A stretch of 64,000 nucleotides of DNA from positions 32,001 to 96,000 of IMG/VR virus record IMGVR_UViG_3300032326_002451. The stretch is one strand, 5' to 3'. Under the pieces are notes generated by a model that was not told the origin of the DNA, searched no databases, and worked only from the letters and a program-made list of their open reading frames with translations. The position numbers and the translations under genes were made by a program. This document shows positions 1 through 64,000 of the stretch, piece after piece (positions within the stretch are counted from its first letter, which is position 1; each line of letters starts with the position of its first letter). Origin of the DNA: a virus.

Positions 1-225
1 AAACTTTTATTTAATAATCTTGATGTTGTCAAAGCTCTTCCAGGACCAGACCAGGACAATTTCTATGTTCTTTTAGATGACAATGTAAGCAGTGGAAACA
101 ATACAAGATTAAAATTAGTTGATATATCTGGAAATACAATATCATCATGGGGCGATAATTACGAAATTATTCACCCTAAAGGATTAAGATTATTGTCTAA
201 TAACGATATTTTGGTGTCTGAATAA
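1..225 (+). CDS. Partial CDS (C-terminus), NHL/beta-propeller-like virion protein
   Basis: Frame 1 is open from the window start to TAA at 223-225. It ends ...SSWGDNYEIIHPKGLRLLSNNDILVSE, resembling an NHL-type blade. Not in the ORF track. Confidence 0.55.
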   Translation, partial: KLLFNNLDVVKALPGPDQDNFYVLLDDNVSSGNNTRLKLVDISGNTISSWGDNYEIIHPKGLRLLSNNDILVSE

Positions 226-226
226 A

Positions 227-1150
227 ATGATAACACTCATAAATGAAAACAATAAAACTATACATGTAAACAAGACATTAGAAATAAGTTTTACATCTAA
301 AGATGTAACTTTTGATCAAACAAAAGTTACATTGGATAAAAACTTTGATATATCTTTAATTTCAGAAGACAATAATTTATTTCTTAATTTCGACAACACT
401 CAAAATATCAAAAATAGTTTTTCTATAAATTTCAATTATGATATTTTGGTTGAAATTAAATTCAATAGTGTTTTATTTGCGAAAGACGATTATAACTACT
501 ATCTTACATCAGATGATTGTTTGTTTGAAGTTGACAATGAGGGATTCATTAATGTAAGAATTAATGATAAAAGCAAATCTGTAAAGTTATCTTACTATAA
601 TCATCACAATAAGCAAAAGAATTTTCAATCTTTAGCATATGCCGCTAATGCTACTTATATAACCGAAAATGATTATGTTCCCGAGTTTTCCATATCAACT
701 TTTGATGATAGTAATTTTACTATATCAAGACCTATAAGACAAGGTGTGCCAATTATTTCCACAGTCCCATCTTTTATAGATGGAAATTCTTCAGCTTCAG
801 ATGTTTCTTTTTACAACACAGGTAAAGGCAACTACTTCAAAACTATATATTTTAGAATCATTTGCAACAAAATTATGGAAAGCATATCTCCTAATGATCT
901 TTCTGATATGCAACTTAAGATTTATATGCCAAATGGTTTAGATACAGTAAAAACTGCAATATATAATGACATGTTTTTGGTATCAAATGATTCAACGAAT
1001 AATTATTCTATTTATCGTTCAAGTTTCAATTTTTATATCCAAGGCAATTATGACGGAATAGATTATGTTGATGGGTATATGTATGCAGATGTACATGTCC
1101 CCTTAACTGTACAAACAATTATGCCTATAGAGATAGATTTCAGTCTGTGA
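227..1150 (+). CDS. Hypothetical protein (beta-rich, probable virion structural protein)
   Basis: 307-aa ORF in the structural gene run; no recognisable motif. Confidence 0.6.
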   Translation: MITLINENNKTIHVNKTLEISFTSKDVTFDQTKVTLDKNFDISLISEDNNLFLNFDNTQNIKNSFSINFNYDILVEIKFNSVLFAKDDYNYYLTSDDCLFEVDNEGFINVRINDKSKSVKLSYYNHHNKQKNFQSLAYAANATYITENDYVPEFSISTFDDSNFTISRPIRQGVPIISTVPSFIDGNSSASDVSFYNTGKGNYFKTIYFRIICNKIMESISPNDLSDMQLKIYMPNGLDTVKTAIYNDMFLVSNDSTNNYSIYRSSFNFYIQGNYDGIDYVDGYMYADVHVPLTVQTIMPIEIDFSL

Positions 1151-1151
1151 T

Positions 1152-1177
1152 AGGTTCTGAAACTGTCAAATTAGAAT
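1152..1177 (+). promoter_or_regulatory. Putative phage promoter AGG-N17-TAGAAT (sigma-H-like)
   Basis: AGG 1152-1154, 17-nt spacer, TAGAAT 1172-1177. The same spacing recurs at 7 other gene-upstream sites. Confidence 0.5.
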
Positions 1178-1212
1178 ATTAATAACAAATAAAACAAGCC
1201 TTGGTGGATCAT

Positions 1213-4200
1213 ATGGCCTTTGATGTCACAATAATTTTACCCAATAATCTAAGAAGTGGATATTTACAATCAGAATTTGTAGCCTCTGGTTTAGCATATA
1301 CCACTAACAAATTCTCATTTGATCCAACTCTTGATACTAACAAAAATCAAATTAGTCTTGGTTTTCAATTAAGAAATAAAACAACTCGTGATCTTTCTGA
1401 TTTAGCAAGAATCAAGACTTTATATTTATCCAACGACCCATATTTTGAACCTACATCCACAATAACCATAAGCAACTGGCCACCAAATCCTGAGTTATAT
1501 AATTCTTCATATAATTACATTTACGATATAAATGCAAATTATTTCTTTGACAACAGTTTGAGTCAAGGATCTTTTGGAGGTACAGAATCTGGAACTGGAT
1601 TATATAAGGTAAACAATTGGGCATTATCTGCTAATGGTGGACTTTCAAGAGTTTATTTGAAAGCAATCATTGAAGCTCCTAATGGGCAATTAGTTGAATA
1701 TCCAAATGGTTACGGTATATTTGATACAATTATATGGGAAGGCACTTTACCAACAAACCCTGATAAGCTTGAATATTCTTCTTTGAAATCTGGGTATACA
1801 GGTAAAAGTTCTATATTCAATTTTAAATCTTCCACATCAAAAGCTCAAACAAATGATGATGGTATAGGCGCATATCTATTTAGTTCATATGAAGTTACAA
1901 GCACAGGCAATACATATGATTTATATACTCATGTAGGAAATCAAGTTTACAGATCTTTGTGTCCGTCATCCAGTGTGGCTTCAACAACATCAAGTGCATA
2001 TAAATTCTTAACAACTGCTGGTGTAACAACATATAGTTCAACTTCTTACACTATTAACACAGGAACAGCTATTTCATCATTTGGACTGAACAGTGGACTA
2101 ATTTTATATAGCAACTCTAAGGTTGCAACTTCTTCACTAAAGCCTGATGTAATGATCCAGGGATATATGGATTACACTTCTGGAAGTATTTCTGATACAT
2201 CATATTCGTTTTTGAAAATGTATAAATTTCCAGAATATCAAGCTACTAATGATGAGTTAGTCATAAGAGTTGACATTCCTGAAAATGACAATCCTGTTTC
2301 ATATCTTTACAGAATTATAAATGGAACAGCTTCCACCAGTCAGCAAGTGACAACTCTTCCAAATAGCCTATTGCCATTATTAAAGGATGGCGGTTTGTAC
2401 GAGATGTATTACTCACAACTCGATAGTACTTACGGATATGTCGAAGGATACTTTACACCCACAACTGACCAAGGACAAGATTCAAGAAAAAGCTATTTAT
2501 TGGCAAATTCATTAATTACGAGTTTTGGCACAACCAGTTTAGGTGCTGCTATTGGATACCAAAAATCATCAGATATTCCAAGTGAAGGTTCTGTTTCCTT
2601 TGGAGAACTTTGCATAGCTCAAGGAAAAAATATTCTTTCAGCTGATATTGGCGATTGTTTAAATGATAATCTTACAAGTTCAAACCCTCCAGTTGTGACA
2701 ATAACATCAGATTGGGTTGGTTCAGAAAATGTTGATTATATATTTCTAAATGATTTGAATCCAATCTTGACATTGAATTATTCTGCAAATGCTTCATATG
2801 TAGAAATACAAAAAATAGATGCTAATAATGAAACTTTAAATATTAATATTTCTGAAGTACAACTATACAAACCATCTATGTCTACGAGATGTTCTTTGGA
2901 AGTAAAAGTAAGACATAAAACAGATGATTTTTATATAGCGTTGAGTCAAAAATCATCATATAGGCCTCACACAGAAAATAATATACAGGTCGAGTGGGAT
3001 GCACCCATGGGCTCAAGATGCTTAGATACTTATGTATATTCTGAAAATCCTGTAAATGCTCCAACAATATCTGTAGTATTTAGTAAAGTAAAAAATCAAA
3101 TAATGATTATTCAAAGAAATGAAGATAATACCATTTCTAAAACATTATTGAAAACTTACAAGCCAAGTGCATCTTTTGATAGATATTTAATTGAAATTAC
3201 GGATAAGGTTCCAAATTATTTAGAGGGCAAATCAGCAGATAGCACTTGGATTTTTGTAAAAACTATAACAGGTTCAAATCTTGATGTGTTAGGATATGCA
3301 AGACTCAATAACAAAATGCCAAGTTCAACATCTGGATTAGGCTATTATGCTTCTTGTGGTTTTGTGAATTCAACATATGATGATTCAAGTAGCACCAATT
3401 ACAATAGAATCTATGAAATGATTTTTAGAGGCATGCCAAGTTTCAATACCCTTGAAACTGAAAATTATGCATCAATAAGAACAGTATCATTAGCTCCTGA
3501 AGCTTTGTCAAATAATAAATTTTATCTTGGACAAAAATTATTATCCGGTCTTACTGATTTTCAAAACTTTGGATATACAAATCCTGAATCCAGCGCTATA
3601 GGAGTTACTGTTTCAGTAGCTTCAAATGGTACAAATGTAAATACTGCAACTATAGCTTCAGCAACAATAGATGGAATCTCATTAGCTTCTCTACCTTTGA
3701 ATTCATATGTATTATTGAAGGACCAAACAACCTTAAACCAAAATGGTTTATATTTAAAAAGCGGAACTTCAACATATACTTTAGACACTTCAAACTATAA
3801 TATTCCTTATAACATTACAGAGGGAGACGTTAATGGAGGAGCAACATTCTATAAAGTTAAAACTCAAAAAGACAATGAAGTTGCTGATTTATTTTTATCT
3901 ACAAGTTATTTTGCACCAATCACAATAGGTGAAATATCATCGTTTGTTTCAACTCTCAGAGCACAATTATTTGAGTTCAAGTTGAATTTCACGAACTATG
4001 AAGTGCCTGTAGACCTTACAAAAATTAAGACAAGATTTTATAGCGACTCAAGCGATTCACCAGATTTTGATAATCCATTGACAGATTGGTTGACTATTTC
4101 TACAACACCTTTGATTGATACTTATACTATTGCCCCTCAGCACAATTTAGTTCAAGTTATTATGTCAGATTCAGCCAGTTTAGCTCCTGAAGTTTCAGCT

Positions 4201-5184
4201 TTAGATAAAATATGGGTTCAAATTGTACTTCCATTCAATACATCTTTAGCCACTGCATTTGGTCCGTCTACCACTGCAAGTTATGTCACTAAGGGGAAAT
4301 TTACCTATTATAAATTAGCTAATAATTTGTGGCATAAGTTGTTTGCAAGATATAAGTCAAAAGCTTTCAATTCAACACACAAAAATATTCAACATGCAAG
4401 ATTAAGAGCAAAGTCTCACGCACAATTAGAATCAAATGGGACTAATATTACAGGACCAGCAATCATAGACATTAATGGCCCTCAATATAATGGTGGAGTT
4501 CCTAAAGTAGACAACCTTACAAATGATAACTTGAGATCTATTGAACTTTCAATTTTAGCTGAAGATGATGAATCTGGTATTTTAGCTTTTAGAGTTGGAA
4601 GATATATTGATAATTTCAGAACTCAATACACTCCCTGGATGTCTTGGAATCAATTTACAGTAGAAAATGGTGGAAAATATTTTATTTATTTGTATGGAAA
4701 TCTAAATTACTACACTTCTGGAATTGCAAATACTGGTTTTGATTATCAGAATATGGGATTTTCAGGTCCAAGAAAAATTTGGATTCAAATGATGGACTAT
4801 TCTGGAAATGTTAGCCAGTCCTATCCAATAACTTTCGTGGCACAATCTTGGGCTTTAGTTGATACCAATCCTCCAATTGGAAGTGCTTCTTTCTACAGTC
4901 CAAAAACTTATTCAAATGTTGAAGTAACTAACTTGATATCTTCTGTTGTAAAGCTTGAATCTAATGACACTGTATCTGGAGTTAAGGATTTCAAGATGAG
5001 AAGAATTTATGATTCAGGCGCAGATAATTGGAGTGAATGGCAATATTACAGCCCTTCCACAAACATTAACTTCGGGAATGAAAAAGATGGAGTTAAAAAA
5101 GTTGAATTTGTATTCAGAGACTTTGGCAATAATGCAATGCAACCTGACATTATTTGGGAAAAAGTAAAGAGGCCAAGCAAATAA
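1213..5184 (+). CDS. Large virion structural/tail-associated protein with C-terminal Ig-like repeats
   Basis: ATG at 1213 preferred to TTG at 1201. One 'TIDG..L...VLLKDQT...QNGLY' fibre module. C-terminal D-x-x-P-P...DxxSG...WxxW...G.K.V...RD.GN Ig-like repeats. Confidence 0.7.
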   Translation: MAFDVTIILPNNLRSGYLQSEFVASGLAYTTNKFSFDPTLDTNKNQISLGFQLRNKTTRDLSDLARIKTLYLSNDPYFEPTSTITISNWPPNPELYNSSYNYIYDINANYFFDNSLSQGSFGGTESGTGLYKVNNWALSANGGLSRVYLKAIIEAPNGQLVEYPNGYGIFDTIIWEGTLPTNPDKLEYSSLKSGYTGKSSIFNFKSSTSKAQTNDDGIGAYLFSSYEVTSTGNTYDLYTHVGNQVYRSLCPSSSVASTTSSAYKFLTTAGVTTYSSTSYTINTGTAISSFGLNSGLILYSNSKVATSSLKPDVMIQGYMDYTSGSISDTSYSFLKMYKFPEYQATNDELVIRVDIPENDNPVSYLYRIINGTASTSQQVTTLPNSLLPLLKDGGLYEMYYSQLDSTYGYVEGYFTPTTDQGQDSRKSYLLANSLITSFGTTSLGAAIGYQKSSDIPSEGSVSFGELCIAQGKNILSADIGDCLNDNLTSSNPPVVTITSDWVGSENVDYIFLNDLNPILTLNYSANASYVEIQKIDANNETLNINISEVQLYKPSMSTRCSLEVKVRHKTDDFYIALSQKSSYRPHTENNIQVEWDAPMGSRCLDTYVYSENPVNAPTISVVFSKVKNQIMIIQRNEDNTISKTLLKTYKPSASFDRYLIEITDKVPNYLEGKSADSTWIFVKTITGSNLDVLGYARLNNKMPSSTSGLGYYASCGFVNSTYDDSSSTNYNRIYEMIFRGMPSFNTLETENYASIRTVSLAPEALSNNKFYLGQKLLSGLTDFQNFGYTNPESSAIGVTVSVASNGTNVNTATIASATIDGISLASLPLNSYVLLKDQTTLNQNGLYLKSGTSTYTLDTSNYNIPYNITEGDVNGGATFYKVKTQKDNEVADLFLSTSYFAPITIGEISSFVSTLRAQLFEFKLNFTNYEVPVDLTKIKTRFYSDSSDSPDFDNPLTDWLTISTTPLIDTYTIAPQHNLVQVIMSDSASLAPEVSALDKIWVQIVLPFNTSLATAFGPSTTASYVTKGKFTYYKLANNLWHKLFARYKSKAFNSTHKNIQHARLRAKSHAQLESNGTNITGPAIIDINGPQYNGGVPKVDNLTNDNLRSIELSILAEDDESGILAFRVGRYIDNFRTQYTPWMSWNQFTVENGGKYFIYLYGNLNYYTSGIANTGFDYQNMGFSGPRKIWIQMMDYSGNVSQSYPITFVAQSWALVDTNPPIGSASFYSPKTYSNVEVTNLISSVVKLESNDTVSGVKDFKMRRIYDSGADNWSEWQYYSPSTNINFGNEKDGVKKVEFVFRDFGNNAMQPDIIWEKVKRPSK

Positions 5185-8162
5185 TGAGTAAAACATTATA
5201 TACTGCCATGACTACTTGGCAAGGACCATATGACACAGAAGATGTAGTTTATTTAGCTGGTATCACTCAAAAGATATACAAAAATCTGAAGCTCGTTAAT
5301 AGTTTTGATCCTGATTACCCAGAAAATACAGCTTTCAAGTTAGTTGGCACAAGTTCAAGTGATTTTGATAGGATATATGAACCATTATCTTCTGATAACC
5401 TTGTATTGACGAATATTGATACATCAGTTGCATATGGTATTGATGATGATAAAAATTTACTTATCTTTCCAGAATCATATCCTTTATCTGAAGCTGAAGC
5501 ATCAATAGTTACAGTCAAATTAATTAATAATTATGCTTCAATTTACAAAGCTAATCTTGTAAGTTTTGAATATGCAATAGATTTCTCTCACCTAAAAGAA
5601 AAAGCAATTACTTGTATGCTGTCTACAAATAATGGAATTTTCTTAGGCGGTGTATCAGGAAATATTTGGTTTTATGATGGAAACGTGATTTCTGGTCCTG
5701 TATTTTCATTATATGATGGGCAAAATTTACCAGTTACATCTTTACTTAGACATAGGTTTGCATTCGAAACAGAAGATTATATTTATGCTGGAGCAGATAA
5801 AAAACCAAGACTTTATAGGTCAAAAATTTCTACAGCAGCTCAAGGTCAAGATTGGGAAGAAGTGTATGGCGCTGGAGAACTTGCAGCAAGTTCAGGTGGA
5901 GTACTAAGTCTTTTATCTGCTTTTGATAAAATTTTCATGGGTTGTAGAAATAATATAATATTAAAATATTCAAGATCAAATTCTATAACTTTAGGACAGC
6001 CAACAGATTTCATTACTGAGGCAGTTGTAGAAATCAATAACCCAGTAGAAACTTTAGAAAAAACAACTTTAGTTTCAAATAATATAACAGACTTTGAAGC
6101 ATCTGTATTTGACATAAAGACTTTAGAAATAGGTAGAAATCAAATATTTGCTGGACTGTCTAACAAACCTGAAATTTGGGCTTACTCTGAAGCAATAATG
6201 AGTAATCCTTCATCTTATGAAGCTTGGGCTAATACATTATTTGATGAAGTATTTAGGAATGACCCAGCTCCAGCTCAATATTATTCTTATAATGGAAATA
6301 CATTATCAAGAAATGACAGCAATTTAGCCATAGCTCATTATATTAATGATGCAAGTGAAAACCATTATCAAACAGCTCTTGTAATAAAGGGTAACACAAC
6401 AAGTTCAACAGGATCATCTGTTTTAGGACAAAGATTTTTTGAGTGGTCTGAAGGTTCAGATTGGGAACAGTCTTTAGGAACAAACTTACCTGATCAAGAT
6501 TTTATAAATGTGCAATGTGCTTCAGTTGCAGAGATCACTTCTCTTACTGATGTTACATCTATTGATGGATATACTTTGCAGCAATTTGATACAGTTCTTT
6601 TGAAAGATCAACCAAGTAGTTCATCTATTAAGAATGGAGTTTATATATTTGATAATGGAACTTTATCTTTGTCGAATAACTTCATTATTTTAAATTCTTC
6701 CTCTTTATTGGGTTTTTACATTCAACATGGGTATGTCAATGCTACAAATAGATTTTTATTGACAGTAGCCAGTTTTGACAGTCAAGAATTCGCAATTTAT
6801 AAACCAAAATATACAATTGAATTTGAAACTAAAAATTTAGCATACAGTAGAGCTATTTCCTGTAATCCTTTAGAAGGATGTAGATATCTCAACAATTTAT
6901 ATAATAATGACGAGACTGTTGGAACATCTACAACTTATGTTGGATATCAAGGTTTAGATGTATCTGATCTTTATGGATCATTTAAGTTAGAAGTCAATCA
7001 CGAAAATATAAAACTTACAAGCGGAAACAATATTGTCGAAAAATCCTTGATATCTTCAGGTATTTACAAAAACTGGATTTTCAGCAATGCAACTGGTGCC
7101 ACTACGAATGGTTGGACAGCTGGAGATTTCATTACAAGTATTGGTGCTACTACAGAAGCAACAACTGACTATTTAGGCAACTCCTATGATAAATATATTC
7201 TTAGCATTGATCCTGCAAGATCTGGTGATCCTTCAATAACAATATCAGACTTAAATTTAGATGTAAACCCAGAAGCTGTAGTCAATATTCGAATGAGAAT
7301 TACTCCATATAGCTCTTATGGACTCAAAGATGCCAAGATCAACTTATATTGGTCAAGTCAAGGAGCAGATTATACTAATTATTCTTCAGTCAATTTGAGA
7401 TCCGAAGATGATTTTATAGACTATATAATTAGACCTGTTTGGAAAAATAAAATATCTAATATGAAATTAAAGTTTGAAAATTTACCTGAACTTTCTAAAA
7501 GACCACTTTTGATTGATATAGATTATATTAAAATTATAGACGAACTTCAAACATTTGATGTAAACAATGAGTTTTCTACAATAAGAGTAGCTGTAGAAGG
7601 CAAAGATGTCAAAGTATGGTTAGGAAAGCAATTTTACCCATATATCTATCAAAAGAATTTTATATCAGTTGACAATTACAATGAAAAATATATAAACCCT
7701 GATAAAGTTTCAAATGATTATGACAAGCCTTATATAAGAATTGGCAAAGTTTCTACTTCTAATGAAAATTCTCTATTTGCTTTCAGTAGATTATCATATA
7801 TTGTTGGCGAAACCTATGAACCATTGACAGTCAAAGTTTTTGATTTTCACCATCAGCAACAGCTTCAAGATTCTGGAGGTGTTAGGATGTTTACTTATCA
7901 TGATGGAACAATATATAGTATAACCGATGGATTTAATTCTAATAAAGTAAATGAAAATCCAGATGATAGGCAGTGTAATCTTTTTAAGTATGACTCAACT
8001 CATCAAACTTGGTTAAAAGAGGATTTGACTTTCGAAAGGAAGCAAATTTTTAATACTGACGGAACATACAATCTTTACGGCATAGTAAGACCTTTATCAA
8101 CTATAAGCTACAAAGGTGTCTTGTATCTTAGTGGTCAGTATGGAAATATTAAAGTGACATAA
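5184..8162 (+). CDS. Large virion protein, beta-propeller plus fibre module
   Basis: TAATG overlap with the upstream stop suggests a start at 5184 (MSKTLY). Propeller-like blades (IFLGG..GNIWFYDG, IYAGA, IFAGL) and one 'SIDG.TL...VLLKDQ...KNGVY' module. Confidence 0.7.
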   Translation: MSKTLYTAMTTWQGPYDTEDVVYLAGITQKIYKNLKLVNSFDPDYPENTAFKLVGTSSSDFDRIYEPLSSDNLVLTNIDTSVAYGIDDDKNLLIFPESYPLSEAEASIVTVKLINNYASIYKANLVSFEYAIDFSHLKEKAITCMLSTNNGIFLGGVSGNIWFYDGNVISGPVFSLYDGQNLPVTSLLRHRFAFETEDYIYAGADKKPRLYRSKISTAAQGQDWEEVYGAGELAASSGGVLSLLSAFDKIFMGCRNNIILKYSRSNSITLGQPTDFITEAVVEINNPVETLEKTTLVSNNITDFEASVFDIKTLEIGRNQIFAGLSNKPEIWAYSEAIMSNPSSYEAWANTLFDEVFRNDPAPAQYYSYNGNTLSRNDSNLAIAHYINDASENHYQTALVIKGNTTSSTGSSVLGQRFFEWSEGSDWEQSLGTNLPDQDFINVQCASVAEITSLTDVTSIDGYTLQQFDTVLLKDQPSSSSIKNGVYIFDNGTLSLSNNFIILNSSSLLGFYIQHGYVNATNRFLLTVASFDSQEFAIYKPKYTIEFETKNLAYSRAISCNPLEGCRYLNNLYNNDETVGTSTTYVGYQGLDVSDLYGSFKLEVNHENIKLTSGNNIVEKSLISSGIYKNWIFSNATGATTNGWTAGDFITSIGATTEATTDYLGNSYDKYILSIDPARSGDPSITISDLNLDVNPEAVVNIRMRITPYSSYGLKDAKINLYWSSQGADYTNYSSVNLRSEDDFIDYIIRPVWKNKISNMKLKFENLPELSKRPLLIDIDYIKIIDELQTFDVNNEFSTIRVAVEGKDVKVWLGKQFYPYIYQKNFISVDNYNEKYINPDKVSNDYDKPYIRIGKVSTSNENSLFAFSRLSYIVGETYEPLTVKVFDFHHQQQLQDSGGVRMFTYHDGTIYSITDGFNSNKVNENPDDRQCNLFKYDSTHQTWLKEDLTFERKQIFNTDGTYNLYGIVRPLSTISYKGVLYLSGQYGNIKVT

Positions 8163-8163
8163 A

Positions 8164-11100
8164 ATGCCAAGAAAAAAGAAAAACTCAGAAGATCAAAATA
8201 ATTTTGTTGCATACTCAGGTGCTGCTCCAACGCCAGTAGAATTAGGACAGACTAACGAATCTTACACGTCTGCAGACGGAACAAAAGTTTATCTTCAATT
8301 TATTGATGTTGATAGTAATGGATTATACCCTTCAAGTGGCATTCAACTTAGATTTAGTGTTACAAAAGTAGTAGGAGGAACTGCAACTACAGTCACTCCA
8401 GTTTCAACATTTATTGACAGTGCTTTACCTAAAACACTTCAGTTAACCTTAAATTCATCCGATAGAGTTATTGATGGATTATATAATGCAGCAGGTATAG
8501 TAACATCTTATCAATCTGTTTTTGTATCTTACAATACATCAACTGCTGGCGGTTTCGGAACCATTCCATTACTTTCAGACAATGACACTGTTAAAACCAG
8601 TGTTCAGGCTTTTGCTGGTTTAGCGATCAGTAACAGAACAAGTGAAGCTAATGGTCCCCAAATTTTATATGCATTTTCATCTACAGATGGAACTTCTATC
8701 AATGCAGTATTCAGAGAAGCTACACCACCATTACTGCCAACAACAGGTATTGCTGGGTTTGCTGTCACTCAAGGCACAACTCCAATATCTATTTCAAATG
8801 CATATGTTTTAAATCCATCATCAGCTACTGGTGGAACTACAGTTGTCATAGAATTATCAAGCCCTTTGTCTATTGCCACAGGCTCAAATGATGTAAAACT
8901 TTCGTATATTTGGCCATCTTTATATTCAACAAGACTAAGGGATTCATCAGCTTTAGGAAATACTGCAGTAGCTTTTTCAGGTTTAGCAGTAACTAATCTA
9001 ACATCAGAAACCACTGCTCCACGGGTTGTGGATGCATATACAAGTAACACTGGCGTAAGACTAATATATGTAAAAATGTCTGAGCCTACTCTGCCAGGAG
9101 ACTCAGGCACTGGTTTTTCTGTCGCAATTGGTAGTTCTTCTTTCCCAGCTACAATTATTTTAGCAGATAATTCAACTTACGCTGGCCAAGGTGTTACTGA
9201 ATATGTAATGACAATATCTCATGTCTTTAATGATGTTGATTTATTGGAGCTTGATTATAATAAGTTCTCGAATGATTTTATCACTGACCAATCTGCAAAC
9301 TTAAATCCACTTTTATCGTTTTCAAATAAATTCAGAATTAGAAATCTTTATTCTAATTATAATCCTTTAGCACCTGAAGTCGTAGATGTTTTCAATGCTG
9401 GCGAGTCATATGTAGATGTCAATGGTTTAGATATTTATTTAACTTTTGACATAAACAAATACTACAAAACTTATCCTGATGATGGTATAGAAGGTTTGCA
9501 GGTCTTTGTCGATGGTCAGTTGACTCCAATTAAAAGTGCAATTTCGTTAGATAGAACATTCTTTCCACACGTAAAATTAACACTTTATAATAGGATATAT
9601 TCAGGAAGCGAAGTCAAAGTAGGTTTCATTCAAGGCAATCTGAGAGATAGCAATTTAGTTATCTTTGGCAATTTTGAACCAGATACAATTGTAAATAATG
9701 CTGCAATAGATCCAGTAGATTTTTTTGATGTTCTAACTTGGTATGACAATTCAAATAACAGCATTTCATATGATTTTGAAATAGATGATAATACATCTGA
9801 ATTATTCAGGAAATCAAAAATTCACACTAACACGTCAGTTGTTTTAGATACAACAGCTCCTCAAGGTGTATTGATTTTGAATAGAGCTGAAGGGGATGTG
9901 TCCAGCGGAATTAAAATACATAAATTTGAAGCTTATGGTACTGAAGAAATAGAATATAGTTCTTCGTCAACTGATGTAGATATTCGTAATGATGCAGTAG
10001 CTTGGTCAATTAATAGTACAATAAATAAATCTATCAACAAAATTACAATTAAACTTAAGCTTGATTTTTCAATTACAAACACACTTGATTTTGTGAGAAT
10101 AAGTTTACATTCTAATGATACTGAAAGTAATGTTCCTGGAGATTTATTATCAACTTTAGGTAAAATCAGTTTTGGAAGTTTATCTACTTCTTACCAAGAA
10201 TTTGAAATAAGTTTTGACAAGTTTGATATTACAGCTAATACTTTGTATTGGATACAAGTTGCATGTGACAATATTATTGATGCAACTGTGAACACTGTTA
10301 GTATATTCATACCAAAACATACTTCAGTAGGCAAATTTTTAGCTAACACCTCTGGAGACACATCAACAGGTTGGTTATCAACTAAAGATACTTCAGTATA
10401 TTACAAATTATCTTCTGCTGATGATAATGACTTAGAACTTGTTTCTCAAGATTATGTTTTAGATATTTTTGAAAAACCTATTCGTCAAGCAAATTATTTT
10501 ACTGAATCTTCATTAAGAAACTTTGAATTGATAGGAGACTCTCAGTCTAACTTCTTACAAAAAAGATTGAGTAAAATTCAAATTGATGGCACTATGGTAT
10601 ATCCATATGTTTCAAAAATAATATTAGGAGCTACATCTACTAAACCAAAAAATTATATTTTAGAAGTAAGATCAACACCAGAAACTATTTGGACAAAAGT
10701 TTTTGATACAATTGTTGACGAATCAACTCTTGATAATTTAGTCTACACATTTGATACACCTGTTCAAATATCAGACATCAGAATAGTATACAAAGGTGAT
10801 TATTTCACTATTGATTCAGTAGCTACATTAACTTTAGCTGCAAGTGATAATTTTAGTGATGTAGTTTCTGCTCAAATTTCTCACTTTTCAGATTTCAGAG
10901 ATGCTAAAGATTTCAGTTTGGCTGGTTCTAATGGATATTTTGATTTCTCAGAAGGCAGTACTACATTTCTTAATTATGCTTACACGAATAATGCAGAAGT
11001 TTTCAAGGCTACAACAGGTTCAGCTGATTCTGAAATTTTGACAGCAATCAGTCATAGTGGAAAAATAATTCTTGGAGCGAACAATACAGCTTTCACTTTT

Positions 11101-13365
11101 TACAATGGCACTACTTCTGCTATTTCAAACTCAGACTTAGTAAGCAATAATATTCAAATTACATGTTCAGCTATTTATAAAAATAAAATTTATTTAGGAA
11201 CATCTAATGGTCTTCTTTTAACATCAATAACTGGTGACTATTGGAATGTTGTCAATCCTGTAAATCCTAATGATTCAACAAGCTACAAGTACACAAAACC
11301 TATAGTAAGCTTAAAATCAATGGGAGACAAACTTTATATTGGCACAGAAAAAGGCACATCATCTTACCCAAGTATTTATTCATATGATGGCAAATCTATC
11401 ATCAAGATAAAAGATTTTGATGCCACTTTTCAAAGAGTATCATCACTCGGATCATGTAATTTTACATTATTTGCGGGATTGGGCGGACTATATTCTTCTG
11501 CTAATTCAACAATATATAAGTACGATGAAAATGAATGGACTGCTACACTTGCAACCACATATGATGATGTAGAATATTTAGAATACTCTACTGCAAGAAA
11601 GTCTTTAGTAGCAGGTTTTAGAGGCGGTTTCATTTGGGAATTACCATTTGTTGACAGTTTACCAACCGCATGGGCATCAATATATGATACTAATGCAGAC
11701 CATATATATTCAATAAATGACGATAGTCTTGGTAACTATTTGTTCATAAATACAGATGTCAAGAGTGCTATTTATGTCAAGTCCTTAGATACATTCAAAT
11801 CTGTAGATACTTATCACTCTCAAGAAGATGGACTTAATTTACGCTGGAGAAAATATGATACTTACGCTGAATCTTATAGTTCAGATTTAGCTGATAACGA
11901 AAACTTTACATATCAAAACTTTTCTTTATTGAATACTTCTCTTGACACAACTAATTTTTCTATTACTGGATTTACATCAAATTCATCTGTTTTAATTGAG
12001 GGATATATCAAGATTAAAACAGCTGGAGATTATAAGTTTAAGTTATCTACAAATATGGGTGCTAAATTTACTATTAGCACTGCAGCAGCAGAATCTGATT
12101 TCGATACAACAAATAAAACATCAGATGCTGACTTGATTACACCAAGTGCGTTTACATTATCAGAAGATGATTTAGTTTATGTAAAGATAGAAGCATTTAT
12201 TTCTGCATCTACTACACCAACAATTCATCTATATTGGAATAATCTAAATGAAATACAAGGTTATCAAATAATCCCAATTACATATTTAAAAAGATCAAGT
12301 AAAATTAAGTCCATTTTAGAAATAAATGAAAATTATTATGGCGTTGGAAGTGATGGTTTAGTTTATGAATTTGATCCTACATATTACGCTACAAAAGTAA
12401 GAAATGTGTATGCAAGAATCAAAGATAGCGCTGGAAATATTCATGGTTTAGCGTTGGCTGGAAAAACTGATATTGATGAAATCTTGACAGATAAAATTGT
12501 CCAAGACTTAAATACTGTCGAAGGTACATATCAAACTAAAGGAAAAATATTCCAAGTTTTGAAAAATGCCGATAATACTTTACAAACCAGAGTAGTATAT
12601 ACTCCAAATACAAGGCAATATTCTATATTTGCTCCAGATAGAAAAGTCAGAGAAACTGGATATTATGAAGCTGAACCATTCTTTGTGCCAACACTTGTAA
12701 AGTGGTCAAACCTTGTAGTTTTAGTTGCAAATAAATATTCAATCAATACTTACAATGGAAGTATTTTACCAGGTCTTGATGCTGGTACTTCTGTCAAGGT
12801 TTATGTAAGAACAGGAGCTTCAAGGGCTGAATGTTTATTAGCAAATTGGAGTACAGCTTACGAAATAAGCTACATCAATATCAATACGAGTATTCCGCCT
12901 GTTGAAACTTTAGATATTGAATTGCAAGCATACAACGGGAAATGGTTGCAATATAAATTTGAATTAATATCTGCTACTAAAAATGTATCACCGGAAGTTA
13001 TATCTACAACTGTCTCGTACAGTGCAGGTACTTCAAGTTACTATTTTACAAAAATATTTGATACAGCTGATTATGATTCTTCTACTCCTGTGATTAGAAG
13101 AGGTTTGCTTACATCTAATGAGCTACTTAACAATGGAACTATAACTTATGGATACATAAATAGCGAAAATGTAAATGATATTTATGATTTCAACAAGTAT
13201 AAACAAATTACACCAAATGAAGTATTCACAATTGATTCTCCAACAAGCACAATAAAATTTGGAATACTTTTTACATCTGTTGGAGCTAATCCTTCAGTTG
13301 TTTACGATTTTGCAGTTCAATTGGATTTAGGCGGCTCTAACATAAGATTTATGCCGAGTTTGTGA
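8164..13365 (+). CDS. Giant adhesin-like virion protein: 4 SwmB-like Ig repeats, beta-propeller, PA14 domain
   Basis: Four N-terminal ~115-aa units (DG..I.L.F...F.V...L.L...V.VSY...L.D...N...AF....V.N). PA14-like GYIKIKTAGDYKFKLS...IHLYW. Propeller blades (IYLGTSNG, LYIGTE). Confidence 0.7.
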   Translation: MPRKKKNSEDQNNFVAYSGAAPTPVELGQTNESYTSADGTKVYLQFIDVDSNGLYPSSGIQLRFSVTKVVGGTATTVTPVSTFIDSALPKTLQLTLNSSDRVIDGLYNAAGIVTSYQSVFVSYNTSTAGGFGTIPLLSDNDTVKTSVQAFAGLAISNRTSEANGPQILYAFSSTDGTSINAVFREATPPLLPTTGIAGFAVTQGTTPISISNAYVLNPSSATGGTTVVIELSSPLSIATGSNDVKLSYIWPSLYSTRLRDSSALGNTAVAFSGLAVTNLTSETTAPRVVDAYTSNTGVRLIYVKMSEPTLPGDSGTGFSVAIGSSSFPATIILADNSTYAGQGVTEYVMTISHVFNDVDLLELDYNKFSNDFITDQSANLNPLLSFSNKFRIRNLYSNYNPLAPEVVDVFNAGESYVDVNGLDIYLTFDINKYYKTYPDDGIEGLQVFVDGQLTPIKSAISLDRTFFPHVKLTLYNRIYSGSEVKVGFIQGNLRDSNLVIFGNFEPDTIVNNAAIDPVDFFDVLTWYDNSNNSISYDFEIDDNTSELFRKSKIHTNTSVVLDTTAPQGVLILNRAEGDVSSGIKIHKFEAYGTEEIEYSSSSTDVDIRNDAVAWSINSTINKSINKITIKLKLDFSITNTLDFVRISLHSNDTESNVPGDLLSTLGKISFGSLSTSYQEFEISFDKFDITANTLYWIQVACDNIIDATVNTVSIFIPKHTSVGKFLANTSGDTSTGWLSTKDTSVYYKLSSADDNDLELVSQDYVLDIFEKPIRQANYFTESSLRNFELIGDSQSNFLQKRLSKIQIDGTMVYPYVSKIILGATSTKPKNYILEVRSTPETIWTKVFDTIVDESTLDNLVYTFDTPVQISDIRIVYKGDYFTIDSVATLTLAASDNFSDVVSAQISHFSDFRDAKDFSLAGSNGYFDFSEGSTTFLNYAYTNNAEVFKATTGSADSEILTAISHSGKIILGANNTAFTFYNGTTSAISNSDLVSNNIQITCSAIYKNKIYLGTSNGLLLTSITGDYWNVVNPVNPNDSTSYKYTKPIVSLKSMGDKLYIGTEKGTSSYPSIYSYDGKSIIKIKDFDATFQRVSSLGSCNFTLFAGLGGLYSSANSTIYKYDENEWTATLATTYDDVEYLEYSTARKSLVAGFRGGFIWELPFVDSLPTAWASIYDTNADHIYSINDDSLGNYLFINTDVKSAIYVKSLDTFKSVDTYHSQEDGLNLRWRKYDTYAESYSSDLADNENFTYQNFSLLNTSLDTTNFSITGFTSNSSVLIEGYIKIKTAGDYKFKLSTNMGAKFTISTAAAESDFDTTNKTSDADLITPSAFTLSEDDLVYVKIEAFISASTTPTIHLYWNNLNEIQGYQIIPITYLKRSSKIKSILEINENYYGVGSDGLVYEFDPTYYATKVRNVYARIKDSAGNIHGLALAGKTDIDEILTDKIVQDLNTVEGTYQTKGKIFQVLKNADNTLQTRVVYTPNTRQYSIFAPDRKVRETGYYEAEPFFVPTLVKWSNLVVLVANKYSINTYNGSILPGLDAGTSVKVYVRTGASRAECLLANWSTAYEISYININTSIPPVETLDIELQAYNGKWLQYKFELISATKNVSPEVISTTVSYSAGTSSYYFTKIFDTADYDSSTPVIRRGLLTSNELLNNGTITYGYINSENVNDIYDFNKYKQITPNEVFTIDSPTSTIKFGILFTSVGANPSVVYDFAVQLDLGGSNIRFMPSL

Positions 13366-13372
13366 GATATAA

Positions 13373-16300
13373 ATGGCACAGAGAACATCTAAATATAGAT
13401 TTGTTTATCTTCAATATGGGGATAAATGGTATCCAGGACATGATTATGAAAATATGCAAACTGTCGAAAATCAGTTTGAATATTTATATAAATTCATCGG
13501 GCCAAGTGTTGGATTAGGATGGACTGCTGATTTATTAACAAATTATAGAGATGATCAACTTCAATTGATCTCAGGTTACTTGAGTAATCCTTTAGGTGAG
13601 TTTGGTAAATACATGACAAGCATGAACCTTAATTTTGGTTCATCGTATATATGCGCAGCTGGAACTACTAACAATATAACACTTTCTGGTGGAGCACCTA
13701 ATTCTCTTGATGGCATAAGCCTTGCATCAAACGATAAAATTTTAGTCAAGAATCAAACTGATAAAACAGAAAATGGTGTTTATTATGTTTCCACTTTGGG
13801 GACAGGGTCTGATGGTACTTGGTTACGATCTTCAGTATTAGATGAAGCAAGTGATTTCAGTACAAACTTTTTATCTTATGTTTCTTCTGGTTCTGCAAAC
13901 ACTTCTACACTGTGGTTGGCTTCTTCTCTTGGAAGTTCTTTTGGTTCAACTAACTTGTATTTTATTGATGCATTTTCACAATGTATCAAAGTTTTTCCAG
14001 GTTCAGGAATTGTTGATGTTTTTTCTGCAAAAACAGAAAAGCCTTATTACTTTAGGTTTCAAAATGCCAATAGTTATCATGTTTGGGCTGAACCTTCATC
14101 GAGCTTAAATTACAATAATGTTTGTAAAATTATAGCCCCTAATACCCCCAATATTAATTATGACGATACTCACAAGGCTACATATCTTCTGACAGCAAAA
14201 TCTTCTTTGGGTTCAACTCTTTATGATGCGCCCTCAGTATCTGAAATAATTTATGGATACAAAAGAAAAAATTTGATCAATGAGTCAGAAGAGTTTCAAG
14301 ATAGTCTGACTAAAGGTTTTTTGAGCCATAAACATCTTGGATCTTTGTCAAGTCCTTCAAAGATAGATTTGACATCAGATGTAATTCTTTTTGGATCTTC
14401 AACATACAATGAAGTGCAAAGAGTGTCAAATTCATCTTTTGTATTAGTTTATCCAGACAACACTTTGTTTTCAGGGAATTTTGATATTTATGGAATGCCG
14501 AGCGTATATGTAAATGATTTAAAGCTTTCTGAAAATGATTATAGGTTTGAATTAGATACCACACCATGTAAAATTATTCTCAAAAATAGTATTTCTCAAA
14601 ATAGTGTCATAAGAGTAATTCTTCCTATTTTTACTCAAAAAGAATTGGTAGCTATTGATTCAAATGGTAACTTGGCTGGATCAACAATAACTTCAGCTGG
14701 CTATGTGTATATTTCAGATGGAGTGCTGGAAGATAGAAATCCTAATGATAATAATGCCGAGCTTGTATATAGGAATTTTTCTTGGAGTAAATCAAAATAT
14801 CAAACTCCAGAATTATATTTAAATGATAATAAAATCAATCCAAAATACTATACTTTAAATAACGATTCTGCACTTTTGTACTTTGATGATACTCTCCCAA
14901 ATATAAGTTCATATACTTATAGTAACTTAAAAATAAAATTATCATCTGTAGGAAAGGAGTTCACTGAAAATATAAGTAGCTCCAATACTCAAGATATAAA
15001 TGCTTCTTCATTTTCTTCTGGCACATTATCGAACAGTAGGATTTCTAATTTATCTCATAACTTCTACATGAGATATAAGAAAAATTGTACCTTTACCGCA
15101 AGTAAACATCTTATTACAGGAAGTGGTTCAACTTTCTTTTATCCAGAAAATACAATCTCTGATTTGCAGTTTAATATTGCAACATACTCAATATTTTCGA
15201 GTGCTAATTTTGGAAATACAAATGTTTTATTAGGCACACAAAGAGGATTGATGACTTCAAGCTCATCATTGACTCCAATAAAACTTTCATCTAATTTTAA
15301 CAATGATTTAGGTAGACCCAAAGATTTTCAAGACAATATACTACATCCTGATGAAACCAACTATTTCAAAGAAACATATATGTCTACTTTGCAAGGAAAA
15401 CTTTTCTATACTAAAAATGATGGAAATACATGGACAGAGATAAAACTTCCATACACAACCGCAGAGAGACAAGCTATAGTTTACGATTTTGATGTTTCAA
15501 CTGAGAAAGTGCAAGAGACTGATACTTCCTTTTATTACAAAACAAACTTATATGTCACAACTGACAATGGCTTGTATTATGCACAAATTAGAGAAGGCTA
15601 TACTGAAGAAAACTGGGATTGGAATCTTGTCAATCGATATGTTATCAATGACACAATAAATTATTCTGTTGACAACCTTACATCTTCTGTGGAGATTGTA
15701 ACCAAAAATATTGAAATTATTCCTGGTGAAAATGATCTTGTAACATACGATAGAAATTTGTATGTTGGGTCTAATTCAGATCAATATCCTGGATTGTATG
15801 TTGGAACAGCTTCTGGTTTAGAGCAAATATTTTACGAACCAGTAAATGGAATTTTTTGGATTCAAGATGGTAAGGTTAACACAAACAAAAATAACCTTAT
15901 ATGGTGGAGTGACTATGATGTATATCATACACATTCATCAAAGTACGTTTCTAATGAAAACGGTGCTTACTGGATTCCACCCTTCACAGACACAAATGCC
16001 CTTTTTTCACCAGTATATGCAGCTACAACAGCAAATGTGACTCTCTCTGGTAATCAAACTATAGATGGTCAATTTTTAGTTGATGGTGATACAGTTTTAG
16101 TAAAAGATCAAGATAATGAAGAAGAAAATGGTATTTATATCGTGTCTTCAGGAGCATGGACAAGACGAACAGATTTTGATTCAAGTTTGGATTATGAAAC
16201 TGAAAAAAGAGTTGAAGTCCAGAATGGCAACTTATATGGTGGATCTTTATGGTTTTTAGTACCAAGAGATTCATTCACAATAAATGTAGATCCGATTATC

Positions 16301-19300
16301 TGGGATATTTATAAAACTATCTTGTATAGTACTTTTCAATACCCTTATGCAACATCTCGTCCAAAAATACAAAACGTGATAATGCGAAATAATGGCGATA
16401 ATGAGTACTTCATCATTACTACTGATTCAATTATTTTAGTCAATGATAGCGGAGTTCGTCCTGTATTAACTGAATTTCCTTGGGACACTCCTTTCCAAGG
16501 CACACTTAGAAATGCTTTGAGTGTAAGAACTTCTGATGCAAATGGATTATTGTATGCAGTTTCAGATAGAGGCCTGTTTGTTTCAACATCATATTTATGG
16601 GCCGACAAAAATTCAATTACTCAAACATTAAATCTTACTGATCACTGGAACAGAGTAGATAATTTTTTCCTTGACTCAGATACATTAAAATTATTTGATG
16701 TAAACTCAGGGGCACAAAATAATTCTTTTTCTTTGATTCCACAATATCAAATAGTTTTATTCAATACTGCTATAGAAAAAGGAACAAACTATTACTATGA
16801 AAGATCGTTTACAGATTTTTACACGGATCCATGGGAACAATCTTTCATTGATGATAATGGAAATACTTATGAGAATAGAGTAGTAGTTTACATAGACAAT
16901 GAGCCTACCAAAATACCTTATATAACTGACCCATCTTTAGGTTTGATAAGGTTTACATCAAGTGTGGACTCAAAGTATCTGAATAGTGTTCAAGTTTCTA
17001 TATCTGCAAATAATATGTATTTGACTAATATTGGACAAAGAACTCATGAAGAAATATTCATAGGAGTTGGAAAATCTGAACCTATAGCTGTTTTATTTTC
17101 AGAAAATTCTATTTCTTCTGATTCTATATTTCTAAATCAAACCATAGATTCTAATATTAAAATTTTACTTCTTGAAAATGGCACTAATAGAGAAGTAGTA
17201 TATGTCAAAAAAATAGACAATTATGCTAATCCTGTCAGAGTAGATCTGCAATATGCAAGGTCAAGCGCTGGGCCTTCATTCATATTTCCAGAAGGTTCGA
17301 CAGTTTATTCAGTAAGTGACAGCCTTAGTTCCAGTATAGAAAACGATCTCTATGGATTACTTTCTAATGAAACTTACAATTTGGCTTCTGATAATAATGT
17401 AAACACCGAAAAATTAATTTTAGGTTTGCAAAACGAGATTCCAAATTTATTTGATATTTCTCCAGCCGCTGTAATTTCTCAAACTGATACAAGGGGCCTC
17501 AAGAATGTCAAATATGTGAATGACTTTGAAAATGATAATTTATTTGATATTGCTGATTCTTATATAAATGAAAATATTGGCTTGGAATATAGTGCAGATG
17601 ACCCAGCTTTTGAAGTAAAAGACATTTCAAGTATTACAAATTTATCAACTGAAGGCATAGACACGATAGTTTCAACAGACAAAGGTTTATGGAAGTTTAC
17701 TGGTGGAATATGGAAGAGTTTATTACCGTCTGAGGTATACAGATTCAACTTTGTCAAAAAACTTACAGATGGATCCTATATTGCTGCTTCTGAAAATGGT
17801 CTTTTTATTGGTGACAATTCTTATAACTTTACAAAAGATTCATTATTTACTCAAGATGTCTTAGATTTAGAAGAAGGTTTGTGGGGCAATGAATATTTCA
17901 GAGTTTATGGTAAAAGAGATGGCTTACTATTTATAAAATCTCCTGATACTTCATTTTTCACTTCTGAATATGTTTCTGAATTAGACAATGTAGCTACAAA
18001 CGGAATTGCAAAATTATCTTCTAATAGGATTATAGATTCTGTCCTGACTTCTTATGACATTATTTTTGCATGTTCAGATATTGGTTTTTATGGAATTTGC
18101 AATGGTATAAATTCTGATGTTTTTTCGAATTCACTTACTTGTAAAAAGCTTATAACTAATAACCCGTCTGGAGTGACTAAATATTTCAAATGTTTTACGC
18201 CATTTATTACTCCAACAATACCTGCCAATAATAATACTTCAAATTATTTATTCATATTGACTGATGATGGAGTATTGAGAGTTGACAATTGGAAATGGTG
18301 TGACCCTACAAGTTCAACAGGTGCTACTTTCAATATTGATCAAAGATTTTTACAGGGAGTTCAATGTTATAGTTCTACTCTTGATGTTTCTGAAAGTCCT
18401 GATAATGTTTTGCCTGGAAAATCTAAAATATTTATTGGCACTGAAAAAGGTGTATACAGATCGCTTGATGGTGGTTTATCTTTTGAGCCAACACAAAAGT
18501 TTAATGATTTATTTCTGGTTATTCATAATTTAGAAATATTCGAATCTACTTATTTATCAAACAGTTCTTATGTAACCAACAATGTTTTAGTTGCAAGTAC
18601 AAATATGGGTATTTGGTATTCTGTAAACGATGGAGACAATTGGTACCTAAGTGGATCTGCTACAGATGATAATGAATATCCTTTGCTGATTACAGAAAAG
18701 CCATCAAATAATGTAAAAACAACTGAAAATATAGCTGTAGATGGATACCTTGCTCAAACATTTGTGACTAAAAATAGCGCTTCGACCATAGATAAAGTTT
18801 TTGTTATGCTTGAAGTTAATACGGAGCTTTCGAGTAACCAATACTATAATAATTCAGTCACAAGTAACACATTACAAGCATTTTTATGTAATCTTGACGG
18901 AAATGGTAAGCCCGATATGTCAAGTGTATTAGCTTCAAGTTCTAACACTAAAAATCCGAAAGATATAGTCAAGGGTGATTTTTCTTATTTCAACTTCAAC
19001 TACTCAGCTTCAGCAAATTCGAACATTGGCTTAGTTATTAAGGAAACCTTAGCTCCTAATTCTATTTCAGTTGTTTCTTGGAAAAAATCTAATTTGCAAA
19101 ATGCTTATCTAAATGGAAAAGCATTTACTTACACTTCACCCAATTGGAGTGTATTAGATTCAGACAATGATAATGATTTTTTATTCAAAGTTTTTTACAG
19201 TACAGAATCTACACAAACTGAAACAATAGTACCAGTAGGAAATGAGGATGGGTCTGTAATAGGGTGGGATAGTGGTGTGTCAAGAGGTGTTATTTCTACA

Positions 19301-21871
19301 GACACAGGAAGACTGACCTTAGACATAAGATTCTTAGTAAGTCTTATCATTGATGATTCGCTATCTATGCAAGTCTCAGCATCTAATTCTAATTATGAAG
19401 AAAAAATATTAGAATTGCTTACTAATATAAAAGATAGAACCATAAAGTCAGTATCATCTGAAAACCAAGAATTCACTGCTTATGATTTGTGGCTTGCAGA
19501 TACAATAACAAACCACAAGACAAAACCAGGATTTGTAAGAAGCCTTTCTCAAATTGAAAATTATATAAATAATTTAAATCAAGAAGGAATAAATACTGAT
19601 TTATATTCTGCAATTGATATAGCTTCTGTGGGCATGAATCCAGCTGCTGTAAATGATTTATATATAAAATTAAATGATGAAACAAATAATGTTTTAAGAT
19701 CTGAAATAGTCCTTGACTATTTATCTCAAAACACAAGACTTAGACTCAATGACTTGACACTGCAATATCAGAGTGAGACAATTATAAATGATTGGGATGA
19801 AACAGAAGCTGGTATTACGACAAGCGAAACCGCAAGAAATTTGATGCTTGATAGATTTTCAAGCACCTATATACCCTTGATGATTGTTGTAACTGATGGT
19901 GAAAACATAACTTACACTAATATTGATGGAATTCTAAAGAATACAGAATTGTTCTGGAACAATCAAGGTTTTGATGTTCTTGTTTTTGGATTATCTGGGT
20001 CTGATTTTCAAACAAGTTTAATTCATTTGACTCAAAATGGTGGCTATTATTTTAGCCTTGAAAATGATACAGATTGGGATAACGTAATTGATTTACTATT
20101 GCATGGTGGTAATAAGTCTTTATTCAAGGGGTCCTGGAGCAAAGAATATTATTACGACGTTCCAAAATACATAAAATCAGTATATGCTGATTACACATAT
20201 AGTACAGGTCAACTTTATGATAGCGAGTGTACAGTTGAGTTCAGATATTCTGAAGATTACTTAAATTTTACCAGCTGGATATCTTTATCTTCTACTACAT
20301 CTTATTCTATTGATAAAAAAATAACAAATATAGAATACAGAATTAACATGACTGAAGGATGGACTGGTTCAGCTATAGTTACACCATATGTTTCTTCGCT
20401 TTATCATATAGAAGTTGAGCCATCAGAAAAAATATTATTCAGTAATGAAATCACAACAAATGGTTACTTAAATGAATATATATTGACTTCAAACGAAGAT
20501 GAATACGAAACTGCTAAATTTGAGTGGGGAATTGTAAGAGGAAACAGCACTAATTGGAATAATTTTGAAAAAATTGTAGTTGGAAAGAACTCTGTCTTAG
20601 CACAAAGACAAAAAACAATTCAAAATACCAATGAAGTAAATTATAATGGCCTTATTGCAATCAGTATAGATAATGGTTACATAAAATACCAAATTTATAA
20701 AGACGGAGAAATTTTCAAGTGGGATACAAATGCTACCATAGATGTTTTTGTTTCTGGAACTTTGATTTCTCAAAATTTTTATAGATATGATAATAATCTT
20801 GGACTTATTACTTTTGATAGTCCATTGTCAAGTCAAGACACTGTAATTGTTAATATTGTTTTACTTTCTTCAGATTACATATCTTTCGGAGAAAATACCA
20901 CTACGAATGATTACAAAACATATCATGCAGAAAATGGTTCATGGATTAATGATGAGGACATTGTAGTTTATGTAAACAATGAAATTCAAAGAGGCAACTA
21001 CGATCTTGATTCATTTTCTGGTGCAGTGGTTTTCAATAAATATCTAAATTCTACCGACAAAGTAAACATATTTGTAAAATTGTCCAATTCTTTTAGAATT
21101 GCAGTTAAAATTTATGATTATGATACGTCAGTTTCAAAACCTATAGATTTTGCATTGACATATACAACTTTGAATAATCTGAATAAAGTTTCAGAGTATA
21201 GAAATTATGCTCTACCAAGTATAGTTGATAATAAAATAACTTTAAAATCTACACTTATTACTGATAGTAATGGAGTTTCTATTAAGTATCCGATTTATGT
21301 CGAGTATGTATATGATAGCTCTGATGGATCTTCTGAAAAATCTACGAACATTTACTGGTTCAGAACAAGAAGTGGTACTACCACACAAATTAATGTAACT
21401 AACCTATTGCCAAATTATGACAATAGAGTTTTACAAAGACAATATGACCTCAATGGGCAAGATAATGTGTTTTTGTCTGGTGATGAAATATTTGTTAGGG
21501 TAGAACCCAAAAATACATTCAAGACAGGCTTGCTATATACATCTGAAATTTACACATTGTCTTCAGTTTCAAAACCATACACTGTTGATGTGAAAATTAA
21601 ATCATCAACAGCAGTGGTTTCTAATGCAAGCATTGGTTCAGGAAATACTTTGACTGCGTATTACGGTTACACAGATACTGATTTGTCTACTGATTCATCA
21701 ATTGTGACTTGGTATGATTGGTCAACAGGAACAAGAGTGGAAATTTCTACAGGAAATACATTAGATTCATCTTTTGTTATTGCTGGTAAAATTATTTCAT
21801 TTGTAGTTCTTCCTTTCAATGGAGTTACATACGGAGATCAAGTAGAGAGTGATCTTGTAGTAATAGTATAA
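13373..21871 (+). CDS. Giant (2832 aa) tail/baseplate-associated protein with Asp-box propellers, VWA domain and Ig-like C-terminus
   Basis: Two 'IDG..L..D..LVK.Q...ENG.Y.V...W.R...D' modules. Asp-boxes YTKNDGNTW, YRSLDGGLSF and YSVNDGDNW. VWA MIDAS IIDDSLSM...TDLY...VVTDGE. HxH motif HKHLG. Confidence 0.75.
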   Translation: MAQRTSKYRFVYLQYGDKWYPGHDYENMQTVENQFEYLYKFIGPSVGLGWTADLLTNYRDDQLQLISGYLSNPLGEFGKYMTSMNLNFGSSYICAAGTTNNITLSGGAPNSLDGISLASNDKILVKNQTDKTENGVYYVSTLGTGSDGTWLRSSVLDEASDFSTNFLSYVSSGSANTSTLWLASSLGSSFGSTNLYFIDAFSQCIKVFPGSGIVDVFSAKTEKPYYFRFQNANSYHVWAEPSSSLNYNNVCKIIAPNTPNINYDDTHKATYLLTAKSSLGSTLYDAPSVSEIIYGYKRKNLINESEEFQDSLTKGFLSHKHLGSLSSPSKIDLTSDVILFGSSTYNEVQRVSNSSFVLVYPDNTLFSGNFDIYGMPSVYVNDLKLSENDYRFELDTTPCKIILKNSISQNSVIRVILPIFTQKELVAIDSNGNLAGSTITSAGYVYISDGVLEDRNPNDNNAELVYRNFSWSKSKYQTPELYLNDNKINPKYYTLNNDSALLYFDDTLPNISSYTYSNLKIKLSSVGKEFTENISSSNTQDINASSFSSGTLSNSRISNLSHNFYMRYKKNCTFTASKHLITGSGSTFFYPENTISDLQFNIATYSIFSSANFGNTNVLLGTQRGLMTSSSSLTPIKLSSNFNNDLGRPKDFQDNILHPDETNYFKETYMSTLQGKLFYTKNDGNTWTEIKLPYTTAERQAIVYDFDVSTEKVQETDTSFYYKTNLYVTTDNGLYYAQIREGYTEENWDWNLVNRYVINDTINYSVDNLTSSVEIVTKNIEIIPGENDLVTYDRNLYVGSNSDQYPGLYVGTASGLEQIFYEPVNGIFWIQDGKVNTNKNNLIWWSDYDVYHTHSSKYVSNENGAYWIPPFTDTNALFSPVYAATTANVTLSGNQTIDGQFLVDGDTVLVKDQDNEEENGIYIVSSGAWTRRTDFDSSLDYETEKRVEVQNGNLYGGSLWFLVPRDSFTINVDPIIWDIYKTILYSTFQYPYATSRPKIQNVIMRNNGDNEYFIITTDSIILVNDSGVRPVLTEFPWDTPFQGTLRNALSVRTSDANGLLYAVSDRGLFVSTSYLWADKNSITQTLNLTDHWNRVDNFFLDSDTLKLFDVNSGAQNNSFSLIPQYQIVLFNTAIEKGTNYYYERSFTDFYTDPWEQSFIDDNGNTYENRVVVYIDNEPTKIPYITDPSLGLIRFTSSVDSKYLNSVQVSISANNMYLTNIGQRTHEEIFIGVGKSEPIAVLFSENSISSDSIFLNQTIDSNIKILLLENGTNREVVYVKKIDNYANPVRVDLQYARSSAGPSFIFPEGSTVYSVSDSLSSSIENDLYGLLSNETYNLASDNNVNTEKLILGLQNEIPNLFDISPAAVISQTDTRGLKNVKYVNDFENDNLFDIADSYINENIGLEYSADDPAFEVKDISSITNLSTEGIDTIVSTDKGLWKFTGGIWKSLLPSEVYRFNFVKKLTDGSYIAASENGLFIGDNSYNFTKDSLFTQDVLDLEEGLWGNEYFRVYGKRDGLLFIKSPDTSFFTSEYVSELDNVATNGIAKLSSNRIIDSVLTSYDIIFACSDIGFYGICNGINSDVFSNSLTCKKLITNNPSGVTKYFKCFTPFITPTIPANNNTSNYLFILTDDGVLRVDNWKWCDPTSSTGATFNIDQRFLQGVQCYSSTLDVSESPDNVLPGKSKIFIGTEKGVYRSLDGGLSFEPTQKFNDLFLVIHNLEIFESTYLSNSSYVTNNVLVASTNMGIWYSVNDGDNWYLSGSATDDNEYPLLITEKPSNNVKTTENIAVDGYLAQTFVTKNSASTIDKVFVMLEVNTELSSNQYYNNSVTSNTLQAFLCNLDGNGKPDMSSVLASSSNTKNPKDIVKGDFSYFNFNYSASANSNIGLVIKETLAPNSISVVSWKKSNLQNAYLNGKAFTYTSPNWSVLDSDNDNDFLFKVFYSTESTQTETIVPVGNEDGSVIGWDSGVSRGVISTDTGRLTLDIRFLVSLIIDDSLSMQVSASNSNYEEKILELLTNIKDRTIKSVSSENQEFTAYDLWLADTITNHKTKPGFVRSLSQIENYINNLNQEGINTDLYSAIDIASVGMNPAAVNDLYIKLNDETNNVLRSEIVLDYLSQNTRLRLNDLTLQYQSETIINDWDETEAGITTSETARNLMLDRFSSTYIPLMIVVTDGENITYTNIDGILKNTELFWNNQGFDVLVFGLSGSDFQTSLIHLTQNGGYYFSLENDTDWDNVIDLLLHGGNKSLFKGSWSKEYYYDVPKYIKSVYADYTYSTGQLYDSECTVEFRYSEDYLNFTSWISLSSTTSYSIDKKITNIEYRINMTEGWTGSAIVTPYVSSLYHIEVEPSEKILFSNEITTNGYLNEYILTSNEDEYETAKFEWGIVRGNSTNWNNFEKIVVGKNSVLAQRQKTIQNTNEVNYNGLIAISIDNGYIKYQIYKDGEIFKWDTNATIDVFVSGTLISQNFYRYDNNLGLITFDSPLSSQDTVIVNIVLLSSDYISFGENTTTNDYKTYHAENGSWINDEDIVVYVNNEIQRGNYDLDSFSGAVVFNKYLNSTDKVNIFVKLSNSFRIAVKIYDYDTSVSKPIDFALTYTTLNNLNKVSEYRNYALPSIVDNKITLKSTLITDSNGVSIKYPIYVEYVYDSSDGSSEKSTNIYWFRTRSGTTTQINVTNLLPNYDNRVLQRQYDLNGQDNVFLSGDEIFVRVEPKNTFKTGLLYTSEIYTLSSVSKPYTVDVKIKSSTAVVSNASIGSGNTLTAYYGYTDTDLSTDSSIVTWYDWSTGTRVEISTGNTLDSSFVIAGKIISFVVLPFNGVTYGDQVESDLVVIV

Positions 21872-21930
21872 AGGAATATATATAGATTCGTCAGGAATTT
21901 AAAAATATCTCGTTCAAAAAAGGAAATACA

Positions 21931-22854
21931 ATGGAACAAGAAATTCAGTTTCTTCCTGATGTAAAGCCAATAGAAATCGCTGATCTTATCGCTCTATCGC
22001 AAGAACAAAATTGGGGTATAGCTGCTTGCTCTATACAAGAAGCTTGGAGAGTTACTAAAGGAGCTGGAATCAGAGTCGCAGTTTTGGACACTGGTATAGC
22101 TGCTCATGATGACTTGAAAGATGCTTGGACTGAAGCATATAATTGTAGTAACGAATCATCATATGATGATATTGGGTCAGGACACGGAACTCACGTTTGC
22201 GGAATTGTTGGTGCAAGAGATAATGCTCTGGGAGTTGTTGGTGTAGCTCCTGAATGTACATTGATACCAATTAAAGTTTTGAACAATAATGGTTCTGGTA
22301 ATTTTGCAAATATTGCAGCTGGTATAAGAAAAGCTATTGAAATAAAAGCTGACATTATTACTATGAGTCTGGGTACTTCGCAAGAACCTCCAATAGATGT
22401 ACATAGAGCAATTAAGGAAGCAACCAATGCTGGAATAATTGTTTTAGCAGCAGCAGGTAATGATTCTGGAAAAACTAATTATCCTGCAAGACTTGAAGAA
22501 GTGATTGCAGTTGCAGCAATTGATGAAAGTGGGAATTACGCTCATTTTTCAAGTGGTGACGAGACAGTAGACAGTGTTGCTCCTGGAGTCAACATTTACT
22601 CTACTTTCTTGAACAATACTTATGCAAAAATGTCAGGTACAAGTCAAGCTTGCCCTTTTATAGCAGGTCTTTGTGCTTTGATATTAGCGCATAACAGAGC
22701 AAACCCAAATATTCCAAGGATAAATAATTATGTTGATATGTTAAAAGCTCTTGATTTAGTTTCAGATGAATCAAGATATATCAATACTCCTGGACAAAAG
22801 AAATGGGGATTTGGCGCTCCCAAAATTGCCAATATTGACTGGAATCAAATTTAG
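21931..22854 (+). CDS. Subtilisin-like serine peptidase (S8), intracellular type
   Basis: VAVLDTG (Asp), HGTHVCG (His), AAAGN (oxyanion Asn), SGTSQA (Ser). No signal peptide or prodomain. RBS AAGGA. Confidence 0.93.
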   Translation: MEQEIQFLPDVKPIEIADLIALSQEQNWGIAACSIQEAWRVTKGAGIRVAVLDTGIAAHDDLKDAWTEAYNCSNESSYDDIGSGHGTHVCGIVGARDNALGVVGVAPECTLIPIKVLNNNGSGNFANIAAGIRKAIEIKADIITMSLGTSQEPPIDVHRAIKEATNAGIIVLAAAGNDSGKTNYPARLEEVIAVAAIDESGNYAHFSSGDETVDSVAPGVNIYSTFLNNTYAKMSGTSQACPFIAGLCALILAHNRANPNIPRINNYVDMLKALDLVSDESRYINTPGQKKWGFGAPKIANIDWNQI

Positions 22855-22921
22855 TTTCAAGAGCAAAGCAAAAAAACAAATGAACTTTAGCTCTTCTTTT
22901 TCATAAATGAGAGGAAGTGCT

Positions 22922-23389
22922 ATGAATCAGAAGTTTATTAAAATATTATTAATCGCTTTTGTCTTAATAATTTTTATGGTATTGAATCCATATAAAATTA
23001 TAGTCGTAAGGGGAGAATCTATGTATCCGACCTATAAAAATGGTGACATTTTATTAGGTGTGAAAAGTGAAAATTATCAAAAAGGAGATATTGTAGTTAC
23101 TAAAAATGACTACAATGAAACAATTATCAAAAGAATTACATATATGCCAGGAGAGACTTATTACACAGTTTCAAAAATTTTGGCTCATGAATGTTTTGTT
23201 GAAATGGTAGATAAAACTACATACGATAGCATAAAACACAATAGTAATTCAAAATACGTGATTGCAATTAAAGACAAAGTCCCTTTCAATCAATATTTTA
23301 TTACTGGTGATAACAAAAATAATTCTGATGACAGTAGAAGATTTGGATCTATTGAAAAGGATAAGATTCTTTATAAAATAATAAAATGA
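22922..23389 (+). CDS. lepB: Signal peptidase I (S26 family)
   Basis: N-terminal TM helix, GESMYPT (catalytic Ser), IIKRI (catalytic Lys), GDNKNNSDDSRRFG. ATG at 22922 follows GAGGAAG. Confidence 0.88.
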   Translation: MNQKFIKILLIAFVLIIFMVLNPYKIIVVRGESMYPTYKNGDILLGVKSENYQKGDIVVTKNDYNETIIKRITYMPGETYYTVSKILAHECFVEMVDKTTYDSIKHNSNSKYVIAIKDKVPFNQYFITGDNKNNSDDSRRFGSIEKDKILYKIIK

Positions 23390-24054
23390 TAGATGTTAAT
23401 TACTTAGAGATGTTTGTGAAGACATCTCAAACTCGCAAGAAGATTGAAGACCCAATTAAAGAGCTTACTCAAATTGGACTGCAATCTTCTTGCACTATTT
23501 TTGTCAAACATGGCAAAGGTGGACAAAATCAATGGTCCGGAAGCGGATTTCATATCGGAAATGGTATGATTGTAACTGCAAGCCATGTAGTTCCTCCAGA
23601 TCTAAGCAATTTACAGATTGATATCACTTTTGACGATCAATCTTATTATCCTGGAACAGTATACAAATCTGAGCCAAATTTCGATGCTGCTATTATTCAG
23701 TGCCCAGATGTTGCAAATAAAATACCAGCCTTGCAGTTGGGTGATTCTGAAACTTTAGAAGTAGGCGATTTAGTTGTCGTAATAAGTGCTCCAGAAGGAT
23801 TTCATGACACCGCAACATATGGCCGAGTAAGCAATACGCATATGACTTTAGGCGAAAATGCACCATCAGCAGCTTGGCAAGATTTTATTTTTATTGATGC
23901 TGATATTATGGAAGGATCATCTGGTGGTATGGTATTGGGCACAGATGGTTTAGTTTATGGTCTTGTGATGGGTGTAACAGGCCAACACGCTGAAAGTGGG
24001 TTGGGGGAAAATTCAATTTCTCCATCAAATAAAATCAAACAATTACTTTCTTAG
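23386..24054 (+). CDS. Trypsin-like (HtrA/DegP-type, no PDZ) serine protease
   Basis: GSGF, VTASHVV (His), FDAA (Asp), LGDS, DADIMEGSSGG (Ser). ATGA overlap with the upstream gene. Confidence 0.88.
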   Translation: MIDVNYLEMFVKTSQTRKKIEDPIKELTQIGLQSSCTIFVKHGKGGQNQWSGSGFHIGNGMIVTASHVVPPDLSNLQIDITFDDQSYYPGTVYKSEPNFDAAIIQCPDVANKIPALQLGDSETLEVGDLVVVISAPEGFHDTATYGRVSNTHMTLGENAPSAAWQDFIFIDADIMEGSSGGMVLGTDGLVYGLVMGVTGQHAESGLGENSISPSNKIKQLLS

Positions 24055-24066
24055 TATAAAACATAT

Positions 24067-25056
24067 ATGTCAGATCCTCATTCAGTGTTAGGTGTTGCAA
24101 AAAATGCAACGGCTGATGAAATTAAATCAGCATATAGAAAATTAGCAAAAAAGTATCATCCTGATGTCAATAAAGATCCTGAAGCGGAATCTAAGTTCAA
24201 GGAAGTTACAAAAGCTTACGAGGATATATTGAATCCTCAGCCTGTACAAACGCATCAAAATGTTCATCCAGGTTTCAATCCTTTTGATTTTTTTAACCAA
24301 CAATCACAACATAGATCATTAAACACTCCAATATCTGTTGCTGTAACACTTTCAGTTCAAGAGGCTTTCAAGGATGTAACAAAAACAATAAGTTATGTCA
24401 GAAATGTTTTTTGTGAAACTTGTGATGGTAAGGGTGGTTTAGGGTCAGTTAATGCTTGTACTTCATGTATGGGTTCAGGACAGCATAAAATTACATCGCA
24501 ACAAGGCTTTTTCTTTGTAGAGCAAATTTTGGGACCATGCCAAAATTGTTCTGGAAAAGGAAGGGTGTTTTCAGACCCTTGTAAAAATTGTGGAAGTTTT
24601 GGCTACAAGAACAAAGAAGAATCATTCACTATGAATATTCCAAGGGGTTCATTATTCAAATCATCTGTGGTTGCAGACTTAGGTAATCATATTGACAAAG
24701 GTCAAAAACCAGGTCCATTAATTTTAGAAATACACTTAGATCATGAACCGGGTATTAATTTTGACAGAGAATACAACATATTTATTGATAAATATATAGA
24801 TCCAATAGCTGGAATAATTGGTTTTGAAACTAAATTGAATCATCCAGATGGAACTAAGTTAAATTTGAAACTTAAAAATAAAATAACTCATGGACATATT
24901 CACAAATTGGCTAAAAGAGGATTGCCAAAATCTCAAACTGAATATGGTGATTTAAACATCAGATTTTTGTATAATATCCCTGAAGATTTATCTGATGAAG
25001 AAATAAAGAATTTGGAATCTTATTTGGAATCCAGAAGGAAGAGAGAATTATTATGA
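24067..25056 (+). CDS. dnaJ: DnaJ/Hsp40 co-chaperone (class A)
   Basis: J domain with HPD. Four CxxCxGxG-type repeats ([32 protein letters not shown]). C-terminal GLP...GDL domain. Confidence 0.93.
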
Positions 25057-25265
25057 GCATGATTAAGAGAGCTAATGGACAGATTGAAAACTTCACTGAC
25101 GAACAAGGCAAGGAAGTACAGGCTGATAATCTCGTTTGGGCCGATGAAAAGCAGAAGAAAGAGGAAGTCGAAATCAAGGATGCTCTTGATCTCCCCACTG
25201 TTGAAGATTTGACTCTTGACCTTAATGCTCCTGAGGATGATGATGTAATAGCTAAGGATTGTTAA
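25053..25265 (+). CDS. Small acidic hypothetical protein
   Basis: 70 aa, D/E-rich. ATGA overlap with dnaJ. Confidence 0.65.
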
Positions 25266-25266
25266 T

Positions 25267-25713
25267 ATGGAAAAAATCTTGAATTTTTTATTGCACTCAC
25301 TTGATGGCATAACACTCTATGTAATCCTTTTTATTGTAGGATCTTTTGCTTTGTACCATTTGGCAAGACTGAAAAACCAAAGAGCTTTTTTATTTTCAAC
25401 AATTAAAATTATTTCTTCAGTGTTGGGTTCAAAGTTTGGCTCAAAAGCTGAAGGACTTCTTGAAATTTTTGTTGATGGATTGGGCAAGATTCAAGATGGT
25501 AATTTTTCTAATGATGATGTTGTAGATTGGTTTCTTAGGTATGTTAGATTATCAGCTCAACAAAAAGGCATTGTATTGACAGACGAAGATGTAAACAATT
25601 TACATACTCTGATTTCTTCAACTGTTCTTACTTTTGTAGGCACCAATTCAAAACAAATTGAGCATGCTGTGAATCAGTTTAGTGCATTTCAAACAATGTC
25701 AAACAAAAAATAA
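25267..25713 (+). CDS. Membrane protein (possible holin-like)
   Basis: Hydrophobic N-terminal helix (ITLYVILFIVGSFALY) followed by an amphipathic helical region. Function is inferred only. Confidence 0.5.
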   Translation: MEKILNFLLHSLDGITLYVILFIVGSFALYHLARLKNQRAFLFSTIKIISSVLGSKFGSKAEGLLEIFVDGLGKIQDGNFSNDDVVDWFLRYVRLSAQQKGIVLTDEDVNNLHTLISSTVLTFVGTNSKQIEHAVNQFSAFQTMSNKK

Positions 25714-25736
25714 ACTTTTCAGAGAAGTTTCATTTC

Positions 25737-25769
25737 AATGCCCATGATTATCATGGGCATTCTTGTTTT
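25737..25769 (+). terminator. Intrinsic terminator
   Basis: Perfect 12-bp inverted repeat AATGCCCATGAT-T-ATCATGGGCATT followed by CTTGTTTT. Confidence 0.7.
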
Positions 25770-25770
25770 A

Positions 25771-25779
25771 TGATATAAT
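25771..25779 (+). promoter_or_regulatory. Extended -10 promoter (TGnTATAAT), likely leaderless helicase transcript
   Basis: TGATATAAT ends 6 nt before ATG 25786; no SD. Confidence 0.55.
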
Positions 25780-25785
25780 AAAATT

Positions 25786-27594
25786 ATGTTTATTGTTTAT
25801 GTTTACAATGATAAATCAGTGGTATTCAATGACCAACATCCTCAAGGTAAGCTTGAAAACATGTATCAAGAGGCATTGCGATCTGAACTTGCATATGATG
25901 TTCCTGATGCAGAGTGGAGTGCCAAGTTTAAACAAGGTCAATGGGATGGAAAGATTTCCATATACAATAAGCGTGACCAATCATTTCCTACAGGCTTAAC
26001 TAATAAGGTTAAAAAATTATTTGATCTATTGAACATTGACTATAAATTTGTTGATCAAAGACAAAAACCAGATGAGAATTATCCTGTAGATGTAGATTTT
26101 GGTGGCAAAGAGCTTAGAGATTACCAATTGAGTTCTGGTGTGTTGTCAAAAAAGTTTCAGCGAGGCATGTTAGCTTTATGTACTGGAGCTGGAAAAACTA
26201 TGACTTCGTGCCAAATATTTAAGGATTTGGCTGTATCTCCAGTTGTTTTTATTGTTCCAGCCATTGAATTATTGAAACAAACTCAAAAAGAATTTGAAAA
26301 ATATCTTAGGCTTAATGGAAGTCCTGTCAAGGTTGGAATAGCTGGCGGTGGGCTATGCAACATAAATATGCAAGGTATTAATGTTATTACATACCAAACT
26401 GCCTTGAATTCTCATAACAAAAAATATGTTGAACGTGGCAATAAAATTATAGAAGATGAAAGTGGCGATGGTCAATCTAAATCTACAGCCCAGTTGCAAG
26501 CTGAATACGATCTTGCTGAAAAAAACTGGAAGAATAAACATGAACAAGCTAAAAAACAATTAGCAAAAGATTTAGTTGTTATTAAAAATCTCAAGATTGA
26601 TTTGGAAAATGAATCAGATTTACGAAAGAAAAAATCACTTTCTGTATGCTTAACAAATTTAGAGAAAGTATATGAAAAGCAACTTAACACAATAACAAAA
26701 GTTGAACTTACTGCATACAAAAAAGCTCAAGTTGCTTGGGACAAAAGACAAGATACATTATTTCAAAAATCTCTTGTAAGAGAAGTTATATCCAATTGTC
26801 AAGCTTTTATTGTAGACGAAGCTCATGTTGCATCTGTTGTTATAGAAGAATTAGGTAGATATGCTAAAAATGCTTTCTATAAACTTGGACTTTCAGGCAC
26901 TCCATGGAGAACAGATAATCAGGAAATAAGAATTGAAGGCGCTTTAGGTAGAAAAATAATTCAAGTTTCTGCAAGTGATCTTATAGAAAGAGGTTTTCTT
27001 GTTCCTCCAAAGATATTTATATGCAAGATAAACGAACAGCATCATGCAAATACTTATCCTGAAATATATACTTCTAATATAGTAAACAATTGGGAAAGAA
27101 ATTTCAGAATTAAACAATTTTCTGAGCAATTCAAATTAAAAGGAAGGCCGACATTAATTCTTGTTGAAAGAAGAGAGCATGGAGCCATTCTTGAAAGCAT
27201 GATAGAAGATGCAGTTTTCGTGCCTGGAGGAGATAAAGGTGAAGAAGACCCAACAGACGAGGAAAAGAATTACAGAAGACGGATGCTTAATGCTGTGGAA
27301 AACAATGAGATTATCCTCATTGCTACTCAATGGGCTAATGTAGGTGTCGATGCTCCAAGGATCAGTTGCTTAGTTTTGGCTGGCTCTAATCAATCTTCTG
27401 TCACAACATATCAGCAAGTGGGAAGAGTTCTAAGATGTGTTGGTAAAGATATTGAAGAGTCTATTAAAAACGGAAAGCCTGATGCAATCATTTTAGATTT
27501 TTCATCAGACCAGAAGAATTTGAAAACTCATATTAACATGAGAAAAAAAGTATATAGAAATGAAAGAGCTTGGACTTTGACAGAGCTGAAATAA
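25786..27594 (+). CDS. Superfamily 2 helicase (UvsW/ResIII-like) with coiled-coil insertion
   Basis: LRDYQ, CTGAGKT, DEAH, GLSGTP and QQVGRVLR motifs. Confidence 0.88.
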   Translation: MFIVYVYNDKSVVFNDQHPQGKLENMYQEALRSELAYDVPDAEWSAKFKQGQWDGKISIYNKRDQSFPTGLTNKVKKLFDLLNIDYKFVDQRQKPDENYPVDVDFGGKELRDYQLSSGVLSKKFQRGMLALCTGAGKTMTSCQIFKDLAVSPVVFIVPAIELLKQTQKEFEKYLRLNGSPVKVGIAGGGLCNINMQGINVITYQTALNSHNKKYVERGNKIIEDESGDGQSKSTAQLQAEYDLAEKNWKNKHEQAKKQLAKDLVVIKNLKIDLENESDLRKKKSLSVCLTNLEKVYEKQLNTITKVELTAYKKAQVAWDKRQDTLFQKSLVREVISNCQAFIVDEAHVASVVIEELGRYAKNAFYKLGLSGTPWRTDNQEIRIEGALGRKIIQVSASDLIERGFLVPPKIFICKINEQHHANTYPEIYTSNIVNNWERNFRIKQFSEQFKLKGRPTLILVERREHGAILESMIEDAVFVPGGDKGEEDPTDEEKNYRRRMLNAVENNEIILIATQWANVGVDAPRISCLVLAGSNQSSVTTYQQVGRVLRCVGKDIEESIKNGKPDAIILDFSSDQKNLKTHINMRKKVYRNERAWTLTELK

Positions 27595-27614
27595 ACTGCT
27601 CCATTGCAGTTTAT
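27591..27614. terminator. Hairpin between convergent genes (possible bidirectional terminator)
   Basis: ATAAACTGC-TCCATT-GCAGTTTAT, a 9-bp stem between the helicase stop and the small minus-strand ORF stop. Confidence 0.5.
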
Positions 27615-27619
27615 AAAGA

Positions 27620-27691
27620 TTAGAATTCAGCTTTGAATAATGTTACAAAAATAGTGTCGAACAACTTTTCAATATCTTTCAGAATATTCAT
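27620..27691 (-). CDS. Unannotated 23-aa amphipathic peptide MNILKDIEKLFDTIFVTLFKAEF
   Basis: Perfect SD AAGGAGGT 5 nt before the ATG. Hairpin immediately downstream. Upstream TGGTAAAAT extended -10. Confidence 0.6.
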   Translation of the reverse strand: MNILKDIEKLFDTIFVTLFKAEF

Positions 27692-27705
27692 AGATTACCT
27701 CCTTG

Positions 27706-27746
27706 ACAAAATAAAAAACCGCTGACTTAGTTACCATCAGCGGTTT
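27706..27746 (-). terminator. Terminator/attenuator-like hairpin in leader of the 23-aa ORF
   Basis: On the minus strand: AAACCGCTGA-(11 nt)-TCAGCGGTTT followed by TTTATTTT. Confidence 0.55.
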
Positions 27747-27852
27747 CAATTATATTTTACCACTTTTCTCATAAATTTCCCTTTTATAGAATGATTTATG
27801 TATATTTTGTCGAATAATATATTACAGCACTATAAAGCTGCGGAGGTGAGTT

Positions 27853-28212
27853 ATGTTCCACCAAACTATCGTTGGCAAGCCAAAACATTGTTTGAATAGA
27901 AATTGTAAAACTCCTTTCTTTAAGGAATCTCATTTAGGATGGTTGCCAAAGTCAGAAGTAGAAGTTTATGCAATCATGAGATGCCCAAAATGCAAAGATA
28001 CATTTGCAGTTGTTCAATTGATATCTATGGCGCATGATTACAAAACTGCTCTACCAAAAGACCCAAGTCAAGTTTCTCCTTCTGGACCTATAACAAAAAA
28101 AGAACTCACGAATTTCAAAAAGAAACTTGATAACAAAGATTCATTAAAAAGTTTATTAGAAGGATACAAACCTGGAGGGTCTGTTATTTCTGAAGACGAC
28201 ACTGACATCTAA
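27853..28212 (+). CDS. Small zinc-finger-like protein
   Basis: CLNRNC and CPKC cysteine pairs; SD GGAGGT. Confidence 0.7.
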   Translation: MFHQTIVGKPKHCLNRNCKTPFFKESHLGWLPKSEVEVYAIMRCPKCKDTFAVVQLISMAHDYKTALPKDPSQVSPSGPITKKELTNFKKKLDNKDSLKSLLEGYKPGGSVISEDDTDI

Positions 28213-28229
28213 TCCTGTACAATACTTTT

Positions 28230-29942
28230 ATGAGTATTGCAGTAGGAATAGATTTAGGTAGTACATTTAGCGTAGTTTCTTATGTAAAAGCAGATGGAAG
28301 TATTGAGGTAATTCCTAATTCAGAAGGAAACCGCATTACACCATCTGTTTTTGCAATTGATGACCAGTCGCAAATTATGATTGGCGATTTGGCTTCAGAA
28401 TACGAATTAGTTTATCCGGAAAGAGTTGTTAGATTAGTCAAGAGAAACATGTCTGATGGCATGAATAAAATTTATAATTTTGACAATTTTGTTAATTCAA
28501 TAAAATTATCTCCTTGCGAAATATCTTCTGAAATATTAAAGAAACTTAAAAAAGATACAGAAGATTATTTAGGAGAAGAAATTAAAGAAGCTGTGATTAC
28601 AGTGCCAGCTTATTTTAATAACAGTGAAAGAGAAGCAACAAAAGCCGCTGGAGAATTGGCAGGGCTGAAAGTTCTAAGAATTATCAATGAGCCTACTGCA
28701 GCATCTTTAGCTTATGGTCTTGATAAGAACAATGATTCGACAATCTTGGTATACGACCTTGGCGGGGGTACTTTTGATGTTACTGTACTTAAGCTATCTG
28801 ATGGTTGTGATTTTCATGTCCTATCAACTTCAGGAGACACAAAACTTGGAGGAGCAGATTTCGATTCTGCTTTAGGAATTATTATTCAAAATAAATTTGG
28901 CTTTCATATTGAATCTTCCGAATTGAGATCTTTAGCTGAAAAAACCAAAAAAATGCTATCACAATTACAAATAGCAAATGTTCGATACGCAGGACAGCAA
29001 GTTTCAATAAATAGAGAAGAATTTGAACAATCAATTGATAGTTTGATTATGGAAACTAAACATTGTATAGATCAAGCCTTGTCTGATGCAAATTTGAGCA
29101 TAAATGATATAGATGAGGTGGTTTTTGTAGGTGGATCAACAAGAATCCCATACGTTGCTCAAAAAGTGCAAGAATGGCTAAATAAAAGGCCAAATAAGTC
29201 AATCAATCCAGATGAAGCTGTTTCCGTGGGTGCAGCAATTCAAGCTTCTGTTCTTTCGGGTAATTCAAAAAAAGAAGTTTATTTGTTAGATGTCACTCCA
29301 TTATCATTAGGAATTGAAACTCAAGGTGGTTTCATGACAACTATGATCAAGAGAAACACACAAGTGCCTACAGAATTTAAAGAGACTTTTACTACAGCTA
29401 CTGATAACCAAACAGAAGTAGATGTCAAGGTCTTTCAGGGCGAAAGACCAAGAGTAATTAATAATCATTTTTTGGGAGAGTTTAATTTAGAAAATATTAA
29501 TGCAGCACCTCGTGGAATTCCAAAGATTGATGTTGTTTTTGAGGTTGATGCTAACGGTATTGTGTTTGTCAAAGCAATTGATGAAAACACAAAAGAAGAA
29601 AAATCTATGGTTTTGTCTGGAGCAAGTAGTCTATCAAGCTTAGATGTTAATAAAATGCTTCAAGATGCAGAAGATAATAAAGCCAAGGATGAAAGAGACA
29701 GAACCATAAAGAAGTTGACAGATTATCTCATAGATTGTAAAATTCAAATAACTCATCTTCTGAAGTCTGATATTTTGAATAAATCAGAAATCAATGAACT
29801 GATTGACTTAAAAAAATCTATTGACAATGATATAAATTCTGAAAATGTAGAATTTTTATCTTCTTTGTCAGAGTCAGCTAAAGATTTGTTAGAAGTTTTA
29901 TCTGATAAAGTTCATGAAGAAGCAAGTAAATTATTATTATGA
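28230..29942 (+). CDS. dnaK: Hsp70/DnaK-family chaperone
   Basis: GIDLGST, NSEGNRITPS, TVPAYFN, INEPTAA, DLGGGTFD, LLDVTPLSLG linker, substrate-binding domain. Compact (570 aa). Confidence 0.93.
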   Translation: MSIAVGIDLGSTFSVVSYVKADGSIEVIPNSEGNRITPSVFAIDDQSQIMIGDLASEYELVYPERVVRLVKRNMSDGMNKIYNFDNFVNSIKLSPCEISSEILKKLKKDTEDYLGEEIKEAVITVPAYFNNSEREATKAAGELAGLKVLRIINEPTAASLAYGLDKNNDSTILVYDLGGGTFDVTVLKLSDGCDFHVLSTSGDTKLGGADFDSALGIIIQNKFGFHIESSELRSLAEKTKKMLSQLQIANVRYAGQQVSINREEFEQSIDSLIMETKHCIDQALSDANLSINDIDEVVFVGGSTRIPYVAQKVQEWLNKRPNKSINPDEAVSVGAAIQASVLSGNSKKEVYLLDVTPLSLGIETQGGFMTTMIKRNTQVPTEFKETFTTATDNQTEVDVKVFQGERPRVINNHFLGEFNLENINAAPRGIPKIDVVFEVDANGIVFVKAIDENTKEEKSMVLSGASSLSSLDVNKMLQDAEDNKAKDERDRTIKKLTDYLIDCKIQITHLLKSDILNKSEINELIDLKKSIDNDINSENVEFLSSLSESAKDLLEVLSDKVHEEASKLLL

Positions 29943-30340
29943 ATAAACTTGATAGATTAGGATATATAGCTTCAATTATTTGTGCATTACATTGTACAGT
30001 GATGCCTTTTGTATTGGTTGTTTTTCCTATTTTGAGTTTGTCTTTGTTTGTTTCTGAAACTTTTGAGTGGTTTTTTCTTTCAGCCTCTTTACTGCTTGGT
30101 TTGACAAGTTTATGTTTTGGTTACAAAAAACATAAATCTTTGAGAGCATTTCCTTTACTTGCTTCTGGTCTTGCCTTGATTGTAGTAGGTAGAATTATGC
30201 ACCAACACACAATACATCAAAAAGAAATGCATATTGATTTATATAATGTAATTCTTTTTTGTGGTGGAATGTTAGTGGCGTTATCTCATAAAATAAATAG
30301 TTTACTTTGTAATACTTGCTCGAAATGTAACTTAAAATGA
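29939..30340 (+). CDS. MerC-domain membrane protein (putative metal transporter)
   Basis: LDRLG..AS..CALHC N-terminal motif, four hydrophobic helices, GY.KH, C-terminal H..N and CxxC. Confidence 0.75.
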   Translation: MNKLDRLGYIASIICALHCTVMPFVLVVFPILSLSLFVSETFEWFFLSASLLLGLTSLCFGYKKHKSLRAFPLLASGLALIVVGRIMHQHTIHQKEMHIDLYNVILFCGGMLVALSHKINSLLCNTCSKCNLK

Positions 30341-30849
30341 AAGAAAAAAATTTAGACCTATCCAATGTTGATAACTCTCTTGATCTTGAGCTTCTTCCAG
30401 TAGAAATAGATCATATAGTGGTTAATCCTGATAAAAGAGTATATGTTGTTTTAGCAAATGAAGACAGACAAAATGGAGTTGAATTAAATCCATTTGAAGC
30501 AAGTCATTTATCTTTTGTCCATAAAGGTTTACACAAAAATTCTCATATCCAAACAATGCATCAGCTATATATTAAAACCTTAGACATTATAAAATCTAAA
30601 GTTGAAGATGTTGTGATTGAATCTAAAGTTGGCGATGTAATTTATTGTTCTGTTAAAATTGTAGATAATAACCATAATCGTTATTTCACAATTGTTTCAT
30701 TAGCTGATGGACTAATATTGTCTAAAATTACAGATAGTCCCATCCATGTGATATCCAATGTTTGGTCTGAAATGGATCCTATCGATGAATGGGACTATGA
30801 AGATTATATATTAGATTTTGAAGATGATGAAGATGACGACGATCAATAA
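30337..30849 (+). CDS. Bifunctional nuclease (DUF151/BFN)-like protein, divergent
   Basis: FEA..L, QTMHQL (cf. RPxTHDL), V.DVVI...G.V.Y, LADGLILS (cf. RPSDAIALA), PIHV. Acidic tail. Confidence 0.6.
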   Translation: MKEKNLDLSNVDNSLDLELLPVEIDHIVVNPDKRVYVVLANEDRQNGVELNPFEASHLSFVHKGLHKNSHIQTMHQLYIKTLDIIKSKVEDVVIESKVGDVIYCSVKIVDNNHNRYFTIVSLADGLILSKITDSPIHVISNVWSEMDPIDEWDYEDYILDFEDDEDDDDQ

Positions 30850-30850
30850 A

Positions 30851-31945
30851 TTACTTGATCCAAGTAATGAAGTTAAAGTCTACAGTCATCAAACCAGGAC
30901 TCAAAGAAAAGTTCGAAGTATGAACTATTGCTCTTGTTGTGTCAATATCTGAAGAAAGTAATGATGTCCAACCAAATCCAGAAGATGGAGTCAAACCACC
31001 AGAAATTTGAGCAGCATGCCAAAGTGGGTCATATATTTCCACCCTGAAGTCAGCATTCTCGTATCTTACAACACCAGGATCTTGCAATGTCATATCTGTA
31101 GTTCCTGATTGCAAAGATAAGTTTATGGCTTCATTTGCATCTAAAAATGTACTTGATCCTGTTCCGCCACTGTCAGTAAGGTTTTCAAGAAGTACAGCAG
31201 CTTTGCCACTTCCAGAAACTTTCAAGCCAGAAATACCAATAAATGGAAATTGTGTTCCTGGTTGAAAAGTGATTCCTGAGCCAGATCTTGGAGATCCATC
31301 AGCATTTGTGATTGTTAAGTTTGTACTACCTACACCAGTTGCAACATCGTAACCAGTAGCTCCTCCAAGAGTTCCCCAACCTCTGTAGTCATTCCAATCT
31401 CCTGGGATAAAGAAGTATTTCTTATCAGTACTTGCAGCAACATTGATATTTGCTGACATGACAAAATATTTTCTTGATCCAATTTGCACTCTAATATCAT
31501 AGAATTTTGCTAATCTTGTGGGAGTACCTAAAGGGTTCAAAGCTTCAATCGAGCTGCTACTAATTTCGAATGCTGAAGTATTATTTGGATCACCATCAGA
31601 TTCTAAAGTCAGGCTTACACTTGAAGCATCTTGTCCAATAGAAAAATTAGCTCCAGTAAGAATTGGAAGTACAGCAGTTTGAGGATTGAGAATTTCTCTT
31701 ATTTTTTGGTTTGCTATGTTTCTTCCATCCACAGTGGAACCAGCACCAACAAAAATAGGAGCTTCTATTGAAATTGTCTCATCAACAGTGCCAATATCCA
31801 TAACTCTGGCTTTGGGTGTACCTTGAACATAATTGATGGAGCTTGCTTGCATATTCCTATTTCTGGAAAAGCTTGATGCAACAACTTCTTTGCCACCTAA
31901 TTTTACTGACTTATATACACCAAAAAGGTTATTGTTTATAGGCAT
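30851..31945 (-). CDS. Tail-tube-like structural protein (paralogue A)
   Basis: Beta-rich. N-terminal half aligns by eye with 32014..32970 (S...N.(V/I)QG.P......I.....IS...PI). Gly/Thr-rich insertions. Confidence 0.45.
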   Translation of the reverse strand: MPINNNLFGVYKSVKLGGKEVVASSFSRNRNMQASSINYVQGTPKARVMDIGTVDETISIEAPIFVGAGSTVDGRNIANQKIREILNPQTAVLPILTGANFSIGQDASSVSLTLESDGDPNNTSAFEISSSSIEALNPLGTPTRLAKFYDIRVQIGSRKYFVMSANINVAASTDKKYFFIPGDWNDYRGWGTLGGATGYDVATGVGSTNLTITNADGSPRSGSGITFQPGTQFPFIGISGLKVSGSGKAAVLLENLTDSGGTGSSTFLDANEAINLSLQSGTTDMTLQDPGVVRYENADFRVEIYDPLWHAAQISGGLTPSSGFGWTSLLSSDIDTTRAIVHTSNFSLSPGLMTVDFNFITWIK

Positions 31946-31983
31946 TCAATTTTCCTCAAACTTAATTTAATCTTAGTTATATA

Positions 31984-32009
31984 TTTTTTGAAACCTACAG
32001 CTTAATCCT
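31984..32009 (-). promoter_or_regulatory. Putative phage promoter AGG-N17-AAAAAA(TATATAA)
   Basis: AAGGATT-N14-AAAAAATATATAA, nearly identical to the site at 60917. Confidence 0.55.
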
Positions 32010-32013
32010 TTTT

Positions 32014-32970
32014 TTAAGCTATTGTAAAAACTCCATTTCCATAGGATGGTCTGTTGGGGCTCATAAGAGTTGACCATTCTGTAGTCCTTGTCAAAACGCT
32101 TGGTGTGAGAGGAAGTTGAGATATTTTAAATAAAGGTGTTATGTATCTTGCGGTTATAGGTCCAATTTTGAAAGTTAGATTTTCACCTTGCATCCAACCA
32201 CCGTGAATAAATGTGTTAAGCTCCACGCCACTTCTTAGTAACTCAGTGAAAGAACCTGTCCATTTGACACCTGATATTCCCATAAATTGAATTTGGTCAT
32301 TTCTTGTTGATGCTATTCCAGACTCTTCTGTTTGATATGGAATTAAAAATACAGGAGTTTCCACTTGATTTGTTATCGTTAATGAAAATGAAGTTATGGT
32401 TCTCATGGATGATTCTTCTCTTGAAGCATCACAATCTCCCCAAGTCAAGGCTCGCCCAAGAACATCAAAACTGCCTGGAACTGCAAATTCTGAATTTGTT
32501 TCAGAATCAATCATGCCTTCAAAATTAATTTGTAAACTTACAGCTTCATTTTGCGAACAATTTAATGTAAGGGAATTTACAACCATAGAATTTATTTTTA
32601 GCAGTTGATTGTCATCAGTTCCGCCATTTTCAGCTGTTATGTTATTATAAACAAGCAAATGATTAGTGTCCATAGATAATGCAGAAATTGGATTTTGTGC
32701 ATGATTTAAAATTGCAGTTATTGCTGGTTCTAAAATAAATTCATCATTGACTCTGATAGGACAAGAGATACTTCCTGATATTTTTTTAAATTGAATATTC
32801 GATATTGAAGAACCAGGACCACCTTGGATGAAATTATTTACAGTGTCTATCTCTTGAGTCTGATTTATGTTACATGAGTCAACAAGCAAATAATGTCCAT
32901 TGATCTTTATACTTCTTGTAATAAGACCAGTTGCAAATTCAGCTCTTGTAAGAATTCCAGGATAAGCCAT
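32014..32970 (-). CDS. Tail-tube-like structural protein (paralogue B)
   Basis: VNSLTLNC....VSLQINFEG, LTW, ITSFSLTITNQV...WTGSFT pattern typical of tail tube folds. Confidence 0.5.
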   Translation of the reverse strand: MAYPGILTRAEFATGLITRSIKINGHYLLVDSCNINQTQEIDTVNNFIQGGPGSSISNIQFKKISGSISCPIRVNDEFILEPAITAILNHAQNPISALSMDTNHLLVYNNITAENGGTDDNQLLKINSMVVNSLTLNCSQNEAVSLQINFEGMIDSETNSEFAVPGSFDVLGRALTWGDCDASREESSMRTITSFSLTITNQVETPVFLIPYQTEESGIASTRNDQIQFMGISGVKWTGSFTELLRSGVELNTFIHGGWMQGENLTFKIGPITARYITPLFKISQLPLTPSVLTRTTEWSTLMSPNRPSYGNGVFTIA

Positions 32971-33272
32971 TAGACATACCTTGCATCTTCAACTTGAAAA
33001 AAACTTTTCCATGAAGATGTTACATTTCCATAAGTAAACCATGAATATTTCCACTTACCAATAACATCTATATCAAGGTCAATATAATAAATACCAGTAC
33101 TTTCATTTACAATAGCTGGAGTACTTGCAGTTGTATATGTTGTATAGTTTGTTTCACCAGGTTTCTCAAGCTCAAATTGAATTGATTGAGGATTTGTCAA
33201 AATGCCATCAATATCTCTGATTCTTGCTTTAATTCTAATAGTTTGATTTGTTAAAATAACATCTGACTTCAT
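32970..33272 (-). CDS. Small Ig-fold virion protein
   Basis: D.DG.LTNP...STGIYYIDL...GKWKYSW pattern. TAATG coupled on both sides. Confidence 0.55.
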   Translation of the reverse strand: MKSDVILTNQTIRIKARIRDIDGILTNPQSIQFELEKPGETNYTTYTTASTPAIVNESTGIYYIDLDIDVIGKWKYSWFTYGNVTSSWKSFFQVEDARYV

Positions 33273-36200
33273 TAACTTGTGCTCCTATAATTTAAATCAA
33301 CTTCAATAGTTTGTACTTTAGAAAGTGTGCTGTTTATGTCCTCTAAAATTTCAATATCAACTTCAATAGTTTGTAGTTTTTCATACCATCCTACGACTGG
33401 AATGTGAATTACAGTGATTTCACTTTCAATAGTTTGCTTTCTTTCATACCAAGAATGGATATTTCCTGGGAATTGAGGAATCTTAAGTTTATGTCTGCCT
33501 TGTCTCTCAGCTGTTCTAATACCATAAGGTCTTATGAAACTTTCACTATATAGTTTGTGTAAAGTGAATTTTTTGGTTTTATAAAGATTAATATTGACTG
33601 TATCGGATGCAGTCAATGGTGTATCGAATATCACCTTACCTTCTAACGGATAAAGTGTATATCCTGAACTTAGAATATTAGAGTTGACTATGACTTCTGC
33701 AAATGTGTAGACTGATGAATCCCAGAAGTTGACATTTACTCCATCAATAGTAACAAATATTTCCGTACTCGAGCCGAAACCATTCAATCTGTAAAGTGAT
33801 AAATCAAATTCGCCATTGTGAACCCTTTGTTCACTACTTATGGCCCAAGGATAAATTCTGTCTCTTCTTACAAGTTCGTGATAACCAATTGCTTGAAGAG
33901 ACTCAATTGTATATGGATAAATTCTTGATATTGCTTTTAACTCATGAAGACCTAATATCTCATCACTTATTATTGAATAAGGATTTATTCTTGATACAGT
34001 CGTTAGCTTATGCAATCCAAGATTTTCAAGACTTGTTATTGTATATGGTGAAATTAAGTATCCAACTTTTTCTAAGATATGTAAACCTAAGTTTGAAATA
34101 TCCTTTATTGCAGATGGATAGATGTTATAGTTTGAATTAAGTGTATGTAATCCAATTTGTTCCAAACTTGCAATAGAGTAAGGTCTTATGTCTGAGAAGT
34201 AAACAAATCTGTGTAAACCTAATTTTTCATCATTTGAAACAGCATATGGATAAATATTTTTTACATTCGTTAGTAAATGCAAGCCCGTAGTTTGATCTGT
34301 AAATATAGATGTTGGCCTAATATTTATTGGTGGAATGAATATTGTGTGAAGACCAGTTTGTTCATTACTTACAATACTATAAGGAATAATTGGATATTCA
34401 TATACAAGTCTATGATTTGATGCTTTTTCAATAGTCTTGACAGGATATGGTTGTATATTTACAGATCCAGGTAATAATGTTGGTGGCTTCGGATATAAGT
34501 CTGATGGAGAAGGAACAATTGGACCATAACCAGGCAGTGTTGGGAATGAATTGTTTAGGTAAATGTATTGACCATATCTCAAGGTCATGACACCACCTGT
34601 ACCACTATCTACTATCAATGAATATGGATATATAAATGCTCTTGTAGTAAGTCTGTGTCGCCCCAATCTTTCAACGCTTGATATTGAATATGGCTCTATG
34701 CCAATGTTGTATCTAATCTGATGCAAACCAACATTTTGATTTGTAAGAATTGAATATGGGTAAATAGCCTTAATATTTGATAAAGTGTGAAGACCTAAGA
34801 ATTCATTACTTCTAATAGAGTAAGGATTGATCTGTATTCTGCCAGCCAGTGAATGATAGCCAGTTTTGCTGATATCTAATATTGTATACGGATAAATATT
34901 TTTATTAGAAGTAAGCCTATGTAACCCTAATATTTCATTAGACTTGATAGAGTATGGATATATTGCCTTTATGTTTGCAAGTGTATGCAATCCAAGAGTT
35001 TCACTTGAAACAATTGAATAAGGCAAGATATTGTTTGTACTTCTTAATCTGTGTAATCCAAGCTTTTCAACAGAAATTATTGTGTAAGGCAATATATTTT
35101 TGACTGTAGAAAGTGTGTGTCTTCCAAGATTTTCTGTTGATCTAACTGTATATGGATAAATATTATTGATAGATCTAAGAGTGTGAAGGCCTAATTTTTC
35201 ATCAGAGACTATAGAATAAGGAAGTATTGTAATATTTCCTAATAAACGATGTAAACCAAGTTTTTCTATTGACTTAATTGAGTATGGTCTTATGTCTACA
35301 CCAGCAATAGAAAGTAAATGAACATTAGCTTTTTCAGTAGATAGTATTCTGTATGGATAAATATAATTTAAAGCACGTAATGTATGTAGGCCAGTCTTTT
35401 CAATAGATAAAATTGTGAAAGGATAAATATTTTTTGAAGTTGTGAGTCTATGCAAACCAAGTTTTTCAATTGACCTAATCGAATATGGCACTATTCCTCT
35501 TATTGAAGTAAGTACATGAAGGCCTAACTTTTCATTTTCCTTAATTGTGTATGGATATATATAAGCTAAACCACGTAATGTGTGTAGTCCTAATTTTTCT
35601 ATAGATTGTATTGCTGATGGGAAAATGAAATTGCCACCAGTTGTAAGTATATGCCTTCCCAATCTTTCCGTAGTTCGAATAGCATAAGGCCTAATATTTG
35701 CCAGCGTATTCAAGGTATGAAGGCCTAAAAGTTCAGTGCTTACAATTCTATAAGGTAAGATATTTGTTACTGATGAAATCCTGTGTAATCCAAGCTTTTC
35801 ATTTGTGATAACACTGTAAGGATAAATATTTTTTGCAGATGTAAGTCTGTGTAATCCTAAAATTTCATTTGATCTTATAGAATAAGGATTGATATTATTT
35901 CTTGCATTTAATCTATGAATTCCAAGATTATCAATGCTTATGATTGAATATGGAATGATTGAACTAAATTTACCTAATCTATGTAAACCTAATTTTTCAC
36001 TTGAAATTATTCTGTAAGGTAAAATATTTACATTTCCAGGTGAAAGTCTATGAACGCCCAATAATTCTGTTGATCTGATAGAATATGGTCTTATTCTCGC
36101 TAATGATGTAAGTCTGTGTCGTCCTAAATTTTCTAAACTTATGATTGTATATGGGATTATATTAATTCTTGAAGATAATCTGTGATATCCCAAACGATCA

Positions 36201-39200
36201 ATTGTGAGCACAGAATAAGGTCTTATATTTACAGATCCTGGCACTAAGTTATGAAGGCCTAACTTTTCCACTCCCAGGATTGATGCGGGTCTTATGTCTG
36301 ACCCTAATGCGATTAAGACATTTTTACCAGAAACACGCTCTGTGCTAATTAATGAATAAGGTAATATATTTTTAAGTGATGTAAGAGTATTTCTGCCTAA
36401 TTTTTCTAAACCTAAAATTGATTTTGGATAAATATTGTAAAGACTTCTTAAAGTGTGTAATCCAGTTTTTTCAGCAGTTGAAATACCTCTATTTGCTAAG
36501 TTAATAACAATTCCACCAAAAGTAAGTCTTGGTAACCCCAATCTCTCCGCTGAAGGAATACCATAAACATAATCAACGAATTGAGCTTCAATATTGGTTA
36601 GGTGATCAAATGCAGAATCACTAAATGCTGTGATACCCATGTAACCTTTAGTGTAAGTGGTATCAGTTACAATTAAAGTAGCAGCAGTTACTAAGGATCC
36701 ACCACCAGAGGCATATAATTTAGCTGTTATTACACCGGAATCTGTCCATGTTACAATAATTCTATACCAAGTGTTTGGTATGACGAGTCCAGGTAAGTTG
36801 TACGAAGCTAAAGTTGTTGTTGTACCACCAATAGTTCTTCTTAAAGAGAATGATGGATTCCCAGTGGTATTTGCAGCGTTGACCACAGCAAAGTAACCAT
36901 TTCTCACATCAGATGCTTGTACGCCAAAAGCTAAACCAGCTATACCATTACCGCTTAGAACTTGCAACCAACCTGCCCAGTAGAAGTCTGCGCCTCTGAG
37001 ATATTCCAAAGGATATGCAATTGTTGCAGTACCAGCTGTATTTGGGAATGCAGTAGATCTTCTTAAAGATTTTCCTTCAGGGTATAAACTGTAGGCTTGT
37101 TCCCATATAAACTGATCACTATTTCCAAATGTAAATACATTTACATCATCTAATTTATCGTAAAATCTATTTCTAAATCTTAATCCTGATCCTGTTGACT
37201 CTACAGATAAAATAGAATATGGTTTTATAAATCTTAATAATTTATGCAAACCAAGTTTTTCTGTGTCTCTGATTGAGTAAGGATTGATATTTCTTTGACT
37301 TTTAAGAGTATGTCTGCCCAAATTCTCAAGAGTTTTTTGAGTGTAAGGTCTAATATTGCTTGTAAGTTTTGTCTGCAAAGAAACATTTTCAAATGTTCGA
37401 ATAGAGTATGGCAGTATGTTTGTTAACGCACGTAATCTCTGTCTGCCAATATATTCAATAGACCTAACACTATAAGGAACAATTGATTTTATGGTAGATA
37501 ATCTGTGCTGACCAAGACTTTCTACAGAAATAATTCTGTATGGTCTTATATTTGAAATACCCGTGGACAATCTTACAAATGAAGATGTTTTTTCTGTTGA
37601 AATCAAAGAAATATGAATTATATTTGATATACCACGTAAAGTATTTCTGCCTAATCTTTCAATAGATCTGATACTATATGGATAAATATTCTTTAGTGTT
37701 CTAAGGTTATGTATTCCTAAAAACTCATTAGATATAATTCTATAAGGTCTAATGTTGTATGCATTTTTAGATACAGTATGGTATCCATTTCTCTCTGTCG
37801 ATAAAATAGTTCTTGGATAAATATTGTAATTTGAAGAAATATTTTGCCTGCCAATAATTTCAATGCTTCTTATTGAATATGGTAGAATATTTTTTCTGGT
37901 AGTAAGTCTATTAACATTTGTAGTTTTTTCTGTAGATCTAATTGTGAATGGAAGAATATATGCCGCAAGTCCGGAAATTATTTGTCTTCCTAAAAATTCT
38001 GTTGACCTTAAGGAATATGGTCTTATATTTACTCCACTTACTGTAAATCTAACAAAACTTGAGACAAATTCCATAGATTTTATTGAATATGGTCTTATGG
38101 AAGCAATATTTGATAATGTGTTTAGCCCAAGTTTTTCTGAATCCTTGACGGGATAAGGTCTTATGAATAATGATCCGGCTGAAAGTCTATTGTATCCAAC
38201 TCTTTCAGTGCTTCTTATGCTGTACGGAATTATATTAGCAATTGTGGAAAGTCTATGTACTCCAAGTCTTTCATTAGAATAAATTCCATAAGGAATTATA
38301 GATCTAAAAGCTGATAATGCATGGTGCCCAGTTCTTTCAATGGACAAAATCCTATATGGGTAAATGTTTCTTATCGAAGATAATCTTGTGATATTTCCAA
38401 TTTGTTCAATAGATCTTATGCCGTAAGGTCTAATGAATGAAAGACTTGAAAGTCTTTGCTGGCCAAGATTTTCAATTGACCTAACACTGTACGGAATAAT
38501 ATTTTTTATATTTGATAAATTGTGAATTCCAAGCTTTTCAATAGAATTTATTGTGTAAGGATATATATTTCTTAAAGATGAAAGTCTATTGAAACCACTT
38601 ACAAGTTCTATCTGCTTTATCGAATAAGGAATTATAGATCTTATGGTAGATAATCTATTTTGGCCCAGTAATTCTGTAGATGTTATTGAGTATGGTAAAA
38701 TATTTTTTATTGATGATAATCTGTGATATCCAGTACTTTGAGTTGTAAGAATTCTATATGGATATATATTGTAAGCTGCTTTAAGTAAAGTTGCTTGCCC
38801 AAATCTTTCTAAATCAAATATAGAGTACGGGATAATATTTTTTCTTGTTGTTAGGACATGATATCCATTGTTCTGAACACTAAATATAGAATATGGTCTT
38901 ATGTTATTATTGCTGCTTAGTCTCTGAATTCCAATAAGTTCTGTTGTTCGTAAACTATATGGATTTATTGTTACTTGACCTGAAGATAATCTATTTCTTC
39001 CTAATCTTTCTGTTGATAAGATTGGGTAAGGTATAAGTTGACTTCCTTGAGCAAAAAATCTATTATAAGGCGCCAAAAATTCTATTGACTTAATACTATA
39101 AGGAATAATATTAATTGCGCCTGGTGTTAATCTTGACAGGTTGCCTAATTTTTCTATTCCTAAAATACTCGGAGGAAGGATATTATTTTGAGCTGATAAT

Positions 39201-40984
39201 CTTACTGCATTATTGGTTTTTTCTGAAGAAAAAATAGAATAAGGTCTTATTGAAGAAGCTCCAGGAGATAATGTAGCCAAACCTAATTTTTCTAAATTTA
39301 AAATTCCTGAAAAACCTTCAATAAATTGAGCTTCTATATTTGTTAAGTGGTCAAAAGCAGTATCACTGAATGCTGAAATACCCATATACCCTGTTGTATA
39401 TGCAGTGTCTGTAGCAGTCAAAATACCAGCAGTGACTAAAGACCCACCTCCAGATGCATACAGTTTAGCTGTAATTAATCCAGAAGATGACCAGGTGACA
39501 ATTATTCTGTACCATGTATTAGGAATTACAAGTCCTGATAAATTGTATGAAGCTAATGTGGTAGTTGTACCGCCTACTGTTTTTCTCAGTGAAAATGATG
39601 GATTTGCTACTGTATTAGCAGCATTTATAACCGCAAAGTATCCATTTCTGACATCTGAAGCTTGAACTCCAAAAGCCATGCCAGCAATTCCATTACCACT
39701 AAGAATTTGCAACCATCCAGCCCAATAAAAATCTGGACCCCTATCGTACTCCATTGGCAAAACTATAGTTGCTGTGCCAGCAGTGTTTGGAAATGCAGTA
39801 GATCTTTTTAAGGTTTTTCCTTCAGGATATAAACTATACGCTTGTTCCCAAACAAATTGGCTTGTGTCTCCATAGTTAAAAATATTTACTTCATCAAGCG
39901 TGTCATAAAATCTATTTCTAAATTTATTAATTCCCAATTTTTCAATTGATTGTATAGATCTTGGGTAAATTGAATTTGAAGCTGATAGTCTTTGGTTACC
40001 AATTGTTTGATTACTTGAGATACTTGCTGGATTTATTCGTTTTTGTGTACGTAAATTTGTTCTTCCAAGAATCTCATTAGATCTTATTGCATATGGATTT
40101 ATATTTTTAGTGCTTGCTAATCTTGATCGACCTAAATTTTGTGCAGAAACTACAGAATGAGGCCTGATTCGAGCAGCGCCTTTTAATATTGTTGTACGCC
40201 CAAGAAATTCTAAAGTCTTGGCTGAGTATTGATTGATATTTCTGACAACACGATGTCGTGTAGAAACAAATTCAGTAGAGCGAATTCCATATGGATTTAT
40301 GTTATCTGCAGTCGTTCCACCAGTGTAGGTTACAACAGCATGTATTCTATCAATTTTTGCAAAATCTATGCCACCTGTAAAACCATCTTTGAAAAGATTG
40401 GTTGACAAAACTACACCAAAGTTTGAACTTTTTATTTCACTTGGTGTCCATGTAGTTCCCCAAAGATAACTTGTATTACCTAATGTTTCAGTTTCTTCTG
40501 TAATGTTCCAATAAGGAGGTGTTATAGAATTAGCTGTAAACCAGTCAGTGCCTGTCTCATTTGTACCATCTTTAGATAAGTAAACTCTGTCTAAAGAACA
40601 GCCATAAACAGCTTCACCTACTTCATTCAGTTTGTGTTCAACGTATACTTGTATTCCTGTAATAGTAGCGTCATTAGGTATAGATGATGCTCCAGAACCA
40701 TTTTTTACAATTAAATAAGATGAAATACCATTGTCAATTACAATAACATTTACATTAATTGTTCCAATAGTGTCTGCTAATATTTGAAATCCATATTGAT
40801 TGTCAGAAGCAAATAAATTTTGAGGATTGCCACTTGGAAAAGTAAATCCAACATCATTATTTATAAGATTCGTTCCATCAGAAGCCCAAGTTAAATAACC
40901 ATTGTTGGCATTTCCTTGAACATAGTACATTCTGTCATGTAATTTTTGAGCATAAGCTGAGAATGTAATTGTTACTGTAGGCAT
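33272..40984 (-). CDS. Giant repeat protein (roughly 75-80 x ~22-aa IxPYSIxSxExLGxHxL repeats) with two lectin-like domains; putative fibre spine
   Basis: Repeats are directly visible in the translation. Two 200-aa duplicated beta-sandwich domains. C-terminal triple (WYE)KxQTIE repeat. Confidence 0.8.
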   Translation of the reverse strand: MPTVTITFSAYAQKLHDRMYYVQGNANNGYLTWASDGTNLINNDVGFTFPSGNPQNLFASDNQYGFQILADTIGTINVNVIVIDNGISSYLIVKNGSGASSIPNDATITGIQVYVEHKLNEVGEAVYGCSLDRVYLSKDGTNETGTDWFTANSITPPYWNITEETETLGNTSYLWGTTWTPSEIKSSNFGVVLSTNLFKDGFTGGIDFAKIDRIHAVVTYTGGTTADNINPYGIRSTEFVSTRHRVVRNINQYSAKTLEFLGRTTILKGAARIRPHSVVSAQNLGRSRLASTKNINPYAIRSNEILGRTNLRTQKRINPASISSNQTIGNQRLSASNSIYPRSIQSIEKLGINKFRNRFYDTLDEVNIFNYGDTSQFVWEQAYSLYPEGKTLKRSTAFPNTAGTATIVLPMEYDRGPDFYWAGWLQILSGNGIAGMAFGVQASDVRNGYFAVINAANTVANPSFSLRKTVGGTTTTLASYNLSGLVIPNTWYRIIVTWSSSGLITAKLYASGGGSLVTAGILTATDTAYTTGYMGISAFSDTAFDHLTNIEAQFIEGFSGILNLEKLGLATLSPGASSIRPYSIFSSEKTNNAVRLSAQNNILPPSILGIEKLGNLSRLTPGAINIIPYSIKSIEFLAPYNRFFAQGSQLIPYPILSTERLGRNRLSSGQVTINPYSLRTTELIGIQRLSSNNNIRPYSIFSVQNNGYHVLTTRKNIIPYSIFDLERFGQATLLKAAYNIYPYRILTTQSTGYHRLSSIKNILPYSITSTELLGQNRLSTIRSIIPYSIKQIELVSGFNRLSSLRNIYPYTINSIEKLGIHNLSNIKNIIPYSVRSIENLGQQRLSSLSFIRPYGIRSIEQIGNITRLSSIRNIYPYRILSIERTGHHALSAFRSIIPYGIYSNERLGVHRLSTIANIIPYSIRSTERVGYNRLSAGSLFIRPYPVKDSEKLGLNTLSNIASIRPYSIKSMEFVSSFVRFTVSGVNIRPYSLRSTEFLGRQIISGLAAYILPFTIRSTEKTTNVNRLTTRKNILPYSIRSIEIIGRQNISSNYNIYPRTILSTERNGYHTVSKNAYNIRPYRIISNEFLGIHNLRTLKNIYPYSIRSIERLGRNTLRGISNIIHISLISTEKTSSFVRLSTGISNIRPYRIISVESLGQHRLSTIKSIVPYSVRSIEYIGRQRLRALTNILPYSIRTFENVSLQTKLTSNIRPYTQKTLENLGRHTLKSQRNINPYSIRDTEKLGLHKLLRFIKPYSILSVESTGSGLRFRNRFYDKLDDVNVFTFGNSDQFIWEQAYSLYPEGKSLRRSTAFPNTAGTATIAYPLEYLRGADFYWAGWLQVLSGNGIAGLAFGVQASDVRNGYFAVVNAANTTGNPSFSLRRTIGGTTTTLASYNLPGLVIPNTWYRIIVTWTDSGVITAKLYASGGGSLVTAATLIVTDTTYTKGYMGITAFSDSAFDHLTNIEAQFVDYVYGIPSAERLGLPRLTFGGIVINLANRGISTAEKTGLHTLRSLYNIYPKSILGLEKLGRNTLTSLKNILPYSLISTERVSGKNVLIALGSDIRPASILGVEKLGLHNLVPGSVNIRPYSVLTIDRLGYHRLSSRINIIPYTIISLENLGRHRLTSLARIRPYSIRSTELLGVHRLSPGNVNILPYRIISSEKLGLHRLGKFSSIIPYSIISIDNLGIHRLNARNNINPYSIRSNEILGLHRLTSAKNIYPYSVITNEKLGLHRISSVTNILPYRIVSTELLGLHTLNTLANIRPYAIRTTERLGRHILTTGGNFIFPSAIQSIEKLGLHTLRGLAYIYPYTIKENEKLGLHVLTSIRGIVPYSIRSIEKLGLHRLTTSKNIYPFTILSIEKTGLHTLRALNYIYPYRILSTEKANVHLLSIAGVDIRPYSIKSIEKLGLHRLLGNITILPYSIVSDEKLGLHTLRSINNIYPYTVRSTENLGRHTLSTVKNILPYTIISVEKLGLHRLRSTNNILPYSIVSSETLGLHTLANIKAIYPYSIKSNEILGLHRLTSNKNIYPYTILDISKTGYHSLAGRIQINPYSIRSNEFLGLHTLSNIKAIYPYSILTNQNVGLHQIRYNIGIEPYSISSVERLGRHRLTTRAFIYPYSLIVDSGTGGVMTLRYGQYIYLNNSFPTLPGYGPIVPSPSDLYPKPPTLLPGSVNIQPYPVKTIEKASNHRLVYEYPIIPYSIVSNEQTGLHTIFIPPINIRPTSIFTDQTTGLHLLTNVKNIYPYAVSNDEKLGLHRFVYFSDIRPYSIASLEQIGLHTLNSNYNIYPSAIKDISNLGLHILEKVGYLISPYTITSLENLGLHKLTTVSRINPYSIISDEILGLHELKAISRIYPYTIESLQAIGYHELVRRDRIYPWAISSEQRVHNGEFDLSLYRLNGFGSSTEIFVTIDGVNVNFWDSSVYTFAEVIVNSNILSSGYTLYPLEGKVIFDTPLTASDTVNINLYKTKKFTLHKLYSESFIRPYGIRTAERQGRHKLKIPQFPGNIHSWYERKQTIESEITVIHIPVVGWYEKLQTIEVDIEILEDINSTLSKVQTIEVDLNYRSTS
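36578..37177 (-). repeat. Copy 2 of duplicated 200-aa ConA/lectin-like domain
   Basis: FRNRFYD...DHLTNIEAQF; about 35 of 200 aa differ from copy 1 by hand alignment. Confidence 0.9.
39323..39922 (-). repeat. Copy 1 of duplicated 200-aa ConA/lectin-like domain
   Basis: Same boundaries and length (600 nt) as copy 2. Confidence 0.9.
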
Positions 40985-41015
40985 TAGATCACCATGCCAT
41001 TACACATAAAAACAG

Positions 41016-41088
41016 TTAAACAAAAGCCCAATCTATGTGACAGACTGCATTGTCTTGAACGAATTTTAGATTGGGTATTTTTGTTTAA
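41016..41088 (-). promoter_or_regulatory. Structured leader hairpin upstream of the 2570-aa gene
   Basis: TTAAACAAAA/TTTTGTTTAA and CCCAATCTA/TAGATTGGG arms with an inner AGAC/GTCT stem. Confidence 0.55.
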
Positions 41089-41156
41089 ATAAAATCTCAT
41101 ACTTGATGCCTTGACCATCACGAAAATATATAATATTATTTTTCTGGATAAGCAAT

Positions 41157-41192
41157 AAAAAAGCCTAATAATAATTGCTTATTATTAGGCTT
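41157..41192 (-). terminator. Intrinsic terminator after the 197-aa/80-aa genes
   Basis: Perfect 14-bp stem AAGCCTAATAATAA/TTATTATTAGGCTT with a 4-nt loop, followed by a U-run on the minus strand. Overlaps an AGG-N17-CAGAAA promoter-like site (41141-41166). Confidence 0.8.
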
Positions 41193-41210
41193 ATTGAGTT
41201 TTAAAAGGTC

Positions 41211-41453
41211 TTAGTTGAGTTTTACGACTTCTTCAGATTGTATTGCTTGAGCTTGCAATACTTGTGCTTCTCTAATTTGTTTAATATCTTCTTCGGTGAT
41301 ATTACCAAATTGAGATTGAAGTGCAATAAGTCTTTGTCTTTCAGTAATGCGATCAGCTGCTTCTAAGACTTCTTGATGTGCAAGATCACGTATCTTAATT
41401 TTAGCATGCATATCGTCTACTAATTCTTGTTCAGTAATATTTAATAAGTTCAT
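41211..41453 (-). CDS. Small coiled-coil protein ending in one copy of the repeat-like motif (putative assembly chaperone)
   Basis: Helical 80 aa. The C-terminus VLQAQAIQSEEVV matches the I-x-x-x-x-I-x-S-x-E spacing of the repeats in 33272..40984. Confidence 0.6.
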   Translation of the reverse strand: MNLLNITEQELVDDMHAKIKIRDLAHQEVLEAADRITERQRLIALQSQFGNITEEDIKQIREAQVLQAQAIQSEEVVKLN

Positions 41454-41462
41454 GATGATTCC

Positions 41463-42056
41463 TTATATCTTGAAGATCTTGTTTACGGAAGTATCCCAAA
41501 CAATGGTGATATCACCACCGTTACCACTGACTGGCATACCAATAGCTGAATCAAAGAAAGCAATAAGATCCATTGAAGTTTCATAAGAATAGTTGGTAGC
41601 AGCAGCAGCAGTAGGGTTGAGTCCACTTGTGTCTCTGTAAATAACAAAAGCATTGATAGCTGCACCAGATGCAACAGCCAATTGAGTTGTTGAAGCAGCA
41701 CTTGCATTAGCTACACCATTTCCATAGTTTGTAGCAACAATTCCTAATGTATTTGCAGCACCAGCTAACCCACCATAAGAAGCTTGTATAGATCTGTGGC
41801 CTGTAGGAATTTGGCTCAACCAAGTAATCGCATAACCTGCTCCTGCAGGTGCAACTCCAGGGTTTGTTCCATCATCTGTACCAGATACAGGGTTCCAAGC
41901 ATAACCTGAAGCTCCAGTAGCTGACCAAACGCCTTGTGTGCCTACGCCAGCGTTTATAAACATGACCTTATAGGATGAACTATTGTTCCATGATAACGTT
42001 GTCGGTTGCTGTGTCAAGAACTTATTTCTTGCCCATGGATATAAAAAATTGCCCAT
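41463..42056 (-). CDS. Virion structural subunit (widespread phage 'N.LY...FL....W...KV / VIY.DT...LIA..D...G.P...NGGDIT..WD...NKIFK' family)
   Basis: The terminal motifs match a common phage fibre/minor-tail protein family as recalled, not searched. Own promoter-like site and RBS AAGGA. Confidence 0.7.
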   Translation of the reverse strand: MGNFLYPWARNKFLTQQPTTLSWNNSSSYKVMFINAGVGTQGVWSATGASGYAWNPVSGTDDGTNPGVAPAGAGYAITWLSQIPTGHRSIQASYGGLAGAANTLGIVATNYGNGVANASAASTTQLAVASGAAINAFVIYRDTSGLNPTAAAATNYSYETSMDLIAFFDSAIGMPVSGNGGDITIVWDTSVNKIFKI

Positions 42057-42102
42057 TATTTAAATTCCTTTTATAAAACTCTTATGTTTTAGTAGATATA
42101 AT

Positions 42103-42128
42103 TTTCTATTGATGCAATGTTTCTTCCT
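42103..42128 (-). promoter_or_regulatory. Putative phage promoter AGG-N17-TAGAAA embedded in gyrA 3' end
   Basis: AAGGAAG-N14-TAGAAAAT; the TAG is the gyrA stop codon. Confidence 0.5.
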
Positions 42129-44622
42129 TTGCAATTGTGTTTTCTACAACTACAAGTGTTTGCACTCTGTCTCCGTTATCCAAACCTACTATTTTACTTC
42201 CGATAGTAGTCTTTCCTTTGGATCGAAAATCTTCTACTGACATTCTAACCATTTTTCCTTTCTGAGTTAGAACCAGAAATTCCTTGCCTTCGCTTACTAC
42301 AGCTGCGCAAACAATATTTCCATTACGAGTTTTCTTTTCTGAATTGATAGTTCTGCTCCCTTTTGCATATCTGCCGGACAAAGATTTATATTCATTAGCA
42401 TCAGTTTTTTTACCAAAACCGTTTTCGGTGATGACTAAAATCTCAGAACTTTCATTTCTATCAAGCACAAGCATAGAAACAATTGTGTCATTTTCTTGAA
42501 GATTCATGGCACGAACGCCTTGTCCAGCCCTACCAATAGACCTTACAATGTCTTCAGAGTACCTTAGAGCATATCCATTTGCAGTAATAAGAGCAATGTC
42601 TTTTTCACCGTTTGTAGTTGAAACATGAACCAAAGAATCGTCTTCATTTAGTGTTAATGCTTTAAGTCCACGCTTACGCAAACTTGTGTTGTACTCTCTT
42701 ACTTCACTTCTTTTAATCAAACCATTTTTAGTTACCATAATGAAGTAAGCATCTACATCTAATGATTTCATTGTGATAGTTGATGCAACGACTTCTTCAG
42801 GGGCCAAAGCAAGCAAATTGGCAGTGTGGATTCCCTTGTTTGTTCTTGAAGACAGAGGTATTTCATATCCCTTTTTCTTTAAAAGATTGCCTTGATTGGT
42901 AAAGAAGAGGAACAAGTCATGTGTCGATCCAACATAAATATCTGCAGCTTCATCTTCTTCACGACCCTTGACTGCAATAACACCTTTTCCGCCCCGACCT
43001 TGTGATTTGAAAGTATCTAATGGGACACGCTTTATATAGCCATCTTTTGTAAGAGAAACAACAATTTGCTCTTCTGTGATAAGGTCCTCGTAATTGAAAT
43101 CATCCATTGAAGGGACAATCTCGCTACGGCGATCATCACCAAGTTTTTCAGCAATATCAATCTGTTCTTTAGAAATAAGATTTAGCATTTTCTTTTCAGA
43201 AGATAATTGAGTTGTTAGCCATTCGTTTCTTTTAGTAAGCTTAGAAAACTCATCAGCCATTGAGTTGACATCAAGTTTTGTAAGATTGCCTAATGTAATC
43301 TTGAGGACAGCATCAGCTTGTTCTGGTGATTTTACAAATCCTTGTGAGATGAGTTCTTGTTGTGCCACATTCCTATCATCAGCTTCACGGATGAGCTTAA
43401 TAACCGCATCAATTTTAGTGGTAATCCCAATGAGGCCATCAAGGATATGGAGTCTTCGATTATTCTTGTCCAGTTCTGCATTGAATTTTCTCGTCAAAAC
43501 ATCTTTTCTGTGATTTACAAATGTTTCAACCAACTTAATGAGAGGAACATTTTCAACAACCTTCTTACCATCCATTAGTACAGTAGAGTTAACAGAAAAG
43601 TTTGTTCTAAGACATGTATGCTTCAAAACTAAATTTAAAACTACATTAGTATTAGCTGATTTATGAATCCAAATTCTTACATCCATACCTTTTTTGTTTG
43701 TAAGATTTTTAAGGTTAGTGATACCTTCAATTTTTTTAGATTCAACAAGTTCTTTAATTTCTCGGCAAAATCCCTCAGCAGAACCTCCATATGGAAGAGC
43801 TGTTACCTTGATATATTGCTGACCATTTTTTTCTGATTCAATAGTATGGTAGCCCTCGAGTTGAACTGAGCCTCTTCCAGTTGTAAAGTAATTCTTTATA
43901 CCAGTGTTGCCGAGGATTTTACAAGGAAGAGGAAAATCTGGGCCTGGAACAATTTCCATAATTTCTTCAACAGTAATTTCTGGATTTTTGATATATGCGT
44001 CAATTAGCTTGGCAATTTCACGAAGATTGTGAGGTGCCATAGAGGTAGCCCATCCAACAGCAATACCAGAGCATCCATTGACAATCAAGTTTGGAATCAA
44101 TGATGGAAGAACAGTGGGCTCCATCAGTTCATCGTTGTAGTTAGAAATGTAATCTACAACTTGATTTGATAACTCAGAAATCATTTGGTCGCCAAACACA
44201 GAAAACTTTGCTTCTGTGTAGCGCATTGCAGCTGGTTTATCTTCTGGCGCAGGAGATCCAAAGTTTCCTTGAGGCGAAATGAGAGGGTAGCGTAAAGACC
44301 AATCTTGTGCCATTCGAACAAGAGTTGGATAAACTACTGCTTCACCATGTGGATGGTAGTTTCCTGATACATCACCGCAAATCTTCGCACATTTCTTTGT
44401 CTTACCAGAAGATCTTAGGTTAAGATCATTCATAGCGACTAAGGTTCTTCTTTGGGATGGCTTTAGGCCATCCCTTGCGTCAGGTAGCGCACGATCTTCC
44501 ATAACTGCAAAAGCATAATTGGTAAATCTGTCATCAATTAGTTCGATAAACTCTTTTTCGATAACATGATCCTGCATAACTTCGAGCGGATTTACTTCTT
44601 CAACCTTAGATTTCTTAGCCAT
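42106..44622 (-). CDS. gyrA: DNA gyrase subunit A
   Basis: RALPDARDGLKP, YHPHG, AAMRYTE (catalytic Tyr), PGPDFP, GyrA-box QGRGGKG, beta-pinwheel CTD. Confidence 0.95.
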   Translation of the reverse strand: MAKKSKVEEVNPLEVMQDHVIEKEFIELIDDRFTNYAFAVMEDRALPDARDGLKPSQRRTLVAMNDLNLRSSGKTKKCAKICGDVSGNYHPHGEAVVYPTLVRMAQDWSLRYPLISPQGNFGSPAPEDKPAAMRYTEAKFSVFGDQMISELSNQVVDYISNYNDELMEPTVLPSLIPNLIVNGCSGIAVGWATSMAPHNLREIAKLIDAYIKNPEITVEEIMEIVPGPDFPLPCKILGNTGIKNYFTTGRGSVQLEGYHTIESEKNGQQYIKVTALPYGGSAEGFCREIKELVESKKIEGITNLKNLTNKKGMDVRIWIHKSANTNVVLNLVLKHTCLRTNFSVNSTVLMDGKKVVENVPLIKLVETFVNHRKDVLTRKFNAELDKNNRRLHILDGLIGITTKIDAVIKLIREADDRNVAQQELISQGFVKSPEQADAVLKITLGNLTKLDVNSMADEFSKLTKRNEWLTTQLSSEKKMLNLISKEQIDIAEKLGDDRRSEIVPSMDDFNYEDLITEEQIVVSLTKDGYIKRVPLDTFKSQGRGGKGVIAVKGREEDEAADIYVGSTHDLFLFFTNQGNLLKKKGYEIPLSSRTNKGIHTANLLALAPEEVVASTITMKSLDVDAYFIMVTKNGLIKRSEVREYNTSLRKRGLKALTLNEDDSLVHVSTTNGEKDIALITANGYALRYSEDIVRSIGRAGQGVRAMNLQENDTIVSMLVLDRNESSEILVITENGFGKKTDANEYKSLSGRYAKGSRTINSEKKTRNGNIVCAAVVSEGKEFLVLTQKGKMVRMSVEDFRSKGKTTIGSKIVGLDNGDRVQTLVVVENTIAKEETLHQ

Positions 44623-46741
44623 TGTTTTCTACCAATCTCTTTGCAGACTTTTGAATAATATGCTCTTTGCGAGGAGCAACTTCACTACCCATCAAAACAT
44701 TCAAGATTCTTGATGCTTCTTCAACATCATCAACGGTAACTTTGATAATTTGACGCTTACCAATTTCCATTGTTGTTGTGCCAAGTTCATCAGCATCCAT
44801 TTCGCCAAGACCTTTGAATCTTGTAACTTCTATTTTATCACCATACTTCTTTCTGTAGCCTTCAAGTTCAGCATCAGTATGGATATAAAACTTATCATTT
44901 TTTACATTAACTCTGTACAGTGGTGGTTTAGCTATATATAAATGCCCTTCAGTAATTAATGGCCTCATGAACCTATAGAAGAAAGTCATAAGTAGAGTAG
45001 CGATATGAGCACCATCATCATCAGCGTCAGTCATGATAACAATCTTGCCATATCTTAGATCCTTAAGGCTGAAATCATCTCTAATACCAGTGCCTACAGC
45101 TGAAATAATTGCAGCTACTTCCTCATTTTGCATCAGCTTAGCATAATCATTTTTTTCTGGATTGATAATTTTTCCACGAATTGGCATGACAGCTTGATAC
45201 TCAGGATCTCTTCCACCCTTGCATGAACCAGCAGCAGAATCACCTTCAACAATGTAAAGTTCAGTTGATACAGAATCTTCAGAGTTACAATCTGAAAGTT
45301 TACCTGGAAGTGAACCTGACCTTCCTAAAAATCCTTGTCTTTTGATTGACTCAGAAGCTCTTTTTGCTGCTGCTCTTGCCTTTGCTGCTCTCAAAGCTCT
45401 TTCGGCAATATTTTTTACAATGGTTGGATTTTTTTCGAAGAATTCTGTGAGTGCTTCAGAAAACAATCTGTTAACCACGCCCTCAACTTCCTGAGAACCA
45501 AGCTTACCTTTTGTTTGGCCTTCGAATTGAGGCTGAGGTAAACGAACAGAAACAATGGCAACAATACCTTCACGAATGTCTTCTCCAGTCAGATTAACAT
45601 CTTTTTCTTTCAAAACTCCAGAGCTTCGAGCAAACTGATTTACAACTCTTGTGATACATGTTTTGAACCCACTAAGATGAGTTCCACCATCAGAGGTATA
45701 AATATTATTTGCATAGGTATAGATTGTTTCATCGTCTTCGTCACTATACTGGAATGCAACCTGAACATTAACTTTGCCTGATTTGTTATCAAAGAAAAAT
45801 GGTTTGACTGGATAAACATTTGAACGTGATTTTGCTAAAAATGAAACATAATCAGCAATTCCACCTTCAAAATAGAATTCTTCTTTTGTTCCAGTATGCT
45901 CATTTTTGTAACAGATCTTAAGTCCGCCATTAAGATAAGCAGTTTCACGAAGCCTACGAACAAGAACAGCTTCATCAAATTGAATATTTTTGTATGAGTG
46001 ATTGAACCATGAATTGTACGAATCTGAGTAAACAGAATCTGGATAGTTCATCGATTTAAAACATTCAGTGAAAGCATTTAGATCTACAGGACCAGAAATG
46101 AGAGCTTTACGCCATTTTCCAGAGCATTCTGCAAAAGATTCATCAATCTCAAAATCATCGATAAGAACTTCACGGAATGCATCTTCTACTGCAAATTGGC
46201 CAAAAATATTGTGGTCAGGAGTAAAAACAATTTTTGTGCTGGTAGATGAGGATGTTCCTACTTCCTTTACAGAAGAAACTGGAATACCACGTTCAAAAGA
46301 TAATTGATATTTCTTTTTATCACGGCAAACTTCAACATCAAGATTTAGTGAGAGAAAGTTTACACAAGAAGCGCCAACACCGTGAAGGCCTCCAGATGCT
46401 TCGTATCCGGAACCATCATCACCAAATTTACCGCCAGCATGAAGTTCAGTAAGGACAATTTCCAGTGTGCTACGTTTTTTTGGGTCTTCTTGCTTGACGG
46501 CAACAGGAATACCACGTCCATCATCAATGATAGTGATGCTTCTGTTATCTTTAGAAACTACAACATCAATCTTTGAACAATGTCCAGCCATATGCTCATC
46601 GACAGAATTGTCCAAAATTTCCCACACCAGATGATGAAGACCTTTTTTACCTGTATCTCCGATGTACATGGCAGGTCTGGTCCTGACTGCTTCTTGACTC
46701 TCCAAAATTTGAATGGAGTTTTCATTGTATTGACTGGCCAT
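44615..46741 (-). CDS. gyrB: DNA gyrase subunit B (with ~72-aa insertion in ATPase domain)
   Basis: VRTRPAMYIG, EILDNSVDE, DDGRGIP, LHAGGKF, GGLHGVG, VEGDSA, PIRGK, MTDADDDG, RFKGLGEM. Start at ATG 46741 (MASQY) after AGAAGGA. Confidence 0.95.
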   Translation of the reverse strand: MASQYNENSIQILESQEAVRTRPAMYIGDTGKKGLHHLVWEILDNSVDEHMAGHCSKIDVVVSKDNRSITIIDDGRGIPVAVKQEDPKKRSTLEIVLTELHAGGKFGDDGSGYEASGGLHGVGASCVNFLSLNLDVEVCRDKKKYQLSFERGIPVSSVKEVGTSSSTSTKIVFTPDHNIFGQFAVEDAFREVLIDDFEIDESFAECSGKWRKALISGPVDLNAFTECFKSMNYPDSVYSDSYNSWFNHSYKNIQFDEAVLVRRLRETAYLNGGLKICYKNEHTGTKEEFYFEGGIADYVSFLAKSRSNVYPVKPFFFDNKSGKVNVQVAFQYSDEDDETIYTYANNIYTSDGGTHLSGFKTCITRVVNQFARSSGVLKEKDVNLTGEDIREGIVAIVSVRLPQPQFEGQTKGKLGSQEVEGVVNRLFSEALTEFFEKNPTIVKNIAERALRAAKARAAAKRASESIKRQGFLGRSGSLPGKLSDCNSEDSVSTELYIVEGDSAAGSCKGGRDPEYQAVMPIRGKIINPEKNDYAKLMQNEEVAAIISAVGTGIRDDFSLKDLRYGKIVIMTDADDDGAHIATLLMTFFYRFMRPLITEGHLYIAKPPLYRVNVKNDKFYIHTDAELEGYRKKYGDKIEVTRFKGLGEMDADELGTTTMEIGKRQIIKVTVDDVEEASRILNVLMGSEVAPRKEHIIQKSAKRLVENNG

Positions 46742-46759
46742 CTTACTTCCTTCTGGCAT

Positions 46760-46792
46760 AAAAAAATGCTGTGATTTATATACCACAGCATT
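46760..46792 (-). terminator. Hairpin + U-tract overlapping gyrB -10
   Basis: AATGCTGTG-(10 nt)-CACAGCATT followed by TTTTT on the minus strand. Confidence 0.6.
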
Positions 46793-46818
46793 ATACCCAA
46801 ATTTGCCAAAATAAGCAA
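46790..46818 (-). promoter_or_regulatory. Sigma70-type promoter of gyrB-gyrA
   Basis: TTGCTT-17 nt-TATAAT. Confidence 0.7.
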
Positions 46819-46822
46819 CTTT

Positions 46823-47485
46823 TTACATTATGTGATCAGCTAATCGATGAAAGCCTAATTCGTCCAAATAAGCAGAAATTCTAACCATATTTTTGTAATG
46901 GCTGCTTGCCATTGCTCCTCCGCCAGCAGGAGCTTCTTTTGACTTTGCTTTAGAAATCCCAAAAGAAATTGCTTTGACTGCTTGCATTATATTGTCAAGT
47001 GTGACTGGAATTTCTAATGTATCGAGTGTTTTACCAGCTGGCAATCTTTTCCATCTATCGTTTCTTGTAGCTTCAATTTCTTTAGCGTCAACTTCTTTTT
47101 CAGGCAATCTTTCGCCTTTTTTCCATCCATCTATTCCGCCAAGCTTATTACCACCATACATTCTAAAAATAACATTTGCTATTTCTTCTTCAGAGGTCGA
47201 TCCGACATTGGATGAAGATGAAAGTATTTCAGAAAGTTTTTTTTGTAACTCTGCATCTTTGAGTATCATTCCAAGATTTTCAAGTGGATATGGGACACCT
47301 TGAGCAGTAGTATTGTCAGTAGGACCTCCAGCTGCCCCAGCGGGAGCTGGCATTCCAGGCATTGGAGGCATAGCACCCATGCCCATATCCATAGGAGGTG
47401 GCGCAGCAGCACCTGGATCTGGTGGCGGCGCAGCAGCAGCTGCTGCTGGATCGGCTTGAGCGATTCTTAGAATTGAAGTTTTCAT
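46823..47485 (-). CDS. Hypothetical protein, Pro/Ala/Met/Gly-rich N-terminus; putative internal head/scaffold protein
   Basis: MKTSILRIAQ followed by a low-complexity segment. C-terminal VRISAYLDELGFHRLAD motif shared with 56378 and 62610. Confidence 0.6.
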   Translation of the reverse strand: MKTSILRIAQADPAAAAAAPPPDPGAAAPPPMDMGMGAMPPMPGMPAPAGAAGGPTDNTTAQGVPYPLENLGMILKDAELQKKLSEILSSSSNVGSTSEEEIANVIFRMYGGNKLGGIDGWKKGERLPEKEVDAKEIEATRNDRWKRLPAGKTLDTLEIPVTLDNIMQAVKAISFGISKAKSKEAPAGGGAMASSHYKNMVRISAYLDELGFHRLADHIM

Positions 47486-47967
47486 TATCTAATTGGTGCT
47501 GAAATGAAATCTGATCTGTGTTTGCCAGCACCAGGAGTTTTTAATGCTTCCTCAGTTTGCTGAGCATTTTCTAATTTTTGTTCAGAGTCAGGTTCATCTT
47601 TCTCTGGATCAAATTCTAAGTAACTTAGAACATCGGGATTCAATATTTCTTGTAATCCCCATTTTGATTTTGTAGATTGTGCAACTTTTCTTAAAGCTTG
47701 ACCAGAGCTTAAGCCTTTGATATCAATCACATTCTCAGTATAATCATCCCACTCGTCAAGGCTTGCCATTGCTTTAAGGATAGCATCATTCATATGCGCT
47801 TGTACTGTCTTTTCGTCAAGTTTCTTTGCAAGTCTTAAATTTCTATGTGACAACCTAAACATGGAAGCAGCGTGAGCAATAATCTTATTTTGTTCTTCTC
47901 TACTAAATGCATTTTTTGGGTCAATTTCTCTTAGCAATGTATGTAGTTGCTGTTCAATATTTTGCAT
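47485..47967 (-). CDS. Hypothetical protein (putative head protein)
   Basis: 160 aa; LRLAKKLD and LRKVAQ motifs; TAATG coupled. Confidence 0.6.
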   Translation of the reverse strand: MQNIEQQLHTLLREIDPKNAFSREEQNKIIAHAASMFRLSHRNLRLAKKLDEKTVQAHMNDAILKAMASLDEWDDYTENVIDIKGLSSGQALRKVAQSTKSKWGLQEILNPDVLSYLEFDPEKDEPDSEQKLENAQQTEEALKTPGAGKHRSDFISAPIR

Positions 47968-48001
47968 ATGAATACTCTCTTAAAAACCATCGTTAATATT
48001 T

Positions 48002-48027
48002 ATTTATCAACAGAAGAAGGCTTACCT
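48002..48027 (-). promoter_or_regulatory. Putative phage promoter AGG-N17-ATAAAT
   Basis: AAGGTAA-N14-ATAAATAAAT in the intergenic gap. Confidence 0.5.
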
Positions 48028-48033
48028 TTTATT

Positions 48034-51000
48034 TTAGTCTTCTACAGTTTTATATTCTACTTTAAACTTTATATTCCTGACTTTTCCATTTGATGTTATG
48101 TTGCTATTTGATAAGGAATCAGATGTTGGTATTTTTACAGCTATCGCAAATCTATTACTGTTAGCCGTTGAATACTTATCTATTTTTGCTGATCCAAGAT
48201 AGAAAGCATTACTATTGTCAGCTCCTAAAAGTTGCCATGTACTTGGATTAGAATTAAATAATCCATCTTTATCAACAGAAACCCATTCAATTGAATCAGT
48301 GCCTATAATGTATTCTGTAAGTTGAGCATAAGTGATAGTTCTTGGTAGTCCTAACTTGATTCTGTAAACTGTATCTTGGTTTACTGTTCCATTTACAACT
48401 TTTACAGTCAATTGAGGGTTTAATTCAGAGTCTGCATTCAAGTCTTCTGCTCTTGCCCACGCATATTCTGCACCAGTTCCAGTAACAACATAAACTCCGT
48501 TCTGAGATTTATTACTGTCTTGATTTTTGACTAAAATTCTGTGACCTTTTTCAAGAATTACCCCATCAATAGTTGATGGAGGGCTTGAAAGATTTATATT
48601 AACATTGCTCGAAGTTGTTGCACAGTTACAGTCAGCGAGTTTATTGCTTAGATTCACCTTGGCCCAATAAATAGAGCTACTTCCTATTGTTGGAGTTGCT
48701 GTTTCATCATATACAAGAGCGTAATATCCTGTCGAGGCTAAACCAGAAGTAACATTACATTTTTTTCCGATTGATATTTCGCTCGACTCATCTAAGTTTT
48801 CATGTCTCGTAAGATAAAAAGAAATGTTGGAGTCTGCTTTGTAGATACCATTTTGAGTGTTGTTTGTCTGACCAAGTAATAAAATCGTTTGTCCTAACGT
48901 TATTGAAGGATCAGAAAACGAAGATACTAATGAAGTATTTGAACCTATAATTTTTGTACATGAGGTGTAATTATTTATTTTATCTTGCTCAAACCAATCA
49001 ATATCACTTGATCCCAAAGTTGTGCTACTTGGATCAAAATACAGCTCATAGTCTTTATTCGAGTTTAAGTCAGTCACATAACATGAAGTAATTGAAAATC
49101 CTGCAGTATTTGTACTTCCTGACGCTAAAACTCTTGAATAAATAGGGGCAATATTTTGAGTAAATCTTCCAACATATCTTTCATTAGATGCAGCTTGAGA
49201 TAGTAAAAGAACTTTATCATTAGCAGCAAGAGTGACGCCATCAGTCGCATCTGGGTAGGCTGTTGTTAAGGCTAATCCGCTATAAACTGAAGACGAAACT
49301 GCCTTTACGTCAATAGTTTGACCGTAACCTGACTTAATCCAATTGATGGCTGTGTTTCCACTTGTTGATCCAATTGAATAGAAAGCTGATGGTAAAATTA
49401 GTTCATAAGTGGTGTTACCGTAAACTACTCTGCCTAATGATTTTAGGTCAGATGAGCTTGAAAAATCGCCACTTCTTGAAAGCTTATAAACAGGATTGCT
49501 ATAAACTGAATAAATACCATTTTGTTTTTTATTAGTTTGGTCTTTGACGAGTATTATATCATTTATAGCTGGAGCATATGAATTAATAATCCCACCAAAG
49601 TCGCTAAAATCAGTTATTGCTACTCCAGTTGATGTGTTGCATGAAAAGACACTTACACTTTCATATGAGTACCAAGATTTATCACCATTCACACGAGATG
49701 TATTGTTTGGATTGTAGTGTAAGAAGAACTTAGCAGCTCCATATAATACATTCAAAGGAGTTAAAGGGTTAGTGAAGTTCGTATTATATGATAAAGTGAC
49801 AGGCGTGTATCCAAGATTTGCAAATTTATAAATCTTTTGATCTCGTTTACCTGATTTATTATGCTGTATTAGATTATTTTTATCATCATAATAAGATGTC
49901 TGTATTGTAGTAGCCAAGCCTGAATCATTATTGTTAAGCAATAAGATGTTTTGATTAGCTTGTAAATTCAGACTTTGGAACCATTTGTCTATTGTAAATC
50001 CTGATCCAGAAGATATTGCTTTCTCTAAATATACAGTACCAGTGAATAATCCTAAAGTTTCACCAGTCCCAGGCATGTAAATATTTGACTCAAAATACGA
50101 TGCTGTAAATGCTGATCCAACTTTTTTGTAATATCCATCAGAGGATTGTCTTGAAGTGTAAAAATATTCATTTACATTAGAAACTTCAATAATTCTATCA
50201 ATATCTATTTTGTATGATTTTGAATTATCGTATGCTTTGTACCAATGATTTCTGTCAGTGTTATATTTAGCTTCTGTAGTTGTGCCTAATCCAGTTGCGT
50301 TTGATATTTGGAAATAAATATTATCAGGAGTGTATTTGTTTAGTGTTATAGCAGAACCAGAATTGATGAAGTATTTGTTATCAAGTACTTGCTCTACAGT
50401 GTAAAATCTATTGAGAAGAGATTTTGATTGCTCATTATATCTTGGTGTATCAAAATCAGAATACAAATAAACATACAAAGTGTCAGTAGATGATGTAGCA
50501 AATCCAGAGTATGGTGATATATACCCAAATTGCGGATATACATCATAATCAACTTTATTATAAAAATTAGTTTGGTTGCCTTGAGCATCTATGACAAAAA
50601 CATCTAAACTTGGATAATTATATTCATTCCAACAATATGTGTCAGATGTTCCAGCTTTAACAACGTGTATAGCAGGATCAAATATAGTATCTCCTGGAGC
50701 AATTACAAGTCTCTTATAATGATCTATATGGCCATTGGCAACTCTTTGCTTTACACGTCTTAGATAATATGTCCATGTATTTGGGTTTATGTGAACAATT
50801 TGATAGATACCGTTGACTTGATTTGGAAGTCCATTGTTCCAAACATCTTCATTGCTATCTTGATATATAGCTCTGTCGCCAATTTCATAGTAATAAATGA
50901 CTGAAGGATCATCTAATATTGTGTAAAGCTGCCTTCCTCTATTGACAGTTAGCATATCACCGTCAACAGTATCTTTGTTAGTCAAATCACCTGCTATGAA

Positions 51001-53892
51001 ATGTTGGATAGGTGCTAAAGATGGGAAGTTAAACAAATTGTTATAGTCAATACTCAATACAACATCTGACCCAGAGGTAAAATATTCTTGTCCTAAATCG
51101 TATTGATTATCATCATTTGGAGTTATTGCTGTAGAACCTAATGCTGATATGTTGTTAGCGTAACCTACAACACCTTTCATGTATATGACAGAGCTTCCGA
51201 ATGAAGAGCCACCAATCATATACCCGCTATCAACTAAAACTTTTGTTGGTCTTTCATACGGAGAACTTGTGATTTTTTGGTTTGTTCCAGCTAAATATTC
51301 TGTTGAAACATCAAAGTCAGTATGCTTAACAAAGTAAACACTTCCTCCAACTCCGGTCAATGTTGCTCTGTAAATACCATTGTATGAAGATGCACAAGAG
51401 TTGCCTGTTCCGATGTAAAATAGAACGTCTTCATTGTTAGAAATTAAGGTGTTATTTGAAATTTTAGTGGAAATTGCTGTTCCTGAACTGATTGGCAGTC
51501 CAGCAATTGTAGAGCTTTTGTATACAGCCTTAACTTTGTAGTTTTGATAGTCTTGAGTGTGCCAGCTAAAGTCAATTTCTTGTAAGAACGCACTACTAAG
51601 ATTATCAGTTGCAAAAAAACTATTAATGTTTTCTTTGCTTGGGTAATTTATTTCAGGAACATATATGTTTGCAAATTTTGAATTGGCATAAGTTGTAGAT
51701 CCATAAGCAGAAGTGTTTCTTGCGTATAGTACTCCTCCAATTTCATTTCTCATGTTTGGGGTAACTGTGAAAATATCTGTATTTGTGGATGTAATGTTTC
51801 TTAAGATATCTGCAGACCAAGTTACAAGAGAATCAGAGTAATTGAAAACAGCCTTTTGTGGTGATGATAAAGTTGCATCATATAGGCCATTTATTTTTTT
51901 GTTAGAAGTATTAACAAGAACTTTATCAGATGTATTTACACCTACTGAAAAATCATCCGGCGATATATAGACACTATTAAATTTATCTACCACAGTTGAA
52001 GAATCAACAGTTATTGTCGGTGCACTTGTTATATTGACAAATTCTACATCTGCAGTACCAGCTGATACATTATCTTCGTTTGAGTATAAGAAATAAGTAG
52101 CTCCAGTACCAGATGAGTTTGCAATTGAGCCATTTACAATCGAATAAAGAGAATAAAAACTCAATGCTTTAGTAGAACCTAATGCGCTACTACCAACAAC
52201 ATAAATACCATTTTGTGATTGTGTAGTGGTTTGATTGCTTACTAAAACTCTTTGAGAAATTGCTATACCACTATTTGCAAATTTAGAAGAATTTACGCTA
52301 TTAAAATTGTTTATCTCTGAAATAGTGATGTTTGAAACTGGTTCGTAAAAATAATGTGTGAATCTATTATCAACAGAGATACCATCTAAATTTAGCACAA
52401 AATTAGCATTGTAAGTTGTTTCTCTGTTCATATAAAAATAAGAACTACCGATAGAGCTTAGGCTATTTTTAGCACTTACAATATAGGGTGTTATTTCAGC
52501 AGCTGTATCAAAATTTGCGTGTCTTTTCCAAACAGATGTATTTCCAAGCCCAACACTGAAAATATTATATACACCACTGTACGCACTATTATAATGCTTG
52601 ACTAATATTTTTTCATTTGCTACAGTTAGTGTAGTAACACCAGTTCCAGAAACAATGTGTGAAGGTGCGCTTGTAAAAGTACCAGCATTACTTCCAAAAT
52701 CAAAAGTAAATGCAATGGCACTTGTGTTTGGTATTTCGTAGTACCAATCTGCAGCATATGAGCTGTAATAATGAGTAGCATCAACCCAGTCAGAAGCTAA
52801 AGTAGTAGCAATTCCAGGCGTTGAATCTGGAATAATTACTCCACTTTCTCCTCCACCACCCTCTTCATAAGCTGTCATTGCTGTAAAGTCTGAAGTAAGA
52901 TAATGGCGGTAATATTTACCACCAAAAGTGGTCCCAGTCATGACTTGAACACTTACTGGAATTTGTTTTGTAATATTATAAACTGCAAAATCCCAGAAAT
53001 TATCAATAGGGTCTGTACTTGTTCTTGTATCAACTATTGTATTTTTATTAGAAGCATATAAACTTGAAAGATAATATATGCCATTTTGAGATTTAGTAGT
53101 TTGATTTTTGACTAAAATTCTGTCATTTACTTCAAGTTCTACATTGTCAATAAAATTAGTTTGTGATGATAGTCCAGCTCCAGAAGATTGAAGATTTTCA
53201 GTCGTAGCAGCAACAACACTATTAAGTTGATAAATATTTGCCCTACTTACCCACTTTATAGAAGTAGTTCCAGCTCCCACAAATTGAAATGGACTATAAC
53301 CTGATAAATAAGAAAAATACGATGAAGCTCCAACACCAACAATTTTTCCAGCTGTGTAAATGTCTTCTCCAAGATGATATGAAAAACCTGAGCTTCCTGT
53401 TCCAGTTTTCTGAGCTAATATTTTATATAAACCATTCTCATTTTTTGTTGTTTGAGACTTAACTAAAATATTATTTCCTGAAGATATTTTGTATCCATCT
53501 ATATACAAAGGAGCAACTAATCTTTGTATGCCTCCCAAAGTTTCAAAAGACAAATTTAGATTAGTTGCTACATATGCGTTTGGCAATTGTTCGATATTGA
53601 ACGTATCGAGAGGTGTGATTCTAAATTCAAATCCTAAATCTTCTGTTATAGAGACTGCATCAGAAGATTTTATGACTGGAAATTCACTTCCACCTGTGTA
53701 AATATCTGCAAATGAATTATCTAACCAAATCTTTATATCTTCTACACTTGAGTTGATCCACTTAAGTTTAAAGATCCTTTTGCTCCATGAATTAGCCGTA
53801 GCTGTACCCATACCAGCAAAAGGAATCTCTTTATTTACTTCACTTTGTAAATCTGTAGTGCTTATTTCTGACCAAATCAGTGCGTGAGACAT
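48034..53892 (-). CDS. Giant fibre/decoration protein with ~10-12 'D.ILVK.Q....QNG.Y' modules
   Basis: For example NDRILVKNQTTKSQNGIYY, NDIILVKDQTNKKQNGIYS and GHRILVKNQDSNKSQNGVYVV...WARAEDL. Confidence 0.75.
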   Translation of the reverse strand: MSHALIWSEISTTDLQSEVNKEIPFAGMGTATANSWSKRIFKLKWINSSVEDIKIWLDNSFADIYTGGSEFPVIKSSDAVSITEDLGFEFRITPLDTFNIEQLPNAYVATNLNLSFETLGGIQRLVAPLYIDGYKISSGNNILVKSQTTKNENGLYKILAQKTGTGSSGFSYHLGEDIYTAGKIVGVGASSYFSYLSGYSPFQFVGAGTTSIKWVSRANIYQLNSVVAATTENLQSSGAGLSSQTNFIDNVELEVNDRILVKNQTTKSQNGIYYLSSLYASNKNTIVDTRTSTDPIDNFWDFAVYNITKQIPVSVQVMTGTTFGGKYYRHYLTSDFTAMTAYEEGGGGESGVIIPDSTPGIATTLASDWVDATHYYSSYAADWYYEIPNTSAIAFTFDFGSNAGTFTSAPSHIVSGTGVTTLTVANEKILVKHYNSAYSGVYNIFSVGLGNTSVWKRHANFDTAAEITPYIVSAKNSLSSIGSSYFYMNRETTYNANFVLNLDGISVDNRFTHYFYEPVSNITISEINNFNSVNSSKFANSGIAISQRVLVSNQTTTQSQNGIYVVGSSALGSTKALSFYSLYSIVNGSIANSSGTGATYFLYSNEDNVSAGTADVEFVNITSAPTITVDSSTVVDKFNSVYISPDDFSVGVNTSDKVLVNTSNKKINGLYDATLSSPQKAVFNYSDSLVTWSADILRNITSTNTDIFTVTPNMRNEIGGVLYARNTSAYGSTTYANSKFANIYVPEINYPSKENINSFFATDNLSSAFLQEIDFSWHTQDYQNYKVKAVYKSSTIAGLPISSGTAISTKISNNTLISNNEDVLFYIGTGNSCASSYNGIYRATLTGVGGSVYFVKHTDFDVSTEYLAGTNQKITSSPYERPTKVLVDSGYMIGGSSFGSSVIYMKGVVGYANNISALGSTAITPNDDNQYDLGQEYFTSGSDVVLSIDYNNLFNFPSLAPIQHFIAGDLTNKDTVDGDMLTVNRGRQLYTILDDPSVIYYYEIGDRAIYQDSNEDVWNNGLPNQVNGIYQIVHINPNTWTYYLRRVKQRVANGHIDHYKRLVIAPGDTIFDPAIHVVKAGTSDTYCWNEYNYPSLDVFVIDAQGNQTNFYNKVDYDVYPQFGYISPYSGFATSSTDTLYVYLYSDFDTPRYNEQSKSLLNRFYTVEQVLDNKYFINSGSAITLNKYTPDNIYFQISNATGLGTTTEAKYNTDRNHWYKAYDNSKSYKIDIDRIIEVSNVNEYFYTSRQSSDGYYKKVGSAFTASYFESNIYMPGTGETLGLFTGTVYLEKAISSGSGFTIDKWFQSLNLQANQNILLLNNNDSGLATTIQTSYYDDKNNLIQHNKSGKRDQKIYKFANLGYTPVTLSYNTNFTNPLTPLNVLYGAAKFFLHYNPNNTSRVNGDKSWYSYESVSVFSCNTSTGVAITDFSDFGGIINSYAPAINDIILVKDQTNKKQNGIYSVYSNPVYKLSRSGDFSSSSDLKSLGRVVYGNTTYELILPSAFYSIGSTSGNTAINWIKSGYGQTIDVKAVSSSVYSGLALTTAYPDATDGVTLAANDKVLLLSQAASNERYVGRFTQNIAPIYSRVLASGSTNTAGFSITSCYVTDLNSNKDYELYFDPSSTTLGSSDIDWFEQDKINNYTSCTKIIGSNTSLVSSFSDPSITLGQTILLLGQTNNTQNGIYKADSNISFYLTRHENLDESSEISIGKKCNVTSGLASTGYYALVYDETATPTIGSSSIYWAKVNLSNKLADCNCATTSSNVNINLSSPPSTIDGVILEKGHRILVKNQDSNKSQNGVYVVTGTGAEYAWARAEDLNADSELNPQLTVKVVNGTVNQDTVYRIKLGLPRTITYAQLTEYIIGTDSIEWVSVDKDGLFNSNPSTWQLLGADNSNAFYLGSAKIDKYSTANSNRFAIAVKIPTSDSLSNSNITSNGKVRNIKFKVEYKTVED

Positions 53893-53910
53893 TTGTAATC
53901 CATCTGAAAT

Positions 53911-55278
53911 TTATTTTCTTTGAGCTTCAGGACGATTGAAAATATCACTTGCTACTGCTGCAAGCTCTGATCTTTCTACCTTAGTTAAGGTGACAGAAGC
54001 AACAAGCGCATTTTTCTTTCCGCCAGAGATTGCATGAGCTAATCCATTAGACTTTGCATCTAAATAAGGATTTTCTACCTGAGAAAGATCGCCAAGTAAA
54101 ATTACTTTGGAATCTTTGCCACAACGCTCAATTACCATTCTTGCTTCTCTTGCTGTGATATTTTCAGCTTCATCAAGTATTATTATGGATCGAGGAATAG
54201 ATCTACCTTGAATAAAAGCCATTGCTTCAACTTCAATTATTCCATCACGGCACATTTCTTCAAATCTATTGTTAGCAGATAAAGATTTAGAGCCAAGAAT
54301 TTGATCAATATTATCTTTGATTGGACCTAACCATGCAGCAATCTTCTCAAATTTATCGCCAGGAAGTGCGCCAATATCTTTTCCGCCCACAGGAATCAAT
54401 GGTTTCATGACAACAATCTTGTCGTATAAGTCTTCATTGATCATTTGTAGTGCAGCAGCAAGTGCTAAAAATGATTTTCCAGTTCCAGCTTTTCCTGCTA
54501 ACGTAACCAAAGGAATAGACAAGTCAGTAAGAACCTCAAGCGCACATTTTTGCTCTAAGTTCTTTCCTTGGATGCCTGAATAACCTTTAGCTTCTTTAGC
54601 ATTTGATTTTTCTTTGAGTACTTTCAATACACCATTTTTATGATAAGTTGGGCATTTAGCATCACCAAACTCAAAAATAACAAACTCATTTGGATTTAAG
54701 TCTTTAGTTTTAGCTTGTAAATCTTGAGATAAAGATTCAATTAATACTTCATTAGTTGCCCATAGAGTAGTCCAGTCTGATTGAATTTCACATGGAACAA
54801 ATCTTACTCCAGTATACTCTCTGTCTTCTAATTGATCTGCTTTATAGTTTTCAGCAACACATCCCCAGGTAATTGCACGAATTCTTAAGCCTGTATCTTT
54901 TGTGATAATAGCTACTTTTTTTCTTGGATTAGCAGCTTTCAATGCCAAACAACATTCAATAATTGCATTATCTGAATGTACTTTTATAATATTAGGTCTT
55001 TCATTTTTCTGCAAAGGAGATTCGGTGTTATATACAAACAATCTGCCATTTTGTTCGTTTATTTTTACGCCTTTTAAAAGATCTGTAAGTGTGTAGTTTT
55101 CTAAATTTCTGAAAACTTCTCGAGCGCTCCATCCTACGCTTTCTTTTCTGGTTTTAATGTCATCTAAATCGTCAATCACAGCAAGTGGAACGTAGATGTC
55201 ATTTTCACCAAATTTATAGAGAGCAAGGGGATCATGTAGTAGAACGCAAGTGTCAATGATGTAAATATGCTTTGCCAA
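53911..55278 (-). CDS. phoH: PIN-PhoH (PhoH2/YlaK-like) ATPase
   Basis: PIN domain (IIDTCVLLHDP, DNAII, ITKD..LRIRA), GKAGTGKS, IQGRSI, ILDEAEN, LGDLSQ, ERS.LA. TTG start with GAGGAG. Confidence 0.92.
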   Translation of the reverse strand: MAKHIYIIDTCVLLHDPLALYKFGENDIYVPLAVIDDLDDIKTRKESVGWSAREVFRNLENYTLTDLLKGVKINEQNGRLFVYNTESPLQKNERPNIIKVHSDNAIIECCLALKAANPRKKVAIITKDTGLRIRAITWGCVAENYKADQLEDREYTGVRFVPCEIQSDWTTLWATNEVLIESLSQDLQAKTKDLNPNEFVIFEFGDAKCPTYHKNGVLKVLKEKSNAKEAKGYSGIQGKNLEQKCALEVLTDLSIPLVTLAGKAGTGKSFLALAAALQMINEDLYDKIVVMKPLIPVGGKDIGALPGDKFEKIAAWLGPIKDNIDQILGSKSLSANNRFEEMCRDGIIEVEAMAFIQGRSIPRSIIILDEAENITAREARMVIERCGKDSKVILLGDLSQVENPYLDAKSNGLAHAISGGKKNALVASVTLTKVERSELAAVASDIFNRPEAQRK

Positions 55279-55326
55279 ATTTTTGGTCTCCTCGCATGGT
55301 AATAGATCTTATGATCATAGTGTAAA

Positions 55327-55352
55327 TTTCTTTTCAACAAACCAGCAGTCCT
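55327..55352 (-). promoter_or_regulatory. Putative phage promoter AGG-N17-AAGAAA
   Basis: CAGGACT-N14-AAGAAATT upstream of phoH. Confidence 0.5.
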
Positions 55353-55354
55353 GT

Positions 55355-56341
55355 TTACAAAGGTAATACAGGCTTATCTTCTTCATCCAAATTGTCTTTT
55401 TCTTCATCCTGTATTTTGCTTATAAAGTCTGCCGCATTTTCATTTTCTACTATTTCAAAAGATCTCATGTTTAAAATGTTAGAAAGTTGCTGTTTGTCAA
55501 AATTTCTAAGCTGTTTTGTGTCAAGCCATTTAGTTTCTACAGTTTTTGTTTGTGCTTTCAATGATCCATCTCTAAACTTTCCTAAATCATTGAATAGATT
55601 ATTTTCGATATACTTGATTGCTGTGTCTAAATCAGTTGTTTCAAGTAAATCAAAATCATTATAGGAAACTGCTCCGATTGAACCCTGACTCAAAGCATTT
55701 CCATTTGGGTCTAATATTTTTTCTTCAGTTCGAATAAATGATAAGCTTGTTTTTGGAATACACAAATATATCTTGAATGGCAAAGAATATTCTATTTGAT
55801 CAGATGAAGTTAATCTCAAAACTTCATCTTCATCATTTACAATTGATAAAACCAATTTGTTTTTATCATCAATGACCCAATCCCATTCATAATTGTGTTC
55901 TTCGGTTTTTGGTATAAAAGCTGGCACTAACTTTAATTTTTCTTTATTTTCGCATATACTTAGAAACAATTGAAAGCCAATTGTATCTTCGGGTGTGCCT
56001 TTTCTAAATGTCCCAATTTTATTCCAATCAATTGCAAAGTCACTCGTTACATTTGTGATTTCAAATTCATCAAAATGACCCTGATCAAAAATTCTTCTCA
56101 ATAAAGGATCTTCTAAAATTCTTCTGGCTCTGACTAAATCTAAAAATAGTTCTTTAGAGCCTCCAAAGTCAGGGTGAGCTTTCCTTGCTTGTTTTCGGAA
56201 TGATTTTTCAATAATTTGTGAAATTTCTATTTTATTTTGTCGAGTTTTACTATCAGGTAGGTTTTCTTTTGAGATTCCTAAAATAGAATAATAATCCTTA
56301 CTGAAATCTATGATGTTTTTTGGATCAAATTCTTTGGACAT
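55355..56341 (-). CDS. J-domain protein with uncharacterised C-terminal domain
   Basis: DYYSILGI...FRKQARKAHPDFGGS...F..L..A..IL.D. ATG at 56341 preferred to the upstream TTG. Confidence 0.8.
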   Translation of the reverse strand: MSKEFDPKNIIDFSKDYYSILGISKENLPDSKTRQNKIEISQIIEKSFRKQARKAHPDFGGSKELFLDLVRARRILEDPLLRRIFDQGHFDEFEITNVTSDFAIDWNKIGTFRKGTPEDTIGFQLFLSICENKEKLKLVPAFIPKTEEHNYEWDWVIDDKNKLVLSIVNDEDEVLRLTSSDQIEYSLPFKIYLCIPKTSLSFIRTEEKILDPNGNALSQGSIGAVSYNDFDLLETTDLDTAIKYIENNLFNDLGKFRDGSLKAQTKTVETKWLDTKQLRNFDKQQLSNILNMRSFEIVENENAADFISKIQDEEKDNLDEEDKPVLPL

Positions 56342-56377
56342 ATTTTTTTTATAAAAGATTAATGAGAGAATCAAGAT

Positions 56378-57268
56378 ATGAATTTCCGCAAATTGGCTGA
56401 ATTAGCAAAACTACATGACGAAAAGCAAGATTATAAAATTGCTGATATGTTCACAAAAGTACTTAATAAATTTGCCCAAGAACAAACTCCTTTTGACATT
56501 ACAGAAGGAGAAGAGTCAAATGACCCTAAAACTGTTTTAGATTATTTCACTGGTTTTGCTTTTGACATGATTTCAAGAAAACCAAGTATTAGCAAAGATC
56601 AAGTAAAAGCAGAATTAGATAAAAAGATTGGCGAAAAATTAGAAAATCTGAGCAATGATGACAAAGCTAAATTATCAAACATCAAAGAAGATGTCGTTAA
56701 TGAACTTGAAAAAAATTCTTGGTACACGAAGTTATCTGATGTAAACGAAGATTATGGTCAAGCTATCGAGATTACAGGTGGACCTAAAGAGTTTTTAGAA
56801 AAACTTGGCCCAGCAGCACAGCAAGCATCTCAGAATGTTGATAATAATGTACCTGCTTCTATTATTCTTGCAATGGCTGCTTGGGAATCTGGTTGGGGTA
56901 AAAGCAAGTTGGCATCTGAGCATGGCAATTTCTTTGGTATTAAACAAAGTCCTACATCTGGAGCATCTTCTGGAGTATCAATGGGTACTTTTGAATTTAA
57001 TGGAGGCAAACATAGAGAAATTGCAGAGTTCGCAAAGTTTGAAAATGATGCTGTAGCTTCTATGTCAGCTCTTCCAAATTTCTTTACCAACAATAGAAGA
57101 TACACAGATGTCTTAAGAAGAGGTGAGATGTACAAAAATGACAAATCCACTTCTAATCTATTTTCTGTTGTTGATGCAATATTTAATGCTGGATATTCTA
57201 CTGATCCTGGCGAACCTGAAAATATAAAGAAATTAATTGTTAGATATAATCTTGGTAAATACGACTAA
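56378..57268 (+). CDS. GH73 glucosaminidase/muramidase (FlgJ-like) with N-terminal propeptide-like motif
   Basis: PASIILAMAAWESGWG, NFFGIK, T.E, AGYSTDP, YNL..YD. Confidence 0.85.
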   Translation: MNFRKLAELAKLHDEKQDYKIADMFTKVLNKFAQEQTPFDITEGEESNDPKTVLDYFTGFAFDMISRKPSISKDQVKAELDKKIGEKLENLSNDDKAKLSNIKEDVVNELEKNSWYTKLSDVNEDYGQAIEITGGPKEFLEKLGPAAQQASQNVDNNVPASIILAMAAWESGWGKSKLASEHGNFFGIKQSPTSGASSGVSMGTFEFNGGKHREIAEFAKFENDAVASMSALPNFFTNNRRYTDVLRRGEMYKNDKSTSNLFSVVDAIFNAGYSTDPGEPENIKKLIVRYNLGKYD

Positions 57269-57789
57269 TGTGGTACAAAACTGCAAAACAAAAAGTTAAC
57301 ACTTTTGGTTTACCAATATCAGGAAAAAACAGATTTAAGTTGTTTGCTGATGAAGAAGAAGCGCCTCAAGAAGATTTGCCATTGGAAGACGATAATGTTG
57401 AAGAGGAAGTGGATGAGCAAGGTATTGTAATTCCACCTATTGATCCAAAACCAGAAGAAGAAGTTACAATAGATGATCCAAATAATGATGGAGAATTCAC
57501 ACCAGAAGATTTACAAACCAATATAAGAGCCATGGAAGAAGATCCAACTATTGGTATCAAATTGCCTAAATCTGAAAATGGCGAAGGCGAAGATTTGCAT
57601 CCAAATTGTCACTGTAGAATCATCACATTGCCAATATTATCAAAAGTTGGTGTCCAAGAAGGTAGAAGAGTTTGGAAGCATTCTGAAAATTGTTGCGATA
57701 AATGTAGATTGACAGCTCAACAATTCAATCAAGCAGAAATTCAAAGATTATTGAACAAAGGTATTGATGTAAATGGTGTAGCCGCTTAG
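57268..57789 (+). CDS. Putative minor head protein with MuF-like HPNCxC motif
   Basis: LHPNCHCRI and W....CCDKC; acidic N-terminal half; MWYKTA start. Confidence 0.55.
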   Translation: MWYKTAKQKVNTFGLPISGKNRFKLFADEEEAPQEDLPLEDDNVEEEVDEQGIVIPPIDPKPEEEVTIDDPNNDGEFTPEDLQTNIRAMEEDPTIGIKLPKSENGEGEDLHPNCHCRIITLPILSKVGVQEGRRVWKHSENCCDKCRLTAQQFNQAEIQRLLNKGIDVNGVAA

Positions 57790-58323
57790 GTCTATATCAA
57801 TCTTTTTTCTTAAGATTTTCTTTGATGGCATCTTTACATTTCTGAGCTGAGACACTAATCTTTTTTTCATATAGTAAGACAAATCAGATCTATTTATTTC
57901 TCTGATCAATATCGTTTTCAATTGCGATATTTCAAAATCAGTGTGAAGATAACTATAAAATATTTCGTTTTCCAACTTGTCTAATTGTTTTTCATAAATA
58001 GAAAATTCTTTCATTGACAAATTGTAAAAAGTATTAATCAAGTAATATCTTATAGCATTATATTTTTTGACATTTAATGTTGATATGTCAGACATTTCTT
58101 TCAAATCAAAAAGAAAATCTATATTTCCCTTAATTTGAAATAATTCTCCATTTACTTTTATCAAGTACAACGCAACAATAGCTTCATTTTCAATAATTGA
58201 AATGATTGGTTGACCAGATATCAGATTTGTTTCTTCAAGAGTCTGAATATTATTAGGATTTTTGATGCCTAACATGTGAATATCTTGTTTGTTTTGTCTA
58301 ACAAAAGTCAAAAATGCTTTCAT
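57748..58323 (-). CDS. Hypothetical protein
   Basis: 191-aa ORF, ATGA coupled to the upstream gene. Confidence 0.6.
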   Translation of the reverse strand: MKAFLTFVRQNKQDIHMLGIKNPNNIQTLEETNLISGQPIISIIENEAIVALYLIKVNGELFQIKGNIDFLFDLKEMSDISTLNVKKYNAIRYYLINTFYNLSMKEFSIYEKQLDKLENEIFYSYLHTDFEISQLKTILIREINRSDLSYYMKKRLVSQLRNVKMPSKKILRKKIDIDLSGYTIYINTFVQ

Positions 58324-58925
58324 AATACAATATTTTCAATTATGGATTTATCTTCTGAGTAATTTGTAGAATCGCCCCATAAATTGATCCAGTAGTCTTT
58401 GAGTTTATTTTTCTTTGACATTGAAGAGCAAGTATCATATATTGTTGTTTTTATTTCAGTAAGAGCAAGTAATTTTTTATGACTTGCATTACGTTCTTCA
58501 TAAATCTTAAGTAATTCTTTATTTATATGATTTTTGTTCTTAATCATGAACTCAAAAATGATATCTTGTTCAAAAGGGTTGGCTCTGATTTTATCAATAA
58601 GAAAAACATAATCATTATGAAATGAATATAATTCTTCGTCAATCATATCAATCAATATTAGTCTTTTATTTTTGGGCATTATATAAATTTGAATAGGTGA
58701 TACTTTTACTTTTCTTATATTGGTAGTGTTTAAATGTTTGAAAAAAGATATATTTTTTGAATGAAGATATGAAAAAACACTTGGGATTTCTTCTAAATTT
58801 TTGAAATAAACCCAAGGATATTCTTCTTGATCAGCCAAAAAAGCTCTCAAACTTATAAGTATTTCAACTTTGTCGTTTTGAGAGCTTTCAGTGATAATTT
58901 TTTTTAGGTCTGCTACATTATTCAC
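58320..58925 (-). CDS. Hypothetical protein
   Basis: 201-aa ORF, GTG start. Confidence 0.6.
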   Translation of the reverse strand: MNNVADLKKIITESSQNDKVEILISLRAFLADQEEYPWVYFKNLEEIPSVFSYLHSKNISFFKHLNTTNIRKVKVSPIQIYIMPKNKRLILIDMIDEELYSFHNDYVFLIDKIRANPFEQDIIFEFMIKNKNHINKELLKIYEERNASHKKLLALTEIKTTIYDTCSSMSKKNKLKDYWINLWGDSTNYSEDKSIIENIVL

Positions 58926-58958
58926 AACGATAACTCTTAATTAAGTAAAATAGACGAA

Positions 58959-59246
58959 TTATCGTTTTTGATAGTTTTTTCCAAAAAGTTCATACACATT
59001 CTCTGAAACAATTTCTTGAAGTGTATCTTTTTTGGTATAGAGTCTTATGTTTGCAATTCCACCATATTTTTCTTCCATATGGTCTAAAACTCTTTTCACT
59101 TTTCTGTTTATTTCTAACTGAGAAGGATTGTAATTTCTTTGTTTTCTTAAAAGTCCTCTGACAGCAAATTCCGCATCCATTGCAAGTACTTTAAGTTCGT
59201 ACAATGGTCTTTGTTTGTTTTCTTCTACAGCTATTCTATACCACAT
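58959..59246 (-). CDS. Hypothetical basic protein (MWYRIA start)
   Basis: 95 aa; N-terminus resembles that of 57268 (MWYKTA). Confidence 0.6.
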   Translation of the reverse strand: MWYRIAVEENKQRPLYELKVLAMDAEFAVRGLLRKQRNYNPSQLEINRKVKRVLDHMEEKYGGIANIRLYTKKDTLQEIVSENVYELFGKNYQKR

Positions 59247-59250
59247 ATTA

Positions 59251-59481
59251 TTAGTCTATTTTAAAATTTGTAACCAACGCTTCATTAATAACAAAAGCAA
59301 CATTTTGACTTGGCACGTTGAATAAACAACTTGTCATTTTTTCATCTTTGTAGATGATGTGAAAATCTTTATTTACTATTAACACTCCCTCTATAGTGCT
59401 AATCGAAACAGCAGGATTGTAAGTTTGAATTTTCCACTTTCCAATTCCTCTGTTTTGAGAATTATTATCAATAACAGCCAT
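59251..59481 (-). CDS. Hypothetical protein
   Basis: 76 aa; SD AAGGGG; upstream AGG-N17-AATAAA site (59508-59533). Confidence 0.6.
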   Translation of the reverse strand: MAVIDNNSQNRGIGKWKIQTYNPAVSISTIEGVLIVNKDFHIIYKDEKMTSCLFNVPSQNVAFVINEALVTNFKID

Positions 59482-59572
59482 TTTTAAGTCCCCTTTAGTA
59501 ATTGTAATTTATTGCAAAATATCCTAATTACCTTTATCTATATCCTTATTCTTATCCTGTATAAGTAATTTC

Positions 59573-60916
59573 ATGACAAAAAGAAAGAATCAAATTGTTT
59601 GTGTTTTTTGTGGAGACAACGCTTCAAGACAAATAGCAGAAAAATTGGAATATTTCTCACCTAAAAACCGTGATGTTTATTTATGCGAAAAGTGTTTTAA
59701 TAGTTTTTCAGCCGGGACTGTTATGGGGCAGTTCCAATTAAATAATAAAATTTTATCTTTGATTGCCTCTGTAGATGACGATGAAACAGTTACAAATTTA
59801 AAAAATAAAATTGCTGAATATGCTCCTGCTTCAAAATACTCTGTAGCAAAACAAACTATGTCCAGGGCTAAAATCGCTCCTACAGACATTTATGATTTTT
59901 TGTGCACTAATGTTATCGGTCAAGAAAATGCAAAGAAGAAAATTTCTCTAACTGTTTATGAGCATGTCAGAAATGCTTATAAATCAGATTTAAATGACAA
60001 ACATAATATTTTATTTTTAGGTCCATCTGGCAGTGGAAAAACTTTAATAGTGAATAGCATTGCTAAAAAGTTAGATGTACCATATGTTTCCACCGATGCC
60101 ACTTCTTTTTCGCCTACTGGATTTCAAGGAGCTGATGCAGATACCTGTATACACGACTTGTACTTCAAATCAGATTATGATTCAGATTTAGCTCAAAAGG
60201 GTGTAGTGTTCATAGATGAGATAGATAAGTTAGCATCTCAGAATACAGGAACAAGATTAGAAAGTTTTAATTATTCAACTCAGAGCACCTTGTTGAAAAT
60301 GATTGAAGGTAAAAAAATAAAGATACCTGCCCAGTTGACGGGTGATGCTCCTGGCCCTGTGTATGTTGATACTTCTAAAATATTGTTCTGGTTTGGTGGT
60401 GCTTTCAATGGGCTTGAGAATGTAATAGGTAAAAAACAAGGATTTTCTGGCAAATCAATTGGTTTTAGAAATAATGGTGATGAAGAATACGATATCAAAA
60501 TGAGAATTTATGATATGTATCAAAATCTTTCTCAAGATGTTTTGGCAGAAAGTTTAATCGAATATGGCCTGTCAACTGAACTTGTTGGAAGAATTCAAAC
60601 TATTGTACCATTGAGGCCATTAAACAAAGAAGAATTGCTTTCATGCCTTTTGAGTCTTGCAGATAGTCCTATTAGAAAAAATAAAATCATGTTTGCAGAA
60701 TCTAATTTGGAACTTGATTTTACTGAAGACTACTATGATGAAGTAATTGAGAAAGCGGTAAAAACTGGTACAGGGGTAAGAGCTTTGAATTCTATTGTTA
60801 AGTCTTCTTTGTCCAGTGCTGCTTTTCAATATTTAGGATTGCAGACAGTCAAGTCAAAGCGAATTATTATCAACAAAGATTGTGTTGATGATCCCAATAA
60901 GTTTGATGTCTTTTAA
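59573..60916 (+). CDS. clpX: ClpX-like AAA+ unfoldase
   Basis: N-terminal CxxC...CxxC zinc domain, VIGQE.AK, GPSGSGKT, FIDEIDK, GGAF.GL, IGF loop, ELVGR, TGVRAL. Confidence 0.9.
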   Translation: MTKRKNQIVCVFCGDNASRQIAEKLEYFSPKNRDVYLCEKCFNSFSAGTVMGQFQLNNKILSLIASVDDDETVTNLKNKIAEYAPASKYSVAKQTMSRAKIAPTDIYDFLCTNVIGQENAKKKISLTVYEHVRNAYKSDLNDKHNILFLGPSGSGKTLIVNSIAKKLDVPYVSTDATSFSPTGFQGADADTCIHDLYFKSDYDSDLAQKGVVFIDEIDKLASQNTGTRLESFNYSTQSTLLKMIEGKKIKIPAQLTGDAPGPVYVDTSKILFWFGGAFNGLENVIGKKQGFSGKSIGFRNNGDEEYDIKMRIYDMYQNLSQDVLAESLIEYGLSTELVGRIQTIVPLRPLNKEELLSCLLSLADSPIRKNKIMFAESNLELDFTEDYYDEVIEKAVKTGTGVRALNSIVKSSLSSAAFQYLGLQTVKSKRIIINKDCVDDPNKFDVF

Positions 60917-60950
60917 AGGATTTGCCTACCTTAAATATAAAATATATAAG
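60917..60950 (+). promoter_or_regulatory. Putative phage promoter AGG-N17-ATAAAA(TATATAA)
   Basis: AAGGATT-N14-ATAAAATATATAA; matches the site at 31984-32009. Confidence 0.55.
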
Positions 60951-60951
60951 T

Positions 60952-62034
60952 ATGCATTATCAAAATCCCGAAAACCTAATACAACAAGCCTTGGAAATTC
61001 ATAAAGAAAATACAAGGCTTGTTCGTTTAGCTGCACCACCAGCAGATTATAATTTTTGCGATCAGTGGTTTCAGCTACAAACCAATCCTGAAATGATAAG
61101 ACTTAAAGCCACATTAGCTTTTATGCCAGCAAGAGGATTTGTTAGATGGTGGTCAGAGTTATATAATGCTACAGACAGAATTAGAGAAATTAGAAGTATT
61201 TTTGATACTGATATAGTGCCAAATGAAACCTTGAGAGAGTTTGGATTAGATCGAAGCTATGCTAACTTTCCCTTTGATTCCACTCATCCTAATGGCATAG
61301 ACCCAGCGGTTTGGCAAAGAATAGATGACAAATTAAATTTATTGTGTCGATATTTATTTGTATGGACATTCCGTGTAGCAATGGCTGGAGATACAGCAAA
61401 CTACACAAGATTTTTGAGAGACTATCCCGATCCAAATGTTTCTCAAGCACAACCACTAACACCAGAAATCAAACTTGATCAACTTATAGAAAAGAAAATA
61501 CCTAATGATTTGTTAAAAGAATATAAAATTAACAAGCCAAATGCTGCGTATATAGATTCATTGCCATATATAAAAAATGAAGTAACTAAATTCTTTTTAA
61601 ACTCATTTCCTTTCGACCAAGATGGAAATATAGCCAGAAGTCATTTTTTGAAAAAAATGCCAGCCAAGCGTTTTAATTTTGATGAATATTGGAATTCATT
61701 GATGGGTATGTATTCAAATGTTGATGAAATAAGAAATGTACTTGATTCTGATGTTACTTTAGATACTTCATCAGGTGGTCCTGCTGCTTCAAAATTGAAA
61801 GAATTAGGAACAATTTCAGGATCTTCAAATGCAAATGTTGATGATATTCATGCAAAATTAGAGCAATTGATCAATTCTATCAGAGTACATGAAGTTAATA
61901 GTTTGAAAGAAAGATGGGTGAAAATATTTGGCGGATTGTCAAAAGTTACTAAGCCATTCCTTGATGTATATCAAACATCATTAAATTTGCAAGGAGCATT
62001 AGGGTCATCTTTGAGGAGAGATAGATATGTCTAA
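60952..62034 (+). CDS. Hypothetical helical protein (putative internal head protein)
   Basis: ATG at 60952 preferred to TTG at 60922; LVRLAA motif near the N-terminus. Confidence 0.6.
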   Translation: MHYQNPENLIQQALEIHKENTRLVRLAAPPADYNFCDQWFQLQTNPEMIRLKATLAFMPARGFVRWWSELYNATDRIREIRSIFDTDIVPNETLREFGLDRSYANFPFDSTHPNGIDPAVWQRIDDKLNLLCRYLFVWTFRVAMAGDTANYTRFLRDYPDPNVSQAQPLTPEIKLDQLIEKKIPNDLLKEYKINKPNAAYIDSLPYIKNEVTKFFLNSFPFDQDGNIARSHFLKKMPAKRFNFDEYWNSLMGMYSNVDEIRNVLDSDVTLDTSSGGPAASKLKELGTISGSSNANVDDIHAKLEQLINSIRVHEVNSLKERWVKIFGGLSKVTKPFLDVYQTSLNLQGALGSSLRRDRYV

Positions 62035-62605
62035 ATTTGTAAAAGTTGCAGCACTACCAGCAATTGATTTTTCTAAAATTGCTTTTTCAATGTTCAAGAG
62101 CTTTCCAATGATTCAAAGTGCCTTGAAAACAATGTTCCCTGGTGCAATAAACTGGTTAGATCCTATAGAAGTTACTAATAAATTTCTCCAAGCTTTACAA
62201 GATCCAGAGTTCCAAGATTTGGCTGTTACATTAGCTCAACAATTTATTTCTCATAGGGGTCAAAAATTAAACATAAATGAAAGAGATATGTTTAAGAATT
62301 ACGACTACTATTATAAAACCAAAGGCACAGCACTTCCTGGTATGAGCCAAAATCTTATGCCAACTATTGGAGCTGGTGCATATCAAGCAACTACTGGCCA
62401 ATTGCCAAAAAAAGAAATTGTTCCAACAAAAAGTTTCAATTCAATCATGAATGAGATCAAGGCTATCACCTCTGAAATTGGTTTTCAAACATTAGATCCA
62501 GCTGCAAAAAGAAAAATCTTATCAAACAAAATCAGTGAATATACAAGAGAGTTAGCACCTTTCAGAGAATATCTTAAAAAGAACTTCCCAGTCTTTTCAA
62601 ATTAA
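62027..62605 (+). CDS. Hypothetical protein (putative internal head protein)
   Basis: MSKFVKVAA start; SD GAGGAG. Confidence 0.65.
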   Translation: MSKFVKVAALPAIDFSKIAFSMFKSFPMIQSALKTMFPGAINWLDPIEVTNKFLQALQDPEFQDLAVTLAQQFISHRGQKLNINERDMFKNYDYYYKTKGTALPGMSQNLMPTIGAGAYQATTGQLPKKEIVPTKSFNSIMNEIKAITSEIGFQTLDPAAKRKILSNKISEYTRELAPFREYLKKNFPVFSN

Positions 62606-62609
62606 TACA

Positions 62610-63302
62610 ATGAAAACAGATTATATAAAACTTGCACAATTTTTAGACAAAATTGGAAAATACAAACAAGCTGACAATATTGAGAAATATCTAAAAACAG
62701 CTCAATTTTCTGCTCCAACCTATCAATCTGGTGGGCCTAAAAATCCATACACAGGTTACTTAGATGCTACAGCTATGGGAAGACAACAAGCTGGATTTGG
62801 AGCTGGACTTCAACAAGGCATAGGTAGAGAATCTGGTATTGTTGGATTTTTGCCTTTGACTCCTGATCAGATGCAACAAATGACACCTCAAGATATATTC
62901 AATTATAATACTTCTTTAGGTGAACAACTTGTACAAGATGCTCAGCAATATACAGGGCCAAGTAAATTTCAACAAATTATTACTATGATTGCTCAAAGAC
63001 TTCAAGCTGCAACCCCTGAAAACAAATCACAGATATATCAACAATCTTTAGAAGAGTTAATATCATCAGAGTTGAGCAATTTAGTCATGAATGGAACTCC
63101 TCAAAACTTAAATCTTAGTCTGCAAAACTTAAGAATGTTAAATTTGCCAGAAGTTTTTAGTAGAACTGTGCCTCAAGCAATTCAATTTGCTCTACAGTCA
63201 ATGTCTATGGATGCAAATCCTGATGTCAAGAAAAGATATAATGATTTTGTTAATGATCCAGTTGTGAGACAATACGCACCAGGCTTTTCTCCAATCCAAT
63301 AA
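62610..63302 (+). CDS. Gln-rich hypothetical protein with N-terminal IKLAQFLDKIGKYKQAD...KTAQ motif
   Basis: 230 aa; motif shared with 56378 and 46823. Confidence 0.65.
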   Translation: MKTDYIKLAQFLDKIGKYKQADNIEKYLKTAQFSAPTYQSGGPKNPYTGYLDATAMGRQQAGFGAGLQQGIGRESGIVGFLPLTPDQMQQMTPQDIFNYNTSLGEQLVQDAQQYTGPSKFQQIITMIAQRLQAATPENKSQIYQQSLEELISSELSNLVMNGTPQNLNLSLQNLRMLNLPEVFSRTVPQAIQFALQSMSMDANPDVKKRYNDFVNDPVVRQYAPGFSPIQ

Positions 63303-63318
63303 TCAGTATAAATAGTGT

Positions 63319-64000
63319 ATGACTGAAAAATGCCCTGTTTATCTTGGAAATAATTGCGTATTAAAATCTTTATTTACAAAACAATTTAATTCTAAAATAT
63401 TTAGTGTTGAATTAAATCAATTAGAAGAAAGATATCCATCTAATTGTGAAGGTTTAATATCTAAATGCTGCTTTGCAAAACAAGAAGAAATTCAAGAACA
63501 TAAAACAGAATCTGATTCAAAAGAAACTGTTGAAGAAGTAGCTGAAGAAGTAGCTGAAGAAGTTGTTGAAGAATCACCAAAAGTAAAAGTTAGCATTCAC
63601 CAGATAGAAAATCCATATTTGGTAAAGGCTGATGTCTTAGTTTATCCATCAAATAATGTCCTTACTATTGATGACGCATTATTAAATAGATTGTCATATG
63701 GAAAAATACAACAAGAATGTGACAAAATTAAAAAACCAATTAATATGGGCTCTGTCTATACAACTTCAAATGGTGGGGAAAATTCAAAAGTACAAGCAAA
63801 AAAAGTTTACCATGCTGTTGTAGCTGGCGAATCAAGACTTGTAAATGAAGCTGATATCAAGCTTGCAATTAGAAAAGCTTTACATTTAGCTAACGAATCT
63901 AAAGTTCGTAATATTGTAATGCTGCCGCCTGATTGTGGAACTCATGATATTCAAGATGCTGCAAGGGTTCATCTATCCTCTATTTTAACTTTTATGCAGT
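63319..64000 (+). CDS. Partial CDS: degenerate macrodomain protein
   Basis: Open to the window end and not in the ORF track. ADVLVYPSN, G.IQQEC, G.V.TT..G, AKKVYHAV and AL.LA....VRNIVM follow the macro fold. N-terminal Cys cluster and EEVA linker. Confidence 0.75.
   Translation, partial: MTEKCPVYLGNNCVLKSLFTKQFNSKIFSVELNQLEERYPSNCEGLISKCCFAKQEEIQEHKTESDSKETVEEVAEEVAEEVVEESPKVKVSIHQIENPYLVKADVLVYPSNNVLTIDDALLNRLSYGKIQQECDKIKKPINMGSVYTTSNGGENSKVQAKKVYHAVVAGESRLVNEADIKLAIRKALHLANESKVRNIVMLPPDCGTHDIQDAARVHLSSILTFMQ
63529..63573 (+). repeat. Imperfect 12-bp tandem repeat encoding (V/A)EEV linker
   Basis: gttgaagaagta gctgaagaagta gctgaagaagtt gttgaagaa. Confidence 0.7.

Follow-up and report, generated by a model that had tools for sequence, protein, structure and literature searches.

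A jumbo-phage gene cluster that may build a long chain-like virion fibre on a repeat-protein rope

A gene cluster of a jumbo phage (roughly 350 kb) probably builds a chain-like (‘beads-on-a-rope’) virion fibre, a much longer version of known bead-chain fibres. The cluster lies in a window of 64,000 nucleotides (IMG/VR record IMGVR_UViG_3300032326_002451, positions 32,001–96,000), to which all coordinates given here refer. Its largest product, a protein of 2570 residues, would serve as the rope, and each of its repeat units would give one or two short β-strands. Copies of a 197-residue protein (the bead) would dock on these strands, probably as a dimer, by β-sheet augmentation, as in GP4, Bas63 and A1002. 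With one docking site per unit, the repeat number would therefore set the fibre length; at the ~27 Å per site of A1002, the rope would span ~0.2 µm and carry ~150 beads. If the docking is true, the fibre would be roughly sevenfold longer than the longest solved bead-chain fibre, and one polypeptide would template ~150 copies of another, with the length written in its repeat number. We infer the physical docking, the dimer stoichiometry, the fibre length and the location on the virion; the genes, the repeats, the terminator, the family of the bead and the pairing of bead and repeat genes are read directly.

The preliminary description of the locus took such a mechanism to be undescribed. Chain-like fibres of a rope and dimers have already been solved for GP4, Bas63/Sf14 and A1002, with 11 sites at most (PMC13730344, PMC12609058), and a small number of phages with small genomes have been known from 2023 onwards to carry bead-chain fibres. 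Its proposal that the repeats dock small subunits and that their number sets the length is the best-supported reading, given the gene pairing in unrelated phages and a period near the ~24 residues per dimer of A1002; a solenoid-like AF2 model of the repeats alone speaks against it.

Gene order and terminator

An open-reading-frame check places the gene for the 197-residue protein (41463–42056), that for an 80-residue protein (41211–41453), a terminator hairpin and the gene for the 2570-residue protein (33272–40984) on the minus strand, in agreement with the three co-oriented genes described before. The intrinsic-terminator-like hairpin with its T run (41155–41192, minus strand) lies 17 nt past the stop codon of the 80-residue gene; the hairpin itself (41192–41161) has a 14 bp stem and a 4 nt loop. 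It is kept after the 80-residue gene in nine relatives with compensatory changes in the stem (covariation), which confirms the 14 bp terminator claimed between the two small genes and the giant one. This conserved terminator would allow far more bead than rope to be produced. The promoter-like site that had also been attributed to the 197-residue gene was not borne out: the search for σ70-like sites gave a single match, inside the 197-residue ORF, and the pattern AGG-N19-GAAAAT upstream of the gene is at chance level (one occurrence versus 1.14 expected).

The cluster continues on the minus strand. A β-rich protein of 100 residues (32970–33272) is encoded directly after the giant protein in all relatives; it has no family match in Pfam or PHROGs and is possibly an anchor or collar piece. 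A 318-residue protein that matches Phage_tube_2 (32014–32970; PF18906, E = 2.3e-7) is a further conserved member, and a 364-residue protein (30851–31945) is the conserved last one; PDB sequence searches with these two proteins returned nothing usable. For the 197-, 80- and 2570-residue proteins, Pfam and PHROGs gave phrog_644 (unknown function) and phrog_8501 (minor tail) only. All three genes also occur together elsewhere: the cluster is kept in relatives down to ~28–30% identity of the bead, with a changed gene order in which the giant lies on the opposite side of the bead.

A Phage_tube_2 protein encoded nearby and a giant that is both long and repetitive would suit a tape measure protein that sets the tail length, with the small genes encoding tail assembly chaperones. 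This reading is scarcely credible and was rejected on gene order, composition and the all-β prediction. A tape measure is expected to be mostly α-helical and to follow the tube and chaperone genes, whereas the gene of the giant precedes the tube-like gene and does not follow a tube–chaperone pair. The giant has Pro and Gly in every 22 residues and is predicted to be all-β, with jelly-roll-like inserts. Relatives of the giant carry Laminin_G_3 domains, and the same module is found in a podovirus, a phage type without a tape measure.

The repeat protein and its predicted fold

The giant protein consists of an N-terminal domain, 6 units, insert 1, 32 units, insert 2, 30 units, a Pro-rich spacer, 10 units, an ~85-residue domain, one unit and a C-terminal tail, in this order. 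A regular expression found 75 units, and an HMM derived from 46 exact 22-residue units found 78, with spacings of 20–25 residues, mostly 22–23; one degenerate unit was missed, which brings the number to ~79 and bears out the earlier count by eye of ~75–80 repeats of ~22 residues. The repeat alignment (A3) was taken from disjoint windows. The unit consensus is K-N-I-Y-P-Y-S-I-R-S-I-E-K-L-G-L-H-R-L-S-S-I, with conserved Glu, Ser and His residues and an alternation of conserved and variable positions. As described before, the repeats are strongly basic (the giant has a net charge of +97 and a pI of 9.8); the bead has a net charge of −1, and charge complementarity between the two is absent, a point against the docking.

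The N-terminal globular domain (residues 1–226; 40307–40984, minus strand, as are all parts of the giant) is shared with a 981-residue paralogue, with L047 and with a protein of podovirus MW202478 annotated as ‘tail tubular protein A’; it has no sequence match in Pfam or the PDB. The first repeat block (6 units; 39911–40306) has 13 units in a 316 kb relative. It is followed by insert 1 (residues ~359–553; 39326–39910), block 2 (~32 units; 37169–39325), insert 2 (residues ~1273–1468; 36581–37168), which is a paralogue of insert 1, block 3 (30 units; 34574–36580) and, after the Pro-rich spacer, block 4 (10 units; 33797–34462). An isolated single unit (residues 2482–2503; 33476–33541) lies between the ~85-residue domain and the C-terminal tail, and a second isolated single unit forms the C-terminus of a 304-residue protein of the same phage. 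Among relatives the number of units ranges from about 12 to about 90, and homologues of the giant have 1276–2708 residues (25–84 units detected).

The inserts had been taken for embedded lectin domains. In the giant itself, insert 1 is possibly a ConA/LamG-like jelly roll, and the Pfam matches on the two inserts are under the cut-off (Laminin_G_3, E = 0.17; SO2946-like_C, E = 0.03–0.04). The lectin assignment is firmer for the relatives, whose giants have inserts homologous to insert 1 and clear Laminin_G_3 matches (four domains in the L038 giant, E = 5.7e-57). The two inserts, like the end domains, would serve for display on the fibre or for anchoring. PDB sequence searches using the N-terminal domain, insert 1, 643 residues of repeats and the repeats of Marvin gp88 and L047 gave no match, and none of the papers searched mentions a SAEAFG-type motif in phages.

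The last 11 units of block 3 (34574–35299) were used for folding. For these units alone, AF2 predicted a regular, all-β, solenoid-like model with two strands per unit (pLDDT 75.6, pTM 0.69). A fold search with this model gave a best TM score of 0.41 and E values that were all above 0.2; the weak matches are all solenoids (CsgA, LpxD and an antifreeze β-helix). There is a modest chance that the giant is a self-folding β-solenoid or β-helical fibre shaft, possibly a trimer. The 197-residue protein would then be only an accessory, an arm or adaptor bound at a single site or a few, e.g. at the fibre–virion joint, comparable to gp31 between the base and the brush of the Bxb1 tail wing. The alternation of conserved and variable positions would also suit a core/surface pattern, and the Bxb1 tail tip has only six gp31 chains. 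A solenoid core would, however, require the conserved Glu, Ser and His residues to be stacked in every coil. Isolated single units occur, and a single repeat unit is unable to form a solenoid. The pairing of bead and repeat genes, moreover, is near-obligate whatever the other domains of the repeat protein. The model is of moderate confidence and lacks a good match to real solenoids, and AF2 is known to over-predict β-solenoids for repeats (PMC11795689). With these reservations, the model speaks against the earlier view that the repeats look unlikely to fold alone; for a confident self-contained solenoid, which the preliminary description itself named as evidence against its reading, the outcome is half-positive.

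The bead family and its pairing with the repeat

The 197-residue protein is a member of the Bxb1 gp31/F116 gp48 family of small virion proteins, and an enlarged one. Profile A4 matches Bxb1 gp31, the tail wing arm (PDB entry 9d93_Ra), with E = 9.5e-20 over residues 2–100 of 106 (99/106), and an hhalign comparison of profile A1 with F116 gp48 gave 99.8% (E = 1.6e-27). Clustered at 50% identity, the family comprises 1135 clusters, mostly of 135–150 residues, and it has a conserved C-terminal block, G-G-D-I-x-[IV]-x-W-D; in the 197-residue protein, N179-G180-G181-D182-I183-T184 and W187 are invariant. Its gene is the sole one of this family on the 110 kb contig.

A low-confidence AF2 model of the bead (pLDDT 52.6) has Bxb1 gp31 (9d93_Ra, Z = 6.9), GP4 fibre I (8jou_a, Z = 5.7, 119 residues aligned) and the Sf14 whisker (9c39_K, Z = 5.3) as three of its top four fold matches, Z scores below 8 being common by chance. 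The latter two are solved rope-docked dimers. At the sequence level, profile A1 matches 9c39 weakly (E = 0.26) and profile A4 fails to retrieve it. The nearest named Atlas cluster is Gp80 (0.88; a lead only). Sequence homology to GP4 Gp80 was looked for in three tests and not found: the Gp80 family (PF23140) is absent from the whole contig at E values up to 10, one of 72 family members matched by profile (E = 0.054), and the hhalign probability for A4 versus A6 was 0.3%. The tie of the bead to the solved rope-docked beads is therefore at the level of the fold only, on a low-confidence model.

The strongest evidence for the docking reading comes from comparison between phages. Beside gp31-like genes of unrelated phages, the core of the unit, P-x-[SG]-I-x-S-x-E-x-[FL]-G, occurs in tandem. 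Spaced by 20–24 residues, it is found in the gp31-neighbour proteins Marvin gp88 (five units), L047 (nine) and L044 (13) and in those of about a dozen more viral contigs. The link to Marvin and the other phages was found with this shorter core motif only; the unit HMM from the 46 exact units has no match in F116, PalP_Y7 or Marvin. When 80 viral loci were picked by the repeat alone, 62 had a gp31-like ORF, in every case on the same strand and 0–3.6 kb distant, and the order was bead then rope in 58 of these 62; 13 of the remaining 18 loci have no upstream flank. The repeat-bearing proteins differ in their other domains, and the repeat is therefore the common partner of the bead gene; the pairing is independent of locus ancestry. 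In podovirus MW202478, ~11 units join the N-terminal domain to an adaptor-like C-terminal domain, a topology shared with the A1002 nozzle-rope; the gene immediately upstream of the repeat protein is a distant gp31-like one (hhalign 92.9%). In F116-type phages, and this counts against the docking reading, the bead is present and no recognizable repeat array was found nearby.

The strict gene pairing and the order of bead before rope would also suit a dedicated chaperone, and the terminator implies a surplus of the small proteins. The 197-residue protein might then be an assembly chaperone for the repeats, like tail-fibre assembly proteins, needed for folding and absent from the finished fibre. 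This is improbable: the family member Bxb1 gp31 is resolved in the virion (9d93; PMC12646305), and relatives are listed as virion proteins or minor tail proteins. For a bead that docks on the repeats, two expected features of a chain-like fibre are found: serial units 20–25 residues apart, compared with an expected spacing of about 20–24, and linked bead and rope genes. If this reading is true, there would be a general rule by which a unit of 20–23 residues with this core travels with the Bxb1 gp31-like family across siphophages, podophages and jumbo phages, and many ‘minor tail’ and ‘hypothetical’ proteins could be annotated as rope and bead.

The 80-residue protein and comparison with solved fibres

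The 80-residue protein is helical, with a conserved C-terminal block. Residues 70–77 (AIQSEEVV) match the unit core in the form [SAG]-I-x-[ST]-x-E-x-hydrophobic, a motif with a single occurrence among the remaining ORFs of the contig (33,321 residues); shuffles of the protein gave p = 0.003 for the match, and the block is the best-conserved part of the family. The full unit HMM has no match to the protein. The resemblance of its tail to one repeat, as described before, thus stands for the core motif and not for the complete unit. The family is present in all jumbo-phage relatives, including forms of 84–92 residues (E = 1e-16 to 1e-19), and has no member in the 80 other loci chosen solely for the repeat. 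Its profile has weak, marginal matches to the giants of two relatives (E = 0.002) and none to the giant of the same phage; an Atlas search with the protein gave no informative match.

Through its C-terminal copy of the unit core, the 80-residue protein may bind the bead. It had been proposed to supply a placeholder repeat until hand-over to the rope. As a clade-specific mimic of a docking strand, its S-I-x-S-x-E-x-V block would fill the groove of new 197-residue beads, keep these soluble or unpolymerized, and then be displaced by rope units, in a manner like donor-strand exchange, during the templated assembly of a heteropolymer of ~150 subunits. We consider this role unlikely; its basis in the sequence is the conserved eight-residue motif only.

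Among the solved fibres, that of the Pseudomonas podophage A1002 consists of the nozzle-rope gp39 and fibre dimers of gp40/gp41, with ~268 rope residues for 11 dimers (PMC13730344). It resembles the proposed fibre in having small β-rich subunits (147–171 residues in A1002) placed one after another along an extended fibre-dock region, at ~24 residues per dimer compared with the period of 22–23 residues here, a rope with a globular domain and an anchoring end domain, and adjoining bead and rope genes. It differs in having 11 sites over ~30 nm, compared with ~79 proposed sites here, and in its nozzle or platform domain, of which the present rope shows no sign. The present bead belongs to the Bxb1 gp31 family, and the phage is not a podophage but a jumbo phage that carries a tube-like gene.

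In fibre I of the Ralstonia podophage GP4 (PDB entry 8JOU; Zheng et al., 2023, as cited in PMC12609058), gp80 dimers are described on a separately encoded rope with a gp77 collar. The separate rope protein and beads of ~140 residues are likenesses, as are the fold match of the 197-residue model to 8jou_a noted above and a small β-rich protein in the module (100 residues here versus 93 for gp77). GP4 has five dimers, and its Gp80 family is not detectably related to the present bead; the units of gp79, taken from sequence as the GP4 rope, are rich in Gly and Ala and do not resemble those of the giant. In the collar/whisker complex of Bas63/Sf14 (PDB entry 9C39), whisker dimers are likewise mounted on a ‘rope’, the N-terminal extension of a different virion protein, but there are only two dimers per rope and the complex is at the neck (PMC12609058). 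The bead-chain neck fibre of cyanophage A-1(L) is similar in being long (~100 nm), built from numerous copies of one small protein and encoded apart from the other structural genes; unlike the proposed fibre, it consists of gp81 trimers linked head to tail without a rope, so that its length is untemplated (PMC10966104).

The tail wing of Bxb1 consists of the gp30 base, the gp31 arm and the gp33 brush, gp31 being a resolved part of the virion (9d93; PMC12646305). Compared with the 197-residue form, its sequence homologue gp31 has neither the ~30 N-terminal residues nor the insertions, and it is present in six copies per tail tip with no repeat array. The two systems share the gene order of arm, small ORF and fibre-like protein, and gp33 has, by eye, one unit-like motif near its N-terminus (PFTISSED). 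If the docking reading is true, the existing structure 9D93 would be the place to find the contact between bead and partner.

Gene order, terminator and relatives

The window covers bases 32001–96000 of an IMG/VR viral contig (110,315 bp) that was rated 31% complete by CheckV, which corresponds to a genome of ~350 kb. The G+C content of the window is ~32%, and the encoded proteins include GyrA, GyrB, Hsp70, DnaJ, a UvsW-like helicase and PhoH as well as several of 1000–2800 residues; the source is a jumbo phage far removed from cultured ones. On the minus strand the gene order is gyrB, gyrA, a 197-residue protein (the proposed bead; 41463–42056), an 80-residue protein (41211–41453), a 226-nt spacer, a 2570-residue repeat protein (the giant, or proposed rope; 33272–40984) and proteins of 100, 318 and 364 residues. 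The 318-residue protein matches Phage_tube_2 (E = 2.3e-7). The co-oriented genes for 197, 80 and 2570 residues, and the 14-bp terminator placed between the small genes and the giant, were as given in the preliminary description, and a separate promoter for the 197-residue gene was not supported. The terminator (41155–41192, minus strand) consists of a hairpin with a 14-bp stem, 17 nt past the stop codon of the 80-residue gene, and a T run. Because nine relatives also have the hairpin, with stem changes that compensate one another, it was accepted as a genuine and conserved terminator. In the relatives L015–L034 the stem AAGCCTAAT...ATTAGGCTT is kept nearly letter for letter while the proteins are only ~50% identical; because this exceeds what a plain terminator needs, the stem may double as a protein-binding or processing site.

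A metagenome scan yielded 44 loci with the 197-residue family. In relatives of at least 50% identity the gene order is unchanged and the giants have 1276–2688 residues with 25–80 detected repeat units; a 316-kb contig has the same order (gyrB, gyrA, 202, 80, 2708 with 84 units, 100 and 318 residues). In a group of ~30% identity, the giant (2401–2787 residues) is built of several Laminin_G_3 domains, with about 12 units at the C-terminus, and is directly followed by the small protein, here of 134 residues, then by an 84–92-residue homologue of the 80-residue protein (E = 1e-16 to 1e-19) and genes for 99, 316 and 339 residues. Since both groups keep the gene set, it co-occurs widely and survives reordering, in line with the expected co-occurrence of the three genes elsewhere.

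The bead gene is directly preceded by full-length gyrB and gyrA (42106–46786, minus strand), and nearly all jumbo-phage relatives retain the gyrA–bead junction, an odd but stable pairing of a replication gene with a virion module. A 1952-residue protein (48034–53892, minus strand; phrog_2647, E = 1e-41), the C-terminal ~100 residues of which match head-decoration and tail-fibre PHROGs, is a candidate giant virion appendage.

Repeat array of the giant protein

Units of 22–23 residues were counted by regular expression (75) and with an HMM built on 46 exact 22-residue units (78, plus one degenerate unit that it missed), in agreement with the earlier estimate of roughly 75–80. The consensus is K-N-I-Y-P-Y-S-I-R-S-I-E-K-L-G-L-H-R-L-S-S-I, with I3, P5, Y6, I8, S10, E12, L14, G15, H17 and L19 held in most copies. 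From the N-terminus the giant consists of an N-domain (residues 1–226) and repeat blocks of six, about 32, 30 and ten units, which are separated in turn by insert 1, insert 2 and a Pro-rich spacer; a domain of ~85 residues, an isolated unit and a C-terminal tail follow. Its net charge of +97 (pI 9.8) bears out the description of the repeats as strongly basic; the suggestion that the two inserts are lectin domains found weak support.

Eleven units without a partner were modelled in AF2 from a 16-row alignment of disjoint windows. Each unit contributes two strands to the resulting all-beta model (pLDDT 75.6, pTM 0.69), for which Foldseek returned weak solenoid matches only (TM ≤ 0.41, E > 0.2). 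A self-contained solenoid would speak against docking, and the model goes part of the way towards one, keeping alive the alternative that the giant is a self-folding shaft. We did not take it as a refutation, because its confidence is moderate and AF2 is documented to yield confident yet unrealistic solenoids for repeat sequences (PMC11795689), and because isolated single units and the Glu, Ser and His conserved in each unit are easier to reconcile with a docking peptide than with a core. The self-folding shaft is considered the less likely reading, at about one chance in four.

A 981-residue paralogue (G000:C1:31–2976, minus strand, on the source contig outside the window, at locus L012) shares the N-terminal domain of the giant and has 12 units and a different C-terminal part of ~440 residues; its gene stands at the end of a run of genes for large structural proteins (821, 304 and 1482 residues). 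No second bead gene was seen on the source contig. The 304-residue protein (G000:C1:5459–6373, minus strand, also outside the window) ends in one complete unit (...QPTGILTQQKLGRHQLVN), which could serve as a docking tag on another virion protein.

The 197-residue family and its pairing with the repeat

The 197-residue family comprises 1135 clusters at E ≤ 0.001 among 1.8 billion representatives, mostly of 135–150 residues. A 72-member family profile matched Bxb1 gp31, the tail wing arm (PDB entry 9D93; E = 9.5e-20), and hhalign related F116 gp48 to the family at 99.8%. In the Bxb1 tail wing, gp30 is the base to which gp31 and gp33 (the brush) attach (PMC12646305). The AF2 model of the 197-residue protein is poor (pLDDT 52.6); its four best fold matches among 48,161 chains nevertheless include 9d93_Ra (Z = 6.9), fibre I of GP4 (Z = 5.7) and the whisker of Sf14 (Z = 5.3). 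Three separate tests found no sequence homology of the family to GP4 Gp80.

In Marvin, gp88 lies just upstream of the gp31-like gp89 and starts with five units G-I-[PE]-S-A-E-[AE]-F-G spaced by 20–24 residues. Arrays such as SPSGIASAEAFGTPTLVFVV adjoin a gp31-like gene in loci L047 and L044 and about a dozen further viral contigs, and share the core P-x-[SG]-I-x-S-x-E-x-[FL]-G with the unit of the window. In the reverse test, 80 viral loci were chosen by the repeat alone. A gp31-like ORF was found in 62, always on the same strand (62/62) at 0–3.6 kb, with the bead preceding the rope in 58; in 13 of the 18 others the upstream flank was shorter than 210 bp. The repeat-bearing proteins are otherwise unlike one another, which leaves the repeat as the shared partner, and by these gene pairings the bead family goes with this repeat type. 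The proposal that the repeats dock the bead is supported in part, with the pairing in its favour and the all-beta model of the units alone against it. A rope-like ORF in L216/L218 (IMGVR_UViG_3300020057_000027, 164 kb; 5333–11788) has more than 2152 residues, being truncated by the contig edge, and about 87–90 unit-core motifs; the 5.3 kb upstream contain no gp31-like ORF and a 165-residue ORF with no family assigned.

The 80-residue protein was not matched by the full unit HMM. Its proposed likeness to one unit holds at the level of the core, to which the C-terminal residues A-I-Q-S-E-E-V-V conform; this core motif has a single occurrence in the 33,321 residues of the other ORFs of the contig (shuffling p = 0.003), and [AS]-I-x-[ST]-E-E-x-[VA] is present in all homologues, the most distant included. 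The family was not found in the 80 repeat-chosen loci, which makes it an accessory of this jumbo-phage clade. Binding to the bead is plausible; a role as placeholder is speculation.

Comparison with known fibres

Fibres of small-protein dimers docked serially along an extended rope have been seen by cryo-EM since 2023 (PMC12609058, PMC13730344). GP4 is described, as relayed in PMC12609058, with five gp80 dimers and the rope as a separate protein; Bas63/Sf14 has two whisker dimers along the collar's N-terminal rope (PMC12609058), and A1002 has 11 dimers that span ~300 Å and are docked by beta-sheet augmentation on ~268 residues of nozzle-rope gp39 (PMC13730344). The mechanism of the preliminary description, there taken to be undescribed for this family, is therefore a rediscovery at far larger scale. 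The locus is probably a much longer version of these fibres, from which it differs in bead family and rope motif.

The 'tail tubular protein A' of podovirus MW202478 (MW202478.1; 5365–7770) has the A1002 rope topology: an N-domain homologous to that of the giant, about 11 Thr-rich 22-residue units and an adaptor-like C-domain. A distant gp31-like gene (145 residues) lies just upstream, and the protein looks misnamed, resembling a nozzle-rope or adaptor-rope. GP4 gp79 (8948–9925, minus strand; 325 residues), with Gly/Ala-rich short units x-I-x-L-x-G-x-G, adjoins gp80 and, judged by its sequence, may be the fibre I rope. By eye, Bxb1 gp33 (14132–14935) shows a single motif that resembles a unit (PFTISSEDPG, residues ~38–47) close to its N-terminus; if gp31 grips this motif in PDB entry 9D93, the docking code would have direct structural proof.
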